From Chthoniobacter flavus (GTDB taxonomy: Bacteria; Verrucomicrobiota; Verrucomicrobiia; Chthoniobacterales; JACTMZ01), in assembly GCA_945878135.1 (NCBI GenBank), contig CAMDUL010000004.1, positions 48,044-112,043 on the forward strand: a stretch of DNA of 64,000 nt. The letters run 5' to 3'. Shown here piece after piece: positions 1-64,000 of the stretch. A program made the translations under genes and the position numbers. The notes beneath the pieces are model-generated. The model made no database searches, had not been told where the DNA came from, and saw nothing but the letters and a program-made list of their open reading frames with translations. Each line of letters opens with the position of its first letter. Position 1 is the first letter of the stretch.

Positions 1-1
1 T

Positions 2-655
2 TGGAAAAAAGACCAGCCGTTCCGCTACAAGGACACCCCGGACGTCATCCAGCCGCAATACGTCATCGAGCAGCTCTACAAACTGACCAAAGGCAAGGCC
101 ATCCTCACCACCGGGGTCGGGCAGCACCAGATGTGGGCCGCCCAGTATTACGACTTCGACAAGCCGCGCAACTTCATCACTTCCGCCGGCCTCGGCGCCA
201 TGGGCTTCGGTTACCCCGCGGCCATGGGTGCCAAAGTCGCTTGCCCCGACACCGAAGTGATCGACATTGACGGCGACGGATCGTTCCTCATGAACGTGCA
301 GGAATTGGCCTGCGCCCACGTCGAGAAAATCGCGGCCAAGGCCATCATCCTCAACAACCAGCACCTCGGCATGGTGGTGCAATGGGAAGACCGTTTTTAC
401 GAGAGCAACCGCGGACACACCTTCCTCGGCGACCCCGATGACACCTCGCGCATCTATCCCGATTACGTGGAAATTTGCAAAGGCTTCGGCGTGCCCTGCG
501 AGCGCGTCATCCACAAGAAAGACCTCGAACCCGCGCTCAAACGCCTCATCGCGGCCAAAGGTGTCTACGTCCTCGACGTCATGGTTCCCTACACGGAACA
601 CGTGCTGCCCATGATCCCGTCGGGCATGACGTATAAAGACATCATCACCGAGTAA
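2..655 (+). CDS. ilvB: acetolactate synthase (AHAS) large catalytic subunit, C-terminal part; 5' end outside window
   Basis: Frame open from nt 2 ([50 protein letters not shown]). ThDP-binding C-terminal signature [18 protein letters not shown]...[14 protein letters not shown]...[17 protein letters not shown]. Stop at 653-655. Confidence 0.9.
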
Positions 656-687
656 TTCCTCTCCGCCCCCGCGCGGCGCCGTTTCCC

Positions 688-2229
688 ATGTCCGAAGAAG
701 CCCCGACGCTGGATCTCAGCGCCCTCGACTTCCGCCCGGCGTGGGCCAAGGACCCGTCGTCTGCCCCGTCCGCCCCGCGCGAATTCCGCGAGCCGCGCCC
801 GGAAAAACGCGACGGCTTCCCGCGCGGCAACAAATTCGAGGGCAAGCCCGGCGGCCCGCGCCGCGGCGGACCCAAACCGCACGGCAAGAAGTTCGACGGA
901 CCGCGCCGCGAGGACAACCGCCCGCCGCCCCCCCCGCCCAATCCCTTCCCGTGGCTGCGCATCGCCTTCACCGCCACCGCGCCCGCCGTGGAGACCGTTG
1001 TCGCGCAAGTGCGTCATACCGGAAAGACCTTCAGCCTCTTCGACATCGCCCGCATCCTCCTGCGCAATCCCGCGTCCTACACCATCGACCTCACCTCGGC
1101 ACCCAAGCAACCGGAAGGTCCGTTCTGGGTGGTCGACGCCGACCGCAGCGTGTGGTTGCAGCGCGAAGCCGCGGTGCGCCATCTCCTGCGCAAGAAGCGC
1201 GACGAATTCTACCGGGCCGAAACTGTCGAAACCGAACCGCCCAAAGGCAACTTCCCCGTCGTCGCGGTCTGCGGCATGTCTGGCGTCCTGCTCGGACCGC
1301 CCAATCACCATGACTTCGAACGCAAACTCCGCGATCTCCACCGCGAACGCTTCGCCCGCCTCGACTTCGAAACCTTCCGCAGCCGCCTCAAAATGGAACG
1401 CGATCCGGAAGTCATCGAAAAATGGCGCGCCGAAGCTTCCAAGACGATCGAGTATTTCCCGCTCGCCGGCGAGAATCCCGAAAAGCTGTCCGACCTGGCT
1501 GCGGTCGAACGCCATTTTGCCGAGAACCACGCGCCCGCGCATCTCAAGTTCGCCGATCTGGCCGCCGTTCCCGGCGACCCGAAGACAACCGCCGTCGACC
1601 CCGCCCTGGCGCCCCTGCTCAACCACGCCCGTGATGAAGAGGAACGTTTCCCGTTGCGCCTCGCCCAAAGCCTGAGCCGCGCTCTCAGCGCCGCCGGCCT
1701 GCGTTTCTACAAGAGCCCGAACCGCACCACCTTCGTCTCCGCCGCGCGACCCCGTCACCTCAACCTCGACGAGATCCCGGTAAGCGAAAGCATCAAAAAA
1801 ATCCTCGAACTCATCCGCGCCAGGAAATCCATCCGCCGGCCGCAACTGCTCGATCTCCTCGCGCCGGCCGCTGCCGAGGCGCCCCCTGTAGCGGCGCCGT
1901 CCCCGGCGCCGATTGTTGCCCCCGATCCCATCCCGTCCGCTGAGCCGGCAACGGCGCCAACGAATCCCGAGGTTTCCAACTCGGTGCCGGCTGTTCCCGT
2001 CAATCCCGCCCGCGAAGCCGTGGTCAACGACCTCCTCTGGCTGACCCATGAGGGCTATGTCATAGAATTCGCCGACGGTCGCCTGGAGTCCGTCCCGCCC
2101 CCGAAAAATCCCCCCAAGCCGGAGACTGCCGCCGCCCCGATTTCAACAGAAGGCAACGAAGGCCACGAAGGGAAAGAGCAGGCCGGGCCGGACGCCGAGG
2201 CTCCAACGGACGCTGCACCGGAAGGATAA
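688..2229 (+). CDS. hypothetical protein with Arg/Gly/Pro/Lys-rich low-complexity N-terminus
   Basis: 513-aa ORF starting 33 nt after ilvB. N-terminal ~95 aa read GKPGGPRRGGPKPHGKKFDGPRREDNRPPPPPP, followed by a globular-looking region and a Pro/Ala-rich tail. No family recognised by eye. The antisense 486-aa ORF is judged a GC artefact. Confidence 0.6.
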   Translation: MSEEAPTLDLSALDFRPAWAKDPSSAPSAPREFREPRPEKRDGFPRGNKFEGKPGGPRRGGPKPHGKKFDGPRREDNRPPPPPPNPFPWLRIAFTATAPAVETVVAQVRHTGKTFSLFDIARILLRNPASYTIDLTSAPKQPEGPFWVVDADRSVWLQREAAVRHLLRKKRDEFYRAETVETEPPKGNFPVVAVCGMSGVLLGPPNHHDFERKLRDLHRERFARLDFETFRSRLKMERDPEVIEKWRAEASKTIEYFPLAGENPEKLSDLAAVERHFAENHAPAHLKFADLAAVPGDPKTTAVDPALAPLLNHARDEEERFPLRLAQSLSRALSAAGLRFYKSPNRTTFVSAARPRHLNLDEIPVSESIKKILELIRARKSIRRPQLLDLLAPAAAEAPPVAAPSPAPIVAPDPIPSAEPATAPTNPEVSNSVPAVPVNPAREAVVNDLLWLTHEGYVIEFADGRLESVPPPKNPPKPETAAAPISTEGNEGHEGKEQAGPDAEAPTDAAPEG

Positions 2230-2230
2230 G

Positions 2231-2332
2231 CGCACGCAAAGTCCGCCAAGGGCGCGGAGGGGGAACCGGTCGAGCGGCGAAGGTCGAAGGTCGAGGTTTC
2301 CGCACGTGGCGGCCTTGGCGGACGTGGCGTGA
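2231..2332. repeat. composite GC-rich repeat (words W2-W3-W1), copy 1
   Basis: GCAAAGTCCGCCAAGGGCGCGGAGGGG, then GGTCGAGCGGCGAAGGTCGAAGGTCGAGG, then CCGCACGTGGCGGCCTTGGCGGACGTGGCGTG. The same three words recur at 5335-5478. Confidence 0.8.
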
Positions 2333-2388
2333 CCGGGAAGAGGGTCGCGGCTTGGCTTTGATCCGCGGGAACGGCACTCTCTGGTTTG

Positions 2389-3141
2389 ATGGAATGGTGG
2401 CTCAAGTCGCTCCTGATGCGCTGGGGATTCGTCCTCAAGCGGCGGCGTCAGGTCATGATGCGGAAACCGGCCGGTGACCGGAGCCTTGACCCGGGGGACC
2501 TCATGGAAGCCATCCACGGGACCGATGTTTACCAGGGCTTTGATTTCGCCGCGCTTCCGTGCGACCTGCAGGGCTGGGGCGGTGATTCACCGGCCTTCGG
2601 CGAGTTGATCACAGCGGTGCGGCCGGCGCTGGTCATCGAGGTCGGAACTTGGAAAGGGGCCTCCGCCGTGTCCATGGCGGACGCGGCGGCGCGCGAGGGA
2701 TTATCCACGACGATTGTTTGTGTCGACACCTGGCTCGGCGCCTTGGAGTTCCGCACGGACCAGGCGGACGCCGAGCGTTTCCGCGCGTTGGAGTGCCGCC
2801 ATGGTTACCCGCAAGTCTACTACCGTTTTCTCGCCAACGTTTGTCATCGCGGCCACCAGCAACGCATCGTGCCCTTCCCGATGGACTCCGCTTCCGCCGC
2901 CCTCTGGTTCATGTCGCACGGGGTCAAGGCCGGGCTGATCTACATCGACGCCAGCCATGAGGAAGAGGCCGTCTACCAGGATCTGGTCGATTACCGTCAA
3001 TTGCTGGCGCCCGGCGGCCGGATCTTCGGCGACGACTGGGACTGGGCCGGCGTGCGCGCCGCAGTCACCACCTTCGCCAAGGCTTACGGACTGACCATCA
3101 CCCATTGCCACGACAAGTGGGTGCTAGCCGCTGCGGCATAA
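2389..3141 (+). CDS. class I SAM-dependent methyltransferase (Methyltransf_24 / CmcI-TylF-like)
   Basis: VIEVGTWKGASAVSMADAA...IVCVDTWLG...LIYIDASHEEEAVYQDLVDYRQLLAPGGRIFGDDWDW. ATG at 2389 chosen over the TTG at 2386; exact start uncertain. Confidence 0.75.
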   Translation: MEWWLKSLLMRWGFVLKRRRQVMMRKPAGDRSLDPGDLMEAIHGTDVYQGFDFAALPCDLQGWGGDSPAFGELITAVRPALVIEVGTWKGASAVSMADAAAREGLSTTIVCVDTWLGALEFRTDQADAERFRALECRHGYPQVYYRFLANVCHRGHQQRIVPFPMDSASAALWFMSHGVKAGLIYIDASHEEEAVYQDLVDYRQLLAPGGRIFGDDWDWAGVRAAVTTFAKAYGLTITHCHDKWVLAAAA

Positions 3142-3220
3142 TCCTCAGGGTTCCCCCCCGCCTACCTTGCTCCCTGCGGCCCCAGCCACGGCCCGCCCGT
3201 GGTTTCCTGCCCTGGGGCGC

Positions 3221-3252
3221 ACTGTTGGACAATTGGCAAATTGTCCAACAGT
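3221..3252. repeat. P element copy P1: perfect 32-bp palindrome (14-4-14), centre GGCA
   Basis: ACTGTTGGACAATT-GGCA-AATTGTCCAACAGT. Ends 15 nt upstream of the ArsR-family ATG. Exact reverse complement of P2 and P3. Confidence 0.95.
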
Positions 3253-3267
3253 GGCTATCGTCCCGTC

Positions 3268-3555
3268 ATGAGTGCATATGACCGCGGACGGGCGCGGATG
3301 ACCGCGTCTTTGGGCAATCATCGTCGGATCGAAATCATCCGTCTGTTGCGCAAACAGCCCCTGCAATGCGTCGATGAAATCGCCGCGGCTTGCAAGATCG
3401 ACAAATCCACCGCGAGCGAGCATCTGCGCCGCCTGCATGAGGGCGGCATGATCGGGAAGAAATACCGTGGACGTCGCGTTCTGCTCAGCGTGACCAAACG
3501 CGCCACCACCATGCTGCGCACGATCGACCTTTTGTGGGATGCTGCGGAAAGCTGA
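3268..3555 (+). CDS. ArsR/SmtB-family winged-helix transcriptional regulator
   Basis: LGNHRRIEIIRLLRKQPLQCVDEIAAACKIDKSTASEHLRRLHEGGMIGKKYRGRRVLLSV is the HTH_20 pattern. ATG at 3268 chosen because the upstream GTG (3199) extension is encoded by the palindrome. Confidence 0.85.
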   Translation: MSAYDRGRARMTASLGNHRRIEIIRLLRKQPLQCVDEIAAACKIDKSTASEHLRRLHEGGMIGKKYRGRRVLLSVTKRATTMLRTIDLLWDAAES

Positions 3556-3586
3556 CTGTTGGACAATTTGCCAATTGTCCAACAGT
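3555..3586. repeat. P element copy P2: perfect 32-bp palindrome, centre TGCC
   Basis: ACTGTTGGACAATT-TGCC-AATTGTCCAACAGT. Its first base is the last base of the ArsR stop codon. Confidence 0.95.
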
Positions 3587-3668
3587 GAGAGGGAAAGGGT
3601 GGGACCTCGCGTTTGCGGTATTGCCTATGGCGGTCACATGACACGAGGTCGTGCGCGCCGCGGTCATC
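3587..3668 (+). repeat. conserved right flank of the P element (copy at P2)
   Basis: Hand alignment with 5145-5227 gives about 67/83 identical positions without gaps. It ends in GTCGTGCGCGCCGCGGTCATC, which resembles the methyltransferase codons VRAAV. Confidence 0.8.
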
Positions 3669-3680
3669 AAAGGCCTGAAT

Positions 3681-3998
3681 TCAGGCGGCGGTGAGGACTT
3701 CGGGGTGGTGTTTGGCGATCTCGAGCAGCCGCAAGGCGGCACCCGAAGGTTGGCGTCGCCCTTTTTCCCAGCTGATAGCCGTGACGACAGGAACGTTGAG
3801 CACGGCTGCAAAAACCGGCTGGCTCATCTTCAACCGCGAACGCAAACGTTTGACTTCGCGGGGTCCGAAGGTCGGAGCGGGCTTCGGAAGCGTCGTCGTG
3901 CGCAGGGTGATTTTGCGCCGGCCGGTCACCGCATCGCGGACTTCCTCGACACTGCGGACCAGTTCGTCGGCATTGAAGGCGTGGGTTTTCTTTTTCAT
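3681..3998 (-). CDS. HTH (XRE-type) antitoxin, HigA-2/NadS-like
   Basis: LRSRLKMSQPVFAAVLNVPVVTAISWEKGRRQPSGAALRLLEIAKHHPEVL. Overlaps the upstream toxin gene by 4 nt. Confidence 0.8.
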   Translation of the reverse strand: MKKKTHAFNADELVRSVEEVRDAVTGRRKITLRTTTLPKPAPTFGPREVKRLRSRLKMSQPVFAAVLNVPVVTAISWEKGRRQPSGAALRLLEIAKHHPEVLTAA

Positions 3999-4327
3999 TT
4001 GTTGTGGTGTTTTTTGATTTCATCAACGGCCGCACGCAGTCGCTTTTTCTGGTCCGGCGCGAGGTCGGCAATGTCGCCTTTGGTGTAAGCTTGGAAGAGG
4101 TAGATGAGACCCGGCTGCAACAGCAGCAGGTAGATCACCCGCGCCCCTCCGCGCTTGCCCCGGCCTTTGGCCGACCAGCGCACTTTGCGCAGGCCACCGA
4201 GACCGGGAATGACGTCACCAGCTTCGGGCCGTGCGACGAGGAAATGCTGGAAGGCCGCATACTCGGCGTCCGTCCACAAGTCCGTGCATTGATCGGTGAA
4301 GGCTGGAGACTCAATGAAGGTCAACAT
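3995..4327 (-). CDS. RelE/HigB-2-like toxin
   Basis: FTDQCTDLWTDAEYAAFQHFLVARPEAGDVIPGLGGLRKVRWSAKGRGKRGGARVIYLL...QAYTKGDIADL is the typical HigB-2 pattern. Toxin-first operon with a 4-nt overlap. Confidence 0.8.
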   Translation of the reverse strand: MLTFIESPAFTDQCTDLWTDAEYAAFQHFLVARPEAGDVIPGLGGLRKVRWSAKGRGKRGGARVIYLLLLQPGLIYLFQAYTKGDIADLAPDQKKRLRAAVDEIKKHHNK

Positions 4328-4470
4328 GCACTATTACCATGTAATACCTTACTCGTGTGGCGCAAGGGGAAAAGTAATCCGGGCAGGGGCTGTTAGTGAG
4401 CGGGACGACCTCCCCGGCGTGCCGCGGCCGCCGGAGTGCCGGGTGGCTGGTAAAAAGTAACGGGTCGGCC

Positions 4471-4494
4471 GAAGAAGTATGCTGCGCACTTCGC
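4471..4494 (+). repeat. H-box hairpin repeat, degenerate copy
   Basis: GAAGAAGTATGCTGCGCACTTCGC followed by GGGCTGAAGAGG. Lies between the HigB-like start and the DUF2442 stop. Confidence 0.7.
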
Positions 4495-4513
4495 GGGCTG
4501 AAGAGGTCAAAAC

Positions 4514-4768
4514 TCAGGCGGCGGCGCAGGAGGCGGGATAGAGCCCGAACACGGCGTCGGCAATCCAAATGTCCTCGTCCAGTTCTTCCCAACGCAAGGC
4601 CCGGCCGCCGACGCGCAAGCTGACAGACGCCAACTGGTCGGGAGTGGCTTGGGCTAAGCGCGGGTAGAAGGCGACAGGAAAAGAATGAGTCGAGCCGTCC
4701 CGCAGTTTGAGAAAGATCTGCCTATCGTGGGCAGATGCCTCCAGTGCGATCATTTCGTGTTTAACCAT
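4514..4768 (-). CDS. DUF2442 domain protein
   Basis: MVKHEMIALEASAHDRQIFLKLRDGSTHSFPVAFYPRLAQATPDQLASVSLRVGGRALRWEELDEDIW. The ATG overlaps the TAA of the upstream DUF4160 reading frame (ATGGTTAA). Confidence 0.8.
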   Translation of the reverse strand: MVKHEMIALEASAHDRQIFLKLRDGSTHSFPVAFYPRLAQATPDQLASVSLRVGGRALRWEELDEDIWIADAVFGLYPASCAAA

Positions 4769-4993
4769 GGAACTTGCTCCAAGCGCTGAGAAAATCTTGC
4801 TTATTTTCTTCCACCAAGCCAGCGATTTTCGACAGTTCATGGTTGGCGAAGCCAAAGTTTTCGGCCAGCAGGACCGGGTCGAGCCGGAACTTCGCTTCGA
4901 GGTCATCGCAGGCGAGTGGATGTGCGGCGGTTCCCCGGGTTCACGCGAATAAAAATGGAACCGGTAGGGCCCCTTCCGAAAAAGGGTCGGCAT
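4761..4993 (-). pseudogene. DUF4160 gene with a frameshift
   Basis: MPTLFRKGPYRFHFYSREPGEPPHIH is in one frame. The expected continuation DLEAKFRLDPVLLAENFGFANHELSKIAGLVEENKQDFLSAWSKFHG-stop is in another frame. The span is 233 nt, not a multiple of 3. Confidence 0.75.
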
Positions 4994-5112
4994 TGCTGCA
5001 CGGTGGTGATCTGCTCCTGACGGGAGCAAGCAGGAAGGTATTAGGAGCTGGGGGTCACCTGGGCTGGCGGGTAGCCGCGGGCTGTGCGACGTGGCGCAGG
5101 TTCGGTGCTCTC

Positions 5113-5144
5113 ACTGTTGGACAATTTGCCAATTGTCCAACAGT
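5113..5144. repeat. P element copy P3: perfect 32-bp palindrome, centre TGCC
   Basis: Identical to P2 over all 32 nt. Lies between the divergent DUF4160 pseudogene and the GT2 gene. Confidence 0.95.
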
Positions 5145-5227
5145 CAGCGGGAGTGGGTGAGACCTCCCATTTTCGGTGTTGTCTATGGCCGTCCCATGAC
5201 GCGAGGTCGTGCGCGCCGTGGTTTTCA
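5145..5227 (+). repeat. conserved right flank of the P element (copy at P3)
   Basis: About 80 % identical to 3587-3668 by hand alignment. Runs directly into the methyltransferase-tail remnant. Confidence 0.8.
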
Positions 5228-5298
5228 TCTTCGCCAAGGCTTACGGACTGAGCATCACGCATTGCCACGACAAGTGGGTGCTCTCCCCCGCAATCTGA
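5168..5298 (+). pseudogene. remnant of the 3' end of a methyltransferase gene (paralogue or older allele of 2389-3141)
   Basis: 5230-5298 reads FAKAYGLSITHCHDKWVLSPAI-stop against native FAKAYGLTITHCHDKWVLAAAA-stop (3073-3141). 52 of the first 54 nt are identical. Upstream, IFG (native RIFGDDW) is recognisable in a shifted frame, and an in-frame TGA lies at 5197. Confidence 0.8.
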
Positions 5299-5334
5299 CC
5301 GGCTGACCGCAGCCATTCTACGCCCGAGAGGGTT

Positions 5335-5478
5335 CCGCACGTGGCGGGCTTGGCGGACGTTGCGTGGCACGCGGAGTTCGCCAAGGGCGCGGAGGGGAGG
5401 AAGGGACGGAGTCGAGTGGCGAAGGTCGAGAGTCGAGGGCTGCGCACGTTGCGGCCTTTGCGGACGTTGCGTGCGCGG
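5335..5478. repeat. composite GC-rich repeat (W1-W2-W3-W1), copy 2
   Basis: CCGCACGTGGCGGGCTTGGCGGACGTTGCGTG, then GCGGAGTTCGCCAAGGGCGCGGAGGGG, then GAGTCGAGTGGCGAAGGTCGAGAGTCGAGGG, then GCGCACGTTGCGGCCTTTGCGGACGTTGCGTGCGC. Confidence 0.8.
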
Positions 5479-5530
5479 AAGCCGCAAGTTGCGGGGTGCG
5501 TTTGCTGCCTCGGCGTGTTAGGAACCTCTT

Positions 5531-6529
5531 GTGAAATTCACGGTAGTCACGCCCAGTTTCGGTCAACTCGACTGGCTGGAGCTTTGTCTCGCCAGTGTTC
5601 GGGATCAGGTCGCGCACGCGGCGACGCAGGGAGCAGGCAGCATGGAGCAGGGAGCAGAGATTCCAGAGAGGCAGAAGGAGGAGCGGACCGGTGAAGTATG
5701 CTCCGCACTTCACGGGCTGAAGGTGTCGGGTGAAAGGGGGGCGGCTAGGTTGCTAACGGTCGAGCACATTGTTTGCGATGGCGGCTCCCCGGGGATCGAG
5801 GACTTCAAGCAGCGCATGCTTGAGCGGTTTCCGGAAAGCCCGACCTACCGTCTTGAGTTTGTCATCGGTCCGGATGCAGGCATGTATGACGCAATCAACA
5901 AAGGTCTGCGCCGGGCCGACGGGGAAGTTTGCTCCTACCTCAATTGCGATGAACAACTGCTGCCGGGGTCGCTGGCGGCGGTCAGGGATTATTTTGCCAA
6001 ACATGCGGACACTGATGTGATCTTCGGCGACACGATCGTGGTTGGGCGGGAAGGTGAGCCGCTTTGCTATTGGCGTCCGTATGTGCCCTCGCTCGCCCAT
6101 CTGGCCGGTGCGACTTTGAACACCCTCTCCTGCAGCACCTTTTTCCGCCGCAGAGTGGTCGAGGCCGGCCACCTCTTCGAGCCGCAATGGAAAGCGGTGG
6201 GGGACTTGCGCTGGATCCGCGGGCTCTTGGAAAAGCGCCGTCCCATGGCATGCCTGCCGCGGCCGCTGGGGGCTTTCACCTTTCTCGGCGACAATCTCGG
6301 GGCGGGGGCAAAGGCGCGCGAGGAATTCGAGGCGTCACGCGAGTCCTCCTCCGGTCCCGGGCGCTGGTTCCGCCGCGGTTGGCATGGGGTCCGCAAGCTC
6401 TTCTCCGGGGCCTATGTCCGCCGCAAAGTGACCTACGACCTTTTTGCCTTGTCTGATCCGTCGAGGCGGCGACGCTTCACTTGCGACAGCCTCGGCTGGA
6501 CCTGGCCCGGCCTGACGAAATCCCCATGA
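5531..6529 (+). CDS. glycosyltransferase family 2 (carries an in-frame repeat insertion)
   Basis: GTG start. MKFTVVTPSFGQLDWLELCLASVRDQ ... EHIVCDGGSPG ... DAINKGLRRADGEVCSYLNCDEQL is the GT2 pattern. The stop overlaps the next ATG (ATGA). Confidence 0.8.
   Translation: MKFTVVTPSFGQLDWLELCLASVRDQVAHAATQGAGSMEQGAEIPERQKEERTGEVCSALHGLKVSGERGAARLLTVEHIVCDGGSPGIEDFKQRMLERFPESPTYRLEFVIGPDAGMYDAINKGLRRADGEVCSYLNCDEQLLPGSLAAVRDYFAKHADTDVIFGDTIVVGREGEPLCYWRPYVPSLAHLAGATLNTLSCSTFFRRRVVEAGHLFEPQWKAVGDLRWIRGLLEKRRPMACLPRPLGAFTFLGDNLGAGAKAREEFEASRESSSGPGRWFRRGWHGVRKLFSGAYVRRKVTYDLFALSDPSRRRRFTCDSLGWTWPGLTKSP
5615..5750 (+). repeat. H-box mosaic segment inside the GT2 coding sequence (approximate limits)
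   Basis: H-box core at 5691-5713 (GTGAAGTATGCTCCGCACTTCAC, 22/23 to consensus) followed by GGGCTGAAGG. Translated in frame as TGEVCSALHGLKV, between the conserved VRDQ and EHIVCDGGS motifs. Confidence 0.75.
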
Positions 6530-7308
6530 TTCCCGAGCAGGATAACCAAAGCGATCCCTTCTATGTGGAGGTCCTGCGGGCGGCGCTGCGCGACGGCGCC
6601 CTGCGGGCTGAAGATCGTGTTCTCGTCGTTTGCGGCGGCGTCAAAGATGAAGCATCTTTGCGCGAAGCTGGTCTTCGGAATTTCGAGCTATCGAACATCG
6701 GTGGCGAAATGGAAGTTGATGTCGAAAATCTGTCTTATGCCGAGGGCTCCTTCGATGCCGTCATCGTGCATTCCGGATTGCACCACTGCGCGTCGCCCCA
6801 CCGCGGCTTGCTCGAGATGTATCGGGTGGCTAAGCGGTGCATCATTCTTTTCGAGCCGGCGGACAATCTGGTTACCCGGTTAGGTCAGAAGCTCGGTATC
6901 GGTCAGACCTACGAATTTGCCGCCGTGCAGTGCAACCGTCTAGAGTGCGGGGGCTGGCGCAACACCTCGGCGCCGAACTGGGTCTACCGCTTCAACGCGT
7001 CTGAAATCCGGCAGACGATCAATTGCGCGGCGCCGTTCGGTCCGCACCGCTTCCGGTTCCATTACCGCACCCGTGTTCCGTGGCGCCAATTGCGCGTGCG
7101 GCGCAACAAGCTTCCGCTCGTCATGGCGATGCTTGCCGCGCCCGTGTTGCGTGTATTTGACGCCGTCGGCCCCGTGGCCAGCAATAACATGGCGGCGGTG
7201 ATCGTGAAGCCGGATCTCACCGCAGAAAAATTTCCTTGGCTGGAGAAGTCTGGTTCACAGTGGATAGCGGACCGCGGCTGGTTCCGCGGGAAATTCGGGC
7301 CCTCTTGA
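6526..7308 (+). CDS. class I SAM-dependent methyltransferase (Methyltransf_11-like)
   Basis: DRVLVVCGGVKDEASL...NLSYAEGSFDAVIVHSGLHHCASPHRGLLEMYRVAKRCIILFEP. ATG at 6526 overlaps the GT2 stop. Confidence 0.75.
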   Translation: MIPEQDNQSDPFYVEVLRAALRDGALRAEDRVLVVCGGVKDEASLREAGLRNFELSNIGGEMEVDVENLSYAEGSFDAVIVHSGLHHCASPHRGLLEMYRVAKRCIILFEPADNLVTRLGQKLGIGQTYEFAAVQCNRLECGGWRNTSAPNWVYRFNASEIRQTINCAAPFGPHRFRFHYRTRVPWRQLRVRRNKLPLVMAMLAAPVLRVFDAVGPVASNNMAAVIVKPDLTAEKFPWLEKSGSQWIADRGWFRGKFGPS

Positions 7309-7468
7309 CTTGAAGTGCGGGTTGCAAGCGGTCCAAAGGTACGCTGTTCGTGTCGGATCGTTCCTGCTGATGCGCAACCTTTCCGTCCCGCGAAGCGATG
7401 GTGCGTTCAGGGCGAGAAACGGAAACACCGGGCGTTGAGGCCCGGTGTGGCGTGGTTGCGGCGATCTG

Positions 7469-7500
7469 ACGGTTGGAGAATATGCCAACTGTCTAACAGT
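7469..7500. repeat. P element copy P4, degenerate (5 mismatches in 32)
   Basis: ACGGTTGGAGAATATGCCAACTGTCTAACAGT, centre TGCC. Sits at the left GC transition. Confidence 0.7.
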
Positions 7501-7972
7501 GCGCTCCGTTTAGGGCGTCAGGTGGTACGCAATTGGTATTCGGGTTGAGAACGAAGCCATTAGACGGTTTCATCGACGCTCTTTTGGCGGAAGTTTTAAA
7601 GTGCCATGGAGGGTTACGGAGGTGTCTTGGTATCCGACATCATAATGCTCTGAATGTGCAAGATCCAACGTGGCTGTATTGCAGCCAGTTTTGTAAGGTG
7701 ACCACCAGACGACTTGGTTGCTCACGGCAGGCAGCTTGCAATACTGGGACCGCGTCAACATGGGTTAGAACATTAACTGCACTCCAACTGAGATGTGCCT
7801 CAGGATTCTTTCTTAGGATGACATGCAGAGGCGGAAGTCGGATTGCGCATTAGTCGTATTTTCAGCCGAATATTCTGTTGATGGTTACTTAAGCAATAGT
7901 AGCATAGAAACGCAAAACTTGCAGCTACTTGTTGCTTTGGAGATAAGTTCCATATTCATTAATTTGTCATTT

Positions 7973-8611
7973 ATGCCATTCCGGCCGGAAAACCTGATTC
8001 GCGCCAACCGGGACCAAGTAGCTTCCGAGAAAGATAGCTTTACTATCGAGAGGTATCGACAGTTTGCCAAATACCTGCAGCAAACGACACAACGCATCTT
8101 GGATATCGGGGGCGGGGTAGGCGAGGGAGGACGTGAATTGAAGCGACTTCAGCCTGGCCTATCGCTGGTGGGCTTAGACTGCGTTCCCGAGCGGGTCGAG
8201 GCGATGGATTCGGTTGTTTATGCAGAGAGAGTGTGCGCTTTTGCCGACAATCTTCCGTTCCCTGATGGCTCTTTCGATGCGATCGTCGCCGGGGAATTTA
8301 TCGAGCATGTTCCAGGAGCGTCGGTTGATGCTACCCTCCACGAGTTTTTCCGTGTTCTGCGATTGAGGGGCACTTTGCTGCTCACAACCCCAAACCCTTA
8401 CTACTTAAGAAATAAGCTACAAGGACTTAGTGTGATTAAGGATCCGGCCCACGTCAGTCAACATTATCCCGAAACTCTGGAACTTAGGCTCAAGATGGCT
8501 GGTTTCTCCCACATTTGGATCAAAGGCTCGGGAAAGGTGACGCGCTATCTGGGTGAGATTTGGCCGCTCAGGATTTACGGCAGTTTTTTGTGCTCGGCTT
8601 TGAAATGGTGA
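7973..8611 (+). CDS. class I SAM-dependent methyltransferase (Methyltransf_11-like)
   Basis: RILDIGGGVGEGGRELKRL...FADNLPFPDGSFDAIVAGEFIEHVPGASVDATLHEFFRVLRLRGTLLLTTPN. ATG at 7973 chosen from the longer ORF. Confidence 0.8.
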   Translation: MPFRPENLIRANRDQVASEKDSFTIERYRQFAKYLQQTTQRILDIGGGVGEGGRELKRLQPGLSLVGLDCVPERVEAMDSVVYAERVCAFADNLPFPDGSFDAIVAGEFIEHVPGASVDATLHEFFRVLRLRGTLLLTTPNPYYLRNKLQGLSVIKDPAHVSQHYPETLELRLKMAGFSHIWIKGSGKVTRYLGEIWPLRIYGSFLCSALKW

Positions 8612-8820
8612 CGATTGGGAAAATCTCGTCTTGCCGTTGTCTCAACAAATAAAGATCGATTTAACACAGTCAGTGACTCAACGGAAAATGAACCTTCAAA
8701 ATATCTCAGTCAACCAAATTGCGATCAGCGCTTCTCTTTTCCTTGGTTCGCTGCTGGCGGCGGAGTTGCGAACTGAAGGAGAGTCAGGAACCGCGAACCT
8801 AGGTGCATTATTGCGTTGTC

Positions 8821-8852
8821 ACTGCTCGACAGTTTGCCAATAGCCCAACAGT
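8821..8852. repeat. P element copy P5, degenerate (5 mismatches in 32)
   Basis: ACTGCTCGACAGTTTGCCAATAGCCCAACAGT, centre TGCC. Lies between the convergent methyltransferase and epimerase genes. Confidence 0.7.
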
Positions 8853-8871
8853 GCACCGGAGGGCACGGGAG

Positions 8872-9855
8872 TCAGGTTGCGGTTTCGTACTCGGACTGGG
8901 TTCGAAGCCAGATGATGGTTTCGTCTATGCCTTGTTGGAGGGAGAACTTGGGTTGTCCTAGGAGGGCAAAGGTTTTGTCCATGGGGGTCACGTAGTTGGT
9001 GACCATGCTACGGTAGCGGGAGGAAGTGATGTAGAACGGCCTCCCGGTCAGAGCTGTGATAAGGTCGCCGACGAGGCTGGCGGTGCGAAGGATGGGACGC
9101 GGGACTTTGCGGGCGGATTGGCCGCGGAGAGCACGGCAGAAGGCGTCGGCCCAGTGGTAGATGTCAGAGGCGGGATCGCCCACATAGAAAGTTTGGCGGT
9201 CGACTTTTTCCGCAGGCTCCTCGAGTAGGGCAACCATTTGGTCGGCCACATTACCCACATACCCGTAGCACCGCACGACCGGTTTGCCACCGGGATGCAC
9301 GTAGAGACCCTTTCGCGCAATGCGCCAGAATTCCTGCGGGTAGCGTGGATGCCAAGGACCCCAGATGTTGGTCGGCCGGACCATGACCCACTCGCAGTCA
9401 AGACCGGCCCGACGGGTTTCCTGCTCGGTGATGACCTTGCTTTTTCCGTAGACGGTGGCGGGAAAGTAGTCCTCATCGTGGGCAGGGAGGCGTCCGGGCC
9501 CGCAAACAAATTGCGACGAGCACATGAGCAGACGCCGGACCGATGGGGTGGCTTGGACGGCGGCGAGGAAATTGCGCGTGCCCTGCGTATTGGCGCGAAA
9601 TCCCGTCTCGGCGGATGTCTTCTCGTCCATTTCGGTCCGCGCGGCGAGATGCATGACTTGGTCCGGGCCGAAAGCCGTCATGGTTTCCCGTAGCAAACCG
9701 GCGTCGAGAATATCCACCTCCCTCCAGAACGGCCGGTGTGCCGCCTCGTGCGGGGCTTGGTTGGAGACGTTCATGACCTCGTGGCCTTTGGTAAGCAACC
9801 GACTGACTACATGAGTCCCGATGAAGCCGGAACCACCAGTAATAAGAATTTTCAT
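8872..9855 (-). CDS. NAD-dependent epimerase/dehydratase (extended SDR)
   Basis: MKILITGGSGFIGTHVVSRLL is a Rossmann motif; YGKSK matches the catalytic YxxxK. Confidence 0.85.
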   Translation of the reverse strand: MKILITGGSGFIGTHVVSRLLTKGHEVMNVSNQAPHEAAHRPFWREVDILDAGLLRETMTAFGPDQVMHLAARTEMDEKTSAETGFRANTQGTRNFLAAVQATPSVRRLLMCSSQFVCGPGRLPAHDEDYFPATVYGKSKVITEQETRRAGLDCEWVMVRPTNIWGPWHPRYPQEFWRIARKGLYVHPGGKPVVRCYGYVGNVADQMVALLEEPAEKVDRQTFYVGDPASDIYHWADAFCRALRGQSARKVPRPILRTASLVGDLITALTGRPFYITSSRYRSMVTNYVTPMDKTFALLGQPKFSLQQGIDETIIWLRTQSEYETAT

Positions 9856-9922
9856 GAAGGCACTTTGAATGTATCAAGATGTCTGGTCTCTGAGTTGGCA
9901 TTTTGCAATTGTCAGAGTTCTC

Positions 9923-11056
9923 ATGTCACGAGCAGCGAAGCCAATAGTTGTGATCGCCGGGCAGAAGCCTCCTCCCACTGGAGGGCAAAATCTGATGATT
10001 GCCAGCCTCCTCGATGATCTACGCGGAGACCCTCGCTGGTTGACGGAACATCTTGAGTTTCGCTTCACGTCAACTTTCTCAACGGTTCGCCGAGCAAACT
10101 TGGCAAAAGTCTGGGAACTGCTGAAGGTTTACGGCCGACTGGCGCGCATCGTCTTTCGGTATAGGCGCGTAGATCTGGTGATTTATCCGAGTGGCGGCCC
10201 GCAAACAGTGCCGTTAGTCCGGGATATTATGTTGTTGCCCTTCGTCCGAATCGCTACCAAGCGACTTTGGGTCCAATTTCATGCAGCAGGCATTGCGAAT
10301 CGTCTCAAGGAACGGAAGGGAATATTAGAGGCTCTCCTAAAGCTCGTGTATCGTTCCGTCGATGGAGCGATTGTGATGACCGAGTTTAATCGTTGTGATC
10401 CAGAGTTGTTGGGAGTCAAGGATGTTGAGGTGATTCCGCACCGCCTGAAAGATGAAAACCCCCAAGGAGAGCTGCCCGACTATTCCAAACGGCCTCTGCG
10501 AATCCTTCATGCTGGCCATCTTTGCAGCCTCAAGGGCACGCCGCAACTCTTGGAGGCCTTTGGTCAGTTGGCCCACCAATTTCCGGATTGGCATCTTGTA
10601 CTAATGGGAGAATTCTTGCCGCCCTACAGCGAAAAAGAGTGCCTTGAACGGTGTCGCGAACTTGGAATACAGAAAAGGGTGGAGATCACGGGAGTTCTAC
10701 GGGGCACCGAAAAGGCATCGCATTTCGCCACAGCCCATCTGTTCGTTTTCGCCTCAGTAGCACCTTACGAGTCATTTGGTCTGGTTATGGCTGAGGCAAT
10801 GATGTGGGGATTACCCGTATTGGCGTCAAACTGGCGGGGCAATCATGATGTAGCCGGTGACAGCGCAGTCTATTTTGAGGTTGATTTAGAAATAGAATCA
10901 AAATTGGCTGAAAAACTGCAGATTCTCCTTGAACGCCCTCGGGCTTTGCGGTCTATCGCCAAGGAGTCGCGGAGACGATATGTTTCGGAATTTTGCAGGG
11001 ATCCCGAAGATATTAATTTTGTCTCACGCTTAATTGCGTCTCCCTCGAAACCGTAA
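9923..11056 (+). CDS. glycosyltransferase family 4 (GT-B fold)
   Basis: HLFVFASVAPYESFGLVMAEAMMWGLPVLASNWRGNHDV is the typical GT4 C-terminal motif. ATG at 9923. Confidence 0.8.
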   Translation: MSRAAKPIVVIAGQKPPPTGGQNLMIASLLDDLRGDPRWLTEHLEFRFTSTFSTVRRANLAKVWELLKVYGRLARIVFRYRRVDLVIYPSGGPQTVPLVRDIMLLPFVRIATKRLWVQFHAAGIANRLKERKGILEALLKLVYRSVDGAIVMTEFNRCDPELLGVKDVEVIPHRLKDENPQGELPDYSKRPLRILHAGHLCSLKGTPQLLEAFGQLAHQFPDWHLVLMGEFLPPYSEKECLERCRELGIQKRVEITGVLRGTEKASHFATAHLFVFASVAPYESFGLVMAEAMMWGLPVLASNWRGNHDVAGDSAVYFEVDLEIESKLAEKLQILLERPRALRSIAKESRRRYVSEFCRDPEDINFVSRLIASPSKP

Positions 11057-11381
11057 ATAGCCTCTGCACTTTCAAATGCTTCACGCGGCGCAGCCACTTG
11101 CTCGTCCATAGCGTGCTGCCTGTGAATTGATTCGGGTGATAGAAGAGCTTAGCGATCCGGAGCGCAGCTGAGCTCTCTTATGGGTGCTGCTACACCCAGC
11201 AGCAGAACCAACCCCAGCAACCTACCAAATTTCTCATAGAGCCCAGCCCAAAAAGCGGGGTCGGATCAGCAGCACGCCACACTGCCGGGGAGTTGATGAT
11301 ACGCTTCGTGAGTTAGTGCATATTGTTTGCGCCCTAGACTGGACGTGGTCCGAAACAGGCCCTAGTAGTAAACGGGCTCTC

Positions 11382-12962
11382 ATGAATTTTCACAATATAT
11401 CGGCCAACCAAATCATTGTGTGGTCTGCATTGCTACTCGGGTTACTTGCGGCTGTCATGATTGGAAGCGCCGTGGGTAGCTCCGATATGCGTTTAGCTGC
11501 GGGCGTCGTTGCTGCGATTCCTATCGCTGTCATTTTTGTCAAACTAAAAACAAACATATGGGTGCTGATACCCCTTAGTTGGTTTCTCACGGGACGTTTG
11601 CCGTGGCTACCTGTGCCATTCACCGTGCGCGATCTGTGCTTCATGGCGGTTATTTTCTTTTTTACGCTTTTCTTTGCTACACGCGTTTTACCTTGGAAGC
11701 GCAAATCAGAGATGTTGGATTACCTCATTTATATCAACCTCGCATATCTTGCATCGGTATACGCACGTAATCCGGCAGGTTTCTGGGCGCTCCAGACCGA
11801 GATCGTCGGAGGCCGTCCGTATTTCGAGATCGTCCTGGCATTCGGTGCGTTTGCCATTCTGAGTCGCGTGCACATCACAGATTTTATCGCAAAAATATTC
11901 CCATTATTTTTTGTCATTCCAGCGTGGTGTGTCGGCATTCTTGATGTCACTGCGCGCTTGGTGCCTCGGTTGTCCTATCCACTGTCCATGATGTACTCCG
12001 GTGTGGGGTCGAGCGGTGTGACGAGTGTCTTCCAACAAGAAGAGAGGCTAGGCGAGACTCGAATGACAGGACTACAAACTGCGGGTTGGAGTTCGGTTTT
12101 GGCGCTCTACTCGAAATACAATTCGCTTACGCTTATTTCACCTCTCTTTCCCTTTCGCATTATACTTTTTATTTTTGCGCTTGGCGCCATATTTCTTTCG
12201 GGATATCGGAGTATGATTCTTTTTGCCATGGTGGCTTACCTGCTATCGTCGCTTCTGCGCGGTAACTTAAAAGACTTGTGGGTTGCTGGGGCGGCGATGC
12301 TTTTAGGCTTAGTGATGCTCGTCTCCGTCCAAGGCAGCTTGATTCAGTTACCGAAAACTGCTCAGCGCGCTCTCTCTTGGCTGCCAGGTGATTGGGATCA
12401 AGAAGCAGTCGCTGAGGCTGAAGACTCATCAACTTGGCGATTTGAAATGTGGGAGTGGGCATGGAATGACGAACGCATTATACGCGACAAAACGTGGGGC
12501 ACCGGGTTTGGTTTATCGTTGGATGACATGAGCTTGATTGCGGCATCGTTTATGGCGGGTGGAGGTGGCGGGACCCTTCTTGGCGGTTCGGATCGGGAAA
12601 ACTTCATGATTACGGGCACTTTTCACAGTGGACCTCTCTCAACAATTAAATACATCGGAGTCGTCGGCTTGGCGCTTTACTATCCCTTGCTCTGCTACAT
12701 GGCCGTGCTCGCGTGGCGACTGTGCCGGCGTGCTCAAGGAACAAAAGCGTTCCCTTTGGCCCTCTTTGTGGGGATTCCCATTATCTACGAACCGTTTAAT
12801 TTTGTTATGGTGTTTGGAGCTTTGGAGCTTAGTTACGTGAAAACGCTGTTTTGGGCGGGGTTGCTCAATATGACGAACAGTTACCTCAATCGCTCGACGC
12901 CGCCGTCCCGTGGCGTAGAGGTGCTAAATACCGGCGAAGCGAATAAACTCGCTTACTCGTGA
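11382..12962 (+). CDS. wzy: O-antigen polymerase/ligase-family polytopic membrane protein
   Basis: Many predicted TM helices, a large loop after about TM9-10, and a polysaccharide locus context. ATG at 11382 (MNFHNISANQIIVWSALLLG). Confidence 0.6.
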   Translation: MNFHNISANQIIVWSALLLGLLAAVMIGSAVGSSDMRLAAGVVAAIPIAVIFVKLKTNIWVLIPLSWFLTGRLPWLPVPFTVRDLCFMAVIFFFTLFFATRVLPWKRKSEMLDYLIYINLAYLASVYARNPAGFWALQTEIVGGRPYFEIVLAFGAFAILSRVHITDFIAKIFPLFFVIPAWCVGILDVTARLVPRLSYPLSMMYSGVGSSGVTSVFQQEERLGETRMTGLQTAGWSSVLALYSKYNSLTLISPLFPFRIILFIFALGAIFLSGYRSMILFAMVAYLLSSLLRGNLKDLWVAGAAMLLGLVMLVSVQGSLIQLPKTAQRALSWLPGDWDQEAVAEAEDSSTWRFEMWEWAWNDERIIRDKTWGTGFGLSLDDMSLIAASFMAGGGGGTLLGGSDRENFMITGTFHSGPLSTIKYIGVVGLALYYPLLCYMAVLAWRLCRRAQGTKAFPLALFVGIPIIYEPFNFVMVFGALELSYVKTLFWAGLLNMTNSYLNRSTPPSRGVEVLNTGEANKLAYS

Positions 12963-12998
12963 AGGTCGCTAAATTTAGCTCGAACGGGCGCAGGTTTG

Positions 12999-14048
12999 CT
13001 ATTTTTCGAGCGCACTAGTTAGCCAACGAAGTGATCTCTCCGCATGCTCTCCGATGAGCTCATTGGCAGACACCCAGTCAATTTTCCGATCAAGCGCAAC
13101 GTCAAGGCGTGAAGCCTTGGCCACAAAGCGATTCGACAAGCCGAGTTGCTTAAGCCAGTGGCTGGTCTTGTTGAGCATGTCCTCAGTGGCCAAGCAAACG
13201 AAAGGTTTGTTTTCTCTTATAGCAAATAGGGTCCCATGAAAGGTAGCGCTTACAATGCAGGCAGCCTGCCGACAGGCGGCGGGCCAAGCAAGGGGGCCGA
13301 TATCAGCACGATTCATGTCGCACCAAGGTTGGTGGTAACCGACCGCGACTGTCCGCAGTCCTTTTTTCTTCGCACACTCGGCAATGGCCTTGGCGGCGGA
13401 GGGTTCGACAATCGGAGCGTAAATGAGCATGTCGGAAGGTCCGATACCTCGGCAAGGCGCGCCGAGCCCTCGTGCGGTCGGCAGCCACGTTGGGTCAACC
13501 ACGTTCACTGCATCCACTGCGCAGATGTTTTGAAGCCAGTCTCGTGATGACTCGTCACGGACAGAAAGGTGATCGAAATGACGGATACCATTTATAATAT
13601 TTTGCGTGGGTTTGTAGTCCAGCCTCATACTACCAATGCTCGGTGCGTATGCGATACGCTTTCCCGTGAAAGAACGCGCAAACACGCCGGCGTAAACAGG
13701 GTCGCTGCCGAGACGCGCGTTCTGAAAGTTCCACACGACGTCACTACCAACGACAATCGCATCATAGTGTTGAGTGGGAATGCTGGAACTGGAGTGAAAG
13801 CGCTTGGAACGAGCCAGCAATTTTCGGTCCTCGCGAAATGCTAAGCGCTTGACTACATCAAACAACAACCGCCGCGGACGCCGGTAGATCCAAGGTCGAA
13901 ATCGCTCAGAATTCCTTAATCGCGGATGGGTATAGTCGATCACCTCGGCTTGGTGGCCACACTGTCTGATGCTGGCCAGCAGACTTGCAGCTTGTAGAAA
14001 CGCGCCGTGGTTGGGCCCGGCGTGGAAGGTAAGAACTCCGATACGCAT
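12999..14048 (-). CDS. polysaccharide pyruvyl transferase family protein
   Basis: MRIGVLTFHAGPNHGAFLQAASLLASIRQCGHQAEVIDY ... IVVGSDVVWNF is the PS_pyruv_trans pattern. A TTG at 14057 is an alternative start. Confidence 0.75.
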   Translation of the reverse strand: MRIGVLTFHAGPNHGAFLQAASLLASIRQCGHQAEVIDYTHPRLRNSERFRPWIYRRPRRLLFDVVKRLAFREDRKLLARSKRFHSSSSIPTQHYDAIVVGSDVVWNFQNARLGSDPVYAGVFARSFTGKRIAYAPSIGSMRLDYKPTQNIINGIRHFDHLSVRDESSRDWLQNICAVDAVNVVDPTWLPTARGLGAPCRGIGPSDMLIYAPIVEPSAAKAIAECAKKKGLRTVAVGYHQPWCDMNRADIGPLAWPAACRQAACIVSATFHGTLFAIRENKPFVCLATEDMLNKTSHWLKQLGLSNRFVAKASRLDVALDRKIDWVSANELIGEHAERSLRWLTSALEK

Positions 14049-14058
14049 ACGCGTCAAT

Positions 14059-15141
14059 TCAGGGATTCAGGCTTATGGTGTTGGAGCCGGCGCGGGCGAT
14101 CAATCTGGACAAGCGCAAAAGCATATTCCCAAACAAAGTTTTGCGGGGTGACATCATATCGGGCCGCCTTGGTATAACGATCTTGAGGAGGGAGGCTAAA
14201 TGCTCAGCGATAACCCACTGTCCCTCAGCGCTCGGATAATTTCCCTGCTCCATGTAAGAGCTTGGGTTTGTCATGAGTAAACTGTGTATATCAACCAATT
14301 TGATGTGAGTTCCGCGCAGGCGCTGGCTGAGTGCCTTGTTCCATTCCGAGACATGAGCCTCCAGTGACTTCACCGGAGGCAGATTTGCGATCCACACATC
14401 CCGTGCACCAGCGCCCTCCAGCACGGTCAAAAGTTTGTCAACATTTCGCAGGAGAGATTCGATTCCGTGGCCTTCGATCAGGTCGTCTGTTCCCATCGCG
14501 ACAATCACGTTGGTATTTCGTATTCGTGGAGCAAGTCTCACCGCTAATGTGAGCACTCGTCTGCTGTTGGCCGCGGCAACACAAGCGTTCAGATAGCGGA
14601 GAGTTGTTCCGAATAGCAACTCCGGCCAACTGACAAAGTGCCGATTAGGCCACCGATTGTTGCTGAAGCCGTCACCAAGCACTATCCACTCAAGATCTTG
14701 CTTAGGGCGATGGGCGATCTCAATACTAGGCCTTGAGAGCCGGCTTCGTCCGGCCACCCCGAAGCCCCATTCTCCCTCCGCATTGCCATCATGAAGCACA
14801 CTAATTAAACCATAGCCGGAAGAACTGACTGATAGAAAGTCCGCATCTTGAAGAATCTCGAGGGCCGCATTCTCCGGAAGTCGTACCAGAACATGGTTGA
14901 GGTACACCGGTATACCGTCCTTGATGTGATAAACGGCAATAAGTCCGCGTTGCCGGCATACTTTGACCAGAAAATGGCAGCCAACGCCTTGAAAACCAAA
15001 AACAAAGTGACCGGCGTTCCGGTCCAGTAGCGGCAAGTGATATGTAACTTGGCAATCGCGGGCGCTTTCCGTGCCGAGCAAAACATAGCCGGGACCGAGA
15101 ATTTGTCCGTGATAGTGAGTTGCGCCTTTAATTAGCTTCAT
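14059..15141 (-). CDS. SGNH/GDSL-type hydrolase-fold protein with an unknown N-terminal domain
   Basis: C-terminal half reads WIVLGDGFSNN...VIVAMGTDDLIEGHG...WIANLPP...KLVDIHSLL. N-terminal about 150 aa unassigned. Confidence 0.5.
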   Translation of the reverse strand: MKLIKGATHYHGQILGPGYVLLGTESARDCQVTYHLPLLDRNAGHFVFGFQGVGCHFLVKVCRQRGLIAVYHIKDGIPVYLNHVLVRLPENAALEILQDADFLSVSSSGYGLISVLHDGNAEGEWGFGVAGRSRLSRPSIEIAHRPKQDLEWIVLGDGFSNNRWPNRHFVSWPELLFGTTLRYLNACVAAANSRRVLTLAVRLAPRIRNTNVIVAMGTDDLIEGHGIESLLRNVDKLLTVLEGAGARDVWIANLPPVKSLEAHVSEWNKALSQRLRGTHIKLVDIHSLLMTNPSSYMEQGNYPSAEGQWVIAEHLASLLKIVIPRRPDMMSPRKTLFGNMLLRLSRLIARAGSNTISLNP

Positions 15142-15168
15142 AAATCCGTTACCTATCCTTATTAGAAG

Positions 15169-16653
15169 TCACGATCGGGTCAGCAGCGGGCCGTAAAGTT
15201 GCCGGCTCAGGAAAAAGACGGTAATCGCGCCGACAGCCAAGGCGAGCAAGCTGCTGGAAAAGGATAACGTGTTTCCCATGCCGGTTTGGCTACCAAGCAA
15301 AAGCCAGGCAAGCAGGAAGCCGAGCAACGCCGGTAAAAGTTGCTTGATCCCGAGTAGCCAGCGGCGTGAACCGAATGCCCTTTGATAGACAAGCACACGG
15401 CTGACAATTGCGATGGGGAGGCCGGCCAACCGTGAAACAGCGGCACCAATCACACCTACCCAGCCAATGAGCAAATATCCGCCAAGCGCAATACTCAGCC
15501 CGCTCGCTAAGGCGGCGAAGGCGGCCAACCGAAAGTGCCCCATACCGAACATCAGATACGAAGGGAGAATGCTAGTCGATGTGAGGGCATTACTTAAGGC
15601 CAAGATTCGGAGAGCGGTAGCGATCTCTGCCGGCACATCCTGCCGCAACCACATTTCCAAGATAAACGGAGCCCAGATAAACAGAATCAGAGAAGCAGTT
15701 GTCCCCAACATTGTGGCGATGAACATCCCACGATTGAAAAGAGCAAGTCGGGCGGGATCGTTGGCCGAGAGGGACGCGAATTTGGGGAAGGTGAATGCGA
15801 GGGTCTGAGCTAAAATGGAGTGAGCCAGTTGGGCAAGCTGCAAGCAGGCGGCATAATAAGCGAGCACCGCGGGCCCCAAGAAGAGCGAGACCAACAGCCG
15901 GTCGGCCTGAGTCGACAATGTGCCAGCCAAACCTTGCAGCCAGCCATACAAGCTTAGGTTTAAGAACTCCCTGAGACTGTGTGCGTGGATCCATGGCACA
16001 AGCCAAACAGATCTCTGCAGGAGTCGGCAAACAGTCCATATGCCGATCAAAAGAATCGCCGTTAACACCATAGTTTGACCAATGATCATGCCGCCCAGCG
16101 AGCCACCAAACGCAACAATCGAACAGTAAGTGATTACGTTGGCCGAGCCACTGATGACACGTAGGAAGGATGACAGGTCGTAGCGCTCAAAACCGCGGAC
16201 TACGCCATCAAGAGCGGAAAAAAGGAACTGCATGGCTACGCCAAGCACGAAGATCGGTAGAAACGGGGCAAGAGCAGATAACATGCGCGGCGGCACGCCA
16301 AGCCAGCCCAGAAACGGTTCCCCGAGAAAAAAAAGAGCGACAGCCAACAGAATGACAAGGACAAGATAGAGTCCCCAAGCTGTTTGGATGACCCGAAGCA
16401 ACGTCTCCGACTCTTGTGTGCCGCGATAGCGGGCCACATAGAGAGTGGTAGCCGGACCGATGCCAAAGTCGGCCAAACCGGCAATGGTGAAAAGATTCGA
16501 GAGGAGTGTCCAGACACCGAAACCTTCCGCTCCTAATCTGCTCAAGAGAAAGGGTGTCGCAAAAAAGTAGAGGGCCGGAATAGCGAGCGCGGCAAAGCCA
16601 CTGGAGGAGGCGTTGCGGAGACTCCGTGAGGATGAAATCAAGCGAAGCGCCAT
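15169..16653 (-). CDS. wzx: oligosaccharide/polysaccharide flippase (MOP superfamily)
   Basis: 494 aa, about 12-14 TM helices. The N-terminal pattern matches Wzx-type flippases, and the locus context agrees. Confidence 0.7.
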   Translation of the reverse strand: MALRLISSSRSLRNASSSGFAALAIPALYFFATPFLLSRLGAEGFGVWTLLSNLFTIAGLADFGIGPATTLYVARYRGTQESETLLRVIQTAWGLYLVLVILLAVALFFLGEPFLGWLGVPPRMLSALAPFLPIFVLGVAMQFLFSALDGVVRGFERYDLSSFLRVISGSANVITYCSIVAFGGSLGGMIIGQTMVLTAILLIGIWTVCRLLQRSVWLVPWIHAHSLREFLNLSLYGWLQGLAGTLSTQADRLLVSLFLGPAVLAYYAACLQLAQLAHSILAQTLAFTFPKFASLSANDPARLALFNRGMFIATMLGTTASLILFIWAPFILEMWLRQDVPAEIATALRILALSNALTSTSILPSYLMFGMGHFRLAAFAALASGLSIALGGYLLIGWVGVIGAAVSRLAGLPIAIVSRVLVYQRAFGSRRWLLGIKQLLPALLGFLLAWLLLGSQTGMGNTLSFSSSLLALAVGAITVFFLSRQLYGPLLTRS

Positions 16654-16740
16654 GAATTAATTGCAGCGAGGCGTTGGTCCTCGGCACGAAAAAGGTCAGG
16701 TGTTCGTTTGCTGAACACAAGATACCAATCGGACGGAGGG

Positions 16741-17850
16741 TTACCCCTTGATCGCGTCACGAAATACGTCTTGGTAAAGGGTCGCCACTTGCGTGGCACA
16801 GCGCGCCCAGGTGAACCTCCCAGCACGTTCTTGACCTGCCGCCGACAACTTGAGCTGCAGGGACTTGTCGGAGAAAACCTGTCCAATAGCGACTGCCCAG
16901 TTCTCGGGACGAACAGGGTCGAGTAAGAGGCCAGCCTCGCCCACGACTTCGGGCAAGGAGGAAGCATTCGAGGCGAGCACCGGGCATCCTGAATGCATGG
17001 CCTCGAGGGGAGGCATGCCAAAGCCCTCGTAGCGGGACGGATAAACCAGGGCGATGGCATAGCGATACCATGTGGCTAGATCCTCGTCCGAGCATCGGGG
17101 CACAAACATCACTCGATCTCCCAGGACATGCTCCAGTTCAGCTGGTGTTGGCGTTTCGCCACCTAAGAAGACCAAGTGTAAACCCCGGCACAGAGGGCTC
17201 TGCATCACCTCGTAAAGAAGGGATGCGTTCTTATAGCCGCCCCGCTGGCCGACATAGAGAAGGTATGGCGACGCAAGAGGGGTTGCTGGTCGAGGCTTTC
17301 CCGGGAAGCTGGACCCGTGATGAACCACCGATGTCTTACCGGCGAGGTGAGGATGGAGCAACAGCAGGTCCTTCTCAGTATGCTTGGAAACGCAGATGAC
17401 GCGTGACGCAGCCGTCGCGGCTGCCAACTTCCTTGCCGGAGTAGGATCAGCAACCCCCGCCGGCAGCGGATAAAGCTCCGCGATCATGTCATGCACCGTC
17501 ACAAAAAGAGGTAGTCCAAGAGTTGTATCGATTGGGTGGTAATAAGTTGCGTGGTAAATATCTGGGTGAACAGAAGCGGCAAAACGCTTGAGGGCCAAGT
17601 TGTTGATGAAGGAAAAAGCGCGTTGTGGATATGCGCGGCACGGCAAACGTAATCCGGTGACCTGGACGCCAACGTCGCACAATGAGGCGAGCAGGCTGCT
17701 CGAGTGAAAGCCGGCAAATACCACCGGTTCGATCGAACCGGTGGCGTGCAATGCCCGGATAAGTTCAGTGAAATATCTGCTCACGCCGCCGACCGGCTGC
17801 ATGAGGAAAATACGGTGGTCAAAAAGGACCCGAATTTTACGGTGCTGCAT
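16741..17850 (-). CDS. glycosyltransferase family 4
   Basis: ALVYPSRYEGFGMPPLEAMHSGCPVLASNASSLPEVVGEAGLLLDP. Confidence 0.85.
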   Translation of the reverse strand: MQHRKIRVLFDHRIFLMQPVGGVSRYFTELIRALHATGSIEPVVFAGFHSSSLLASLCDVGVQVTGLRLPCRAYPQRAFSFINNLALKRFAASVHPDIYHATYYHPIDTTLGLPLFVTVHDMIAELYPLPAGVADPTPARKLAAATAASRVICVSKHTEKDLLLLHPHLAGKTSVVHHGSSFPGKPRPATPLASPYLLYVGQRGGYKNASLLYEVMQSPLCRGLHLVFLGGETPTPAELEHVLGDRVMFVPRCSDEDLATWYRYAIALVYPSRYEGFGMPPLEAMHSGCPVLASNASSLPEVVGEAGLLLDPVRPENWAVAIGQVFSDKSLQLKLSAAGQERAGRFTWARCATQVATLYQDVFRDAIKG

Positions 17851-17867
17851 CGTAAGCCACGCGCCGC

Positions 17868-18632
17868 CTACAAGGACGTAAGAAACTCCCGCTTCACCCA
17901 GAGAGCATCCATTTGCACAGCCCGCCCGGCTTTGTCATGCAGGCAGGGGTAAGTGTTTTTGAGCACTAATCCACAGTCGCCCTCGAGTAATGCCCGGATT
18001 TCGCCGAAGGAACTCTGGCCCTTATACATGCTCCCAAGCATGACCTCGCCGTAAAAGGCGGCGCAGTGGTCGCGGATAAAGTCCATGCCCCCCTGGATAA
18101 CCAGACCCTCCGCACCTTGGGTGTCGCATTTAATGATGCATGGCCCTGTTGTATGATGCTCGGCGGCCCAACTATTCAGGGTTCGGGTCTCGACCTCGCA
18201 TGAACCTACCGGAGTAGTATCCTCGGTAAACGAGTCAAGGTTCCCAGCGTCATTGTCCAAGAGTGAGGAGGTTTGCTCGTTCTTGTTGAGGTAAAATCGA
18301 GCCTGGCCATTCGTGTTCGAGAGCGCCAACTGGTAAAAGTTGATGCGGGGATACGGCTGCAGCAAACGCTTGGCCTTCTCGATGTTTTCACCAAACGGAT
18401 CAAAAGCAGCCACCGGGCAAGAAACTCCTGATTCGATAAAGCGAAGAAGGGTGTCTCCGTGGTGACAACCAATATCAAGAAACAGTCGGGCGTTTGACGC
18501 GCGGACAACGTGTGCGAGGCCGTAAAAAGGGTCCGAGTATCCAGCCACGGACTGCAGACGAGCCCGGAACCCGCGAAGTAAGCGACGCAACGGGCTAAAG
18601 CGAAGGAGGTAGAGGTAAGTACCTTTGATCAT
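17868..18632 (-). CDS. FkbM-family methyltransferase
   Basis: FLDIGCHHGDTLLRF...ALSNTNGQARFYLN...IIKCDTQGAEGLVIQGG. The ATG at 18632 overlaps the upstream stop (ATGA). Confidence 0.8.
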   Translation of the reverse strand: MIKGTYLYLLRFSPLRRLLRGFRARLQSVAGYSDPFYGLAHVVRASNARLFLDIGCHHGDTLLRFIESGVSCPVAAFDPFGENIEKAKRLLQPYPRINFYQLALSNTNGQARFYLNKNEQTSSLLDNDAGNLDSFTEDTTPVGSCEVETRTLNSWAAEHHTTGPCIIKCDTQGAEGLVIQGGMDFIRDHCAAFYGEVMLGSMYKGQSSFGEIRALLEGDCGLVLKNTYPCLHDKAGRAVQMDALWVKREFLTSL

Positions 18633-19903
18633 AGATTGGAAGACTCCGGGGCTTGGAGGCCGAGAAAATCGAGTGCACGTGCCGCCACATTGACAGCGTG
18701 AAACTCGTTGCACCAGATGTGGCTGATACGTATGGGCTCGCGTTGCCCCGTGTCCCAAGCTTCCGCTTCAAGCTGCAAGGCCTCGGCCAGTGAATCGGCA
18801 TCCATCCCAAGAGCCAGACGCCCGCTCTCCCGGCTTACATAATGATGGAAGCAACTAAGAGTTCCGGAGTTGCCCGCTACAACGGAGCATCCACAGCATA
18901 AAGCTTGTGCACCCGTTCCGATCTGGCCCTCGCTGCGGGAAGACCAGCAAGCAATCTTGGCCCTATTGTAAAAGGGGACGAGGTCGTCTGGTTGGAGGAA
19001 GTCGATGAACTCGCATCGGCTCAAGCTAGCTGATTGGGATTTGCCGAGGGCGGCAGCAAGACCGCTTGCTCCTTTGCCTACGATGCATGCCTTCCAATCC
19101 GGACGCGCCGAGAGAAACCTCTCAAAAGCATCCAGCAGAACGGCAGGGTTTTTCTGCACCCAGTCTTCCTTCTCCCATCGGGCAACAGAAAGGAGCAGAT
19201 TTTCCTTGCCCTCTCGACTGTAAGTGAACACGCGCATTTGCGGGTGCGGTAGATACCGAATTTTCGGCACCAAGTGTGGCTTCCCAAGACCGAGCGCCTC
19301 CCTCTGCAGCCATAGGGTAGCCAATGGTGAAACCCCGCAGACCACCGTTGCCGCCTCGTATGTGTTTAAGCGGGCACGCGCTACACGACGGATGCCGAAG
19401 TTGTCGAAAATGTCGGATATAAATCGAGCTGCCTCAAGCGGGGACGTCGCCTTCGTCCAAAGGTAGGAAAGCAAGTCACGTCTCCACAACCGCGGGTTTG
19501 CTGATCTGGAAACCAAACCGCACGAGTCAACGTTCACCAAGAAAGGAATGCCAGCACTCTGGACTGCCTTCGCAATAGAAAGATAGCGAGGCGCGGCCCA
19601 GCTGTAGAGAATGAGTCCATCAAGTTCTAGGCCGCGCCAGAAGTCAGCACTTTCAAGTTGCGGATAAGGGACGCGCAGCAAGGATTGCGCATCGTCTTGC
19701 TTCGCGGGTCCCGGCATGACTGATCTGCTGTCTATCCCCAGAGCAGCCAACCCTTTGGAAAACAAGCCGCTCTCTCTGGTAAAAAACCATGAGTCACCCC
19801 GAAAACACATTGGGGTTGAGGTGTAGACCCGCAGTGGTCGTTTACCTGATAGTGATGATGATTTCTCGTTCAATTTATTCAGAAGGAGTAGTCCCGCAAT
19901 CAC
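18629..19903 (-). CDS. glycosyltransferase, GT-B (GT4-like), divergent
   Basis: C-terminal half reads FLQPDDLVPFYNRAKIACWSSRSEGQIGTGAQALCCGCSVVAG. GTG start at 19903 is uncertain. Confidence 0.55.
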   Translation of the reverse strand: MIAGLLLLNKLNEKSSSLSGKRPLRVYTSTPMCFRGDSWFFTRESGLFSKGLAALGIDSRSVMPGPAKQDDAQSLLRVPYPQLESADFWRGLELDGLILYSWAAPRYLSIAKAVQSAGIPFLVNVDSCGLVSRSANPRLWRRDLLSYLWTKATSPLEAARFISDIFDNFGIRRVARARLNTYEAATVVCGVSPLATLWLQREALGLGKPHLVPKIRYLPHPQMRVFTYSREGKENLLLSVARWEKEDWVQKNPAVLLDAFERFLSARPDWKACIVGKGASGLAAALGKSQSASLSRCEFIDFLQPDDLVPFYNRAKIACWSSRSEGQIGTGAQALCCGCSVVAGNSGTLSCFHHYVSRESGRLALGMDADSLAEALQLEAEAWDTGQREPIRISHIWCNEFHAVNVAARALDFLGLQAPESSNL

Positions 19904-19936
19904 TGGTTATAAACAATATGTAGCAATCAAGCCTGC

Positions 19937-20290
19937 CTACAGAACCCATGGATAATCCAAAGAAGGTTGCTGGCCGTGCATCAATCCCAAGCGCATCTGT
20001 CGAATAGCTGAACACGCTGACTTGTCCAAGGGTCTTAGCAATCGGGTATTATCTAGACGCTGCCCATCTACATAGAACAAGTCCATCCAAAGACAAGCTG
20101 CGCCAGAAATCCGCGGATTCCAGTTCCGCATAGGCTACTCGCCTGAGCAGCGGATCTCTGTCCTCGACAGGCGGTCCTGGAAGAAGAGTCCGAGTGTCGA
20201 CCCCAAGCATGCCGAGCCCTTCGCATAGCAGGCCACTTTCGCGACTGAAAGAGTATCACCCCCGCGAAACCGAACGTGTGTGGACAAGTA
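19937..20290 (-). pseudogene. decayed partial duplicate of the N-terminal part of the adjacent glycosyltransferase (18629-19903)
   Basis: Reading across frames gives YLSTHVRFRGGD / PYAELESADFWRSLSLDGLVLCRWAASR-stop / YPIAKTLGQ. The intact gene reads VYTSTPMCFRGD / PYPQLESADFWRGLELDGLILYSWAAPRY / LSIAKAVQ. The copy has stops and frameshifts. Confidence 0.7.
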
Positions 20291-20295
20291 GACAC

Positions 20296-21051
20296 TCATA
20301 AGCGGGACGCTCCAGATCTGTGCGTTCGAACAAACGCGAAGACCGCATGCTTGACTTCCGCTAGGGCAAAACCTTCGCTTTGCAGTGCCTCTACAAAGTA
20401 TTTTCTTTTGATATCATCGCCATGGACTTCGGCCACTATTGCCTGGCAATTCATAAGACTGGGAGCATCCCTTGCTACAAGATCAAACTCACTTCCCTCT
20501 ATATCCATGACGAGCGAAAAGTCTCCTAACTCGTGCTTTTGAATAATTTTGGCCAATGTTATGCATGGCGTCAAAATACCGCTAGGGTTCCCTTCTTCGG
20601 CCACCTTACCGCGCACGTGCTCTCCGTGTTCGGCAAAGTTTACGTAGTCGCCTTGGTAATGCACGGCGCCGTGAATCGCCTCAAACCGAGATGAATGCCC
20701 GGCGGCAGCAACATTTACCCTCGACAATTCCAGCAGCGATTCAGAAGCCTCGACAGCCACAAGACGCTTTGTAGGCTCCAACTTGTGAAGAATGAGACGA
20801 CTGATAATGCCTATGCTGCAGCCCAGTTCAATGCAATCCTTGTCACGGGGTAACCAACGTTGAATCAAGATCCGCTCGGGATACTCGTATACTCCAAAAA
20901 TAATTGCGCCTGCGATATCGGCTTTGGCCTCAGAAGGCAAAGCAACAGGTCCAGCGCAATCGAAGCACCGATGTCGAAAAACCCAACCCGTTAAAATCCC
21001 AACAGGCCCAGTGGTCAAAAGCCAATAAATAAAGCCGCGCAAATGATTCAT
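20296..21051 (-). CDS. FkbM-family / class I SAM-dependent methyltransferase
   Basis: CIELGCSIGIISRLIL...LVAVEASESLLELSRVNV...VMDIEGSEFDLV. Confidence 0.75.
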   Translation of the reverse strand: MNHLRGFIYWLLTTGPVGILTGWVFRHRCFDCAGPVALPSEAKADIAGAIIFGVYEYPERILIQRWLPRDKDCIELGCSIGIISRLILHKLEPTKRLVAVEASESLLELSRVNVAAAGHSSRFEAIHGAVHYQGDYVNFAEHGEHVRGKVAEEGNPSGILTPCITLAKIIQKHELGDFSLVMDIEGSEFDLVARDAPSLMNCQAIVAEVHGDDIKRKYFVEALQSEGFALAEVKHAVFAFVRTHRSGASRL

Positions 21052-21165
21052 GAATTAATGCCAATTAGTATGTAAACGCTTTGCTGTTTATTTTAGACGG
21101 CTTTTACCGTGTCAGCTAAAGCAAGCTATACTCTGCAATATTGCGTGGCAATTCCAAAACACTGA

Positions 21166-22086
21166 TTAACTTTTCGTAAGGATATGAGCAGTTTCCCGCG
21201 CCGCAGATAAAGGTGAACACGTTTTCTCCCACCAGTCCCGCGTGGCTGAAGCGATGCTGTGCAATCTGTTATTGTCGGCAATAAGACTCGTAAGTATCTT
21301 GTGAATGCCCCGCCAATTGTCCAACTGGATGATCGGGCTATTTGTATAATAAGGGGATACAGGCAAAGTCTTGGAAACTACAACACAGCCAAGTTTCATA
21401 GCCTCAAAGTGGCGCATCGTCTCATTAGTGATGAAACCAGGAGGGCAAAGACAAATCTTACTCTTGGCTAAGACTTCAGCATACTCCCGACGCGTGAGCC
21501 CCGTGGCGAACCCGCCATTAAATCTGATGAATGATGACGGAAGCGAGTGAATGTCATGAGAGATAGCACGCAGGCCTTTGCTGAACAGAGATAAACTGCA
21601 TGTTGCTGCCGTTCCTAGAGTAGACGAAGGTAGAATATCTAAGGTGGGAAATTTTAGACGGAGAAACAACGGGGCCCTTTGCCGATTCAAGTTACCCGAA
21701 AAAAAAACCTGATAGTCGCGGCGATCAAACTCGATTAGGTCCGTGTGCAAAACGGCGGAAGCACCAAACAATGGAAAAGCGTGAACGTTGATCGGACATG
21801 GGTCCGGCAAGGCATAGCACTTAAAGACATGTTCGAATTTCGCAGCAGCATCGTCGGCTGGTCCGCTACTCTCGTCGCTGAACCAGATGAGAACGTGGCC
21901 TTTGCCAAAGCAAGGGAGTTGGAGTGGTCGCACGGCCAGATTGTGGTGTAGCAAATGAAAGGTCCACTTGCGGAACCCTTCGCCTAGGAACACGCTGAGG
22001 TGCTGGAAATACTCTTCCAGATGAGCAGCCTCGAAACCACCACGCCAATTGCCTCCAGTCGGCTCGGTTGCAACATTACTGAACAT
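21166..22086 (-). CDS. exostosin-like (GT47-like) glycosyltransferase, putative
   Basis: YAEVLAKSKICLCPPGFITNETMRHFEAMKLGCVVVS resembles the exostosin C-terminal motif. Confidence 0.5.
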   Translation of the reverse strand: MFSNVATEPTGGNWRGGFEAAHLEEYFQHLSVFLGEGFRKWTFHLLHHNLAVRPLQLPCFGKGHVLIWFSDESSGPADDAAAKFEHVFKCYALPDPCPINVHAFPLFGASAVLHTDLIEFDRRDYQVFFSGNLNRQRAPLFLRLKFPTLDILPSSTLGTAATCSLSLFSKGLRAISHDIHSLPSSFIRFNGGFATGLTRREYAEVLAKSKICLCPPGFITNETMRHFEAMKLGCVVVSKTLPVSPYYTNSPIIQLDNWRGIHKILTSLIADNNRLHSIASATRDWWEKTCSPLSAARETAHILTKS

Positions 22087-22127
22087 CGTGACGAGATTTC
22101 CGGGAACGCTGGGACGTGTTCCAGCAC

Positions 22128-23390
22128 TTACTCCGAGCGATCATAGCTCCTTGAGGCTAAGGCGTAGGCCTTCGCTAGTGTCTTCTGCAAGTGGCATGCA
22201 AGATAGCTTTGACGGATTTCGGTTACGGCGTGTCGCGAAAGATGGCTGGTGCATTTCTCGTCCCTCCATAATCGTTCAAGCTCGGTAGCAATCTCGTTGA
22301 TTGTTGCCTCCGGGGTCTTGAGCGAAAGGACCACGCCAAATCTACTCTTCACGATATCACCAGGGCCACCATTGCATAGCACGAGCGGCACACAGCCCGC
22401 AGCCATAGCCTCAAGCAAGGTAATTGGTGAGTTATCACGAAGACTTGGAAACGCAAAAACATGGGATGAACGAAGTGCGCTATAGAATGCGGACGTGGAC
22501 AGCGTAGGCTGAAAAGTGACATGGGAGCACAAATCAAGCTGCCTCACGAGGAGTTTGAGGGTGTCCAGCTCCAAACCTTGTCCACCAATTACGAGGTGGA
22601 TGGGTATTTGTGCAATGAAGACTAGCTTGTGTACAGCATGCAACAGAAGTCGGTATCCCTTACGATCTTCCATTGAGCCTCCTGTAAAAATTCTCAGTGC
22701 TTCTGGTGTTCGCTGGCTGGTTGCGGATTGGATTGTATCGAAAGCATCCTGCGTCAAAATATTCTGCTGAAATAATATGGGTTTTGTCCTCCCCATTCGT
22801 TTGAGCATCGACCCTGTCTGGTGGTTAGTGCAGATGATCACATCGACACTTCGTACGGCTCTACGTATTGAGGGATGAAACCGCATAAGACCAGTGTTCA
22901 GCGAGCGGAAGATCTCGAAAGCAAGGGTTTTCCTGCCCACGGCGTTCGCATAGCTCCAAGGGAACGTTTCTCCTCCTCCTATCGGACCCCAGACGGTTGG
23001 TGCGCCCAATCCGTGGTAGGGCATGCCGTAACGCCAGGACGCGATAGTCGTCTGATGTATTATGTCTACGCGTGTCGAGGAACATGACTCCTTAACTAGC
23101 CGGTAAAAGGCCCTGAGGTCGTAACGGGCTTTGAGGCTCTGGTTGAGGCGGACTGCAAGTGGATGTTTAACTTTTAGATCCCATTGGGTTCCAGAATCCC
23201 GAATCTCCGTAAGCTTTGGTGGGTTAAATCCATTACGGTGCCCCCATCTAACTTCGCTGGCGCATAGCGGTGTTGTGAGCAACGTTACTCGGGAATCCTC
23301 AGGAACGCTGTTCAGGCAGGACCATCCGACGTAGCCCTCGGAGCCCCATCGCGGTGACACGGCTGATGCAACCATTAAAATGTTTCTCAC
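22128..23390 (-). CDS. glycosyltransferase family 4
   Basis: VFAFPSLRDNSPITLLEAMAAGCVPLVLCNGGPGDIV. GTG at 23390, or ATG at 23375. Confidence 0.8.
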   Translation of the reverse strand: MRNILMVASAVSPRWGSEGYVGWSCLNSVPEDSRVTLLTTPLCASEVRWGHRNGFNPPKLTEIRDSGTQWDLKVKHPLAVRLNQSLKARYDLRAFYRLVKESCSSTRVDIIHQTTIASWRYGMPYHGLGAPTVWGPIGGGETFPWSYANAVGRKTLAFEIFRSLNTGLMRFHPSIRRAVRSVDVIICTNHQTGSMLKRMGRTKPILFQQNILTQDAFDTIQSATSQRTPEALRIFTGGSMEDRKGYRLLLHAVHKLVFIAQIPIHLVIGGQGLELDTLKLLVRQLDLCSHVTFQPTLSTSAFYSALRSSHVFAFPSLRDNSPITLLEAMAAGCVPLVLCNGGPGDIVKSRFGVVLSLKTPEATINEIATELERLWRDEKCTSHLSRHAVTEIRQSYLACHLQKTLAKAYALASRSYDRSE

Positions 23391-23699
23391 GTGATGCTGT
23401 CGCTCAAATTAGTGATGCTGTAAACACCGTTGCTGATCTTGATCGAGACTGGGTGGTCTCTCATATCTCCTGCACGTTCGACGCAAATTATCTTTAGATA
23501 TTTTGGTGCTGTCTGTACTACTTTTAGTTAAAATCTCCTGAATTGATCCGGTTAAGCGGTTAAGGGGCTAGAAAGGGATAAAACGAATTGCGAAATCACA
23601 AGCTGGTGAAATTGGGCCGAGTGCAGATTATAGGCCGTAGGTTTTTAGTTACCTTGGCAACAATACCTCTCTAGACGGGTCAGCGGCGCAGCAGTCGTG

Positions 23700-23783
23700 C
23701 CGGCAGTTGCGTCGGGTGATAGGGATGACGGTGAATCTGTAGCCGCGGACGATGGGTTTGAGGAGAAGTTCGACTGAAACGCG
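23700..23783 (-). pseudogene. internal fragment of a GT2 gene, truncated at the low-GC island boundary
   Basis: VELLLKPIVRGYRFTVIPITRRN against intact VELPLKAIVRGYSFTVIPITWRN (24.3 kb). Similarity ends where GC content drops. Confidence 0.75.
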
Positions 23784-23805
23784 GAAACGAGGAAATACTT
23801 AAGAT

Positions 23806-24193
23806 GCCCTAAAGAAGTATGCTGCGCGCTTAACAGAGTGAAGGGTCAAGTTACGGTCTTTTTGTAGTCACCTCGCGAAAAATATTTTTCGAGCCAGACA
23901 AACGGCTCAGCTGCGGTGACGAGTGGCCTGGTGAAGTAGGCTTTGCACTTCACGGGCCAAGTGAAAGTGAAAGGGATGCGCGCCACGCGCGCAGTAACAA
24001 GTGGCTAGTGGCTGGTGGCGGGTAGCTGGTTACTGAACCGGAACGAAGTGGAGATAGCCGCAGGCAAACTTGAGGCCTGAGGGAGCCTTTGCTATCGCAA
24101 TTTGCGATGTCAAAGATTCGAGCTCTTGTTTGCTAAGCTGGAAACGAAAGTCCTTGCGAAAGTGGGCTTGGTCGCACTTCACGGGCTCAAGCG
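23806..24193 (+). repeat. H-box mosaic block M1
   Basis: H-box copies at 23813-23834 (degenerate), 23931-23953 and 24162-24182 (half). Also GTGAAAGTGAAAGGG, CTGAACCGGAACGAAGTGGAGATAG (24033-24057) and the small palindrome ATCGCAATTTGCGAT. Confidence 0.85.
23846..23899 (-). pseudogene. remnant of a GT2 3' terminus
   Basis: VWLEKYFSRGDYKKTVT-stop against intact VWLEKYFSRGDYRKTAA-stop (24194-24247). Confidence 0.75.
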
Positions 24194-25147
24194 TCAAGCC
24201 GCGGTCTTTCGGTAGTCGCCGCGAGAGAAATACTTCTCCAACCATACATAGAGGACGATGAAGAGGTAGCGGCTGCCCATTTCTTTGATTTTGAGTTTGG
24301 CTAGGCCGGTGCGGCGGTTGCGCCAGGTGATGGGGATGACGGTGAAACTGTAGCCGCGGACGATGGCCTTCAGGGGGAGTTCGACCGTGACGTTGAAATG
24401 CGGGGCAAGAATTGGCCGGATGCCGTCGATGACTTCTTTGCGGTAGGCTTTGAAGGCGTTGGTCGTGTCGTTCAAGCCGTGACGGAAAAGGAAGCGCACG
24501 AAGGCGTTGGCCAGGCGGTTCATGAAGAGCTTGATCGGCGGGTAGTCGATGGTGCCGCCTCCCTTCATGAAGCGGCTGCCGAAGACGCAGTCGTAGCCTT
24601 CGTTGAGCTTTTTCCAATACCGGACGACATCGCGGCAGTCGTCGCTCTCGTCGGCCATGAAGATGACCGCTGCGTCGCCGTTCATGGCGTCGAGGCCGAG
24701 GGTGATGGCGCGGCCGAAGCCCTTGGGGCCGGGATTTTGCACGCAGTGTAGAATCCTGTGACGAGGGTCGAGTGACGAGTGAGGAGTGGGTGTAGCTGGG
24801 GGCGGCCCGGTGAAGTATGCTTCGCACTGCACGGGCTGAAGGGGGGACTGGAGACCTGAGTCGGAAGCCTGAGTGACTGCGCCTTTGGCGCGGGTATCGC
24901 CAACCTCCGAATTTCTATCTTCCATCTTCCGCGGCACGCCGTTCAGCCGCGCTGCTTCTTCTTGGAGGATTGGCCAGGTGCGGTCTTTGGAGCCGTCGTC
25001 GACGACGATGATTTCGTGCGGGACGCCGCGGAGGTCCAACTCGAGATGCAGGTGCTCGACGGTGGACGCGATGCAGCCTTCCTCGTCACGCGCGGGGATG
25101 ATGACGGAGAGGAGCCGGAGAGGGGAATTTTTAACAGAAGGTAACAA
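24194..25147 (-). CDS. glycosyltransferase family 2, DPM1/GtrB-like (carries an in-frame repeat insertion)
   Basis: LLSVIIPARDEEGCIASTVEHL...HEIIVVDDGSKDRTW...NPGPKGFGRAITLGLDAMNGDAAVIFMADESDD...FGSRFMKGG...KLKIKEMGSRYLFIVLYVWLEKYFSRGDY. Confidence 0.85.
   Translation of the reverse strand: MLPSVKNSPLRLLSVIIPARDEEGCIASTVEHLHLELDLRGVPHEIIVVDDGSKDRTWPILQEEAARLNGVPRKMEDRNSEVGDTRAKGAVTQASDSGLQSPLQPVQCEAYFTGPPPATPTPHSSLDPRHRILHCVQNPGPKGFGRAITLGLDAMNGDAAVIFMADESDDCRDVVRYWKKLNEGYDCVFGSRFMKGGGTIDYPPIKLFMNRLANAFVRFLFRHGLNDTTNAFKAYRKEVIDGIRPILAPHFNVTVELPLKAIVRGYSFTVIPITWRNRRTGLAKLKIKEMGSRYLFIVLYVWLEKYFSRGDYRKTAA
24750..24925 (+). repeat. H-box mosaic segment inside the GT2 coding sequence (approximate limits, about 57 codons)
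   Basis: GTGACGAGGGTCGAGTGACGAGTGAGGAGTGGG, plus an H-box at 24810-24832 (22/23) followed by GGGCTGAAGGGG. Read on the minus strand in frame as ...LQPVQCEAYFTGPPPATPTPHSSLDPRHR... Confidence 0.8.
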
Positions 25148-25302
25148 AGTGAACGAAGGGGAGGGGCGCCCCGGTGAAGTATGCTGCGCGCTTCACAGGC
25201 CAAGTGAAGAGGGAAAGTGAAAGTGAAAGGGAGCCAGAGACCGGAGATCGGAGGTCGGCCCGGTGAAGTATGCTGCGCACTTCACGGGGTGAAGGAGAAA
25301 GG
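25148..25302 (+). repeat. H-box mosaic block M3
   Basis: Two H-boxes (25174-25196, 25263-25285) separated by AAGTGAAGAGGGAAAGTGAAAGTGAAAGGG. Confidence 0.9.
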
Positions 25303-25614
25303 TTAGGGGTCGTAGCGGGCTTCTTCCTCGGCTACGACCGGCGTGTTGGCGTGAGCTTGACGGGCCCATGCCGGCGCGGATCCGGTGAGCAATTGGTATA
25401 GGTATTCGGGCGAGAGATCGAAGCCGCATCTCCAGGCCAAGGTGGGCCATTCGTCGAGATAGAAGTCCGCGAATTTTCCGGGATCTCGAAGGTCCGCCGC
25501 CGCCTCGTATTTGCCGATGGTGTCGCGCAAATCAATGACACCGGAAAGGCCATCGCTGAACTCGATCGAGATCAGGTGGTCCTCAAGGTGTCGGGCGTTC
25601 TTAACTGATATCAT
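25303..25614 (-). CDS. DUF2442 domain protein
   Basis: MISVKNARHLEDHLISIEFSDGLSGVIDLRDTIGKYEAAADLRDPGKFADFYLDEWPTLAWRCGFDLSPEYLY. Confidence 0.8.
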   Translation of the reverse strand: MISVKNARHLEDHLISIEFSDGLSGVIDLRDTIGKYEAAADLRDPGKFADFYLDEWPTLAWRCGFDLSPEYLYQLLTGSAPAWARQAHANTPVVAEEEARYDP

Positions 25615-25616
25615 GC

Positions 25617-25956
25617 TCAAGTTAATGGTTCGATTTTGTGGAACTCTTTGCTGTCCCACATTTGCAGAAGTTGCCTCCCTCGCCCCGCTCGTGTCGCCCT
25701 ACGGGCTGCCTTCGGCAGGGTTGATGCTCGTCCTGCGAGCGAGCACCCCTGCGGGGCACAGACTTGCGCTGTGTCTATCTCCAACTGCACGGCAGTTTCC
25801 GGTTCCCCGCGCGGCCATCCGCGCCGGTGGTCAGCACTTGCTGCTGATCGAAACGACTGCGCGCCATTCGTTGTATCGCACGTGGAAATGGGGCGGGTTG
25901 TGCTCGTCGAAATACATGCTAATGACGACACCGAGGAATCGACTTATTTCGGGCAT
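25617..25956 (-). pseudogene. disrupted DUF4160 gene
   Basis: MPEISRFLGVVISMYFDEHNPPHFHVRYNEWRAVVSISSKC then an in-frame TGA. The family-typical C-terminus ...LLQMWDSKEFHKIEPLT-stop is in another frame, after a second GEPETAVQLEIDTAQV segment. Confidence 0.65.
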
Positions 25957-26002
25957 GTCATTAGGTAACCGGGACGCTTTGGCAATTGAAAGATGCAATC
26001 TA

Positions 26003-26056
26003 TCATTGCGTGAGGGACTTTTGGTAATTCCCGCGGGAGAAGTATTTTTCAGCCGG
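26003..26056 (-). pseudogene. remnant of a GT2 3' terminus
   Basis: EKYFSRGNYQKSLTQ-stop. It shares the upstream sequence CTCGTCACCGCRGCTGAGCCG with the remnant at 23846-23920. Confidence 0.7.
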
Positions 26057-26286
26057 ACAAGCGGCTCAGCCGCGGTGACGAGTGGCGCGTGAGGGGGGCG
26101 GCCCGATGAAGTATGCTTCGCACTTCACGGGCCAAGTGAAGAGGGAAAGTGAAAAGTGGAGGGTGGAGAGCTGAACCGGAACGAAGTGGAGATAGCAGAT
26201 GGCCCCAAGGCAAATGGGTCGCTCCTGCGACCAAATTTTGAAAAACTGAAAAGCTGAAATACGGCGAACTGCGCGCTTGGCGCGGT
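26057..26286 (+). repeat. H-box mosaic block M4
   Basis: GCGGTGACGAGTGGCG, H-box 26106-26128, GTGAAGAGGGAAAGTGAAAAGTGGAGGGTGGAGAG, CTGAACCGGAACGAAGTGGAGATAG (26171-26195), CTGAAAAGCTGAAA. Confidence 0.9.
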
Positions 26287-26288
26287 TC
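26266..26288 (-). terminator. putative intrinsic terminator downstream of hicA
   Basis: Minus-strand RNA GAACCGCGC-CAA-GCGCGCAGUUC (9-bp stem, one mismatch) followed by GCCGUAUUUCAGCUUUUCAGUUUUUCAAAAUUU. Confidence 0.4.
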
Positions 26289-26493
26289 AAATGTCGTCCT
26301 CGACCAAACCGGCTATTTTCATCTGGGAGCGCAGCAAGCCGATCTTCAGTGGTTGGTTGCCGTGGATGGGGATGACGATGCGCTCTGGTCGGCCGGTTAG
26401 CGTGAAGACGTGATGGCTGCCTTTGATGCGGACAAGAATCCAACCCTTCTTCTGCAAGGCCCGGGCCAGCTCTTTACCGGAAACTTGTTTCAA
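26287..26493 (-). CDS. hicA: HicA-family mRNA interferase toxin
   Basis: MKQVSGKELARALQKKGWILVRIKGSHHVFTLTGRPERIVIPIHGNQPLKIGLLRSQMKIAGL. Confidence 0.9.
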   Translation of the reverse strand: MKQVSGKELARALQKKGWILVRIKGSHHVFTLTGRPERIVIPIHGNQPLKIGLLRSQMKIAGLVEDDI

Positions 26494-26693
26494 AGAGCGA
26501 GTTCCAGCACGCGGCTTTCCTTTTCGGCGACCGCCGAAGCCTCACCGGCTTCGAACCAAAGCTCGACGGCCTCCAGAAGATTGGTGCGGATCTCCTCCTC
26601 ACTTTCCCCCTGCGTGACGCAGCCGGGAAGTGCCGGGACTTCAGCCCAAAAACCACCTTCTTCTGCCTCGTGAACTATGGCTTTGATCGTCAT
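26490..26693 (-). CDS. hicB: HicB-like antitoxin (UPF0150 fold, no DNA-binding extension)
   Basis: TIKAIVHEAEEGGFWAEVPALPGCVTQGESEEEIRTNLLEAVELW. 4-nt overlap with hicA. Confidence 0.85.
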   Translation of the reverse strand: MTIKAIVHEAEEGGFWAEVPALPGCVTQGESEEEIRTNLLEAVELWFEAGEASAVAEKESRVLELAL

Positions 26694-26887
26694 GACTGCA
26701 GCATATCGGCGGTGGGTTGAGGAGGCAAGCGGAGCGGCGCGCTACGCGCGCAGTAGCGGATGGCTGGGCCTGGTGAAGTAGGTTACGCACTTCACGGGGT
26801 GAAGGAGAGTGAAAGTGAGAGGGGGGAGTTACGGAAAGGCTGAAAGACTGAAACGCTGAACGGAGTGAAGATGGGTCGCGAATTCGC
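26694..26887 (+). repeat. H-box mosaic block M5
   Basis: H-box 26773-26795, GTGAAGGAGAGTGAAAGTGAGAGG, GGCTGAAAGACTGAAACGCTGAACGGAGTGAAG. Confidence 0.9.
26700..26728 (-). promoter_or_regulatory. putative sigma70-like promoter of hicBA
   Basis: Minus strand reads TTGCCT - 17 nt - TATGCT, with the -10 hexamer ending 6 nt before the ATG (a leaderless-type layout). Confidence 0.3.
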
Positions 26888-27304
26888 TCACGCCTTTCGC
26901 TTCATGGTGGGTTCGATGACGGTCAGGTTGGTGAAGTAGTCGCGGTAGTATCCCCTGTCTCTGGCCAACAGGCGGCTGGCCTGACAAGACGCGTGTGCTC
27001 CGATGAGAAAATCCGGAAGGACGCGCTTCGATGCACGATTTCGGCGGAGGTAGTCGCGATACATTTCACCGGCCAAGATGGAAGATTCCCGCGAGGACGG
27101 CACAAAGAGGATGTTCCAATCGGCCAAGAAGGAACTTAGATTGTCCTTGGTCAGCGCGGGGGTGATCTCGGCCAGCACGCATTCCCCGATGACCAGCGGT
27201 CCGTTGCCGAGCGCCCGTTTCAAGGCTTCTTCCGAGGCTTGACCCCACTGTGGGTCGTCAGTCAACACGTCAAGAATGACACTGGAATCCAAGGCGGTCT
27301 TCAT
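26888..27304 (-). CDS. vapC: PIN-domain toxin VapC
   Basis: MKTALDSSVILDVLTDDPQWG...GECVLAEI...DFLIGAHASCQASRLLARDRG. ATG at 27304 overlaps the antitoxin stop. Confidence 0.85.
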   Translation of the reverse strand: MKTALDSSVILDVLTDDPQWGQASEEALKRALGNGPLVIGECVLAEITPALTKDNLSSFLADWNILFVPSSRESSILAGEMYRDYLRRNRASKRVLPDFLIGAHASCQASRLLARDRGYYRDYFTNLTVIEPTMKRKA

Positions 27305-27525
27305 CCTCCGCGCACGAGGCCCAAATATTCGTCGACCGAGCGACCAACCGGAAGAATCCCTTTTCCGCGCCAAGCCGAAATCGGATTTTCCTGGAGTATT
27401 TTTGTCACAATGATGCGGCCCTCGTCCTCGGCAAACGCGAGAACGGAACCGGCCTCGAGCCCCAGGTCATCGCGAATGGGTTTGGGGATGGTCACTTGGC
27501 CCTTTTCCGAGACAATAGCATTCAT
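27301..27525 (-). CDS. vapB: AbrB/MazE/SpoVT-family antitoxin (VapB)
   Basis: MNAIVSEKGQVTIPKPIRDDLGLEAGSVLAFAEDEGRIIV. Confidence 0.85.
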   Translation of the reverse strand: MNAIVSEKGQVTIPKPIRDDLGLEAGSVLAFAEDEGRIIVTKILQENPISAWRGKGILPVGRSVDEYLGLVRGG

Positions 27526-27531
27526 ACTTTT

Positions 27532-27559
27532 ACGGTAGGCATTCTTACAACTGTGTCAA
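27532..27559 (-). promoter_or_regulatory. putative sigma70-like promoter of vapBC
   Basis: Minus strand reads TTGACA - 16 nt - TACCGT, with the -10 hexamer ending 6 nt before the ATG. Confidence 0.3.
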
Positions 27560-27896
27560 TCAAGAGGGCGCGGCGGACGCAGACAGCCCGCGGGGGACGA
27601 GCGATGAGTGATGAGTGAAGAGTGAAAAGTGGAGGGTGGAGAGCTGAACCGGAACGAAGTGGAGATAGGTCGCTTTAGCGATCAACTGATACCGGAACGA
27701 AGTGGAGATAGCCCGAAGGCAAAAGCTGAAAGGCTGAAAGGCTGAGAGGGGACGAGTGGCGTGTGACGAGTGACGAGTAGCCCAGTGAAGTATGCTTCGC
27801 ACTTCACGGGGTGAAGGGAAAGTGAAAGGGGAGGCGCGCTTCACAGGCTAAAGAACCCTCCAGCGCTTCGCGCTTACGGGTTGGAGAGAGTGAATC
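27560..27896 (+). repeat. H-box mosaic block M6
   Basis: GATGAGTGATGAGTGAAGAGTGAAAAGTGGAGGGTGGAGAG, CTGAACCGGAACGAAGTGGAGATAG twice (27644-27668, 27692-27711), GCTGAAAGGCTGAAAGGCTGAG, GACGAGTGGCGTGTGACGAGTGACGAG, H-box 27785-27807, half copy 27831-27850. Confidence 0.9.
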
Positions 27897-28286
27897 TCAG
27901 CCGAGGGACTTGACGTGGGGGTAGTCGAGGATGAGGCGGTCGGTTGTGATGATGGTGAGATTTTCCAGGCGCGCCGTGGCGATGATGATGCGATCGGCGG
28001 GATCACGATGGACGGGCTCGGGCAGGGAGTAAGCTTCTTCGATGATCTCGAGGGAGATCGGGACGATGTTCCATCCGTTCCGTTCCGTTTGGGTGCGGAA
28101 CCATTTCTTCCAATGTTGCGGAAGACGGATCTTTTGCCGCTCCTGCAAGCAGGCCAGTTCGGCCGCGACGATCGGGCTGCAGTGGACGATCTGCTCGGGC
28201 GAAGCGACCAACTCGAGGGCCGCGGTGCTGAGTCGCTCCGGTGCGGCGGCAAGATAGAGCAACGCGCAGGTATCGAGCAGGATCAT
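27897..28286 (-). CDS. vapC: PIN-domain toxin VapC
   Basis: MILLDTCALLYLAAAPERLS...DPADRIIIATARLENLTIITTDRLI. Confidence 0.85.
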   Translation of the reverse strand: MILLDTCALLYLAAAPERLSTAALELVASPEQIVHCSPIVAAELACLQERQKIRLPQHWKKWFRTQTERNGWNIVPISLEIIEEAYSLPEPVHRDPADRIIIATARLENLTIITTDRLILDYPHVKSLG

Positions 28287-28534
28287 CGGGCGCCTTCAGG
28301 CCCGGCCAAGATTCCCCAGTCCTCCGGTGGAATGGCGGGTCCTTCCAAGTCGGCGTGGATTTGGACGGTTGGATCGAATCCCGTGGTCGAGCGGTTGGGG
28401 CGTGAGGCGAGGGGTGTGATTTTCGCCACCGGCTTGTTGCGTGAGCAGACCAAGATGGAATCGCCAGACTGCACTTTGCCGAGGAACTCGCTCAGGCTGT
28501 TTTTCAGGACAGCGACGTTCACTGTGTGAGTCAT
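28283..28534 (-). CDS. Phd/YefM-type antitoxin
   Basis: MTHTVNVAVLKNSLSEFLGKVQSGDSILVCSRNKPVAKITP. 4-nt overlap with vapC. Confidence 0.75.
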   Translation of the reverse strand: MTHTVNVAVLKNSLSEFLGKVQSGDSILVCSRNKPVAKITPLASRPNRSTTGFDPTVQIHADLEGPAIPPEDWGILAGPEGAR

Positions 28535-28800
28535 GGCTTGAAATGTGGCTATAAAGTTGGCCAGGTCAAGCGTGAAGAGCGGCCTGGTGATCTATACTTT
28601 GCACTTCATGGGCTGAAGGGGACGAGTGGCGAGTGAAATGTGAAATGTGAAAAGTGGAGGGAGGGAAAAAAGAGAAGAAAAGCTGAAAGACTGAAAGGCT
28701 GAAAGACGGACGGGGTGCGTGTGGCGAGCGGCTCGTTGAAGTATGCTTCGCACTTCACAGGCTGAAGGGGGTCCGCTTCGGGGTTTCAGTTTCCTTTGTG
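28535..28800 (+). repeat. H-box mosaic block M7
   Basis: H-boxes at 28587-28609 (degenerate) and 28736-28758. Also GTGAAATGTGAAATGTGAAAAGTGGAGGG and GCTGAAAGACTGAAAGGCTGAAAG. Confidence 0.85.
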
Positions 28801-29005
28801 CTCTCCGTGCCTCCGTGAGAGCCAGTCGGTTTGCTGCGGGACACTGCGGAGCAGGCTGCCGCCTTTGGTCGGCGGGTTGGCGAACCAAGGCGGAGGCTCC
28901 GGTTGGAGCCAGTGATTCAGTTTTCGGTGGTTCAGTGTTCAGTAGCCCTGAGGCACTTGAAACGAACGGCAGAAGAAAGGTGTTTCACGGGAATGGAAAA
29001 ATTGC

Positions 29006-29617
29006 TCAGCCGCCACCGAGGATTTTTCTGGCGAGGGGTAAAATGGTGCGGGCACTGCGGTGCCATTTGGCCACGCGGTCGAGGCGGAAGCGCATGGAAG
29101 AGAGGGCGGAAGGCTGGGACCTCAAAGATGAGTTGAGGGATGAGGGATGAGAGTTGAGGGAGGCGCGCAGGGCTTTGATGCGGGATTCGGTGGATTCGAG
29201 GCGGGGGATGACGCGTTCTTTGAGGAAACCGGAGATGAGGAGCTTCATTTCGAGCTTGGCGGTGTAAAGCGCCTGACGAGAGCCGTCGGTGCGCTCTTTG
29301 ACCACCGCGCCGAAGGCCTCGAGTTGCCGCAAGCCCTGGCTGGCCGATCCCTGGCTGATGCCGAGGCGCCGGGCGATGTCCTCCATGCTCAAAGGAGTCT
29401 CGTGGGCGAAGAGAAGTCCGTAAATTTGTCCGTAAGACTTGGGGTTGCCGAACAATTCGGCGAGATCCGTGAAGATGTCGACCAGGCCGGATTCGTAATC
29501 GGCCGGGAGCAGGGAGCCGGGAGCGGGGAGCGAGCCCTGCGGCCCGGAGATCCTGCGGGTCGGAGAGAGGCGGGCGACGCGTGACGGGTCACGGGCCAAC
29601 TTGGGGGCCGGGGGCAT
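29006..29617 (-). CDS. GbsR/MarR-family transcriptional regulator
   Basis: FGNPKSYGQIYGLLFAHETPLSMEDIARRLGISQGSASQGLRQLEAFGAVVKE. ATG at 29617. The N-terminal about 40 codons overlap a repeat also found at 33165-33214. Confidence 0.75.
   Translation of the reverse strand: MPPAPKLARDPSRVARLSPTRRISGPQGSLPAPGSLLPADYESGLVDIFTDLAELFGNPKSYGQIYGLLFAHETPLSMEDIARRLGISQGSASQGLRQLEAFGAVVKERTDGSRQALYTAKLEMKLLISGFLKERVIPRLESTESRIKALRASLNSHPSSLNSSLRSQPSALSSMRFRLDRVAKWHRSARTILPLARKILGGG
29520..29569. repeat. 50-nt repeat (copy a) inside the 5' part of the GbsR-family ORF
   Basis: GAGCGGGGAGCGAGCCCTGCGGCCCGGAGATCCTGCGGGTCGGAGAGAGG. 41/50 identical to 33165-33214 by hand count. Confidence 0.75.
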
Positions 29618-29888
29618 GGGGAAAGTGAAGAGCGAAGAGTGAGGAGTGAGGAGTGGAGAGTGAAGATCCACGATAGAGGGGTGGGAGGGAATGTCAATTC
29701 AAAATGAAATTGGTAGCGGAGGCCCCGGTGAAGTATGCTGCGCACTTCACGGGGAGAAGAACGGGGGTTACTGAAACGCTGAAAGGCTGAAGGGCTGAAA
29801 CGCTGAATGGCCGAGGGACCAGTGGCACGGTGAAGTTGGCTTCGGCCTCGGGAAGGGGGCCCTTAAAGGGGGAGCGGGGCGGCGTTGG
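29618..29888 (+). repeat. H-box mosaic block M8
   Basis: GTGAAGAGCGAAGAGTGAGGAGTGAGGAGTGGAGAGTGAAG, H-box 29728-29750, CTGAAACGCTGAAAGGCTGAAGGGCTGAAACGCTGAA, degenerate H-box 29830-29852. An AT-rich TTGACA-16-TATCGT (minus strand, about 29676-29703) is a possible GbsR promoter. Confidence 0.85.
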
Positions 29889-31475
29889 TCAGGGGGTGGT
29901 GCCTGGCAGGGGGTCGCCTTCGCGGGTGAAGATGGTGAAGGCTTGCAACTGCAGGGCGGGGACGAAGCGGTTTTCGGCGGCGTAGCGGGCAACGGAACCT
30001 TGCGGGTCGTAGATGTCGGGTTTGCTGATGACGATGAGCCGCGGGGGAAATTTGAAGCGGATGGAATCCCACGACGGGGCCTGCATGGCCCAGGCGCGGC
30101 CGGGGACTTTCTCGAGGGCCACGGGGGTGAGGTAGATGTAGGCGGCGGCTGGATCGGCCGCCCACCAGACTTCGCGGTTTTCCCGCAAGGCGGCGGCGGC
30201 GATGGCGGAGGCCTCGCGGTAGTTGTCTTTGGCATGCGCCGGTTGCCAGCGGAAGTTCAAGCTCGAGCCGAGCCAGAGCAAGGGGAGCAGCGCGGCGACG
30301 GCGCGCCAGAACTTGGATTTGCCTTCGAGTGCGCGCTGCATCACGGCGGCGATGGCGAGGAGCAGGGCGGGCAGTGCCGGGATCAAATGGCGCGGCAGGA
30401 GGCGGTGGTCGAAGAGGAAGAGGGCGCCGAAAACGGCCAACAGCGGCAGCCCGAGCGCCAAGATCCAGGCGACCACTGCTTCCCGCCGCCACGGGCGCGT
30501 GGCGATCTGGCGTCCGCCGTAATAGGCGAGCAGGCCGAAGGTGAGGGCCAAGGGCAAAAGGACCGGAAGGCTGCGCAGGATGGAGCGGACCGGTTCGCCG
30601 CGCATCTCGACTTTCCCCGGACCGAAACCGGTGAAGCCGAGCAATTCGTAAGCGACGAAGGGAAGGCTGAGCAAGGAGGCCCCGGCGCGATGGTAGCCGC
30701 GGCCCGCGTCACCCCAGGTTATGACATAGTAGGCGGCAAAAACCGCGAGGAGGGCCACGGCGGGAAGGATGACGCGCCATGGCGTGCTTCGCGGAGTGCC
30801 CGTCTCCGGGCGTCCGCGCAGCAGAAAAAGAAGGGCCAGCACATAAGCTCCGGCCCAGGCCACGCCGAGGAGACTCGAGGCGAAGAGCACGACGGTCGCG
30901 GCGGCGAGGGCGGCGAGGAGAGGCGACGAGTGACGGGTGACGAGGAGTCGAGAGTCGGGGGCCGAGGGTTGAGAGGTCGGGGCGGACGAGAAGCGGGCGA
31001 CGGCGGCCGCGAGCCAACAGGCGGCGGCGTATTGCATGACATAGGGCCTTGTTTCGTCGAGATACATCCAGAGGATCGGGCTGACCGCGGCGAGGAGGCA
31101 GGCGAGGAGGGCGAGGCGGGGTTTGTGGCGCAGGAGAACGAGGAAAGCGAGTTGGCCGAGGACGAACCATGGGATGTTGGAGGCGCGCATGGCCCATTCG
31201 CCGCCGCCGAAGACTTTGTGCCAGACGTAGAGATAGCCCTGGTAGACCGGCATCTGCAGGGTGGAACCGCTGACCGCCTGCATGTATTTCCAGGCCTCGG
31301 CCGGGGTCGAGGACATGGCGACGATGAGCGAGAGGGCTTCATCGATCCAGTAGCTCTGCGTGCTGATGGCGAAACCGGCGACGATGGCCGAGGTGGCCAG
31401 GACGGCGAGGATGACGGCGCGGGAGAGGGTGAGGTCGCCGGCGGGGTGCTCCGCCGGGGCATGCGGGTCGTCCAT
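29889..31475 (-). CDS. glycosyltransferase family 39/83-like (ArnT/PMT-type) membrane protein
   Basis: SYWIDEALSLIVAMSS...MPVYQGYLYVWHKVFGGGEWAMRASNIPWFVLGQLAFLVLL. Many TM helices. ATG at 31475. Confidence 0.6.
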   Translation of the reverse strand: MDDPHAPAEHPAGDLTLSRAVILAVLATSAIVAGFAISTQSYWIDEALSLIVAMSSTPAEAWKYMQAVSGSTLQMPVYQGYLYVWHKVFGGGEWAMRASNIPWFVLGQLAFLVLLRHKPRLALLACLLAAVSPILWMYLDETRPYVMQYAAACWLAAAVARFSSAPTSQPSAPDSRLLVTRHSSPLLAALAAATVVLFASSLLGVAWAGAYVLALLFLLRGRPETGTPRSTPWRVILPAVALLAVFAAYYVITWGDAGRGYHRAGASLLSLPFVAYELLGFTGFGPGKVEMRGEPVRSILRSLPVLLPLALTFGLLAYYGGRQIATRPWRREAVVAWILALGLPLLAVFGALFLFDHRLLPRHLIPALPALLLAIAAVMQRALEGKSKFWRAVAALLPLLWLGSSLNFRWQPAHAKDNYREASAIAAAALRENREVWWAADPAAAYIYLTPVALEKVPGRAWAMQAPSWDSIRFKFPPRLIVISKPDIYDPQGSVARYAAENRFVPALQLQAFTIFTREGDPLPGTTP

Positions 31476-31591
31476 GAGGTGCAGTGTGACGCGGCGCGCG
31501 TCCGGAGGAAAGGATGAAAGGGGGCGGTGAAACCGCGTGTGGAGCTTGGAGCAGGGGGCTTGGAGTCGGAGAGGGAAAGGAAAGGGGTGGC

Positions 31592-31713
31592 CTGAAGGAC
31601 TCGGGATTACAAATTTGAAATTGGAGATTTTAGAGGGAGGCAAGAAGAAGACGTGCCGCGGGCTTGAAGGACTTAGGATTACAAATTTGAAATTGGAGAT
31701 TTCAGCAAGAGGC
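31592..31713. repeat. two about 50-nt direct repeats, 72-nt period, with an AT-rich core
   Basis: 31592-31641 and 31664-31713 share TGAAGGACTNNGGATTACAAATTTGAAATTGGAGATTT. They lie between the Zn-ribbon bactofilin stop and the GT39-like start. Confidence 0.85.
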
Positions 31714-31718
31714 TCCGG

Positions 31719-32642
31719 TCAGATCGCGAGGGTGGCTTGTTTTTGCGGGAGGACGGCTTCTTCGAGGGCCATGTAGCAGGTCCGTTCCTGCAGGGTGCCG
31801 AGGATTTCGGGGTCGAGTTCGTCGAAGCGGCCGATGTTGAGCTCGGCTTGGAGGAGTCCGCCTTTGTCCACCATGATCGAGCGGGCGTGGACCTCGCCCT
31901 TGAGGAAGCCGCGTTTGAGGATGCGCAGGGTGCCGTTGCAGTAGATGCGGGCGGTCACTTTGCCGCGCACCACCATGTCGTGGACGCGGATGGGGTGGGC
32001 GACGATGACGTCGGCGCCTTTCTCGACGCGGACGCGGCGCGAGCCGATCTCGCAGTTGAGGCGTCCGGAGGTGCGGATGCGCGTCTCGCCGTCGCAGAAA
32101 ATCTTGCCCGCCGCCCCGCCGCCGATATCGGCATTCCCGCAGATGGTCAGCTGGTTGTTGAGGTAGCCGAATTTTTTTATGACAAGATTGCCGCGGGTCC
32201 GGACGACGCGGCTGACGCGTTTCTCGACAAGGGCGTCATAGAGATCGATGTGCGCGTTGCAGTTCGGGCAGGAAGTGGAAGAGGCCAGGCGGGGGACTTC
32301 ATGGAGGCGGCCGCATTCGTGGCAGCGCACCCGTTTGAATTCGGGCGGGCGCCAGCGTTCGTAGTATTCGCGCAGCCGGGCGATCTGGGGTTCGTAACGC
32401 AGGAGCCAAGGCTCGGCGTGGCGCAGGGCACGCTCTTTGAACGGGGCGAGGCGGACCGCGAGGGGGGCGAGCTTTTCCCGCCAGGCGGGGGCGGCAACGG
32501 CCGCGCGTGCGGGTTTCCGGTCATCCAGCTCGAAGTGCTGGCCGCAAGCGCGGCAGAACGTGCTGATGACGCCCGGTGATTCCTGCTGGCTGACGCCGCA
32601 TTGGGGGCAGGTGACCGCCTTTGTCGCGGGGCGGGGCGGCAT
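31719..32642 (-). CDS. bactofilin-domain protein with two N-terminal zinc-ribbon motifs
   Basis: CPQCG...CRACG and CHECG...CPNC pairs, then a beta-helical repeat region GNLVIKKFGYLNNQLTICGNADIGGGAAGKIFCDGETRIRTSGRLNCEIG...VVRGKVTARIYCNGTLRI. Confidence 0.7.
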   Translation of the reverse strand: MPPRPATKAVTCPQCGVSQQESPGVISTFCRACGQHFELDDRKPARAAVAAPAWREKLAPLAVRLAPFKERALRHAEPWLLRYEPQIARLREYYERWRPPEFKRVRCHECGRLHEVPRLASSTSCPNCNAHIDLYDALVEKRVSRVVRTRGNLVIKKFGYLNNQLTICGNADIGGGAAGKIFCDGETRIRTSGRLNCEIGSRRVRVEKGADVIVAHPIRVHDMVVRGKVTARIYCNGTLRILKRGFLKGEVHARSIMVDKGGLLQAELNIGRFDELDPEILGTLQERTCYMALEEAVLPQKQATLAI

Positions 32643-32657
32643 GACGGCTCCGCCTTT

Positions 32658-33104
32658 TTAGAGGAGGCCTTTTTTCGGTTCGCCGCCGGGCACACCGCCG
32701 GACGGGCGAGTCGCTTCGGCGCGCTGCAGGGCGGTTTTGTTCGGGCTGACTTCGGATTTGCCGACGAACGTGGCGCCGTCCTCGATAATGATACGCCCGG
32801 CGCGGAGGTCGCCGATGAGTTGCGCGGTGGCCTTGAGTTCGACGCGTTCGGCCGCGTCGATATTGCCCTGCACGGAACCGTGGATGATGACGGACTTGGA
32901 TTTCACTTCGCCTTGCACGTTGGCGCTTTTGCCGACGGTGAGGGTGGCGTTTGATTGGATTTCGCCCTCGATTTTGCCGTCGAAAACAAGATCGTTCTGG
33001 AATTTGAGGGTGCCTTTGATTTCCACGTCGCTGGAAAGATGGTTGCGGTTGCTACCGCCGGTGGGTGATTCGCTCATGGGATTGACGATATTGCTGAGGT
33101 TCAT
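32658..33104 (-). CDS. bactofilin (polymer-forming cytoskeletal protein)
   Basis: VEIKGTLKFQNDLVFDGKIEGEIQSNATLTVGKSANVQGEVKSKSVIIHGSVQGNIDAAERVELKATAQLIGDLRAGRIIIEDGATFVGKSEV. Confidence 0.85.
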   Translation of the reverse strand: MNLSNIVNPMSESPTGGSNRNHLSSDVEIKGTLKFQNDLVFDGKIEGEIQSNATLTVGKSANVQGEVKSKSVIIHGSVQGNIDAAERVELKATAQLIGDLRAGRIIIEDGATFVGKSEVSPNKTALQRAEATRPSGGVPGGEPKKGLL

Positions 33105-33164
33105 TGATTGATGGAGCGTTCACGTTACCGGCTGGGTCCGGGGTGTCAAAACGAAAGGAGGTGA

Positions 33165-33214
33165 GAGCGTGGAGCGGGCCCTCCGGTTGGGAGATCCTAC
33201 GGGTCGGAGAGGAG
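33165..33214. repeat. 50-nt repeat (copy b), intergenic
   Basis: GAGCGTGGAGCGGGCCCTCCGGTTGGGAGATCCTACGGGTCGGAGAGGAG. See 29520-29569. Confidence 0.75.
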
Positions 33215-33233
33215 CCGGGAGGCGGAGGGAGCG

Positions 33234-34634
33234 TCAGCCGGCGAGTTCTTCGGCGGGGTAGGTCCAGATTTCGCTCAGGGTGGGGTGGTAGTGGGGGATT
33301 TTGAGGAATTCGGCGGCGGTGGCGTGGTAGCGCATGGCCACGACGACCTCGTGGATCAACTCGGAGGCGTGGGGTCCGACCACGGCGCCGCCGATGATTT
33401 CGCCCTTGGGGCGGTCGGCGATCAGTTTGACGAAGCCGTCGGTTTTGCCGTGCACCATGGATTTGCCGTGGTCGGCGAACGGGTAGGTGGCGGCGGCGAA
33501 GTCGAGGCCGAGTTCGGCGGCTTCGCGTTCGGTCAGGCCGACCATGGCGGTTTCGGGCTGGGTGAAGACGGCGAAGAGGCGCAGGCGGTAGTCGATGGTC
33601 TCGAGTGGTTCGTTCTTGCCGCGGAGGAGGCGGGCGGCGTTGCGGGCGGCGATCTCGCCTTGCTCGATGGCGATGTGGACAATCTCCAATTTTCCGGTCA
33701 CATCGCCCGCGCCGAAGATGTGCGGGACAGCCGTTTGCTGCGTATCGGACGTGGCCAAGGGGCGGCCGGGGGCGATGTCTAGTCCGGCAGCGGACAAATC
33801 GAGTCCGGCCGTGGCGGGGTCGCGTCCGAGGGCGAGGAGGATTTCGTCCGCCTCGATCGTCTCCTCTCCGTCCTCGTGGGCGACGCGCACCCATTTGCCG
33901 CGCGAGGATGTGCCGGCGCCGAGGATGCGGCGTCCGAGGATAAACTTCGTGCCATGGCGTTCCATGCCGTGCTGGACGGCATCGGCCACGTCGCGGTCCA
34001 TCGAGCTGAGGATTTGTTTGCTGCGCTGGATGACGGTGACGGCCGCACCGAGCGCGCGGTGGTAGTGGGCCATTTCCAGCGCGACGGGCCCGGCGCCGAG
34101 GACGATGAGGGATTCGGGCGGATGCTCGTTATCCAAGACCTCGTCGCTGGTCAGGGGTTCGGCTTCCGCGAGGCCGGGGATGTCGGGATGACGGACGACC
34201 GACCCGGCAGCGACGAGGATGTTTTTGCTGCGGACATTTTGTTCGCCGCCTTCGCGCAGGCGCACGATGAGTTCATGGGGCGAGGCGAAGCGGGCGTGTC
34301 CGCGGATCAAAGTGAATTTGCCGCTTTCCAATTGGTCTGCGCGGTATTTGGCGAATTCGGCGATGAGGCGGCGTTTGCGTCCGATGATTTTGGCGCCGTC
34401 GAATCCGGTGTCCTTGGCATGGAGCCCGAACTCGTCCGCTTCGCGCATATCCTGCAGGCGGTTGGCCGACTCGATGAGCGTTTTGCTCGGCATGCAGCCG
34501 CGCAAGATGCAGAGACCGCCGAGCTCCGCGGATCCGTCGATCACCGCGGTGCGCAGGCCTTCGCCGGCCGCGGTTCTAGCCGCGGCGTAACCGGCGCTCC
34601 CGCCGCCGACCACGAGGAAATCGAAATCACTCAT
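33234..34634 (-). CDS. pyridine nucleotide-disulfide oxidoreductase (dihydrolipoyl dehydrogenase / mercuric reductase-like family)
   Basis: FDFLVVGGGSAGYAAA (FAD Rossmann), GGLCILRGCMPSK redox-active disulfide, second Rossmann LIVLGAGPVALEMA, C-terminal dimerisation HPTLSE. Confidence 0.8.
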   Translation of the reverse strand: MSDFDFLVVGGGSAGYAAARTAAGEGLRTAVIDGSAELGGLCILRGCMPSKTLIESANRLQDMREADEFGLHAKDTGFDGAKIIGRKRRLIAEFAKYRADQLESGKFTLIRGHARFASPHELIVRLREGGEQNVRSKNILVAAGSVVRHPDIPGLAEAEPLTSDEVLDNEHPPESLIVLGAGPVALEMAHYHRALGAAVTVIQRSKQILSSMDRDVADAVQHGMERHGTKFILGRRILGAGTSSRGKWVRVAHEDGEETIEADEILLALGRDPATAGLDLSAAGLDIAPGRPLATSDTQQTAVPHIFGAGDVTGKLEIVHIAIEQGEIAARNAARLLRGKNEPLETIDYRLRLFAVFTQPETAMVGLTEREAAELGLDFAAATYPFADHGKSMVHGKTDGFVKLIADRPKGEIIGGAVVGPHASELIHEVVVAMRYHATAAEFLKIPHYHPTLSEIWTYPAEELAG

Positions 34635-36168
34635 CCTTCACTTTGTAGACGCGGAAAAATCGGTTGGCGAACACGGGTTCGAGGAAAGGAGGAAGGTCTT
34701 GTCCTCTGGCGAGGCGGACAATAAGCGGATTGTCCGGCGCGGGAACGCCGAGCAACTGCGCGGAAGTCGCGATGACGCGCCCGGGATCATCGGTCACCAC
34801 GTAGCGGACTTTGCGCAAGTGCAGTTGGCCGAGGGCGATTCCATCGTCATCGGAGAGGAAGAAGCGCGCCGAGTCGGCCGATCCCGGCAGACTTTGGTGC
34901 GAGGTTCCGGCGACCATTCGCTGACCACTCTGCTGCGCAAGTGCCGGGGAAATCCACCACGGCGCGAGGACACCGCCGTGCGGTTGCGTGGCGAGAAATT
35001 GCGCGGTTTGTTCGAGCAGCGCGGCTTCGAGGACGCGCTCCTGCTGTCTGGCCCGCTCGGCCGGGGCGGGGAAAATTCGCGCATCCCACGCCCATGCCAC
35101 CGGCCAGAGGCTGGCCAGAAACAAGGTCCACACGAGCCAATTTTTGCGCAGCGGCGCGAGAATCCACGGCAGCGCGAGGCAGAAGATTGCCGCTTGCCAC
35201 GCGTTCCAACGCGCCTGCCATCCGGTCAGGGCAGTGACCACGACAAGAAGCAGAAGAACGGCGAGCGCGAGCGGGTCGCGCGACTTGTAATAGTTCCAGG
35301 CGAGCAGCAGCGGCGCAGGAACGAGCAACCATCCGGTCCACGTGAACATTGCTTCCGGCGTGGCGCCCTGCAGTTCGCCGAGCAACTCGGCCCAGCGGGG
35401 AAATAGTGCGCGGATATTCTTTGGCGGCCAAGGGTTGCGGAATCCTTCGAGCGCCCACGCGCCCAGGGCGAGGCCTGCGGTCAGGACCAAGGCATGGCGC
35501 CAAGCGGATGGCCAGGCCGCGCGGCGCAGAACGAGGCTGCGGGCGATTTCCTGGGTGGCGAGCAGGATGAGCGGCTCGAACCACGACACCCACAGCGCAA
35601 GTCCCCATGCGGTGCCAGAGGCCCAAGCCCAGCCGCTTCGCGCGGTGCGGACGAAGGCGAAGTTGGAGGCAAGCGCAACGGTGGTGAGCGTGACGAGAAG
35701 CGACTGGTGATCCGGACGTCCGAGCGCAAAGGCATGGGTCAGCGCGGGCGAGATCGCGAAAAGGATCAGCATCGGCCAGCGCGGACGCAGGTCGAGGGCG
35801 CGCGACCAAAAGAAAAGAAAGAGCAGTGTGGCCAACCCGAGGAGCGGCGAGATCAAAGCCCCCGCTGCGTCAAGAGGACGGATGATCACGCCGAGCGCGG
35901 CGATGAGGTAGTCCATCGGCGCGGTGGTGTGCGGGACGGTGCCCTGGGGAAAATTCTCGAAATCGTGCGATCGGATGATGGTGCCGGGATTTTGCGTGAC
36001 CGCGGCCGCGCGTTGCATGCGGCTGTGGCAATCACCGTCGGCGTAGACAACGAGCATCGCGCCGTCGGATTTTGGCACGAAGACTTGGGCGCGGTTCCAC
36101 GACACGGCAGCGAGGAACAAGGCGGCCAAGACGGCAGCTCCGGCGAGGGACGGGATGATCTTGGGCAC
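34627..36168 (-). CDS. polytopic membrane protein, STT3/AglB/PglB-like (putative)
   Basis: N-terminal YADGDCHSRMQR and FPQGTVPHTTAPMDYLIAAL resemble the first external loop of STT3-family enzymes. Later APWWISPALAQQSGQRMVAG resembles the WWDYG region. About 11-13 TM helices. Matches are from memory only. Confidence 0.45.
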   Translation of the reverse strand: MPKIIPSLAGAAVLAALFLAAVSWNRAQVFVPKSDGAMLVVYADGDCHSRMQRAAAVTQNPGTIIRSHDFENFPQGTVPHTTAPMDYLIAALGVIIRPLDAAGALISPLLGLATLLFLFFWSRALDLRPRWPMLILFAISPALTHAFALGRPDHQSLLVTLTTVALASNFAFVRTARSGWAWASGTAWGLALWVSWFEPLILLATQEIARSLVLRRAAWPSAWRHALVLTAGLALGAWALEGFRNPWPPKNIRALFPRWAELLGELQGATPEAMFTWTGWLLVPAPLLLAWNYYKSRDPLALAVLLLLVVVTALTGWQARWNAWQAAIFCLALPWILAPLRKNWLVWTLFLASLWPVAWAWDARIFPAPAERARQQERVLEAALLEQTAQFLATQPHGGVLAPWWISPALAQQSGQRMVAGTSHQSLPGSADSARFFLSDDDGIALGQLHLRKVRYVVTDDPGRVIATSAQLLGVPAPDNPLIVRLARGQDLPPFLEPVFANRFFRVYKVKDE

Positions 36169-36248
36169 GGCGGGATGGTGGCCAAAGGGCGTCCGGCTGG
36201 CCAGATTGTGCTATTGACAAGTTCAACTTGAAGTGGCATTTAAACACC

Positions 36249-36488
36249 ATGGAAACAATTTCCATGCTTGAGATACGCCGTAATGCCAAGGGTCTGGTCG
36301 AGCGATTGGGCCGCGGGGAGAGTTTCCGGATCACGTATCGCAACCGCACGGTTGGAGAGCTTTTTCCGCCCAAGGTAAGCTACGAAATCAGCCCGGACGA
36401 CCCCGTTTACCGCGTCGCTGAGATGGCTGAGGATCTGGGGGGTGGTCTGGACTCCCGCGAGATCGATCAGATTGTTTACGGCCGGTGA
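36249..36488 (+). CDS. Phd/YefM-type antitoxin
   Basis: METISMLEIRRNAKGLVERLGRGESFRITYRNRTVGELFP. The stop overlaps the GTG start of vapC. Confidence 0.7.
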   Translation: METISMLEIRRNAKGLVERLGRGESFRITYRNRTVGELFPPKVSYEISPDDPVYRVAEMAEDLGGGLDSREIDQIVYGR

Positions 36489-36892
36489 AGCCCGTCTTCA
36501 TCGATACGATGGGCTGGGCTTGCCTGCTCGACCGTCGCGAGGCGAAGCACGGGGCCACAGCCCGCTTGATGGCTGAGTGGGGACAAACACGCCGGCCGCT
36601 CGTTACGACCGACTACGTGGTGGATGAGACGGCCACACTGCTCATGGCGCGCCGAGCCGGCGGAGTGCTCGGGGAGTTTTTCGATTGCATCGAGCATTCG
36701 GCCGCGTTGACCTTGACGCCGGTTGGTCTGGGGCGGTTCCGGGAGGCTTGCGGCTATCTGCTGAAACATCGCGATCAGGGCTACTCGTTCACGGACGTGA
36801 CGAGCTTCATCGTCATGAACGAACTCGGAGTGTCCGACGCCTTGACTGAGGATCGGCACTTCGAAAAAGCGGGCTTCCGCTGTCTGCTCTAG
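36485..36892 (+). CDS. vapC: PIN-domain toxin VapC
   Basis: VKPVFIDTMGWACLLDRRE...TTDYVVDETATLL...SFTDVTSFIVMNELGVSDALTEDRHF. Confidence 0.8.
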   Translation: MKPVFIDTMGWACLLDRREAKHGATARLMAEWGQTRRPLVTTDYVVDETATLLMARRAGGVLGEFFDCIEHSAALTLTPVGLGRFREACGYLLKHRDQGYSFTDVTSFIVMNELGVSDALTEDRHFEKAGFRCLL

Positions 36893-36963
36893 GAGGCATG
36901 GCCGGCCGCTTTATGACCCGAAAATCCGGAAAAAAGACTGGAGCGGTGGGGCTGGCGGGATAG

Positions 36964-39606
<2,643 letters not shown>

Positions 39607-39619
39607 CCCAACCAACCCG

Positions 39620-40669
<1,050 letters not shown>

Positions 40670-40678
40670 GCAAGGCAG

Positions 40679-40734
40679 GGACGAGCGGCTCGCTCGTCCG
40701 CCTGTTTGATCCGGACACGCGAGACCGCGTGTCC
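40679..40734 (+). terminator. two GC-rich hairpins after recA (possible terminator or attenuator)
   Basis: GGACGAGCG-GCT-CGCTCGTCC (40679-40699), followed by GCCTGTTT, then GGACACGCG-AGAC-CGCGTGTCC (40713-40734). Both have weak U tracts. Confidence 0.4.
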
Positions 40735-40752
40735 CCACCATCAGCACCACGC

Positions 40753-41937
40753 ATGAACATCCACGAATACCAAGCGAAGGAACTCCTGACCAAGTTCGGG
40801 GCGGACAATCCGCGCGGTGCGGTGGCCCGCACGGCGGCCGAGGCGGAGAAAGTGGCCCGCGAACTGGGCACGAATTCCATCGTGGTCAAAGCGCAGATCC
40901 ACGCGGGCGGACGCGGCAAAGGGAGCTTCACCAACGGATTCCAGGGCGGCGTGCATCTTTGCAAGACGGCCGGCCAAGCCCGCGACATCGCCGCCAAGAT
41001 GATCGGGCAAACCTTGGTCACGCACCAGACCGGACCGGAAGGTCGCGTGGTCAACCAGGTGCTCGTCGCCGAGTCGGTCGAGATCGAGAAAGAGTTTTAT
41101 TTCGCCATCCTCATGGATCGCGCCACCGGGGCGCCTGTGATCGTGGCCAGCCGTGAAGGTGGCATGGACATCGAGGAAGTTGCCGAGAAGAGCCCGGAAA
41201 AAATTCTGCGCGAACCGGTCAATCCGGCCTTCGGGCTGCAACCTTACCAGACGCGCAAGCTGGCCCGGGAACTCGGATTCGCGCCGACGCAGATGCGCGC
41301 GGCCTGCAAACTTTTCGCCTCCCTCTACCGCTGCTTCACGGCGTGCGATTGTTCGATGGTCGAGATCAATCCGCTCGTCTTGACCAAAGGCGGCGAGGTG
41401 CTGGCGCTCGACGCCAAGTTTTCTTTCGACGACAACGCGCTCTTTCGTCACCCCGACATCATCGCCCTGCGCGACGTGGCCGAGGAAGACCCGCGCGAAG
41501 TGGCCGCTTCGAAGCATCACCTCAGCTATATCGGATTGGATGGAAACATCGGCTGCATGGTGAACGGTGCCGGGCTGGCCATGGCCACGATGGACATCAT
41601 CAAGCACCACGGCGGCGAGCCGGCCAACTTCCTCGACGTCGGCGGCGGGGCCAGCGAGGAGCAGGTGACCGAGGCCTTCAAGATTTTGCTCTCGGATGCC
41701 AAGGTGAAAGCCATCCTGGTCAATATTTTCGGCGGCATCATGAAGTGCGATGTCATTGCCCAGGGCATCCTCAACGCGGTGAAGTCCGTGCAGCTCGGTA
41801 TCCCGCTCGTTGTCCGGCTCGAAGGGACGAACGTCGAGCAAGGCCGCAAGCTGCTCGCCGACTCGGGCCTGCCCATCGTCACCGCGACCGACCTAGATAC
41901 TGCCGCCAGCGAAATCGTCAAACTCGCCAAACCCTGA
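40753..41937 (+). CDS. sucC: succinate--CoA ligase (ADP-forming) beta subunit
   Basis: [16 protein letters not shown]...[14 protein letters not shown]...EINPLVLT...[18 protein letters not shown]. Confidence 0.95.
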
Positions 41938-41939
41938 CC

Positions 41940-42812
41940 ATGTCCGTTCTCGTCGACAAAAACACCCGCCTTGTTGTCCAGGGCATCACCGGAAAATCCG
42001 GCGCCTTCCACACGCGCAACTGCATGGAATACGGCACCAATGTCGTGGCCGGCGTCACGCCCGCACGCGGCGGCGAGATGTTCGACGAGAAAGTCCCCGT
42101 CTTCGACACCGTCCACGAGGCGCGCGAGAAGACCGGGTGCAACGCGACGATGATTTTCGTCCCGCCGGAGTTCGCCGCGGACGCCATTCTGGAGGCGGCC
42201 GACGCGGGGGTGGAGCTGATCGTCTGCATCACCGAAGGCATTCCGGTCATGGACATGATGCGGGTCAAAGAGATGCTCCAAGCCACGAAGTCCCGGCTGA
42301 TCGGACCGAACTGTCCCGGCATCATCACACCCGGGCAATGCAAGATCGGCATCATGCCCGGATACATCCACAAGCCGGGTCATGTCGGCGTGGTCTCGCG
42401 TTCCGGCACGCTGACTTACGAAGCGGTCTGGCAACTGACCAGCCGCGGGGTCGGCCAATCGACCTGCATCGGCATCGGCGGTGATCCGATCATCGGCACA
42501 ACGACGCTCGACGCGGTGCAACTTTTCGCCGCCGATCCGGACACGCACGGGATCATTCTGATCGGCGAAATCGGCGGCAGCGCCGAGGAAGAAGCCGCCG
42601 CGTGGCTGAAAGACCATTGCGACAAACCCGTGGCCGGTTTCATTGCCGGAGCCACCGCCCCGCCCGGACGCCGCATGGGTCATGCCGGCGCGATCATTTC
42701 CGGCGGCAAAGGCACGGCCTCCGCGAAAAAAGACGCGCTGCGCGAGGCCGGCATTGCCGTGGCCGAGACACCCAGCACCATCGCCGACACCTTGTTGGCG
42801 GTGATGAAGTAG
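41940..42812 (+). CDS. sucD: succinate--CoA ligase alpha subunit
   Basis: [23 protein letters not shown]...GVTPARGG...[11 protein letters not shown]...[15 protein letters not shown]. Confidence 0.95.
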
Positions 42813-42828
42813 GACGCGGCAAGCGTCC
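42812..42828. terminator. hairpin between the convergent sucD and a hypothetical gene
   Basis: GGACGC-GGCAA-GCGTCC followed by GTTCTT. Short stem; the position suits a bidirectional terminator. Confidence 0.35.
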
Positions 42829-42832
42829 GTTC

Positions 42833-43357
42833 TTACTCCGCGCAGTAGTGCAGGCTGATGCGGCGCATCTTTTGCTCCCCTTGCTGCGCCGTGTAGTGGA
42901 CGAGACGCAGGGAGACGAAGTTCTGCAGCCAGAGCCAGCCGCGCAGGGTGTGTTGCACGCCGTCGGCGTCGCCGCGCTCGTCGGCGTAGAGGCGTCCGGG
43001 TCCGTATTTGCGGTCGGCCTGGGTTTTGATCGTGCTGACCCAGGAACCGACCCGGGCATCATCCCATCCCTCGCGGTCGTATTGCAGCTCCACCTCGCTG
43101 AGTCCGCCCTCCTCGAAATAGAACAGCGTGCGCTTGAGTCCCTCCTGCACGATGCCATCGACCGCCATGACTTCACGTTTGCCCGAGGTGCGTTCCTCCA
43201 CGACTTTGGCTTTGGCATTGGTCACCACCGTGCGGATACGGTCCGGGGATTCGCCCCACTGCATGCCGAAGGGGGCTTTGATTTCCTGCTGCGCCCGGAC
43301 CGGACCGGCGGAAAGCGCGACGGCCAGCACAAATATCTGGAAGGAGCGGAGCGGCAT
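42833..43357 (-). CDS. secreted hypothetical protein
   Basis: MPLRSFQIFVLAVALSAGPVRAQQ looks like a signal peptide. No family recognised. Confidence 0.55.
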   Translation of the reverse strand: MPLRSFQIFVLAVALSAGPVRAQQEIKAPFGMQWGESPDRIRTVVTNAKAKVVEERTSGKREVMAVDGIVQEGLKRTLFYFEEGGLSEVELQYDREGWDDARVGSWVSTIKTQADRKYGPGRLYADERGDADGVQHTLRGWLWLQNFVSLRLVHYTAQQGEQKMRRISLHYCAE

Positions 43358-43459
43358 GGCGGTCGGGCTTCTTTCCTGTCTAACGCCGGATACCCCGTCA
43401 GGCAAACCCGCTCATTCACGGGTTGACCGGCGCTAAATATTACCAGAGAGTAATACTTT

Positions 43460-43849
43460 ATGAAAACGCTGCTTCTTCTCCTTGTGCTGGTCGTCGTTTT
43501 GTTCGTGGTCAAGCGGGTCATGGCCGGTCCTTCGATCAGCCCGGCCGAGGCCGAGGCCCGGGTCAAGGCGGGCACGGCGGTATTGATCGACGTGCGCGAG
43601 CCGGATGAGTGGTCCGGCGGCGTGGCGGAACCGGCGCGGCTCTGTTCCCTCAGTGACCTGCGCGGCGACCGCGCGCAATGGAAGACGGTGCTGGAGGAGA
43701 ACAAAGGCAAGGAACTCATTGTTTATTGTGCGAGCGGGGCGCGATCGGGAATCGTGGCCGGCATGCTGCGCAAGGAAGGATTCGAGGCGGTGAATGCCGG
43801 CGGGTTCGGCGGCTGGCGTTCGGCGGGATTGCCGGTGCGGATGCCGTGA
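43460..43849 (+). CDS. rhodanese-domain protein with an N-terminal membrane anchor or signal
   Basis: AVLIDVREPDEW...LIVYCASGARSGIVAGMLRKEGFEAVNAGGFGGW (CxxGxRS active-site loop). Confidence 0.85.
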   Translation: MKTLLLLLVLVVVLFVVKRVMAGPSISPAEAEARVKAGTAVLIDVREPDEWSGGVAEPARLCSLSDLRGDRAQWKTVLEENKGKELIVYCASGARSGIVAGMLRKEGFEAVNAGGFGGWRSAGLPVRMP

Positions 43850-43902
43850 ATGGCCGGACTCCGGGCGTCCGCGATTCCCGGCCCGGTTGCGCCGGACAAC
43901 CG

Positions 43903-44565
43903 CTAAAAGGCAAGCAGGCGCTGCGCATCGAGTTTGCGGTAGAAGCGCAGGGCCTCGATGGGACTGCCGAACTCGGATAGGTAATAGAGCCCGTCCTTGT
44001 GGCGCGGGCCGGGATCGCGGACGAGGTATTCGTAGCCTTGTTTGCCGACGATGACGACGAAGTGGGTGATGCCGTCGGGGAAGCGGAGGCGGACAATGAC
44101 CGGATTGCCGCGGAGCAGGTTCCAGTCGATGAGGAAGTGCGAGGCATCGTCCTCGTAAACATGCTCGGCGAGGACCGGCGGATACTCGGAAGCTTTTTCC
44201 CAGTAGAGCCAGCCGCGTTCGGTGAAGCCGCCATTATTCTGCAGGAAGGCGTTGAGGCGACCCGGGTCGAGGTCAGACCCGTAGGAGGCGAGGACCATGG
44301 CGGCGGAGGCCACGGCGCAACCTTCGGCGCCGAGCGAACCGCGCGTCGGTCCGAGCCGGTCGGAAGCCCAGCGGCTGTCCGCTTGGGCAAAGTGCGGGAC
44401 ATCGTTGAGCACGGTGCGGGGAAAATACAGTCCGCCGGAAGCGGGCAGCGGCGAAGCAGTGGTTTGCCACACACCGACCCAGCGCCAGCCGAAGAACGCG
44501 CCGACGGCAAGGGCGGCGAACAGCAGCAGGGCGATCGCGATGAGGAAGGGGCGCACGAGGGGCAA
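43903..44565 (-). CDS. C39-like cysteine peptidase domain protein (Peptidase_C39_2-like), membrane anchored
   Basis: VPHFAQADSRWASD...GAEGCAVASAAMVLASYG...GITHFVVIVG. The start is uncertain (TTG 44565 or GTG 44556). The 321-aa ORF extension would run into the divergent GH57 gene. Confidence 0.5.
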   Translation of the reverse strand: MPLVRPFLIAIALLLFAALAVGAFFGWRWVGVWQTTASPLPASGGLYFPRTVLNDVPHFAQADSRWASDRLGPTRGSLGAEGCAVASAAMVLASYGSDLDPGRLNAFLQNNGGFTERGWLYWEKASEYPPVLAEHVYEDDASHFLIDWNLLRGNPVIVRLRFPDGITHFVVIVGKQGYEYLVRDPGPRHKDGLYYLSEFGSPIEALRFYRKLDAQRLLAF

Positions 44566-44744
44566 GAAACGGAAAATGGCGGCGGGGTCAACGGATTTCG
44601 CGGTGGTGGAGGAGAAAAGCGGAAAGGGCTTTGGCGTCCGGCGGTCGCAGACCGCCGCTACAACATCGGACGAGCGCCGCCGGGGGCGACGGGAAACGCG
44701 CCTTGCGGTGGCCGATGGCGATGGCGATGGTAGCCGCCCCGAAG

Positions 44745-46325
44745 ATGAAGAAAGGAAAGTTCGTCCTACTCTTGCATGCGCATCTGCCCTACGTGAGGCA
44801 TCCGGAGCACGGGGACTTTCTCGAGGAGGACTGGTTTTACGAGGCGATCGCGGAGACTTATGTGCCACTGTTGCGGACGTTCGAGCGGTTGGTTGCGGAC
44901 GGCGCCCCGGTGCGTCTGACCATGTCGATCACCCCGACGCTGGCGGCCATGATGGAGGATCCTTTGCTGCAGGAGCGCGCGGCGCGGCATCTTGAGCGGT
45001 GCGTGGCGCTGGCCGCGAGCGAGGTGCGGCGGACGGCGGGCGACGAAAAGCTCAATGCCCTGGCGCGGTTTTACCGCGACCGTTTCGGCGCGGCGCGGGA
45101 TTATTTCGAGGCGCGCGGCCGGCGGTTGATCCCGGCATTCCGCGAACTGCAGGACGCGGGGTTTCTCGAGATCATCACCTGTGCGGCGACGCACGGATTC
45201 CTGCCCCTGATGGCCGGCTATCCGGAGGCGGTCCGCGCGCAGATCATGGTGGCGCGCGACTACCACACGAAATTGTTCGGCCGGCCGCCGGCGGGGATCT
45301 GGTTGCCCGAGTGCGCGTATTTCCCGGGTGTGGAAAACTATCTGCGCGAGGCCGATTTGAAATGGTTCGTGCTCGACGCGCACGGCCTGATGTTCGGACG
45401 TCCGCAACCGCGTTTCGCCATCCACGCACCCTGCTACACACCAGAGGGTCCGGCGGTTTTCGCCCGCGACCGCGATTCGAGCCGCCAGGTCTGGAGTCAG
45501 GAGGAAGGCTACCCGGGCGATCCGGCTTACCGCGATTTTTACCGGGATATCGGCTACGATCTCCCGCTGGATTATTTGCGTCCGTTCCTCGGGGCGGACG
45601 GACAGCGCAAATTCACCGGCCTGAAATACCATCGCATCACGGGACGGACGGGGGACAAGGAGGTTTACCATCGTCCGTGGGCCGAGGGCGCGGCGGACGC
45701 CCATGCGTCGGATTTCCTGGCTTCCCGTCTGCGGCAATTCGAGCCTCTGTGCGCGGAGATGCCGCTCGATCCGTTGGTGGTCAGTCCTTATGACGCCGAA
45801 CTGTTCGGGCACTGGTGGTTCGAAGGCCCGGAGTTCCTCGACCTTTTCCTGCGCAAAGCGGCTTACGACCAGACGCTTTTCGAGTTCACCACTCCTTCCG
45901 CTTACCTCGCAGCCAACGAAGTCCTGCAGGTTGTCCAACCCTGCGCGTCGAGTTGGGGCAACAAAGGTTATTGGGAAGTCTGGCTCGACCGTTCGAACGC
46001 GTGGATCTATCCGCATCTCCACGCCGCGGCCCGGCGCATGACGGAGATGGCGCGTCGCCATGCGCGCACGCGGGCCCGTTGGAAAGAGGACACCTTGCAG
46101 CAGATGGCGCGCGAGTTGTTGCTGGCGCAGTCGAGCGACTGGGCCTTCCTCATGCGCACGGGCACGGCCAAGGACTATGCCGCGCGGCGGACCAGGGACC
46201 ATCTGTTGCGGTTCAACCGGCTGCACGACACCCTGGCCGCCGGCCGGCCGGACAAGGATTTTCTCGCCGCCTGCCGGGAACGTGACAACATCTTCCCCGA
46301 CCTCGCATGGCGATACTACATTTAG
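44745..46325 (+). CDS. glycoside hydrolase family 57 1,4-alpha-glucan branching enzyme
   Basis: KGKFVLLLHAHLPYVRHPEHGDFLEEDWFYEAIAETYVPLL...ITPTLAAMMEDP...SPYDAELFGHWWFEGPEFL. ATG at 44745; alternatives at 44715-44727. Confidence 0.85.
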   Translation: MKKGKFVLLLHAHLPYVRHPEHGDFLEEDWFYEAIAETYVPLLRTFERLVADGAPVRLTMSITPTLAAMMEDPLLQERAARHLERCVALAASEVRRTAGDEKLNALARFYRDRFGAARDYFEARGRRLIPAFRELQDAGFLEIITCAATHGFLPLMAGYPEAVRAQIMVARDYHTKLFGRPPAGIWLPECAYFPGVENYLREADLKWFVLDAHGLMFGRPQPRFAIHAPCYTPEGPAVFARDRDSSRQVWSQEEGYPGDPAYRDFYRDIGYDLPLDYLRPFLGADGQRKFTGLKYHRITGRTGDKEVYHRPWAEGAADAHASDFLASRLRQFEPLCAEMPLDPLVVSPYDAELFGHWWFEGPEFLDLFLRKAAYDQTLFEFTTPSAYLAANEVLQVVQPCASSWGNKGYWEVWLDRSNAWIYPHLHAAARRMTEMARRHARTRARWKEDTLQQMARELLLAQSSDWAFLMRTGTAKDYAARRTRDHLLRFNRLHDTLAAGRPDKDFLAACRERDNIFPDLAWRYYI

Positions 46326-47854
46326 CCTTGGTCGCGGCCGTGGCGGCGGTATCCGTCCGCGCGGAAGACCCCGTGACGGAAGCGCCGGTCTCGCGCGGTC
46401 CGGAAGTCCGTTTCGTCCCGCCGGGAGCATCGGGCACGGTCAGTCTCGGTCTCTATGACGCCAGTGGCCGTCTGGTCCGCGTGCTTTGCGACGAATGGAC
46501 GTTCAACCGTTTCCGGATCGGATTGAACGGGCTTTCGACCGGGTGGGACGGCCTCGACGACCAAGGCCGGCCGGTCCCGGCGGGAACCTATGCCGCCCGG
46601 GGTTTTGTCGTCGGCAATGTGGAGGTGGCGGGCGAGGCGTTCCACTTCAACGACTGGATCGAGAGCGCCGATTCGCCGCGCATCGTCTCGGTCGCCGCCC
46701 AGCAGTTGCTGCCCGGCGGGGATATCCTGCTCGCCGCGCGGCTGGCCGGCGCGCAGGGCGCGTTGATCCGGTATTCTCCGGAGAGCGAGGCGCGCTGGCG
46801 CACGATGAAGAGCGAGTCGCGGACCCAAGCGGCTTCGGTCGCGCCATTGGCGGTGTCGGCAACAACCGCATTTCTCCTTCTCGACGGCAAGCTGCGTGCG
46901 GCGGGATTGGCCGACGGCGCGGAGATCGAATTGCCGGTCGAGGCCGCGGGGATCATCGCGGTGGCGGCGCGGAATGACCGTCTGGCTCTGCTCGAGGCGG
47001 GGCGCGTGCGATTCTACCGGATGCCGGACTTCGCCTCGCAGGGCGAGGCGGCCGATTTTCCGGTGCCGTTGAATTCCTTGGCCCTGCTCGATCAGGGCGC
47101 GGTGGCGGCCGGCGAGGACGGGTCGGTCTGGCGCTGGCAAGCCGGGTGGTCGCCGGTGGAAATGCCTGCGGGGGCGAAAGTCCGCGGTGTTTCCCCCGGG
47201 CCGGGCAACACGTTTTGGATTCTCGAAGAGCGCGCCGACGGGTCCACGGGTGTGGCGCAATACAATCCGGACGAGGGGCGGTTGGCCGAGTGGTTCCCCC
47301 GGCCGGAGGACGGCAAACTTGTCTCGGTCACGGGCACGACGGAGAAGGATTATTTCCTCGCGTTGCTGGCCGGCGGGGACACGCGGCGATCCGTGGCCAT
47401 CCGGCGCAAAGAAGCGGGTGGATGGGAGTTTGTTTTCGACAAGAAGATCACGAGCTGTGCGGACTTCGGATGGGCCGACGGGGTTTTGTCCGCTTCATCG
47501 AACGCCTTGCCCGAGGAATTGACCATCGAGGTGGCGGAGAATCCTTTGGATTCCTCGGTGCCGCGGAGTCTGACCTTGAGGGCGGTGGCCGACGGCAGCG
47601 GCACGGGCCTGGCCACGACGGACGGCTTGCCGTTGTTGCGGATCTCCGGTCAAGCGGGCTACGGCCGCGTCATGATGGTGGAAGGTCCGGCGCCGGGCAC
47701 CGCGCGGTTTTTCCAGGGCGACGGGGCGAGCGTGGAAGAATATTCGATCGCCAATCTGGCCGATATCACGGCGTTCGACGCGGGCACGATCGAGATGGCG
47801 GGCGAGCGGGAGGCGGAGACGGCGGCGGAAGAGGATGCCGGGGTTGAAGAATGA
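46307..47854 (+). CDS. secreted hypothetical protein (FlgD-Ig-like N-terminal module?)
   Basis: Signal-like MAILHLALVAAVAAVSVRA. GTVSLGLYDASGRLVRVL...WDGLDDQGRPVPAGTYAARG resembles FlgD-Ig/FLgD_ig folds. The remainder is unassigned. Confidence 0.55.
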   Translation: MAILHLALVAAVAAVSVRAEDPVTEAPVSRGPEVRFVPPGASGTVSLGLYDASGRLVRVLCDEWTFNRFRIGLNGLSTGWDGLDDQGRPVPAGTYAARGFVVGNVEVAGEAFHFNDWIESADSPRIVSVAAQQLLPGGDILLAARLAGAQGALIRYSPESEARWRTMKSESRTQAASVAPLAVSATTAFLLLDGKLRAAGLADGAEIELPVEAAGIIAVAARNDRLALLEAGRVRFYRMPDFASQGEAADFPVPLNSLALLDQGAVAAGEDGSVWRWQAGWSPVEMPAGAKVRGVSPGPGNTFWILEERADGSTGVAQYNPDEGRLAEWFPRPEDGKLVSVTGTTEKDYFLALLAGGDTRRSVAIRRKEAGGWEFVFDKKITSCADFGWADGVLSASSNALPEELTIEVAENPLDSSVPRSLTLRAVADGSGTGLATTDGLPLLRISGQAGYGRVMMVEGPAPGTARFFQGDGASVEEYSIANLADITAFDAGTIEMAGEREAETAAEEDAGVEE

Positions 47855-47900
47855 GTTGTCGCGGCGCCCGGTGAGCGCCGCGACAAGGAGCCGCGACGGC

Positions 47901-49478
47901 TCAGGCTTTCAGTTCCTCGCCGGTGTTGGCATCGGTGATGATGAACTTCTCGCGGTGCAAGGTCGGGTCGGGTTTGAAGGAGAGGCGTCCGCCGTAACGG
48001 CGTTCGATATCGACCAGCAGTTCCTCGTCTTCGGTGCGTAGGCGGTTGAGGAGATCGGGATTCACCACGACTTTGATCTCGTGGATGGTGTCGATGTTTT
48101 TGCGCATCACGCCGTGGAGGGCGCGCTGCAGCTCGACGCTCATGGTCATGGTGTTCTTGATCAGTCCGCGGCCCTCGCAATACGGGCAGGGGTCGAATTG
48201 CGACATGCGCATGCTCTCGGCGGCGCGCTGGCGGGTCATTTCCATGAGTCCGAGCTGCGAAATGGGCAGGACATGGGTGCGGGCCTTGTCGCGCTTGAGG
48301 CGCTGGCGCATGAGCTGGTAGACGGCCTGCTGGTCCTTGCGCGATTTCATGTCGATGAAGTCGGCCACGATGAGTCCGCCGATGTTGCGCAAGCGCATCT
48401 GGCGGGCGATCTCGTCGGCCGCCTCGAGGTTGGTCTGCGCGATGGTGCGCTCGACGTCCTTGCCGCCCTTGTTGCGTCCGGTGTTGACGTCGACCGAGAT
48501 AAGGGCCTCGGTTTCATCGATGACGATGTAGCCGCCGCAGGGGAGCCAGACCTGGCGGTGGAAGGCCTTCTCGATCTGCTTGTTCACGCCGTATTTTTCG
48601 AAGATGTGCTGTTCTTCCTGGTAGAATTGGATGCGCTTTTTCGAGCGCGGGGAGACTTGGGCGACCAATTCCTGCATGCGTTCGACCGAAGGGAGGTCGT
48701 CGCAGATGACGGCGTCGACTTCCTCGGTGAGGAAGTCGCGCACGGTGCGCTCCACGAGGTCGGGTTCCTCGAAGAGTTGGTAGGGCGAGCGCTGCGAATC
48801 CATGTTTTTCTCGATGTCGTTCCACCGCTCGAGGAGGAGGTGGAGGTCGCGGACAAAATAGCGCGAGCGCTGACCGGCGCCGACCGTGCGGATGATGACG
48901 CCCATGCCGTCGGGAATTTCCAATTCGTTGAGAATTTTGCGCAGGCGCTCGCGTTCTTTCGGATCGTCGATCTTGCGCGAGATACCGCATTGCGGGCTGT
49001 AGGGCATGAGGACGAGGTAGCGTCCGGGCATGCTGATATTGGTCGTGATGCGCGGGCCTTTCGTCCCGATGGGACCTTTGCTCACCTGCACCATGATGTC
49101 CGAGCCGGGCGGGTAGATGGTGGGGATATCCTTGGCCGTGATTTTCTTGGGCAGCTTCTTGTTGTTGGTGCGGCGCACCTCCTCGATGCCGCTGTCGAGT
49201 GCGGCGGGGATGGCGTCCCAGAAGTGGAGGAAAGCGTTCTTCTCGAAGCCGATGTCGACGAACATGGCTTTGAGGCCCTGCTCGATATTTTTGACGCGGC
49301 CCTTGTAAATCGAACCGACGATATTCCGGTCCGAGACGCGCTCGACATTGTATTCTTCGAGTTGTCCGTCCTCGAGCACGGCCACGCGTTTCTCGAGTTT
49401 TTCGGCGTTGACGATGAGACGGATGCCGCCACCGGATTTGGTGGGCAGACCCAGGAGTTTTTTGACTTTTTCGATCAT
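47901..49478 (-). CDS. rng: ribonuclease G (RNase E/G family)
   Basis: S1 domain VGSIYKGRVKNIEQGLKAMFVDIG...; GGYIVIDETEALISVDVNTG...; IGGLIVADFIDM. Confidence 0.9.
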   Translation of the reverse strand: MIEKVKKLLGLPTKSGGGIRLIVNAEKLEKRVAVLEDGQLEEYNVERVSDRNIVGSIYKGRVKNIEQGLKAMFVDIGFEKNAFLHFWDAIPAALDSGIEEVRRTNNKKLPKKITAKDIPTIYPPGSDIMVQVSKGPIGTKGPRITTNISMPGRYLVLMPYSPQCGISRKIDDPKERERLRKILNELEIPDGMGVIIRTVGAGQRSRYFVRDLHLLLERWNDIEKNMDSQRSPYQLFEEPDLVERTVRDFLTEEVDAVICDDLPSVERMQELVAQVSPRSKKRIQFYQEEQHIFEKYGVNKQIEKAFHRQVWLPCGGYIVIDETEALISVDVNTGRNKGGKDVERTIAQTNLEAADEIARQMRLRNIGGLIVADFIDMKSRKDQQAVYQLMRQRLKRDKARTHVLPISQLGLMEMTRQRAAESMRMSQFDPCPYCEGRGLIKNTMTMSVELQRALHGVMRKNIDTIHEIKVVVNPDLLNRLRTEDEELLVDIERRYGGRLSFKPDPTLHREKFIITDANTGEELKA

Positions 49479-49501
49479 GGTTTGAACAGGTTGGTTTTTG
49501 G

Positions 49502-51667
49502 TCAGCGGCGCTGCGGCGAAGGTTTCTTCTCCTTCTTTTGGCCGAGGCCTCCGAAAATTCTCTGGAAGATGTTGGGCTTTTTCCGTGCGACGCTGCCTTC
49601 GGTATCGGCGGCCGGACGCACGGTGGGGGCTGCCGCGCCGCGCGGGGGGCCCTCGGACGAGGCGGCGGCCGTTTCGCCGGGCGGGGCCGCGGCGAGGGCG
49701 GCGGGGACGGCGCGGCCGAAGTCGACGCTGGAAATGTGCTGGAAACTTCCTTTGGCCGGGGCGAGCGAAGCGATCTCCAGCGGGTCGCCTTCCTCGAGCT
49801 TGAAGGCGTCCGCGAGGATCTTGGCCGCGATGGGGGCGGCCACGCCGCCGCCGGACTGCGCGCCCTGCACGATGACGGCCACGGCGTAGCGGGGATTGTC
49901 ATAAGGGGCAAACGCGATGAACCACGTGTGGTTGTCCTTGACGCGTCCGCGCCAGAATTGCGCCGTGCCGGTCTTGCCGGCGACCTCGTATCCCTTGAGG
50001 CGCGCGGCGGGGGCGGTTCCTCCGCCGCGGTTGACGGCGTCCCACATGCCGCGGCGGACGGTTTCGATCTGTTCCGGGGCGAGGCCCTGCTCGCGCAAGT
50101 CGGCGCGGACTTTGACCGGCTCGCGGCGGATGACGTCGCCGTTGCGGTCGAGGACGCGGTCGACAATGCGCGGGTAGTAGCTGGTCCCGCCGTTGGCCAC
50201 GGTGGCGGCGACCATGGCCATTTGCAGCGGCGTGGTCAAAACGTAGCCTTGGCCGATCGAGACGTTGGCGGTCTGGCCGGAGGACCAGGTTTCGCGCGGA
50301 CGGTTGGCCCGGAGCCATTCGGGGCCGGGGAGGATGCCGGGTGCTTCCCCGGAGAGCGGGAGGCCGCTTTTCTCGCCGAGCCCGAGCATTTGCCCGACCG
50401 CGGTGATCTGGTCGATACCGGCCGCGTTGCCGTATTGGTAGAAGAAGGCGTTGCAGGACACGCGGATAGCGGATTGGAGGTCGAGGGCGCCGTGCGCGCC
50501 GCCCTGGGAGGCGATCCAGCATTGCATGAATTTGCTGCCGTATGACACGCCTCCGCGGCAGGTGAAGCGGCGCCGGTCGAGTCCGGCACGGAGTCCGGCC
50601 AGAGCAACCGGGATCTTGTAGGTCGAGCCCGGGGCGTAGGCGCTGAGGGCGCGGTTGACCAGCGGGTCGGTGGCATCGCCGGTCAGTTCGTTCCAAGCGG
50701 CGGCGGGGATGGCCGGGATGAAGCTGTTCGGGTCGTAGGAAGGCACGCTGGCCATGGCGAGGATGTCACCGTTTTGCGGATCGACAACGACGGCGGCGCC
50801 CCGGCCGACCGCGCGCAGGGCCTGCTCGGCGATGTATTGGATACGGGCATCGATGGTCAGCCGGACATCGCGGCCCGGCACGGGGTCCCGGTGGCTGACC
50901 TCGCCCTCGATGACGCCTTTGGCATTGCGCTGCAGGACGCGCGCCCCGGCTGCGCCGCGGAGGTCGTCATTGAGGGCCAGTTCGAGCTGCGCTTTGCCCT
51001 CGGGGTCGGGTTGGTAGTAGTTGAAGCGGGCGGCGTCCTGCTTGTCGATTTGCGAGGGGTTGCCGACATAGCCGAGGAAGTGCGCGCCGAGGGCACCGTA
51101 ATCGTAGCGGCGCACCGGCCGCACGGTGAGGTTGACGCCGGCCACCCCGATGTCGTTTTCCGCCAGGCGGCCCGCGGCGTCGAAGTCGAGATCCTCGAGG
51201 TAGAGGTAAGGGACTTCGGTGTTGTTGCGGAAGTGGAGGCGCAATTGGCCGGCGTTGTAATCGCGGGCCAGGCCGAGTTCGGCCAGGCGCGGCATGGCGG
51301 TTTCGTTGACGATCTTGACGATGTCGGGCTCGGATTTTTCGGTGAGCATGCCGCCCACCGTGGTGCGGTAATTGTGGCGCGGCACATCGCCGTGGCGGTT
51401 GCGGTAGTCGCGCACCATGTCGGGCAGGTAGAATTCCACCGCGTTGCTGGCGCGGTTGCCGGCCAAGGGAAGTCCGTGGCGGTCGGTGATTTGTCCGCGC
51501 ACCGCGGGGAGGCGGACATTGACCTGCGAGTTGCCGCGGAGGCGGGTCGTGTATTCCTCGCCGCGTGAGACCTGCACCTGCCAGAGCCGGGCGGCGAGCA
51601 GGATGAAGCAGGCGGCGAAGACGGAGGCGACGACGGCGATGCGGAATTCGTTCGAGCGGCGAATCAT
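49502..51667 (-). CDS. mrdA: penicillin-binding protein 2 (elongasome transpeptidase) with a long low-complexity C-terminal tail
   Basis: MIRRSNEFRIAVVA...; active-site motifs PGSTYK, SCN, KTGTAQ. The ATG at 51667 overlaps the mreD stop. Confidence 0.9.
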   Translation of the reverse strand: MIRRSNEFRIAVVASVFAACFILLAARLWQVQVSRGEEYTTRLRGNSQVNVRLPAVRGQITDRHGLPLAGNRASNAVEFYLPDMVRDYRNRHGDVPRHNYRTTVGGMLTEKSEPDIVKIVNETAMPRLAELGLARDYNAGQLRLHFRNNTEVPYLYLEDLDFDAAGRLAENDIGVAGVNLTVRPVRRYDYGALGAHFLGYVGNPSQIDKQDAARFNYYQPDPEGKAQLELALNDDLRGAAGARVLQRNAKGVIEGEVSHRDPVPGRDVRLTIDARIQYIAEQALRAVGRGAAVVVDPQNGDILAMASVPSYDPNSFIPAIPAAAWNELTGDATDPLVNRALSAYAPGSTYKIPVALAGLRAGLDRRRFTCRGGVSYGSKFMQCWIASQGGAHGALDLQSAIRVSCNAFFYQYGNAAGIDQITAVGQMLGLGEKSGLPLSGEAPGILPGPEWLRANRPRETWSSGQTANVSIGQGYVLTTPLQMAMVAATVANGGTSYYPRIVDRVLDRNGDVIRREPVKVRADLREQGLAPEQIETVRRGMWDAVNRGGGTAPAARLKGYEVAGKTGTAQFWRGRVKDNHTWFIAFAPYDNPRYAVAVIVQGAQSGGGVAAPIAAKILADAFKLEEGDPLEIASLAPAKGSFQHISSVDFGRAVPAALAAAPPGETAAASSEGPPRGAAAPTVRPAADTEGSVARKKPNIFQRIFGGLGQKKEKKPSPQRR

Positions 51668-52206
51668 GGTGTCAGCCGCCGGCCCCGCGGCGTGCCGGTG
51701 CGGAAAGCACCGGGCCAGAGACGGAAAAAGAAGTAGAAGAGCGGCGCGACAAACAGGGCGGCGAGGGCCGGCCCGGCGATGTGCCAGAAAATGGTGCTGT
51801 CGAAATGGAACGACTCGCGGCGCAGGCAGACCATGGCATAGCGGCCGGCTTGGAGCAGGAGCGTGAGAACCCCGCTGGCCAGGGCGTGGATTTCCCAGCG
51901 GCCGCCGGCGAAGGCGTCGCGCCAAGCCTGCAAGACGGTGCCGGCGAGAACATAGAACAACATAGTCCAGCCGAGTCCGATTTCAACGCGGTCACCCGCG
52001 ACGTGCATATCGGCCAGATCCGAAAGCAGTCCGCTCCACAGGGCGAATCCGAGCATGGCGGGGAAAGGCAGCCAGAGGGCGCCGTAGCAGAAGACAACCG
52101 GGACGAGGAGCAGCCGGGCGTTGGCGAAGAAGGGCAACGCGGGCAGGAACTCCTGCGCGATGATGACCAGGTAGACGGCGGCGAACAGGACCAGCGCGCG
52201 GATCAT
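51664..52206 (-). CDS. mreD: rod shape-determining protein MreD
   Basis: Small polytopic protein between mreC and mrdA. MIRALVLFAAVYLVIIAQEFL... Confidence 0.75.
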   Translation of the reverse strand: MIRALVLFAAVYLVIIAQEFLPALPFFANARLLLVPVVFCYGALWLPFPAMLGFALWSGLLSDLADMHVAGDRVEIGLGWTMLFYVLAGTVLQAWRDAFAGGRWEIHALASGVLTLLLQAGRYAMVCLRRESFHFDSTIFWHIAGPALAALFVAPLFYFFFRLWPGAFRTGTPRGRRLTP

Positions 52207-53009
52207 TTGCTTTCCAGGACGACGAAGACGTCCTCCAGTGTGGAGAAGTCCGCCGCGGGCTCGACGGTGGCCTGGCCGTCGAGTTCGCGTGTCCGGAATT
52301 CCTTGATGACCCCGAGGGGGATGCCTGCGGGGAAGACGCCTCCGCTCACCCCGGCGGTGAAGACTTTCATGCCGGGTTCCAATTTGGCTTCGCGCCGGAG
52401 AAAGTTCAGCACGAGTTCGGGCGCGGCGTTGCCGGCGGCGCGGCGTCCGCTGATGATCCCTTGTTCATCGGTCCCCTCGACGCGGGCGGCCACGCGGCAG
52501 TTTTCGTCGGTGAGCAGGAGCACGATGGAAAGATCCTTGGCCACGGTGGTGGTGCGTCCGACCAGTCCGCCGCCGCTGAGCACGGGTTGGGCCGTGTCGA
52601 GGCCGGCGGAAAAGCCCCGGTTGATTTTGACGGAGCTCCACCAGCTGTCCGTGTCCCGGCTGACCACCTCGGCCGGCAGGAGTTTGAAGGCGGCGCGCTC
52701 GCGGTATTCGAGGGCGGCGCGCAGGCGGCGGTTTTCGGCGTCGAGTTCGCCCCGCAGGTGGTGGGCGGCGCGCAGTTCCTCGTTTTGCGCGGCGAGGGCG
52801 GCGTTTTCCGCCTCCAGTTCGTCGAGGCTTTTCAGCCCCTTGTTGAGTTTTTCGATTTTGCCGCTGAGGGCCGAACCGGCCTGCAGCGCCGGGGTGGACA
52901 CGTCGAGGAACCGTCCCTGCCAGGCTTGCATGCGTCCGGTGGAGAACCCGAGAAAGACGAGCGAAACGAGCACGGCGACCGCCAGCAGGACGATGTTCAG
53001 TTTCTTCAT
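52203..53009 (-). CDS. mreC: rod shape-determining protein MreC
   Basis: N-terminal TM helix, coiled coil (ELEAENAALAAQNEELRAA), C-terminal beta domains GLVGRTTTVAKDLSIVLLLTD...GVFPAGIPLGVI. Confidence 0.9.
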   Translation of the reverse strand: MKKLNIVLLAVAVLVSLVFLGFSTGRMQAWQGRFLDVSTPALQAGSALSGKIEKLNKGLKSLDELEAENAALAAQNEELRAAHHLRGELDAENRRLRAALEYRERAAFKLLPAEVVSRDTDSWWSSVKINRGFSAGLDTAQPVLSGGGLVGRTTTVAKDLSIVLLLTDENCRVAARVEGTDEQGIISGRRAAGNAAPELVLNFLRREAKLEPGMKVFTAGVSGGVFPAGIPLGVIKEFRTRELDGQATVEPAADFSTLEDVFVVLESK

Positions 53010-53056
53010 CGGGTCGGGACCATGCGTGTCCGGTGTGGACCTCGGGGGGCGGCGCG

Positions 53057-54109
53057 TCAGGCGGCGACGGGTGTGCTGCGACCCATGCTGTTTTGCGCGA
53101 TGCTGCGGAGAACTTCGATCTCGCTGAGCACGCGGCCGGTGCCTTCCGCGACCGCGCTGAGCGGATCGTCGGCGATATGGACCGGCAGGCCTGTTTCGTC
53201 GCGCAACAATTGGTCGAGACCGCGCAGGAGGGCGCCGCCGCCGGCCAGCACCATGCCGCGATCGACGAGATCGGAGGCCAGTTCGGGCGGGCAGCGTTCG
53301 AGGGTGGTGCGCACGGCGTCGACGATGCTGTTGAGCGGTTCGGTCAGCGCCTCGCGCACTTCCTGCGAGGTCAGGGTGATGGTTTTGGGGAGTCCGGCCA
53401 CCAGGTCACGGCCTTTGACTTCCATGGAGGTCTCTTTGGGCAGCTTGATGGCGGATCCGAGTTTGATTTTGATGTCCTCGGCGGTGCGTTCGCCGATGGC
53501 CACGTTGAAGTTGCGTTTGAGGTATTGGACGATCGCCTCGTCGAGTTCGTCGCCGGCCACGCGCACGCTGCGGCTGAAGACGATGCCGGCCAGCGAGATG
53601 AGGGCGACTTCCGTCGTGCCGCCGCCGATGTCGATGATCATGTTGCCGGCTGCCTCCTGGATGGGGAGTCCGACGCCGATGGCCGCGGCCATGGGTTCCT
53701 CGATGAGATAGACTTCGCGGGCGCCGGCGTGGGTGGCGGAGTCTTTCACCGCGCGTTTTTCCACTTCGGTGATGCCGGAGGGGACGGCGATGACGACGCG
53801 CGGGCGCACCATGCGCCGGCCGCCGTGGGCCTTGCTGATCAGGTGGGCGAGCATGGCCTCGGTGATTTCGAAGTCGGCGATGACGCCGTCCTTGAGCGGA
53901 CGGATGGCCACGATGTTGCCCGGGGTGCGGCCGAGCATGCGCTTGGCTTCGTTGCCGACGGCGAGAACTTTATTGGTGCCGGCCTGAACGGCGACCACGG
54001 AGGGTTCGCGCAAAACGATGCCTTGGTCACGGACGAAAACGAGGGTGTTGGCCGTGCCCAAATCGATCCCGATGTCACTCGAAAAGAGGCCGAAGAATTT
54101 TCTGAACAT
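53057..54109 (-). CDS. mreB: rod shape-determining actin homologue MreB
   Basis: [30 protein letters not shown]...[20 protein letters not shown]... ATG at 54109. Confidence 0.97.
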
Positions 54110-54317
54110 GGGTGGTGCTGGAAATGGGAAAGCCTTGGACGGCTTATTTGTGTCCACCGGATCTCTCCCGGCGAAAGAACGGGTATTTATTCAGTTAGGA
54201 CAGAGGGGGTCAAGGATATTAGCTAGTGCCTCGGGCGGGTCGACAGCCAAGGTCAACTTGGGGGCTCGTTACTTAAGCAGACCGGTCAGGCGGTCCGCGA
54301 CAGGCCGGAAAACCGCC

Positions 54318-54346
54318 TTGACACGTTATTGAGATTGAGACACAAT
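54318..54346 (+). promoter_or_regulatory. putative sigma70-like promoter upstream of the PEP-CTERM gene
   Basis: TTGACA - 17 nt - CACAAT, about 80 nt upstream of the ATG at 54426. Confidence 0.35.
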
Positions 54347-54425
54347 CGCACTAACTTGGCGCATGTCTAAAACTGCCTCCGGTCATTTGGGGAGTGGCTG
54401 AAGACGTGTCATCTTAAACTTCACT

Positions 54426-55112
54426 ATGTTTACCCGATTCGTTTTTGTTCCGGTCGTTTTGTTCTGCACGGTGCTGCCGTCGGGGGCTCTTATTGTCCCT
54501 TTCACCGAGGATTTCACGTCGGGCAACGCGGGCTGGAGCACGGGCAACACCAACGTGGCGGCGGTTTGGTCGGCGACGGGCGGGGTGGCCGACGCCGGCT
54601 ATGTTGCTTCGACCGGCACCGTGTTGGCCAGCGGGTTCGGCGCCATTGTGTTCCGCGGCAATGCGTCGGCCGATGCCAGCGGTGATGCTTTTGTCGGGGA
54701 CTGGCTGACGGGAGGGGTGAGCGCATTCTCCGCGTTTGTGCGTCATGATGCGCCGACCTCGCTGAATTTTTACGCGCGACTGGATGCCGGTGCCGGGCGC
54801 GCCGGCAGCACCGTCGACTTCAGCGTTCCCTCGGGCACGTGGTTCCAACTCAATGTCCCGCTGGTTGACTCGCCCTCTTCGTTCCAATCGTTCGGAGCGG
54901 GCAGTTTCAACACGGTGTTCAGCGGCATCCAGAACGTGCAGATTGCCATTTCGACCAACCAAGCGCCGGCGGTGGTCGGCCAGACTTACAACATCGGCTT
55001 GGACCGCGTTGCCATCGTGCCCGAGCCGGGAACAATGAGCTTGCTGGTTCTCACGGCCTGCTTGGCCGCATTTGGCGCCTGGCGAAAGCTCCGCGCCGCT
55101 TCCCCAAATTGA
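54426..55112 (+). CDS. PEP-CTERM sorting-domain secreted protein
   Basis: Signal peptide. C-terminal VPEPGTMSLLVLTACLAAFGAWRKLR is a PEP-CTERM anchor. Confidence 0.85.
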   Translation: MFTRFVFVPVVLFCTVLPSGALIVPFTEDFTSGNAGWSTGNTNVAAVWSATGGVADAGYVASTGTVLASGFGAIVFRGNASADASGDAFVGDWLTGGVSAFSAFVRHDAPTSLNFYARLDAGAGRAGSTVDFSVPSGTWFQLNVPLVDSPSSFQSFGAGSFNTVFSGIQNVQIAISTNQAPAVVGQTYNIGLDRVAIVPEPGTMSLLVLTACLAAFGAWRKLRAASPN

Positions 55113-56245
55113 ACCGCTGCCTGTCCGTCATAGCCTTGATGGCCTTGCTTCTTCCCCTGCGGGGAGAGGCCGCGGGCAACGTGGTGCTCCGGCCGGAGGG
55201 CGACAAATACATTTATCCGTTCATCGATGACTCTTCGGTTTCGTCCCGTCGCGGGGTGGCCGGCGTCTTCGGTGCTTATGGGGAGATCGACAGCATTCCC
55301 GGGTGGAGTTTCGACGATCGTGACGGCCAGTATTTTCTCGATTTTTCCACCGCGGATCTCGCGCCTCCGGGCCGGGGCGCGCAGAACTACAGGATTTTGA
55401 GTTTTGTCCTCACCATCGTCGTGGCCAACGAGCAGGTCTTTCCCTACGACCCGACCCCCGATGCGCTTGCCACGTATGGCGCGGGTGCTCTTGATCCGGA
55501 TCCCGGCCGTCCGATCGAGCTTTACGGGGTCGGCTATCGGGGAGGTTGGACGCGGGAAACATTCACCGAGGAAGCCCCTTTCCAGACGATATCGTTCGGC
55601 GCTCAAAATCTGACCGGCGTGAGGAATGCTTTCGCCCTGGGTTTTGCCGCGGATGGTTCCGCGCGGGATGTTTCGAACAATGTCGAGGAGGGATTCGAGC
55701 CGAGTCCTTGGGCCGTGGCCGACTCGCCGGGATTCATCGACTGGGAAGGCAACTACGTGGCGGGCGGGATAGCCGAAGGCAGCCTTGTGCCGGAAGGCCG
55801 GGTTTTCCGGTTCCGGGTCGAACCGACCGACGCGAACATCGCCGCTTACCTGCAGGACGGGCTCAACGCCGGCCGGTTGCACCTGATGGTGAGTTCACTT
55901 TTCGGGACCTCGCAGGAAAGCACCGATATCCCCAAGTTTTACACCAAGGATGTTTCCGATCCCGGTATCTCCTACTACCTCGGCCCCCAACTTGAGGCCG
56001 AGGTCGTGCTCCTTCCCTCGACCACGGTCTCCCGCCACGGGAGCGCATACCGTCTGAGCTTTGACACCGTGATCGGCCAAAGCTACCAGGTCGAATACTG
56101 GGACGGTCTCACCTCCGACCAGTGGCTCCCGCTCGGGAGTCCGCGCGCCGGCAACGGCGAGACGCTGACCCACGATGACGCTCCGCCCGCGGGGGTCAGC
56201 AGCAGATTTTACCGCGTGGCGGTTTCCCAAGAGTCTCAGTCATGA
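55109..56245 (+). CDS. secreted hypothetical protein
   Basis: Signal-like LSVIALMALLLPLRGEAAG. C-terminal beta-sandwich-like YQVEYWDGLTSDQWLPLG...RFYRV. TTG start at 55109, or ATG at 55140. Confidence 0.6.
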   Translation: MNRCLSVIALMALLLPLRGEAAGNVVLRPEGDKYIYPFIDDSSVSSRRGVAGVFGAYGEIDSIPGWSFDDRDGQYFLDFSTADLAPPGRGAQNYRILSFVLTIVVANEQVFPYDPTPDALATYGAGALDPDPGRPIELYGVGYRGGWTRETFTEEAPFQTISFGAQNLTGVRNAFALGFAADGSARDVSNNVEEGFEPSPWAVADSPGFIDWEGNYVAGGIAEGSLVPEGRVFRFRVEPTDANIAAYLQDGLNAGRLHLMVSSLFGTSQESTDIPKFYTKDVSDPGISYYLGPQLEAEVVLLPSTTVSRHGSAYRLSFDTVIGQSYQVEYWDGLTSDQWLPLGSPRAGNGETLTHDDAPPAGVSSRFYRVAVSQESQS

Positions 56246-57009
56246 AAAACTTCAACCTCGCCGCGAAAACATCTTCCGCCTTCACCCTGATCGAGGTGCT
56301 GGTGGTCATCGCGGTCATCGCGGTGCTCGCTTCCATTGCGGTGCCGGTTTTGGCGGGATCGGGCAAAGTTGCCAGGCAAGCGGCGGAAGTGGCCGCCGCC
56401 CGGTCCGTGGCGAACGCCATGCAGGTCTATTCCTCGGAAAACAACGGCGCCGTGCTTCCCGGATTTCACGTCAGGCCCGGGGAGGCGGTGACAGACAGCC
56501 AAGGCAAACCGATCGGCGGGCAGCCCGCGAAACGCTATCCGTGGAGATTGGCACCGTATCTCGGCTACGATGTGGAAACGGCGTTTCTGGCCAGCGGGCA
56601 GAAGATCAACGATCCCGGAGAGATGCAATACATGGTCAGCCTGGTTCCGTCGCTGGGCATGAACACGGTTTACCTGGGCGGCGACGACCGCAAATCCCCC
56701 AATCCTTTCAATCCCCGCTTTGCGCCGAGCTTTGTTGAGCGGGGCGGCATCACGCGCATGACACAGGTCTTGCGACCCGGGCAAATGATCGCGTTCGTCT
56801 CCGCCGCTTACGACGGGTCCGGAGGCGGCGACAAGCAACCGGGCTACTTCAGCGTGGAATACCCGGCGGTCAACGTGGACTTCCGCCATTCCACCGACAA
56901 AGCGCTCGTGGTGTTCGTCGACGGGCACACCGAACTGCTGGACCGCGCACAGCTGAACAACGAACGGCTGTGGAAGAATGTTCCCGACGCGGATTACGCC
57001 ATGCACTGA
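56242..57009 (+). CDS. prepilin-type N-terminal cleavage/methylation domain protein (H-X9-DG / DUF1559-like)
   Basis: SSAFTLIEVLVVIAVIAVLASIAVPVL ... VVFVDGHTELL. Confidence 0.85.
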   Translation: MKNFNLAAKTSSAFTLIEVLVVIAVIAVLASIAVPVLAGSGKVARQAAEVAAARSVANAMQVYSSENNGAVLPGFHVRPGEAVTDSQGKPIGGQPAKRYPWRLAPYLGYDVETAFLASGQKINDPGEMQYMVSLVPSLGMNTVYLGGDDRKSPNPFNPRFAPSFVERGGITRMTQVLRPGQMIAFVSAAYDGSGGGDKQPGYFSVEYPAVNVDFRHSTDKALVVFVDGHTELLDRAQLNNERLWKNVPDADYAMH

Positions 57010-57088
57010 GATTGCTTTCGGGCGCCTGCTCCTTTTGACTTTACCTGTTCCGGACAACCCGCGAATCCCCATCCCATCCCACAAGCAT

Positions 57089-57721
57089 ATGACCACTGCC
57101 ACCGCTCCCGCCGGCATCATGGGCCGCCTCAAGGCCGAGACGGCCGAACAGCATGCCATCGCCGAAGCCAAACCGCTCGAAGCCGCCCTCATCGGCGGTT
57201 CCATTGCGCACGACCAATACAAGGACTATCTCGCCCAGCGCTGGCTCATCCATCGCGAGCTGGAAGCCGCGACCGACCGAGTGCTCGAAGAAGACCGGCG
57301 TCTTTCCGGTCTCGGTCTCCCGGACCTCTACCAGACGGCCAACCTCGAAGCCGATCTCGCCCACCTCGGGCTGGACACGGCCGCGATCAAGCCGCTCAAG
57401 GGCTCGGAAGACCTCATCGGCACGATCCGCAACGCGCCGTCGCCGGCCGTGCTCATGGGCATCTACTATGTTTTCGAAGGCAGCAAAAACGGCGCGCGTT
57501 TCATCGCCCGTTCGCTCGGCAAGGCCTGGGGCAAAACCGACCTCGAGGGCATGAAATACCTCGACCCGCACGGCGAAGCGCAGCGCGGGCTGTGGATGAA
57601 GTTCCGCGAGGACATGAACGCCATCGACTGGTCCGCCGAAGAGCAGGACGTCATGGTCAAAGCAGCGCAGGACACGTTCGACGCCATCTCCGCGCTCGAC
57701 GACGAAATCCACGCCGCCTGA
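57089..57721 (+). CDS. heme oxygenase (biliverdin-producing family)
   Basis: LKAETAEQHAIAE (proximal His region) ... GIYYVFEGSKNGARFIARSL (GxxYVxEGSxxG). Confidence 0.75.
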   Translation: MTTATAPAGIMGRLKAETAEQHAIAEAKPLEAALIGGSIAHDQYKDYLAQRWLIHRELEAATDRVLEEDRRLSGLGLPDLYQTANLEADLAHLGLDTAAIKPLKGSEDLIGTIRNAPSPAVLMGIYYVFEGSKNGARFIARSLGKAWGKTDLEGMKYLDPHGEAQRGLWMKFREDMNAIDWSAEEQDVMVKAAQDTFDAISALDDEIHAA

Positions 57722-57740
57722 CCCGTCGGCCTCCCGTCCG

Positions 57741-58571
57741 ATGATCCGTCCGGCGACCATCCTGGCCGTGCTGCTGGCCGTCTCATCCGTGCACGCCGGG
57801 CCGTCGCGCCTGGTCACGGCGGGTTCGGCCGTCACGGAAATCGCCGCGGCCCTCGGCCTCGCGCCGCAGATCGTCGCGGTCGATACCTCCGGCCGGGAAA
57901 TCGAAGGCATGGGCGACAAACCCGACGTCGGCTATGTCCGCATGCTCGGGGCCGAAGGCATCCTCGCGCAGAAGCCCGACCTCGTTCTGGTTTCCGGCGA
58001 AGCCGGTCCGCCGCCCGTTCTCGGGCAAATCAAATCGGCGGGCGTCGAGGTGGTGGTTATTCCGAACGGCTACTCGCTCGACAACATCGGCGACAAAATC
58101 CGCGCCGTCGCCGCCGCGACCGGGCGGGCCGGGGAAGGGGAAAAACTCGTCGCGCAGGTGGAGGCCGATGTGGAAACGCTTCGCGCCGCGACCGCCGACA
58201 ACACCGGCGAGCGCCCCGGCGTGGTCTTCCTCCTCGCCCGCCATGGCGGCAACCTGATGGCCGCCGGCAGCGCCACCGCCGCGCATGCCATGATCGAGGC
58301 GAGCGGCGGACGCAACATTTGCGCCGGTTTCACCGGCTACAAACCGCTCTCGGCGGAAATTTTCGCCGCGGCCACGCCGGATTTTGTCATAGTCTCGGAA
58401 AGTGTCGGCGGCGATGACGCGCAACTCCTGGCCAGCGTGCCCGGTCTGGGGGCCACGCCGGCCGGACGCGCCTTGCGCGTCATCCGCGTCGACGATGCCG
58501 CCTTCCTCGGTTTCGGTCCGCGCACGCCATCCGCCGCGGCCGAAGTCGCCGCGGCGCTGCGGCAGCCGTGA
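57741..58571 (+). CDS. hmuT: heme/iron-complex ABC transporter periplasmic binding protein
   Basis: RLVTAGSAVTEIAAALGLAPQIVAVDTSG...KPDLVLVSG... is the cluster A-2 PBP pattern, and the gene is adjacent to heme oxygenase. Confidence 0.7.
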   Translation: MIRPATILAVLLAVSSVHAGPSRLVTAGSAVTEIAAALGLAPQIVAVDTSGREIEGMGDKPDVGYVRMLGAEGILAQKPDLVLVSGEAGPPPVLGQIKSAGVEVVVIPNGYSLDNIGDKIRAVAAATGRAGEGEKLVAQVEADVETLRAATADNTGERPGVVFLLARHGGNLMAAGSATAAHAMIEASGGRNICAGFTGYKPLSAEIFAAATPDFVIVSESVGGDDAQLLASVPGLGATPAGRALRVIRVDDAAFLGFGPRTPSAAAEVAAALRQP

Positions 58572-59599
58572 ACCGCGCGGCGGCAGACGACGCGTCGCGG
58601 CGCGCCCGCGGGCGCCTCGTGTTGTTGGCCGCTTGCCTGCCGCTTGTCCTTCTCGCCGCCGCGGCGCTCGGCGCGGTGACCATCGGTCCGGCGGACTTGT
58701 GGAAACTCCTCTCCGGTTCCGCCGACGTGCCCGCGGTGGTGCGCGCCGTGTTCTGGGAGATCCGCGTGCCGCGGGTGTTCCTCGCCGCTCTGGTCGGCGG
58801 TTCCCTCGCCCTGGCCGGGGCGGGGGTGCAGGGATTGTTCCGCAATCCGCTGGCCGATCCCGCCTTGATCGGGGTGAGCGCGGGTGCGGCCCTCGGCGCG
58901 GTGCTGTGTTTCTTTTTCGGCTGGGAGGGTTTGCTCGGCGGCTGGCTCCTGCCGCTGGCCGCGTTTGCCGGCGGGTTGCTCGCGGTGCTCATCCTCATGT
59001 CTTTCCACTCCGGCTTTGCCGCGGGCGGCACGGCCAAGCTCATCCTCGCCGGCGTTGCGCTCAACGCCATGGCCGGCAGTGTGCTCGGATTTTTCCTTTT
59101 TTCGGCCAGCGACGACGCGCTGCGCTCTATGACATTCTGGACACTTGGAAGTTGCGCCTCCGCGCAGTGGCCGCAGGTCCTGGTCCTCCTGGTCTTTCTG
59201 GCCGCCGGGTCCTTCATTCTCCGGCGTCACGCCCGCGCCCTCGACGCCCTGCAACTCGGCGAGGAGCAGGCCGCGCATCTCGGGGTGCCGGTGGCGCGGG
59301 TCCGGGGCGAGACCATCGCGGCGGCCGCGTTGCTCGTCGGGGCGGCCACGGCTTTCGCCGGGACGATCGGTTTCATCGGTCTCGTCGCGCCGCACATGGC
59401 GCGTCTCTTGCTCGGCGGCCTGCACCGTCTCGTCCTGCCCGCGGCGCTGCTCCTCGGGGCCATGCTCCTGGTGCTGGCCGATCTCGGCGCGCGCACCTTG
59501 ACCGCGCCGGCCGAGCTGGCGGTCGGCATCCTCACCGCGGCCATCGGCGGTCCGTTTTTCCTCTGGCTCCTGCGGCGTCCTTCCTCGTGGTCCGTATGA
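58568..59599 (+). CDS. hmuU: FecCD-family ABC permease
   Basis: RVPRVFLAALVGGSLALAGAGVQGLFRNPLADPALIGVSAGAALGAV...; start and stop overlap the neighbouring genes. Confidence 0.8.
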   Translation: MNRAAADDASRRARGRLVLLAACLPLVLLAAAALGAVTIGPADLWKLLSGSADVPAVVRAVFWEIRVPRVFLAALVGGSLALAGAGVQGLFRNPLADPALIGVSAGAALGAVLCFFFGWEGLLGGWLLPLAAFAGGLLAVLILMSFHSGFAAGGTAKLILAGVALNAMAGSVLGFFLFSASDDALRSMTFWTLGSCASAQWPQVLVLLVFLAAGSFILRRHARALDALQLGEEQAAHLGVPVARVRGETIAAAALLVGAATAFAGTIGFIGLVAPHMARLLLGGLHRLVLPAALLLGAMLLVLADLGARTLTAPAELAVGILTAAIGGPFFLWLLRRPSSWSV

Positions 59600-60387
59600 A
59601 CAACACCTTCGCACCCGGTTTGGTCGCGGAGGCGGTCACCCTCACGCGTGACGCGCGGCGTATTCTCGACGGCGTTTCCCTCGAGGTGAAACCCGGCCGG
59701 CTCCTCGCCGTCATCGGTCCGAACGGGGCCGGCAAATCGTCGCTGCTTTCGGTGCTGTCCGGTTTGTGGAAAGCCGACCGCGGGGAAGTGCGCCTCGATG
59801 GCAAAGCCATCGGCGATTACGGTCCGCGCGAGCGGGCGCGGCGTTGCGCGGTGATGCGTCAGGACAACCTGCGGCCCGCGGGGATGTCCGTGCTCGAGGC
59901 GGTGGAGCTCGGACGCTTGGCGCACGGCGCGGCGGACGACGCGCGGGCCGTGGCCCGCGGGCAGCTGGCGCAAATGGATCTGTCCGACTTGGCCGCCCGC
60001 GATTGCGCGCGCCTCTCCGGCGGGGAATGGCAGCGGGTTGCTTTCGCCCGCACCGCGGCCCAGCTCGCGTCGCCGGGCCGGGGCGGTGTGCTTTTGCTCG
60101 ACGAACCCGTTTCCAGTCTCGATCCCGCCCACCAGCATCAACTGCTCGGCGCGGCCCGGCGCCTGGCCGCCGCCGGTCACGCCGTGCTGGCCATCCTGCA
60201 CGATCTCAATCTCACGGCGCAGTATGCCGATGAAGTGGCCTTGCTGGTCGCCGGGCGCCTGACGGTGTGCGGTCCGGCCGCGCAGATCATGCAGCCCGCG
60301 GTGTTGTCGGACGCCTACGGCTGCCGGGTCGTGGCGGTGGGGAGCGCGGATGGTCCGGCCCGCGCTCTGGTCAGTCTGCCGGATTGA
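59596..60387 (+). CDS. hmuV: ABC transporter ATP-binding protein
   Basis: Walker A GPNGAGKSSLL, signature LSGGEWQRV, Walker B LLLDEP. ATG at 59596 inside a longer spurious ORF. Confidence 0.85.
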   Translation: MNNTFAPGLVAEAVTLTRDARRILDGVSLEVKPGRLLAVIGPNGAGKSSLLSVLSGLWKADRGEVRLDGKAIGDYGPRERARRCAVMRQDNLRPAGMSVLEAVELGRLAHGAADDARAVARGQLAQMDLSDLAARDCARLSGGEWQRVAFARTAAQLASPGRGGVLLLDEPVSSLDPAHQHQLLGAARRLAAAGHAVLAILHDLNLTAQYADEVALLVAGRLTVCGPAAQIMQPAVLSDAYGCRVVAVGSADGPARALVSLPD

Positions 60388-61741
60388 CTCCGGGGGCGGA
60401 CGGCAGGCCGGCCAACGCGGAAATTTCCGCGAGAATTTCCGGACCGACCGTGACCGTTTCGCCGTTCCCTTCGACCCGCGCGTAGGTGTTGCCATCCGGT
60501 GCGCTCCGGCCGAACTCCGCGCCGGCCAGGAGATGACCACCGGCCGGTTCCTCCGCGCTGTTTTCCGAGAGCCAGGAGTAAAACCGGAGGCGGATGGCCG
60601 GTTGGTCGAGGCCTGTTTCCGAGGCTCCGGTCGAGGAAGCGAATGAAGCAACGCGCGCCCCGTTGAAGACCTCGAGCAGGCGGGTCACCGCGCCCGCCTC
60701 GATCTCCCGCGTGCCATCGCCGGTCGCCCAGCCGTCGCCGCGACGGCGGATGACCGCGGTCTCTCCGTCCGCTTCGACGACAATCCGGTCGATGGTGTCT
60801 GCCTCGACATAACCCAGCGAGCGGTCGCGCAGCGCCTCGGGCGAAATGTCGAAGAGGAGAGCGGCAGCCGGGGCGACGTCGAGCGTGCCGCCGCGCGGGG
60901 CGAAGCGGGCCGTGAATTTTTCCGCGGCGGGTGACCGCGAGATCTCGACGGCAAGTTCCTCGCCGCCGCCGCGCGGGGTAAGCGCGAGGCGCGCAGCTTG
61001 TCCGGGCAAGGTGGCACCCGCGGCACCGCCGTCCCCGGCGAAAGCGGTGACGCGCAATCCGAGGAGCCGCTCGAGGAAATCGCGCACCGCGCGCGGGTCG
61101 GCGGGTGCCTGCACGGGTTTCTCGATGAGCCAGCGGCCGCGCTCGAGGCGCACGGTCAATTCCCCGTCGGCGCGCTGCACGGTGAATTTTTCGATGTCAT
61201 CGGCCGAAAGCTCGGTCAGCCGCGGGTCGCGGAATGATTCCGCCGGCACACCCGTCACCTCGAGGATCGTGTCCGGCACGCGCAGCACGAAGGGTTGCCC
61301 GGCCACGCGGGCGAAGATATCGCCGGGCAAGGCGGTGGGACCACCCAGGTCGAGGCGCACATCGCGGGCCCCGCGCAGGTCGAGTCGCACGCGGGGCGCG
61401 GCGAGACCGCTTTCCGGAACGGCGGCCGGGTCTTTGGCCGCCTCGCGGTCGCGCACATCGAGGAAGCGCGCGGCGAGCAACAGGCGGTCGACCAGTTCCG
61501 GGTCGGCGCGGTCCTCGACCGGTTCGGTCACCCGCCACCCGCCGTCGGTGCGGCGCAACCGGATGCTTTCGTTGCCGCGCACCAGACCGATCTCCGTGAT
61601 TTCGCCGGGTTCGAAGACCGCGGCATAGCGGCGTTTTTCCGCCGCGGTGCGGGTCGGATCGACCGCGCTGCGCAGGTAAACCAAGCCGCCGACGGCCAGC
61701 AGGGTCGCGAGGAAAAGGGCAATGGTCGCGCGCGGATTCAC
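60371..61741 (-). CDS. DUF4340 domain protein
   Basis: N-terminal anchor, then ITEIGLVRGNESIRLRRTDGGWRVTEPVEDRADPELVDRLL. Sits in the usual position downstream of a GldG-like gene. Confidence 0.7.
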   Translation of the reverse strand: MNPRATIALFLATLLAVGGLVYLRSAVDPTRTAAEKRRYAAVFEPGEITEIGLVRGNESIRLRRTDGGWRVTEPVEDRADPELVDRLLLAARFLDVRDREAAKDPAAVPESGLAAPRVRLDLRGARDVRLDLGGPTALPGDIFARVAGQPFVLRVPDTILEVTGVPAESFRDPRLTELSADDIEKFTVQRADGELTVRLERGRWLIEKPVQAPADPRAVRDFLERLLGLRVTAFAGDGGAAGATLPGQAARLALTPRGGGEELAVEISRSPAAEKFTARFAPRGGTLDVAPAAALLFDISPEALRDRSLGYVEADTIDRIVVEADGETAVIRRRGDGWATGDGTREIEAGAVTRLLEVFNGARVASFASSTGASETGLDQPAIRLRFYSWLSENSAEEPAGGHLLAGAEFGRSAPDGNTYARVEGNGETVTVGPEILAEISALAGLPSAPGVNPAD

Positions 61742-61744
61742 GGC

Positions 61745-63223
61745 TCAGCGGCGGCGGCGCCACCAGACGAACGCGCCGGCCACGAGGGCGGCGGCGGGAA
61801 TGGCGACCATCGTGTACAGCGCGAGGCGCCCGGTCTCGAGATCGGTGAGGTTGAGGTTGAAGGCCCGGACCGGTTTGGGGGTCACGCGGGCGAGGTGCCC
61901 GCGGTCGAGCATCCAGTTGAGCGCGCCGAGGATGAAATCGAGGTTCGGTTCGGTGATCGAACCGTCGGCGACGAACGTGCTGTTGCCCGTCACCACGAGG
62001 CGCGACGAGTCGACTTCGACTTTCTCGTCCGCGACCCCGCCGCGCTCGGCCATGGCGGCGAGCACGAGGGGCGGCGCATGGTCCGTCTCCGCGGCGAAGG
62101 CCACGCCCTTCTCGCCGTCGGTCACGTATTCCGTCTCACCCCAGAACGGATCCCCGGCCGTGATCATGGGCAGGATGACCGTATCCGGCGTGTCGCGATC
62201 CAACGCGAGGGAGCAGGTCCCGCCGGGCAACATGGCCTCGGCGCCCTGCAGGCGGCGCGTCACGCGGTTTTCCGGATCGAAACGTCCGGCCACGTCGCGG
62301 AGGATCCCGGTGGCGAAACCGAGTTGCACCGTGCGCAGCACCCGGTCGTTGCGCGGGGTGATGCCGGCCTCGGAGAGAAAAGCGCGGAGCAGCGGCGCAT
62401 CCGCCTCCGGATCGATCAGCACCATGAGCCGGCCCTCCTTCTGCCAGTAGGACCGCAGCGCCTCGAGGGAAGCCGGGGCGAGATCGTAGCGCGGGCCGGC
62501 GACGATCACCGCGCCGGCATCGGGCGGCACGGCGCCGGTCATCGACAAATTGAGCGGCGCGACGCGCACGCCCTGGCGCGCGACGTATTCCTCGAGGAGG
62601 GAAAGGGGCGAACCCTCGCCGACCGCCGGCTCGCCGTGGCCTTGCAGGAAATAGACGGTCCGTTCCTCCGGCGCGGTGAGTTCGAGCAGGGCGCTGGTCA
62701 GCAACTGCTCGCCTTTGAACGCGGTGACGCGCGGCGGGTTGCCGGTGACCTGCGGCAGATAATCGTATTCGGCCATGTCCACCGCGGCGATCTGTTTGGA
62801 GCGTCCGCCGGTTTCGACAATGACGAGATTTTCCTCGGGTCCGAACTGGTGGAGCGACTGCAGTTCGCGGGCCCGGGCGAGGTTGCGCATCGGGTCCACG
62901 TATTCGACGGTGATGCGGCTGCGGTCGGCCGACTGGTATTCTTTGAGCAGGTTGACCACGTCGCCGTAGACCTCGAAACCCGGCGCGGCCGTGGTGGGGG
63001 AGAAGAAGACGTAGATATTGACCGGCGCGGGGAGGTTGCGGAGAAGGCTCTTGGTTTGTTCGCTCAGGCGGTATTTCTGGCCCGGCGACCAATCACCGCG
63101 CAGGTAGTAGTGGAAACCGGCGTAGTTGGCCGCGCCGAGCAGGATGAGGGCCAGCACGATCTGCACGGCGACCCCGAAACGGATGCCGGCCCGGCGGCGC
63201 GAGGATTCCTGGGGCGGTTTCAT
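61745..63223 (-). CDS. GldG-family ABC-transporter auxiliary component (ABC_transp_aux)
   Basis: N- and C-terminal TM anchors. LSEQTKSLLRNLPAPVNIYVFFSP...GEQLLTSALLELT...VYFLQGHGE. Confidence 0.75.
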   Translation of the reverse strand: MKPPQESSRRRAGIRFGVAVQIVLALILLGAANYAGFHYYLRGDWSPGQKYRLSEQTKSLLRNLPAPVNIYVFFSPTTAAPGFEVYGDVVNLLKEYQSADRSRITVEYVDPMRNLARARELQSLHQFGPEENLVIVETGGRSKQIAAVDMAEYDYLPQVTGNPPRVTAFKGEQLLTSALLELTAPEERTVYFLQGHGEPAVGEGSPLSLLEEYVARQGVRVAPLNLSMTGAVPPDAGAVIVAGPRYDLAPASLEALRSYWQKEGRLMVLIDPEADAPLLRAFLSEAGITPRNDRVLRTVQLGFATGILRDVAGRFDPENRVTRRLQGAEAMLPGGTCSLALDRDTPDTVILPMITAGDPFWGETEYVTDGEKGVAFAAETDHAPPLVLAAMAERGGVADEKVEVDSSRLVVTGNSTFVADGSITEPNLDFILGALNWMLDRGHLARVTPKPVRAFNLNLTDLETGRLALYTMVAIPAAALVAGAFVWWRRRR

Positions 63224-63230
63224 GGACGGT

Positions 63231-63986
63231 TCAACTCCACCAGCGGCGCGACTGGAAAACGTGGAAGGTGAGGAAAAGGGTGAAGGCGGTCAACGAGAGG
63301 TAAAAAACGAGCGGCCGCGTGTCGAAAAATCCGCGCGAGGCCTCGCTCATGTGTTCGATCGCGGAAAAATAAGCGGTCAGTTCCCGCAGGGCGGGGGTCA
63401 CGCTCAGGATAAAAAACGACAGGAGTCCCATGAAGAAAAGCAGCGCGATGATGCTGAACGACATGACCGCGGCGATGATCTGGTTGCGCGTCATGGCCGA
63501 GGCGAGGCAACCGATGGCGAGGTAGAACATGCCCATGAGCAGGAGCATCGCGTAAGCGCCGATGTAGGGCCCGGCCGCCCCGCCGGCTTCGACTCTGGTG
63601 ATCTGCTGGAATATGACAAAGTAAAGGAGGCTCGGCAGCCAGAGGACGATGAAGAAGAAAACGGCGGCGAGGTATTTGGCCAGCACGACCTGGCTGTCGC
63701 GCACCGGCGCGGTCATGAGCGGCTCGATCGTGCCCATTTTGTATTCTTCGGAAAACAGGCGCATGGTGATGAGCGGCAGGACGAGGATGAAACCGAACCA
63801 GAAAAAGACGGTGTTGAAAAACGCCTCGACCACCGTGACCTCGCTCGGCCCGCGGTTGAGCGCCGCCACCCCGGCGTAGAAATTGAACCCGGTCAGCAGG
63901 AGGAAAAAGAAGAGCACGACCCACGCGACGGGGGAGAGGAAGAAGGCGCGGATTTCGCGGTTGAGGAGCGTGAGGAAGGTGAGCAT
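63231..63986 (-). CDS. ABC-2 type transporter permease (GldF-like)
   Basis: Six TM helices. MLTFLTLLNREIRAFFLSPVAWVVLFFFLLLTGFNF. A further minus-strand gene ends at 63991-63993 and continues outside the window. Confidence 0.75.
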   Translation of the reverse strand: MLTFLTLLNREIRAFFLSPVAWVVLFFFLLLTGFNFYAGVAALNRGPSEVTVVEAFFNTVFFWFGFILVLPLITMRLFSEEYKMGTIEPLMTAPVRDSQVVLAKYLAAVFFFIVLWLPSLLYFVIFQQITRVEAGGAAGPYIGAYAMLLLMGMFYLAIGCLASAMTRNQIIAAVMSFSIIALLFFMGLLSFFILSVTPALRELTAYFSAIEHMSEASRGFFDTRPLVFYLSLTAFTLFLTFHVFQSRRWWS

Positions 63987-64000
63987 GGCGTCAGATTTCC

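Follow-up and report, generated by a model that had tools for sequence, protein, structure and literature searches.

Rickettsia palindromic elements (RPEs) are said to have been reported by Ogata et al. in 2000. In E. coli, BIMEs are intergenic mosaics of a palindromic unit and a few short motifs in variable combinations; they are extragenic, and both their motifs and their partner proteins (IHF, gyrase and Pol I) are confined to enterobacteria.

RPEs are short non-autonomous repeats that occur both between genes and within ORFs, where they lie in frame, are translated and occupy fold-compatible positions in functional host proteins (PMC10969869). They are single units of ~100–150 nt with a conserved encoded peptide, and they belong to a reduced alphaproteobacterial genome (PMC10969869). 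REPs lie between genes for the most part, a minority being wholly contained in ORFs, and their hallmark is a GTAG (or CGTC) tetranucleotide conserved at one terminus of the palindrome; single units encode 20–30 aa and clusters 43–82 aa, and stem variants often give G-T pairs (PMC3733652). Intragenic in-frame REPs of the GTAG/CGTC types were described by Di Nocera et al. in 2013, GTAG-type cases being most numerous in Opitutus terrae, a verrucomicrobium, and with recB REPs of two Xanthomonas species at about the same site (PMC3733652). In-frame fusions are also formed by intragenic ERIC and MITE sequences, small repeats with open frames that add peptide to their hosts (Delihas 2011, PMC3184786; PMC10969869).

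Here, we analyzed a family-2 glycosyltransferase (GT2) gene in a 64-kb stretch of DNA, referred to as the window. A sequence-only reading of the window had proposed that repeat DNA lies in this gene in a manner resembling RPEs, and the analysis agrees: repeat DNA of intergenic type is found in frame within an intact GT2 gene under selection, in a permissive loop. The insert is probably a patchwork of the short interspersed repeats of the gene's own soil and freshwater Verrucomicrobia lineage, accumulated in frame in a surface loop of a functional glycosyltransferase.

The host gene is an intact DPM1/GtrB-like glycosyltransferase gene

The host gene (24194..25147, minus strand) is open throughout and encodes 317 aa. 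Its protein matches PF00535 at 3.8e-18 (66.4 bits against a gathering cut-off of 23.3; Pfam) in two stretches with the insert between them, and it keeps the motifs IIVVDDGS, NPGPKGFGRAI and ADESDD, that is, the DDGS motif and a DXD-type motif (ADESDD). The earlier statements that the ORF is uninterrupted and that both halves carry family motifs were therefore correct. Profile comparison identified the dolichol-phosphate mannose synthase of P. furiosus (5MLZ, 1.7e-17), with GtrB (5EKP, 1.9e-7) and ArnC (9HWJ, 3.5e-7) as further solved homologues. Judged by these matches and motifs, the gene is a putative member of the GT2 / DPM1-GtrB-like polyprenyl-phosphate glycosyltransferases. It adjoins a polysaccharide gene cluster.

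The H-box repeat family

The H-box is a REP-sized hairpin of ~32 nt. In this Chthoniobacterales-like genome, it and arrays of purine-rich 7–8-nt words normally fill the spacers between genes. With up to 3 mismatches, 6 copies were found in the window, against 0 in 100 shuffles; with up to 6 mismatches there are 12, all on the plus strand, and 2 of these 12 sit inside GT2 genes. Intergenic copies lie at 23928..23956 (downstream of the GT2 gene), 25171..25199 (24 nt upstream of the GT2 start), 25260..25288, 26103..26131, 26770..26798, 27782..27810, 28733..28761 and 29725..29753, with further copies at 4469..4497 (4 mismatches) and 28584..28612 (degenerate, 6 mismatches). Across the compared loci, 60 distinct copies were collected, and their consensus is GCCCGGTGAAGTATGCTNCGCACTTCACGGGC.

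The in-gene core, CCGGTGAAGTATGCTTCGCACTGCACGGG (24807..24835, plus strand), is 29 nt long, lies antisense to the gene and is read as PVQCEAYFTG. It agrees with the consensus at 28 of 29 positions, the single difference being T->G at 24829; the earlier count of 22/23 over 24810–24832 is equivalent. Compared with the window's 11 other copies, the core agrees at 23–28 of 29 positions (27/29 for five of them), the best match being the copy at 26103..26131 (37/39), and its extended similarity to other copies covers 24798–24845. A BLAST comparison of the insert with the rest of the window gave 12 H-box matches with E values from 3e-12 to 9e-3.

Intact H-boxes form a hairpin of ~12 pairs with one bulge (dG -14 to -20 kcal/mol, z -2 to -3.5). 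The in-gene hairpin is weaker because of the T->G change at 24829 (dG -12.1, z -0.4, against -14.2 to -20.5 in three intact copies). Weakening was considered as a feature specific to the in-gene copy and was rejected, as the intergenic copy at 28733 is degraded too. A word-dense segment at 17111–17170 (minus strand), considered as a further repeat, turned out to be ordinary GT4 coding sequence.

Extent and composition of the insert

The whole lineage-specific insert, defined by orthologue alignments and a loop census, occupies 24755..24940 (minus strand; 62 codons, residues 70–131) between helix alpha2 (..EEAARLN) and strand beta3 (ILHCVQN) of the host protein. The estimate of ~57 codons in the sequence-only reading (MEDRN..PRHR) corresponds to 24755–24925; comparison with insert-less orthologues, which had been proposed as a check, keeps this stretch and moves the far border to 24940. 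The predicted translation includes the stretch GLQSPLQPVQCEAYFTGPPPATPTPH. There are no stop codons in the gene's frame across the insert, as had been stated.

A period-7 word array, GTGACGAGGGTCGAGTGACGAGTGAGGAGTGGG, spans 24758–24790; TRF reports 4.4 copies of GTGACGA with 79% matches (24758..24788, plus strand), translated antisense as HSSLDPRHR. Intergenic arrays of the same type are present at 27751–27778, 27599–27648 and 29624–29666, and by BLAST the in-gene array matches words upstream of intergenic H-boxes (27763, 29637, 26075 and 28623). A 48-nt (16-codon) segment with the H-box core occupies 24785..24832 (plus strand), and the word GGGCTGAAGGGG follows at 24833–24844. Two word-like 12-nt direct repeats, GGAGACCTGAGT / GGAAGCCTGAGT (24850..24874, plus strand; repeat family D1-D3, D2), resemble the intergenic GGAGACCGGAGATCGGAGGTCGG at 25234–25258. 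The remainder is module (a), GVPRKMEDRNSEVGDTRAKGAVTQ (24869..24940, minus strand), which is purine-rich on the sense strand of the gene and common to P0002–P0009 and other orthologues.

Thus, of the insert that had been described as repeat-word DNA, only ~90 nt (24758–24845) match other repeats of the window; 24846–24940 is a module common to orthologues at the same site with no other copy within the window (BLAST). No further copy of module (a) was found in the window or among the other compared loci, so it is word similarity that points to a repeat origin for it. Its DNA identity is 93–94% to L081/L082 and ~83% to L123, and in L082 and L123 it is conserved above neighbouring synonymous sites, which could reflect constraint instead of neutrality. 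The RNA fold of the whole insert is no more stable than those of shuffles (z +0.97), leaving a large palindromic element across the insert unsupported. The proposed single element of ~170 nt has to be replaced by a composite that was built stepwise, with 48 nt specific to the lineage and other modules present in orthologues in various combinations.

The insertion site is a repeat landing pad among orthologues

Of the 110 close orthologues, seven lack an insert, 80 loci from other genomes (mostly assigned to Verrucomicrobiota or Planctomycetota) match over ~730–770 nt, and 5MLZ has a short turn at the site; the ancestral state was therefore without an insert. Orthologues carry 0 to 106 extra residues at the exact site, in ~40 length classes. 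A 395-codon match in L010 that suggested a giant insert resolves into a normal gene and, downstream, a remnant of its 3' end, with no in-gene insert.

In one clade, the alpha2-beta3 loop has become a landing pad for repeats, with modules combined differently among orthologues. All four pairings of the N-side module (GVPRK.. or other) with the C-side module (..RHR|ILHCVQ or ..RE.|VLR.I.N) occur. The words at the H-box position also differ in orthologue DNA: L082 has GGAGCAGG/GAGCATG there, and L084 has CCGACCTCCGATC, the reverse complement of 25243–25258 in the window. A perfect palindrome at the 3' border in L084/L085, ATTTTGCAC-TGC-GTGCAAAAT, was considered as a dispersed repeat and was found at the orthologous site only. 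Third-position identity to L081 falls from 0.93 in the 5' flank to 0.76 over the 3' flank, with 0.67 for the 126 nt that directly follow the insert, and this drop argues for recombination at the insert.

The latest step in the lineage of the window was the gain of 48 nt with an antisense H-box inside an older word linker. In the DNA alignment, the segment 24785..24832 is missing from the closest empty-site orthologue, L123 (P0005), and relative to L123 it is the only part of the insert that is new. Among the 120 orthologues listed, the H-box peptide is present in P0001 only; P0121, nearly identical and derived from an independent metagenome, has it as well, and this allele keeps the N-terminus and the H-box and lacks residues ~120–300. 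Either an H-box-bearing allele can lose its catalytic core, or the P0121 contig is misassembled. An exhaustive HMMER search of the insert against 1.84 billion representatives returned P0121 as the single match; since short H-box peptides are unable to reach significance there, this result does not bear on other genes. A word-indexed protein search with the 62-aa insert gave no candidate with three 5-mers in common.

A chimeric join through a repeat during metagenome assembly could in principle place an H-box in a gene; the family is repeated, the contig is metagenome-like, and the odd structure of P0121 may itself be a misassembly. However, the sequence on either side of the H-box belongs to one gene, with unchanged frame and correct order, and the left junction (..GLQSPLQPVQ.EAYFTGP) is reproduced in the independent sample P0121, so that an assembly artefact is extremely improbable.

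The same element in a second GT2 gene

In a second GT2 gene (5531..6529, plus strand; PF00535), orthologue alignment places a repeat mosaic, in frame, in the alpha1-beta2 loop. The gene is 45 aa longer than its modal 287-aa orthologues, which have no insert, and other orthologues have different word inserts. Its H-box (5688–5716, plus strand) is read in the sense direction as TGEVCSALHG, and a 66-nt (22-codon) segment containing it (5653..5718, plus strand) is missing from the orthologue L125 (P0123) in the DNA alignment. The two in-gene H-boxes are thus read on opposite strands (PVQCEAYFTG against TGEVCSALHG), and the right-hand junction, ..CACGGGCT|GAAGG, is identical in the filled sites of both genes. 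An exosortase in L104 also has an H-box-derived stretch.

These observations bear on the view that the insert is an ordinary lineage-specific low-complexity linker, made by local slippage and indels only, whose likeness to the words reflects a shared mutational bias and no import of repeats. The 7-nt array and the 12-nt direct repeats inside the insert are what slippage would leave, orthologues differ in 7-aa steps (the loops of P0031 and P0080 are exactly 7 aa, or 3 heptamers, apart), module (a) lacks dispersed copies in the compared data, and neither a transposase nor a target duplication was found. Local slippage, however, cannot produce a 29-nt hairpin matching 11 copies in the window; the same element has also entered an unrelated loop of a second gene, and different orthologues have unrelated modules directly at both borders. 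We therefore regard a purely local origin as unlikely and retain the import of repeats as the preferred reading.

Selection on the host gene

The dN/dS of the host gene against four orthologues is 0.068–0.095 (~0.07–0.10) at dS 0.38–0.59, and the protein outside the insert is under strong purifying selection. In a stop-codon test, 186-nt windows from intergenic repeat clusters were stop-free in 0.3% (plus strand) and 10.5% (minus strand) of frames, compared with 40% for random windows. The insert is open in two of the three minus-strand frames. We considered whether the antisense strand of the repeats is intrinsically stop-free, and it is not (9/33 frames open in 109-nt repeat units, 10.5% at 186 nt). 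As the antisense strand is seldom stop-free, a stop-free mosaic inside the gene is evidence for selection. Given the low dN/dS of the flanks and an insert free of stops, in contrast to the intergenic clusters, we consider the gene most likely to be functional.

The dead gene that has not yet acquired stops, an alternative raised in the sequence-only reading, was evaluated with the same data. It supposes that the H-box insertion inactivated the gene and left a young pseudogene. The H-box step is indeed recent and lineage-specific, the near-identical P0121 allele lacks much of the protein, and dN/dS averages the whole divergence and is blind to very recent relaxation. Against it, orthologues with inserts of up to 106 aa retain uninterrupted ORFs with conserved sequence on both sides, the 48-nt step preserves the frame and brings in no stop, which is rare for intergenic clusters, the catalytic motifs are all intact, and the same element is tolerated in the second gene. 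Together with the dN/dS values and the stop-codon test, this makes a pseudogene very unlikely.

The insert could conversely have a selected function, as a contingency tract in which slippage by one 7-mer switches the glycosyltransferase off and on, or in regulation, localization or mRNA stability. Both in-gene cases are GT2 genes, with the studied gene beside the polysaccharide cluster; the period of 7 is no multiple of three; module (a) is conserved beyond the level of synonymous sites; and the diversity of loop lengths is extreme, the visible length differences among orthologues being in-frame only in a search biased towards intact ORFs. Nevertheless, short, imperfect tracts of this kind (4.4 copies, 79% matches) make poor slippage substrates, module content varies among orthologues, the protein is cytoplasmic with no obvious pressure for surface diversification, and the insert contains no promoter-like or terminator-like site. 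A selected function is accordingly unlikely, and an in-frame accumulation of repeats in a functional gene remains our preferred reading.

The suggestion that the element is removed at the RNA level was not supported: no Rfam family was found anywhere in the window, and a promoter and terminator scan gave nothing inside the insert. Removal at the protein level likewise found no support, intein-type splice-junction residues being absent from the insert borders (G70 ... R131|I132).

The insert is accommodated in the alpha2-beta3 connection

Within the GT-A fold, the insertion site is the alpha2-beta3 connection, which in 5MLZ, a homologue of solved structure, is a turn of 1–2 residues flanked by chain residues 78 and 80. 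In both AF2 models, the insert is coil with pLDDT ~30–54 between helix 57–70 and strand 133–136, the models themselves being poor in the C-terminal half of the GT2 (mean pLDDT 52–58). The structure prediction that had been proposed as a check thus gave a disordered alpha2-beta3 loop twice, and a tolerated surface-loop insertion is the best of the suggested readings. The insert is probably retained in the mRNA and expressed in the protein, where it would form a disordered linker of ~60 residues. This linker would be neutral or almost neutral, as alpha-to-beta connections are placed away from the nucleotide-sugar/DXD site, on the other side of the sheet; this placement is taken from general GT-A topology and the 5MLZ alignment.

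A possible route of repeat arrival

Modules may arrive by mobilization of the REP/MITE type; alternatively, word arrays may recombine with one another or exchange sequence through template switching. A crude search of the 64-kb window with an HUH...Y regular expression found no RAYT/IS200-like transposase, and neither target-site duplications nor terminal inverted repeats were seen in the two filled/empty pairs (window against L123 and L125). With no transposase found by this search and no such features defining a unit, we can only infer mobility. Arrival would be favoured next to existing words, since both filled sites end at the junction ..CACGGGCT|GAAGG. One accidental in-frame array could then seed further growth, and 7-mer slippage in three-unit steps together with recombination inside repeats would shuffle the modules.

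A broader version of this scheme is speculative and, in our estimate, improbable as a whole: that repeats of this Chthoniobacterales clade systematically colonize the alpha-to-beta loops of glycosyltransferases and other proteins, acting as self-seeding, module-shuffling makers of hypervariable linkers, with the 7-mer tracts possibly serving as on/off slippage switches for polysaccharide genes.

The locus offers a natural experiment, in which one orthologous loop carries 0–106 extra residues in dozens of module combinations, with a second gene besides. It opens tests of how repeats enter genes, which loops are tolerant, and whether the linkers are neutral or used. It also carries two warnings for annotation: repeat insertions are what lies behind the length variation and split Pfam matches of these GT2 genes, and spurious ORFs with PVKCEAYFTGP-type peptides are translated repeats.

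Comparison with known repeat systems

Like RPEs, the H-box is dispersed in intergenic DNA and also lies in frame within ORFs (12 copies in the window, 2 in GT2 genes). The RPE pattern of a single 100–150-nt unit with a conserved peptide was not found; instead, a ~32-nt hairpin and arrays of 7–8-nt words form a mosaic built in several steps, and one orthologous site turns over between 0 and 106 aa across the clade. MITEs differ in having terminal inverted repeats and target-site duplications, neither of which was seen in the L123 and L125 comparisons. The intergenic clusters here may also be likened to BIMEs, in which a palindromic unit and short motifs are likewise variably combined.

With REPs, the H-box shares an imperfect palindrome in the range of 20–40 nt and many, mostly extragenic copies, and O. 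terrae belongs to the same phylum. It differs in lacking a terminal GTAG/CGTC, as GTGA starts the stem and GTAT/GTAG lies in the loop, and in its hosts, which are glycosyltransferase genes here and DNA-repair genes for the intragenic GTAG/CGTC REPs. RAYT-associated REPs form inverted doublets (REPINs) and have a cognate RAYT gene with the repeats on either side; in the window, the 12 H-boxes share one orientation with no inverted pair, and the crude motif search recovered no RAYT in the 64 kb. The suggestion that such a situation had not been described for this lineage stands insofar as no paper was found for Chthoniobacterales, and it does not extend to the phylum, in which in-frame REPs of Opitutus terrae have been known since 2013 (PMC3733652). 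In summary, the case is a further example of the known RPE-type or in-frame REP event, and it extends the few cases of repeats turned into protein to a free-living, large-genome lineage, the Chthoniobacterales, and to a repeat family that is new and untagged.

Position and repeat identity of the insert

The host gene, a DPM1/GtrB-like GT2 gene at 24194..25147 (-), encodes 317 aa with no interruption, as the sequence-only reading had stated, and its PF00535 match (Pfam, 66 bits) falls into two stretches with the insert region between them. When solved structures were searched with an orthologue profile, the best match was the dolichol-phosphate mannose synthase of Pyrococcus furiosus (5MLZ, 1.7e-17), followed by GtrB and then ArnC. 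The GT2 motifs and segment borders of that reading were also correct, with MEDRN..PRHR at residues 75-131 (24755-24925, 57 codons). Compared with orthologues whose position is empty, the extra segment covers residues 70-131 (24755-24940, 62 codons).

The 29-mer at 24807-24835 is one base off the consensus CCGGTGAAGTATGCTTCGCACTTCACGGG of the H-box, a mostly intergenic hairpin repeat. The window contains 6 H-box copies at ≤3 mismatches (0 in 100 shuffles) and 12 at ≤6 mismatches. A BLAST search of the window with the insert as query, its own position masked, recovered these copies with E values down to 3e-12, and the similarity reached across 24798-24845. Intact copies form a 12-pair hairpin (dG -14 to -20 kcal/mol, z -2 to -3.5). 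At 24758-24788 lies a period-7 array (GTGACGA x 4.4) of the same type as those at 27751-27778 and 29624-29666, which sit ahead of intergenic H-boxes. Because H-box copies and same-type arrays occur elsewhere in the window, 24758-24845 is unquestionably the window's own intergenic repeat material, lying antisense within the host gene, and the reported presence of repeat DNA in frame was confirmed. The remainder, 24846-24940, had no second copy in the window by BLAST and is a module common to orthologues; similar short words (GGAGACCTGAGT/GGAAGCCTGAGT) make up 24850-24874, and its word GAAGATAGAAATTCGGAGGTTGGC can be compared with GAGACCGGAGATCGGAGGTCGGC at 25236-25258.

In both AlphaFold models, whose C-terminal half is poor, helix 57-70 and strand 133-136 were predicted with high confidence (pLDDT 77-90), and residues 71-132 between them had no secondary structure (pLDDT ~30-54), so the insert is predicted to be a loop, as suspected earlier. 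One or two residues join the homologous helix and strand in 5MLZ. In the general GT-A/Rossmann topology, alpha-to-beta connections and the nucleotide-sugar and DXD site are on opposite sides of the sheet.

Coding state of the host gene

For 226 alignable flank codons compared with four orthologues, dN/dS was 0.068-0.095 (dS 0.38-0.59); selection on the enzyme is retained. Two of the three minus-strand frames run open through the insert, whereas 186-nt windows from intergenic repeat clusters are stop-free in only 0.3% of plus-strand and 10.5% of minus-strand frames, compared with 40% of frames for random windows of the same GC-rich sequence. As the insert is open and such clusters seldom are, the host gene has kept solely reading-frame-compatible versions of the mosaic, and the insert evidently tolerates in-frame reading. 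A dead gene yet to acquire stops, an alternative raised previously, is unlikely given the flank dN/dS and the open insert. Removal at the RNA level was another; however, no Rfam family was found in the insert, a scan of it gave no promoter-like or terminator-like site, and no intein-type splice-junction residues stand at the borders (G70 ... R131|I132). Nothing thus points to excision of the insert or to a split gene.

Loop variation among orthologues

The closest 120 proteins listed from the public collection are Chthoniobacterales-type sequences of 250 to 362 aa, 72-88% identical to the window protein outside the loop, and all of their length variation is confined between ..EEAARLN and (I/V)L(H/R)..(Q/R/K)N. 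Among the 110 with both anchor motifs, the loop holds 0 to 106 extra residues in ~40 length classes, some separated by 7-aa steps (three heptamers), as between P0031 and P0080. Modules such as SASVTQVSNSGFSPHEPRE, FPSTLNPQPSTATSHSSPVTRHR, SDLRSPNSDPPDTRHTSHATSHK, GVPRKMEDRNSEVGD.RAEGAVTQ, QVCHGLSTSAAADSGSG, GCSPNEELSPLRSGSRHR, HTADGIRHEAGGEG and RGQKPEFGDQMPEDGRSE recur in differing combinations. N-side and C-side border types are found in all four possible pairings, and therefore recombination or repeated gain is required.

The best 80 loci retained from more distant relatives match over ~730-770 nt, that is, without the insert, and the sole apparent insert-bearing exception, L010, was a false lead; the ancestral state is thus an empty loop. 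L010:787-1971 takes in an insert-less orthologue and, downstream of it, an isolated remnant in which the final 15 codons of the gene (YVWLEKYFSRGDYRK) occur a second time, which suggests past replacement or recombination at the 3' end of the gene.

In the orthologue DNA, other words fill the position held by the window's H-box: GGAGCAGG/GAGCATG words in locus L082, the same as those ahead of the window H-box at 5688, and in L084 CCGACCTCCGATC, the reverse complement of 25243-25258. Module (a), the part at 24869-24940, is 93-94% identical to L081 and L082 and ~83% to L123 (the DNA of orthologue P0005); in L082 and L123 it is better conserved than the synonymous sites nearby. Since this identity exceeds that of third positions in the adjoining 5' flank (L082 0.71, L123 0.48), module (a) looks younger, or more constrained, than the surrounding gene. 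Third-position identity to L081 is 0.93 on the 5' side of the insert and 0.76 on the 3' side, which places a recombination breakpoint at the insert.

Acquisition of the H-box

The closest empty site is in L123, where module (a) is followed by ..CTTCAGCCC|T|CCTCTCGTCAC.., and the window has 48 extra nt there (24785-24832, 16 codons). Comparison with insert-less orthologues, proposed for finding borders and a target duplication, gave the borders 24755-24940 but, in the DNA alignment with L123, no target duplication at the 48-nt segment. This step, the 0-106 extra residues and the modules common to orthologues make the insert a composite and not one ~170-nt element, and show that the loop has grown by steps out of repeat modules.

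Among the 120 listed orthologues, only the window protein has the H-box peptide. Outside that list, P0121 (188 aa, from an independent JGI sample) carries the peptide too: it matches the window protein at the N-terminus and in ..GLQSPLQPVQSEAYFTGP, after which only the final 17 residues follow, and the left H-box junction is thereby independently confirmed. P0121 is a near-identical allele on a 3.5-kb contig (JGI 3300059473) with the same H-box junction leading straight to VWLEKYFSRGDYRK; either the catalytic core has been deleted internally or the contig is misassembled at the repeat.

New pieces may arrive beside existing words. REP-like mobilisation on single-stranded DNA is one candidate route; another is template switching, or gene conversion, between word arrays via GAAGG microhomology. 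A first in-frame array would then seed a growing mosaic, which would survive only where the loop is on the fold's inert side. H-box mobility is putative, because a crude motif test found no transposase in the 64-kb window and neither target duplication nor terminal inverted repeats were found between the window and L123 or L125 (the DNA of P0123). Directly 3' of the insert, L084:6427-6447 and L085:6271-6291 carry a perfect 9-bp inverted repeat (ATTTTGCAC-TGC-GTGCAAAAT) over the ILHCVQN codons; its window counterpart (24734-24754) has 2 mismatches, and the repeat is confined to the orthologous site.

Further inserts and genomic surroundings

A second GT2 gene, 5531..6529 (+) (PF00535), contains the H-box at 5688-5716 in sense orientation, translated as TGEVCSALHG and embedded in a mosaic of words. 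The modal orthologue of this family has 287 aa and nothing between ..SV(A/R)DQ and (I/V)(E/Q)HIVCDGGS; in other orthologues this place is taken by different inserts derived from words, NEWRVTSDES, DECRVASDEAKE and TQGAGSGEQG among them. Alignment with L125 shows an excess of 66 nt in the window (5653-5718, 22 codons) at the alpha1-beta2 connection, with the same right-hand junction as in the first gene (..CACGGGCT|GAAGG). The orthologue P0211 has an additional 18-aa insertion (YRDGKKVFGFQCSVGGQL) at another site (columns 142-159 of the family alignment, A5), in a cluster present on 13 contigs. On metagenome contig L104, an exosortase (L104:3-866 (-), PF09721 1.3e-25) holds an H-box-derived stretch at L104:303-331 (4 mismatches, translated AREVRSIFHA) with the word-like segment LRTEDGRQRADEGGRTTD upstream.

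An exact-match scan of JGI metagenomes found the H-box on 37 contigs only, and it was present in 0 of the best 80 loci from other genomes, so the family is lineage-restricted. It is also young, since few substitutions separate its 60 distinct copies and none of the stem changes is compensatory.

The 12 H-box copies and the word arrays at 4469-29753 all share one polarity, with the purine-rich strand on +, coinciding with strongly positive GC skew (0.15-0.27 at 24-32 kb). Copies on other contigs are mostly co-oriented, and L122 has several orientation flips. A ~15-kb block at ~9000-24000 has lower G+C (0.50-0.56 against 0.60-0.70 elsewhere), and its minus-strand genes encode, among others, GT4 glycosyltransferases, an FkbM methyltransferase and a GT47-like protein; it probably represents a variable island for polysaccharide synthesis. 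The host gene adjoins the edge of this block, with a ~800-nt repeat-bearing spacer between it and the last gene of the island. At 25303-28286 (-) several small genes of toxin-antitoxin type follow one another (DUF2442, HicA/HicB, PIN with a MazE-like antitoxin, and a second PIN), with H-box/word clusters between them; L081 has the same neighbourhood beside its orthologue. Long spurious ORFs run through repeat clusters on the minus strand (24030-24827, 24682-24903, 25193-25450, 26066-26443 and 27560-27844), rendering H-boxes as PVKCEAYFTGP, REVRSILHRA or SPCSAKHTSPG, and gene callers would likely report them as hypothetical proteins.

Comparison with known repeat families

The literature search found no account of such repeats in Chthoniobacter or relatives, in keeping with the statement that they had not been described for this lineage, but there is precedent in the phylum: intragenic GTAG REPs are most numerous in the verrucomicrobium Opitutus terrae, and intragenic REP clusters encode up to 82 aa (Di Nocera et al., PMC3733652). 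What makes the present case valuable is an exceptional series of orthologues, together with a second instance in the same genome. The earlier interpretation was largely right in seeing a repeat in frame like a Rickettsia palindromic element (RPE), but, besides this precedent, it needs one correction: the insert is composite and sits at a hot spot. The functional situation is like that of the RPE (PMC10969869), and the case matches the catalogued phenomenon of intragenic REPs (PMC3733652). By their defining features, however, the H-box is outside both families: it lacks the GTAG/CGTC tag of REPs, none of its 12 window copies forms an inverted doublet, its unit is not RPE-sized, and its reading strand varies.
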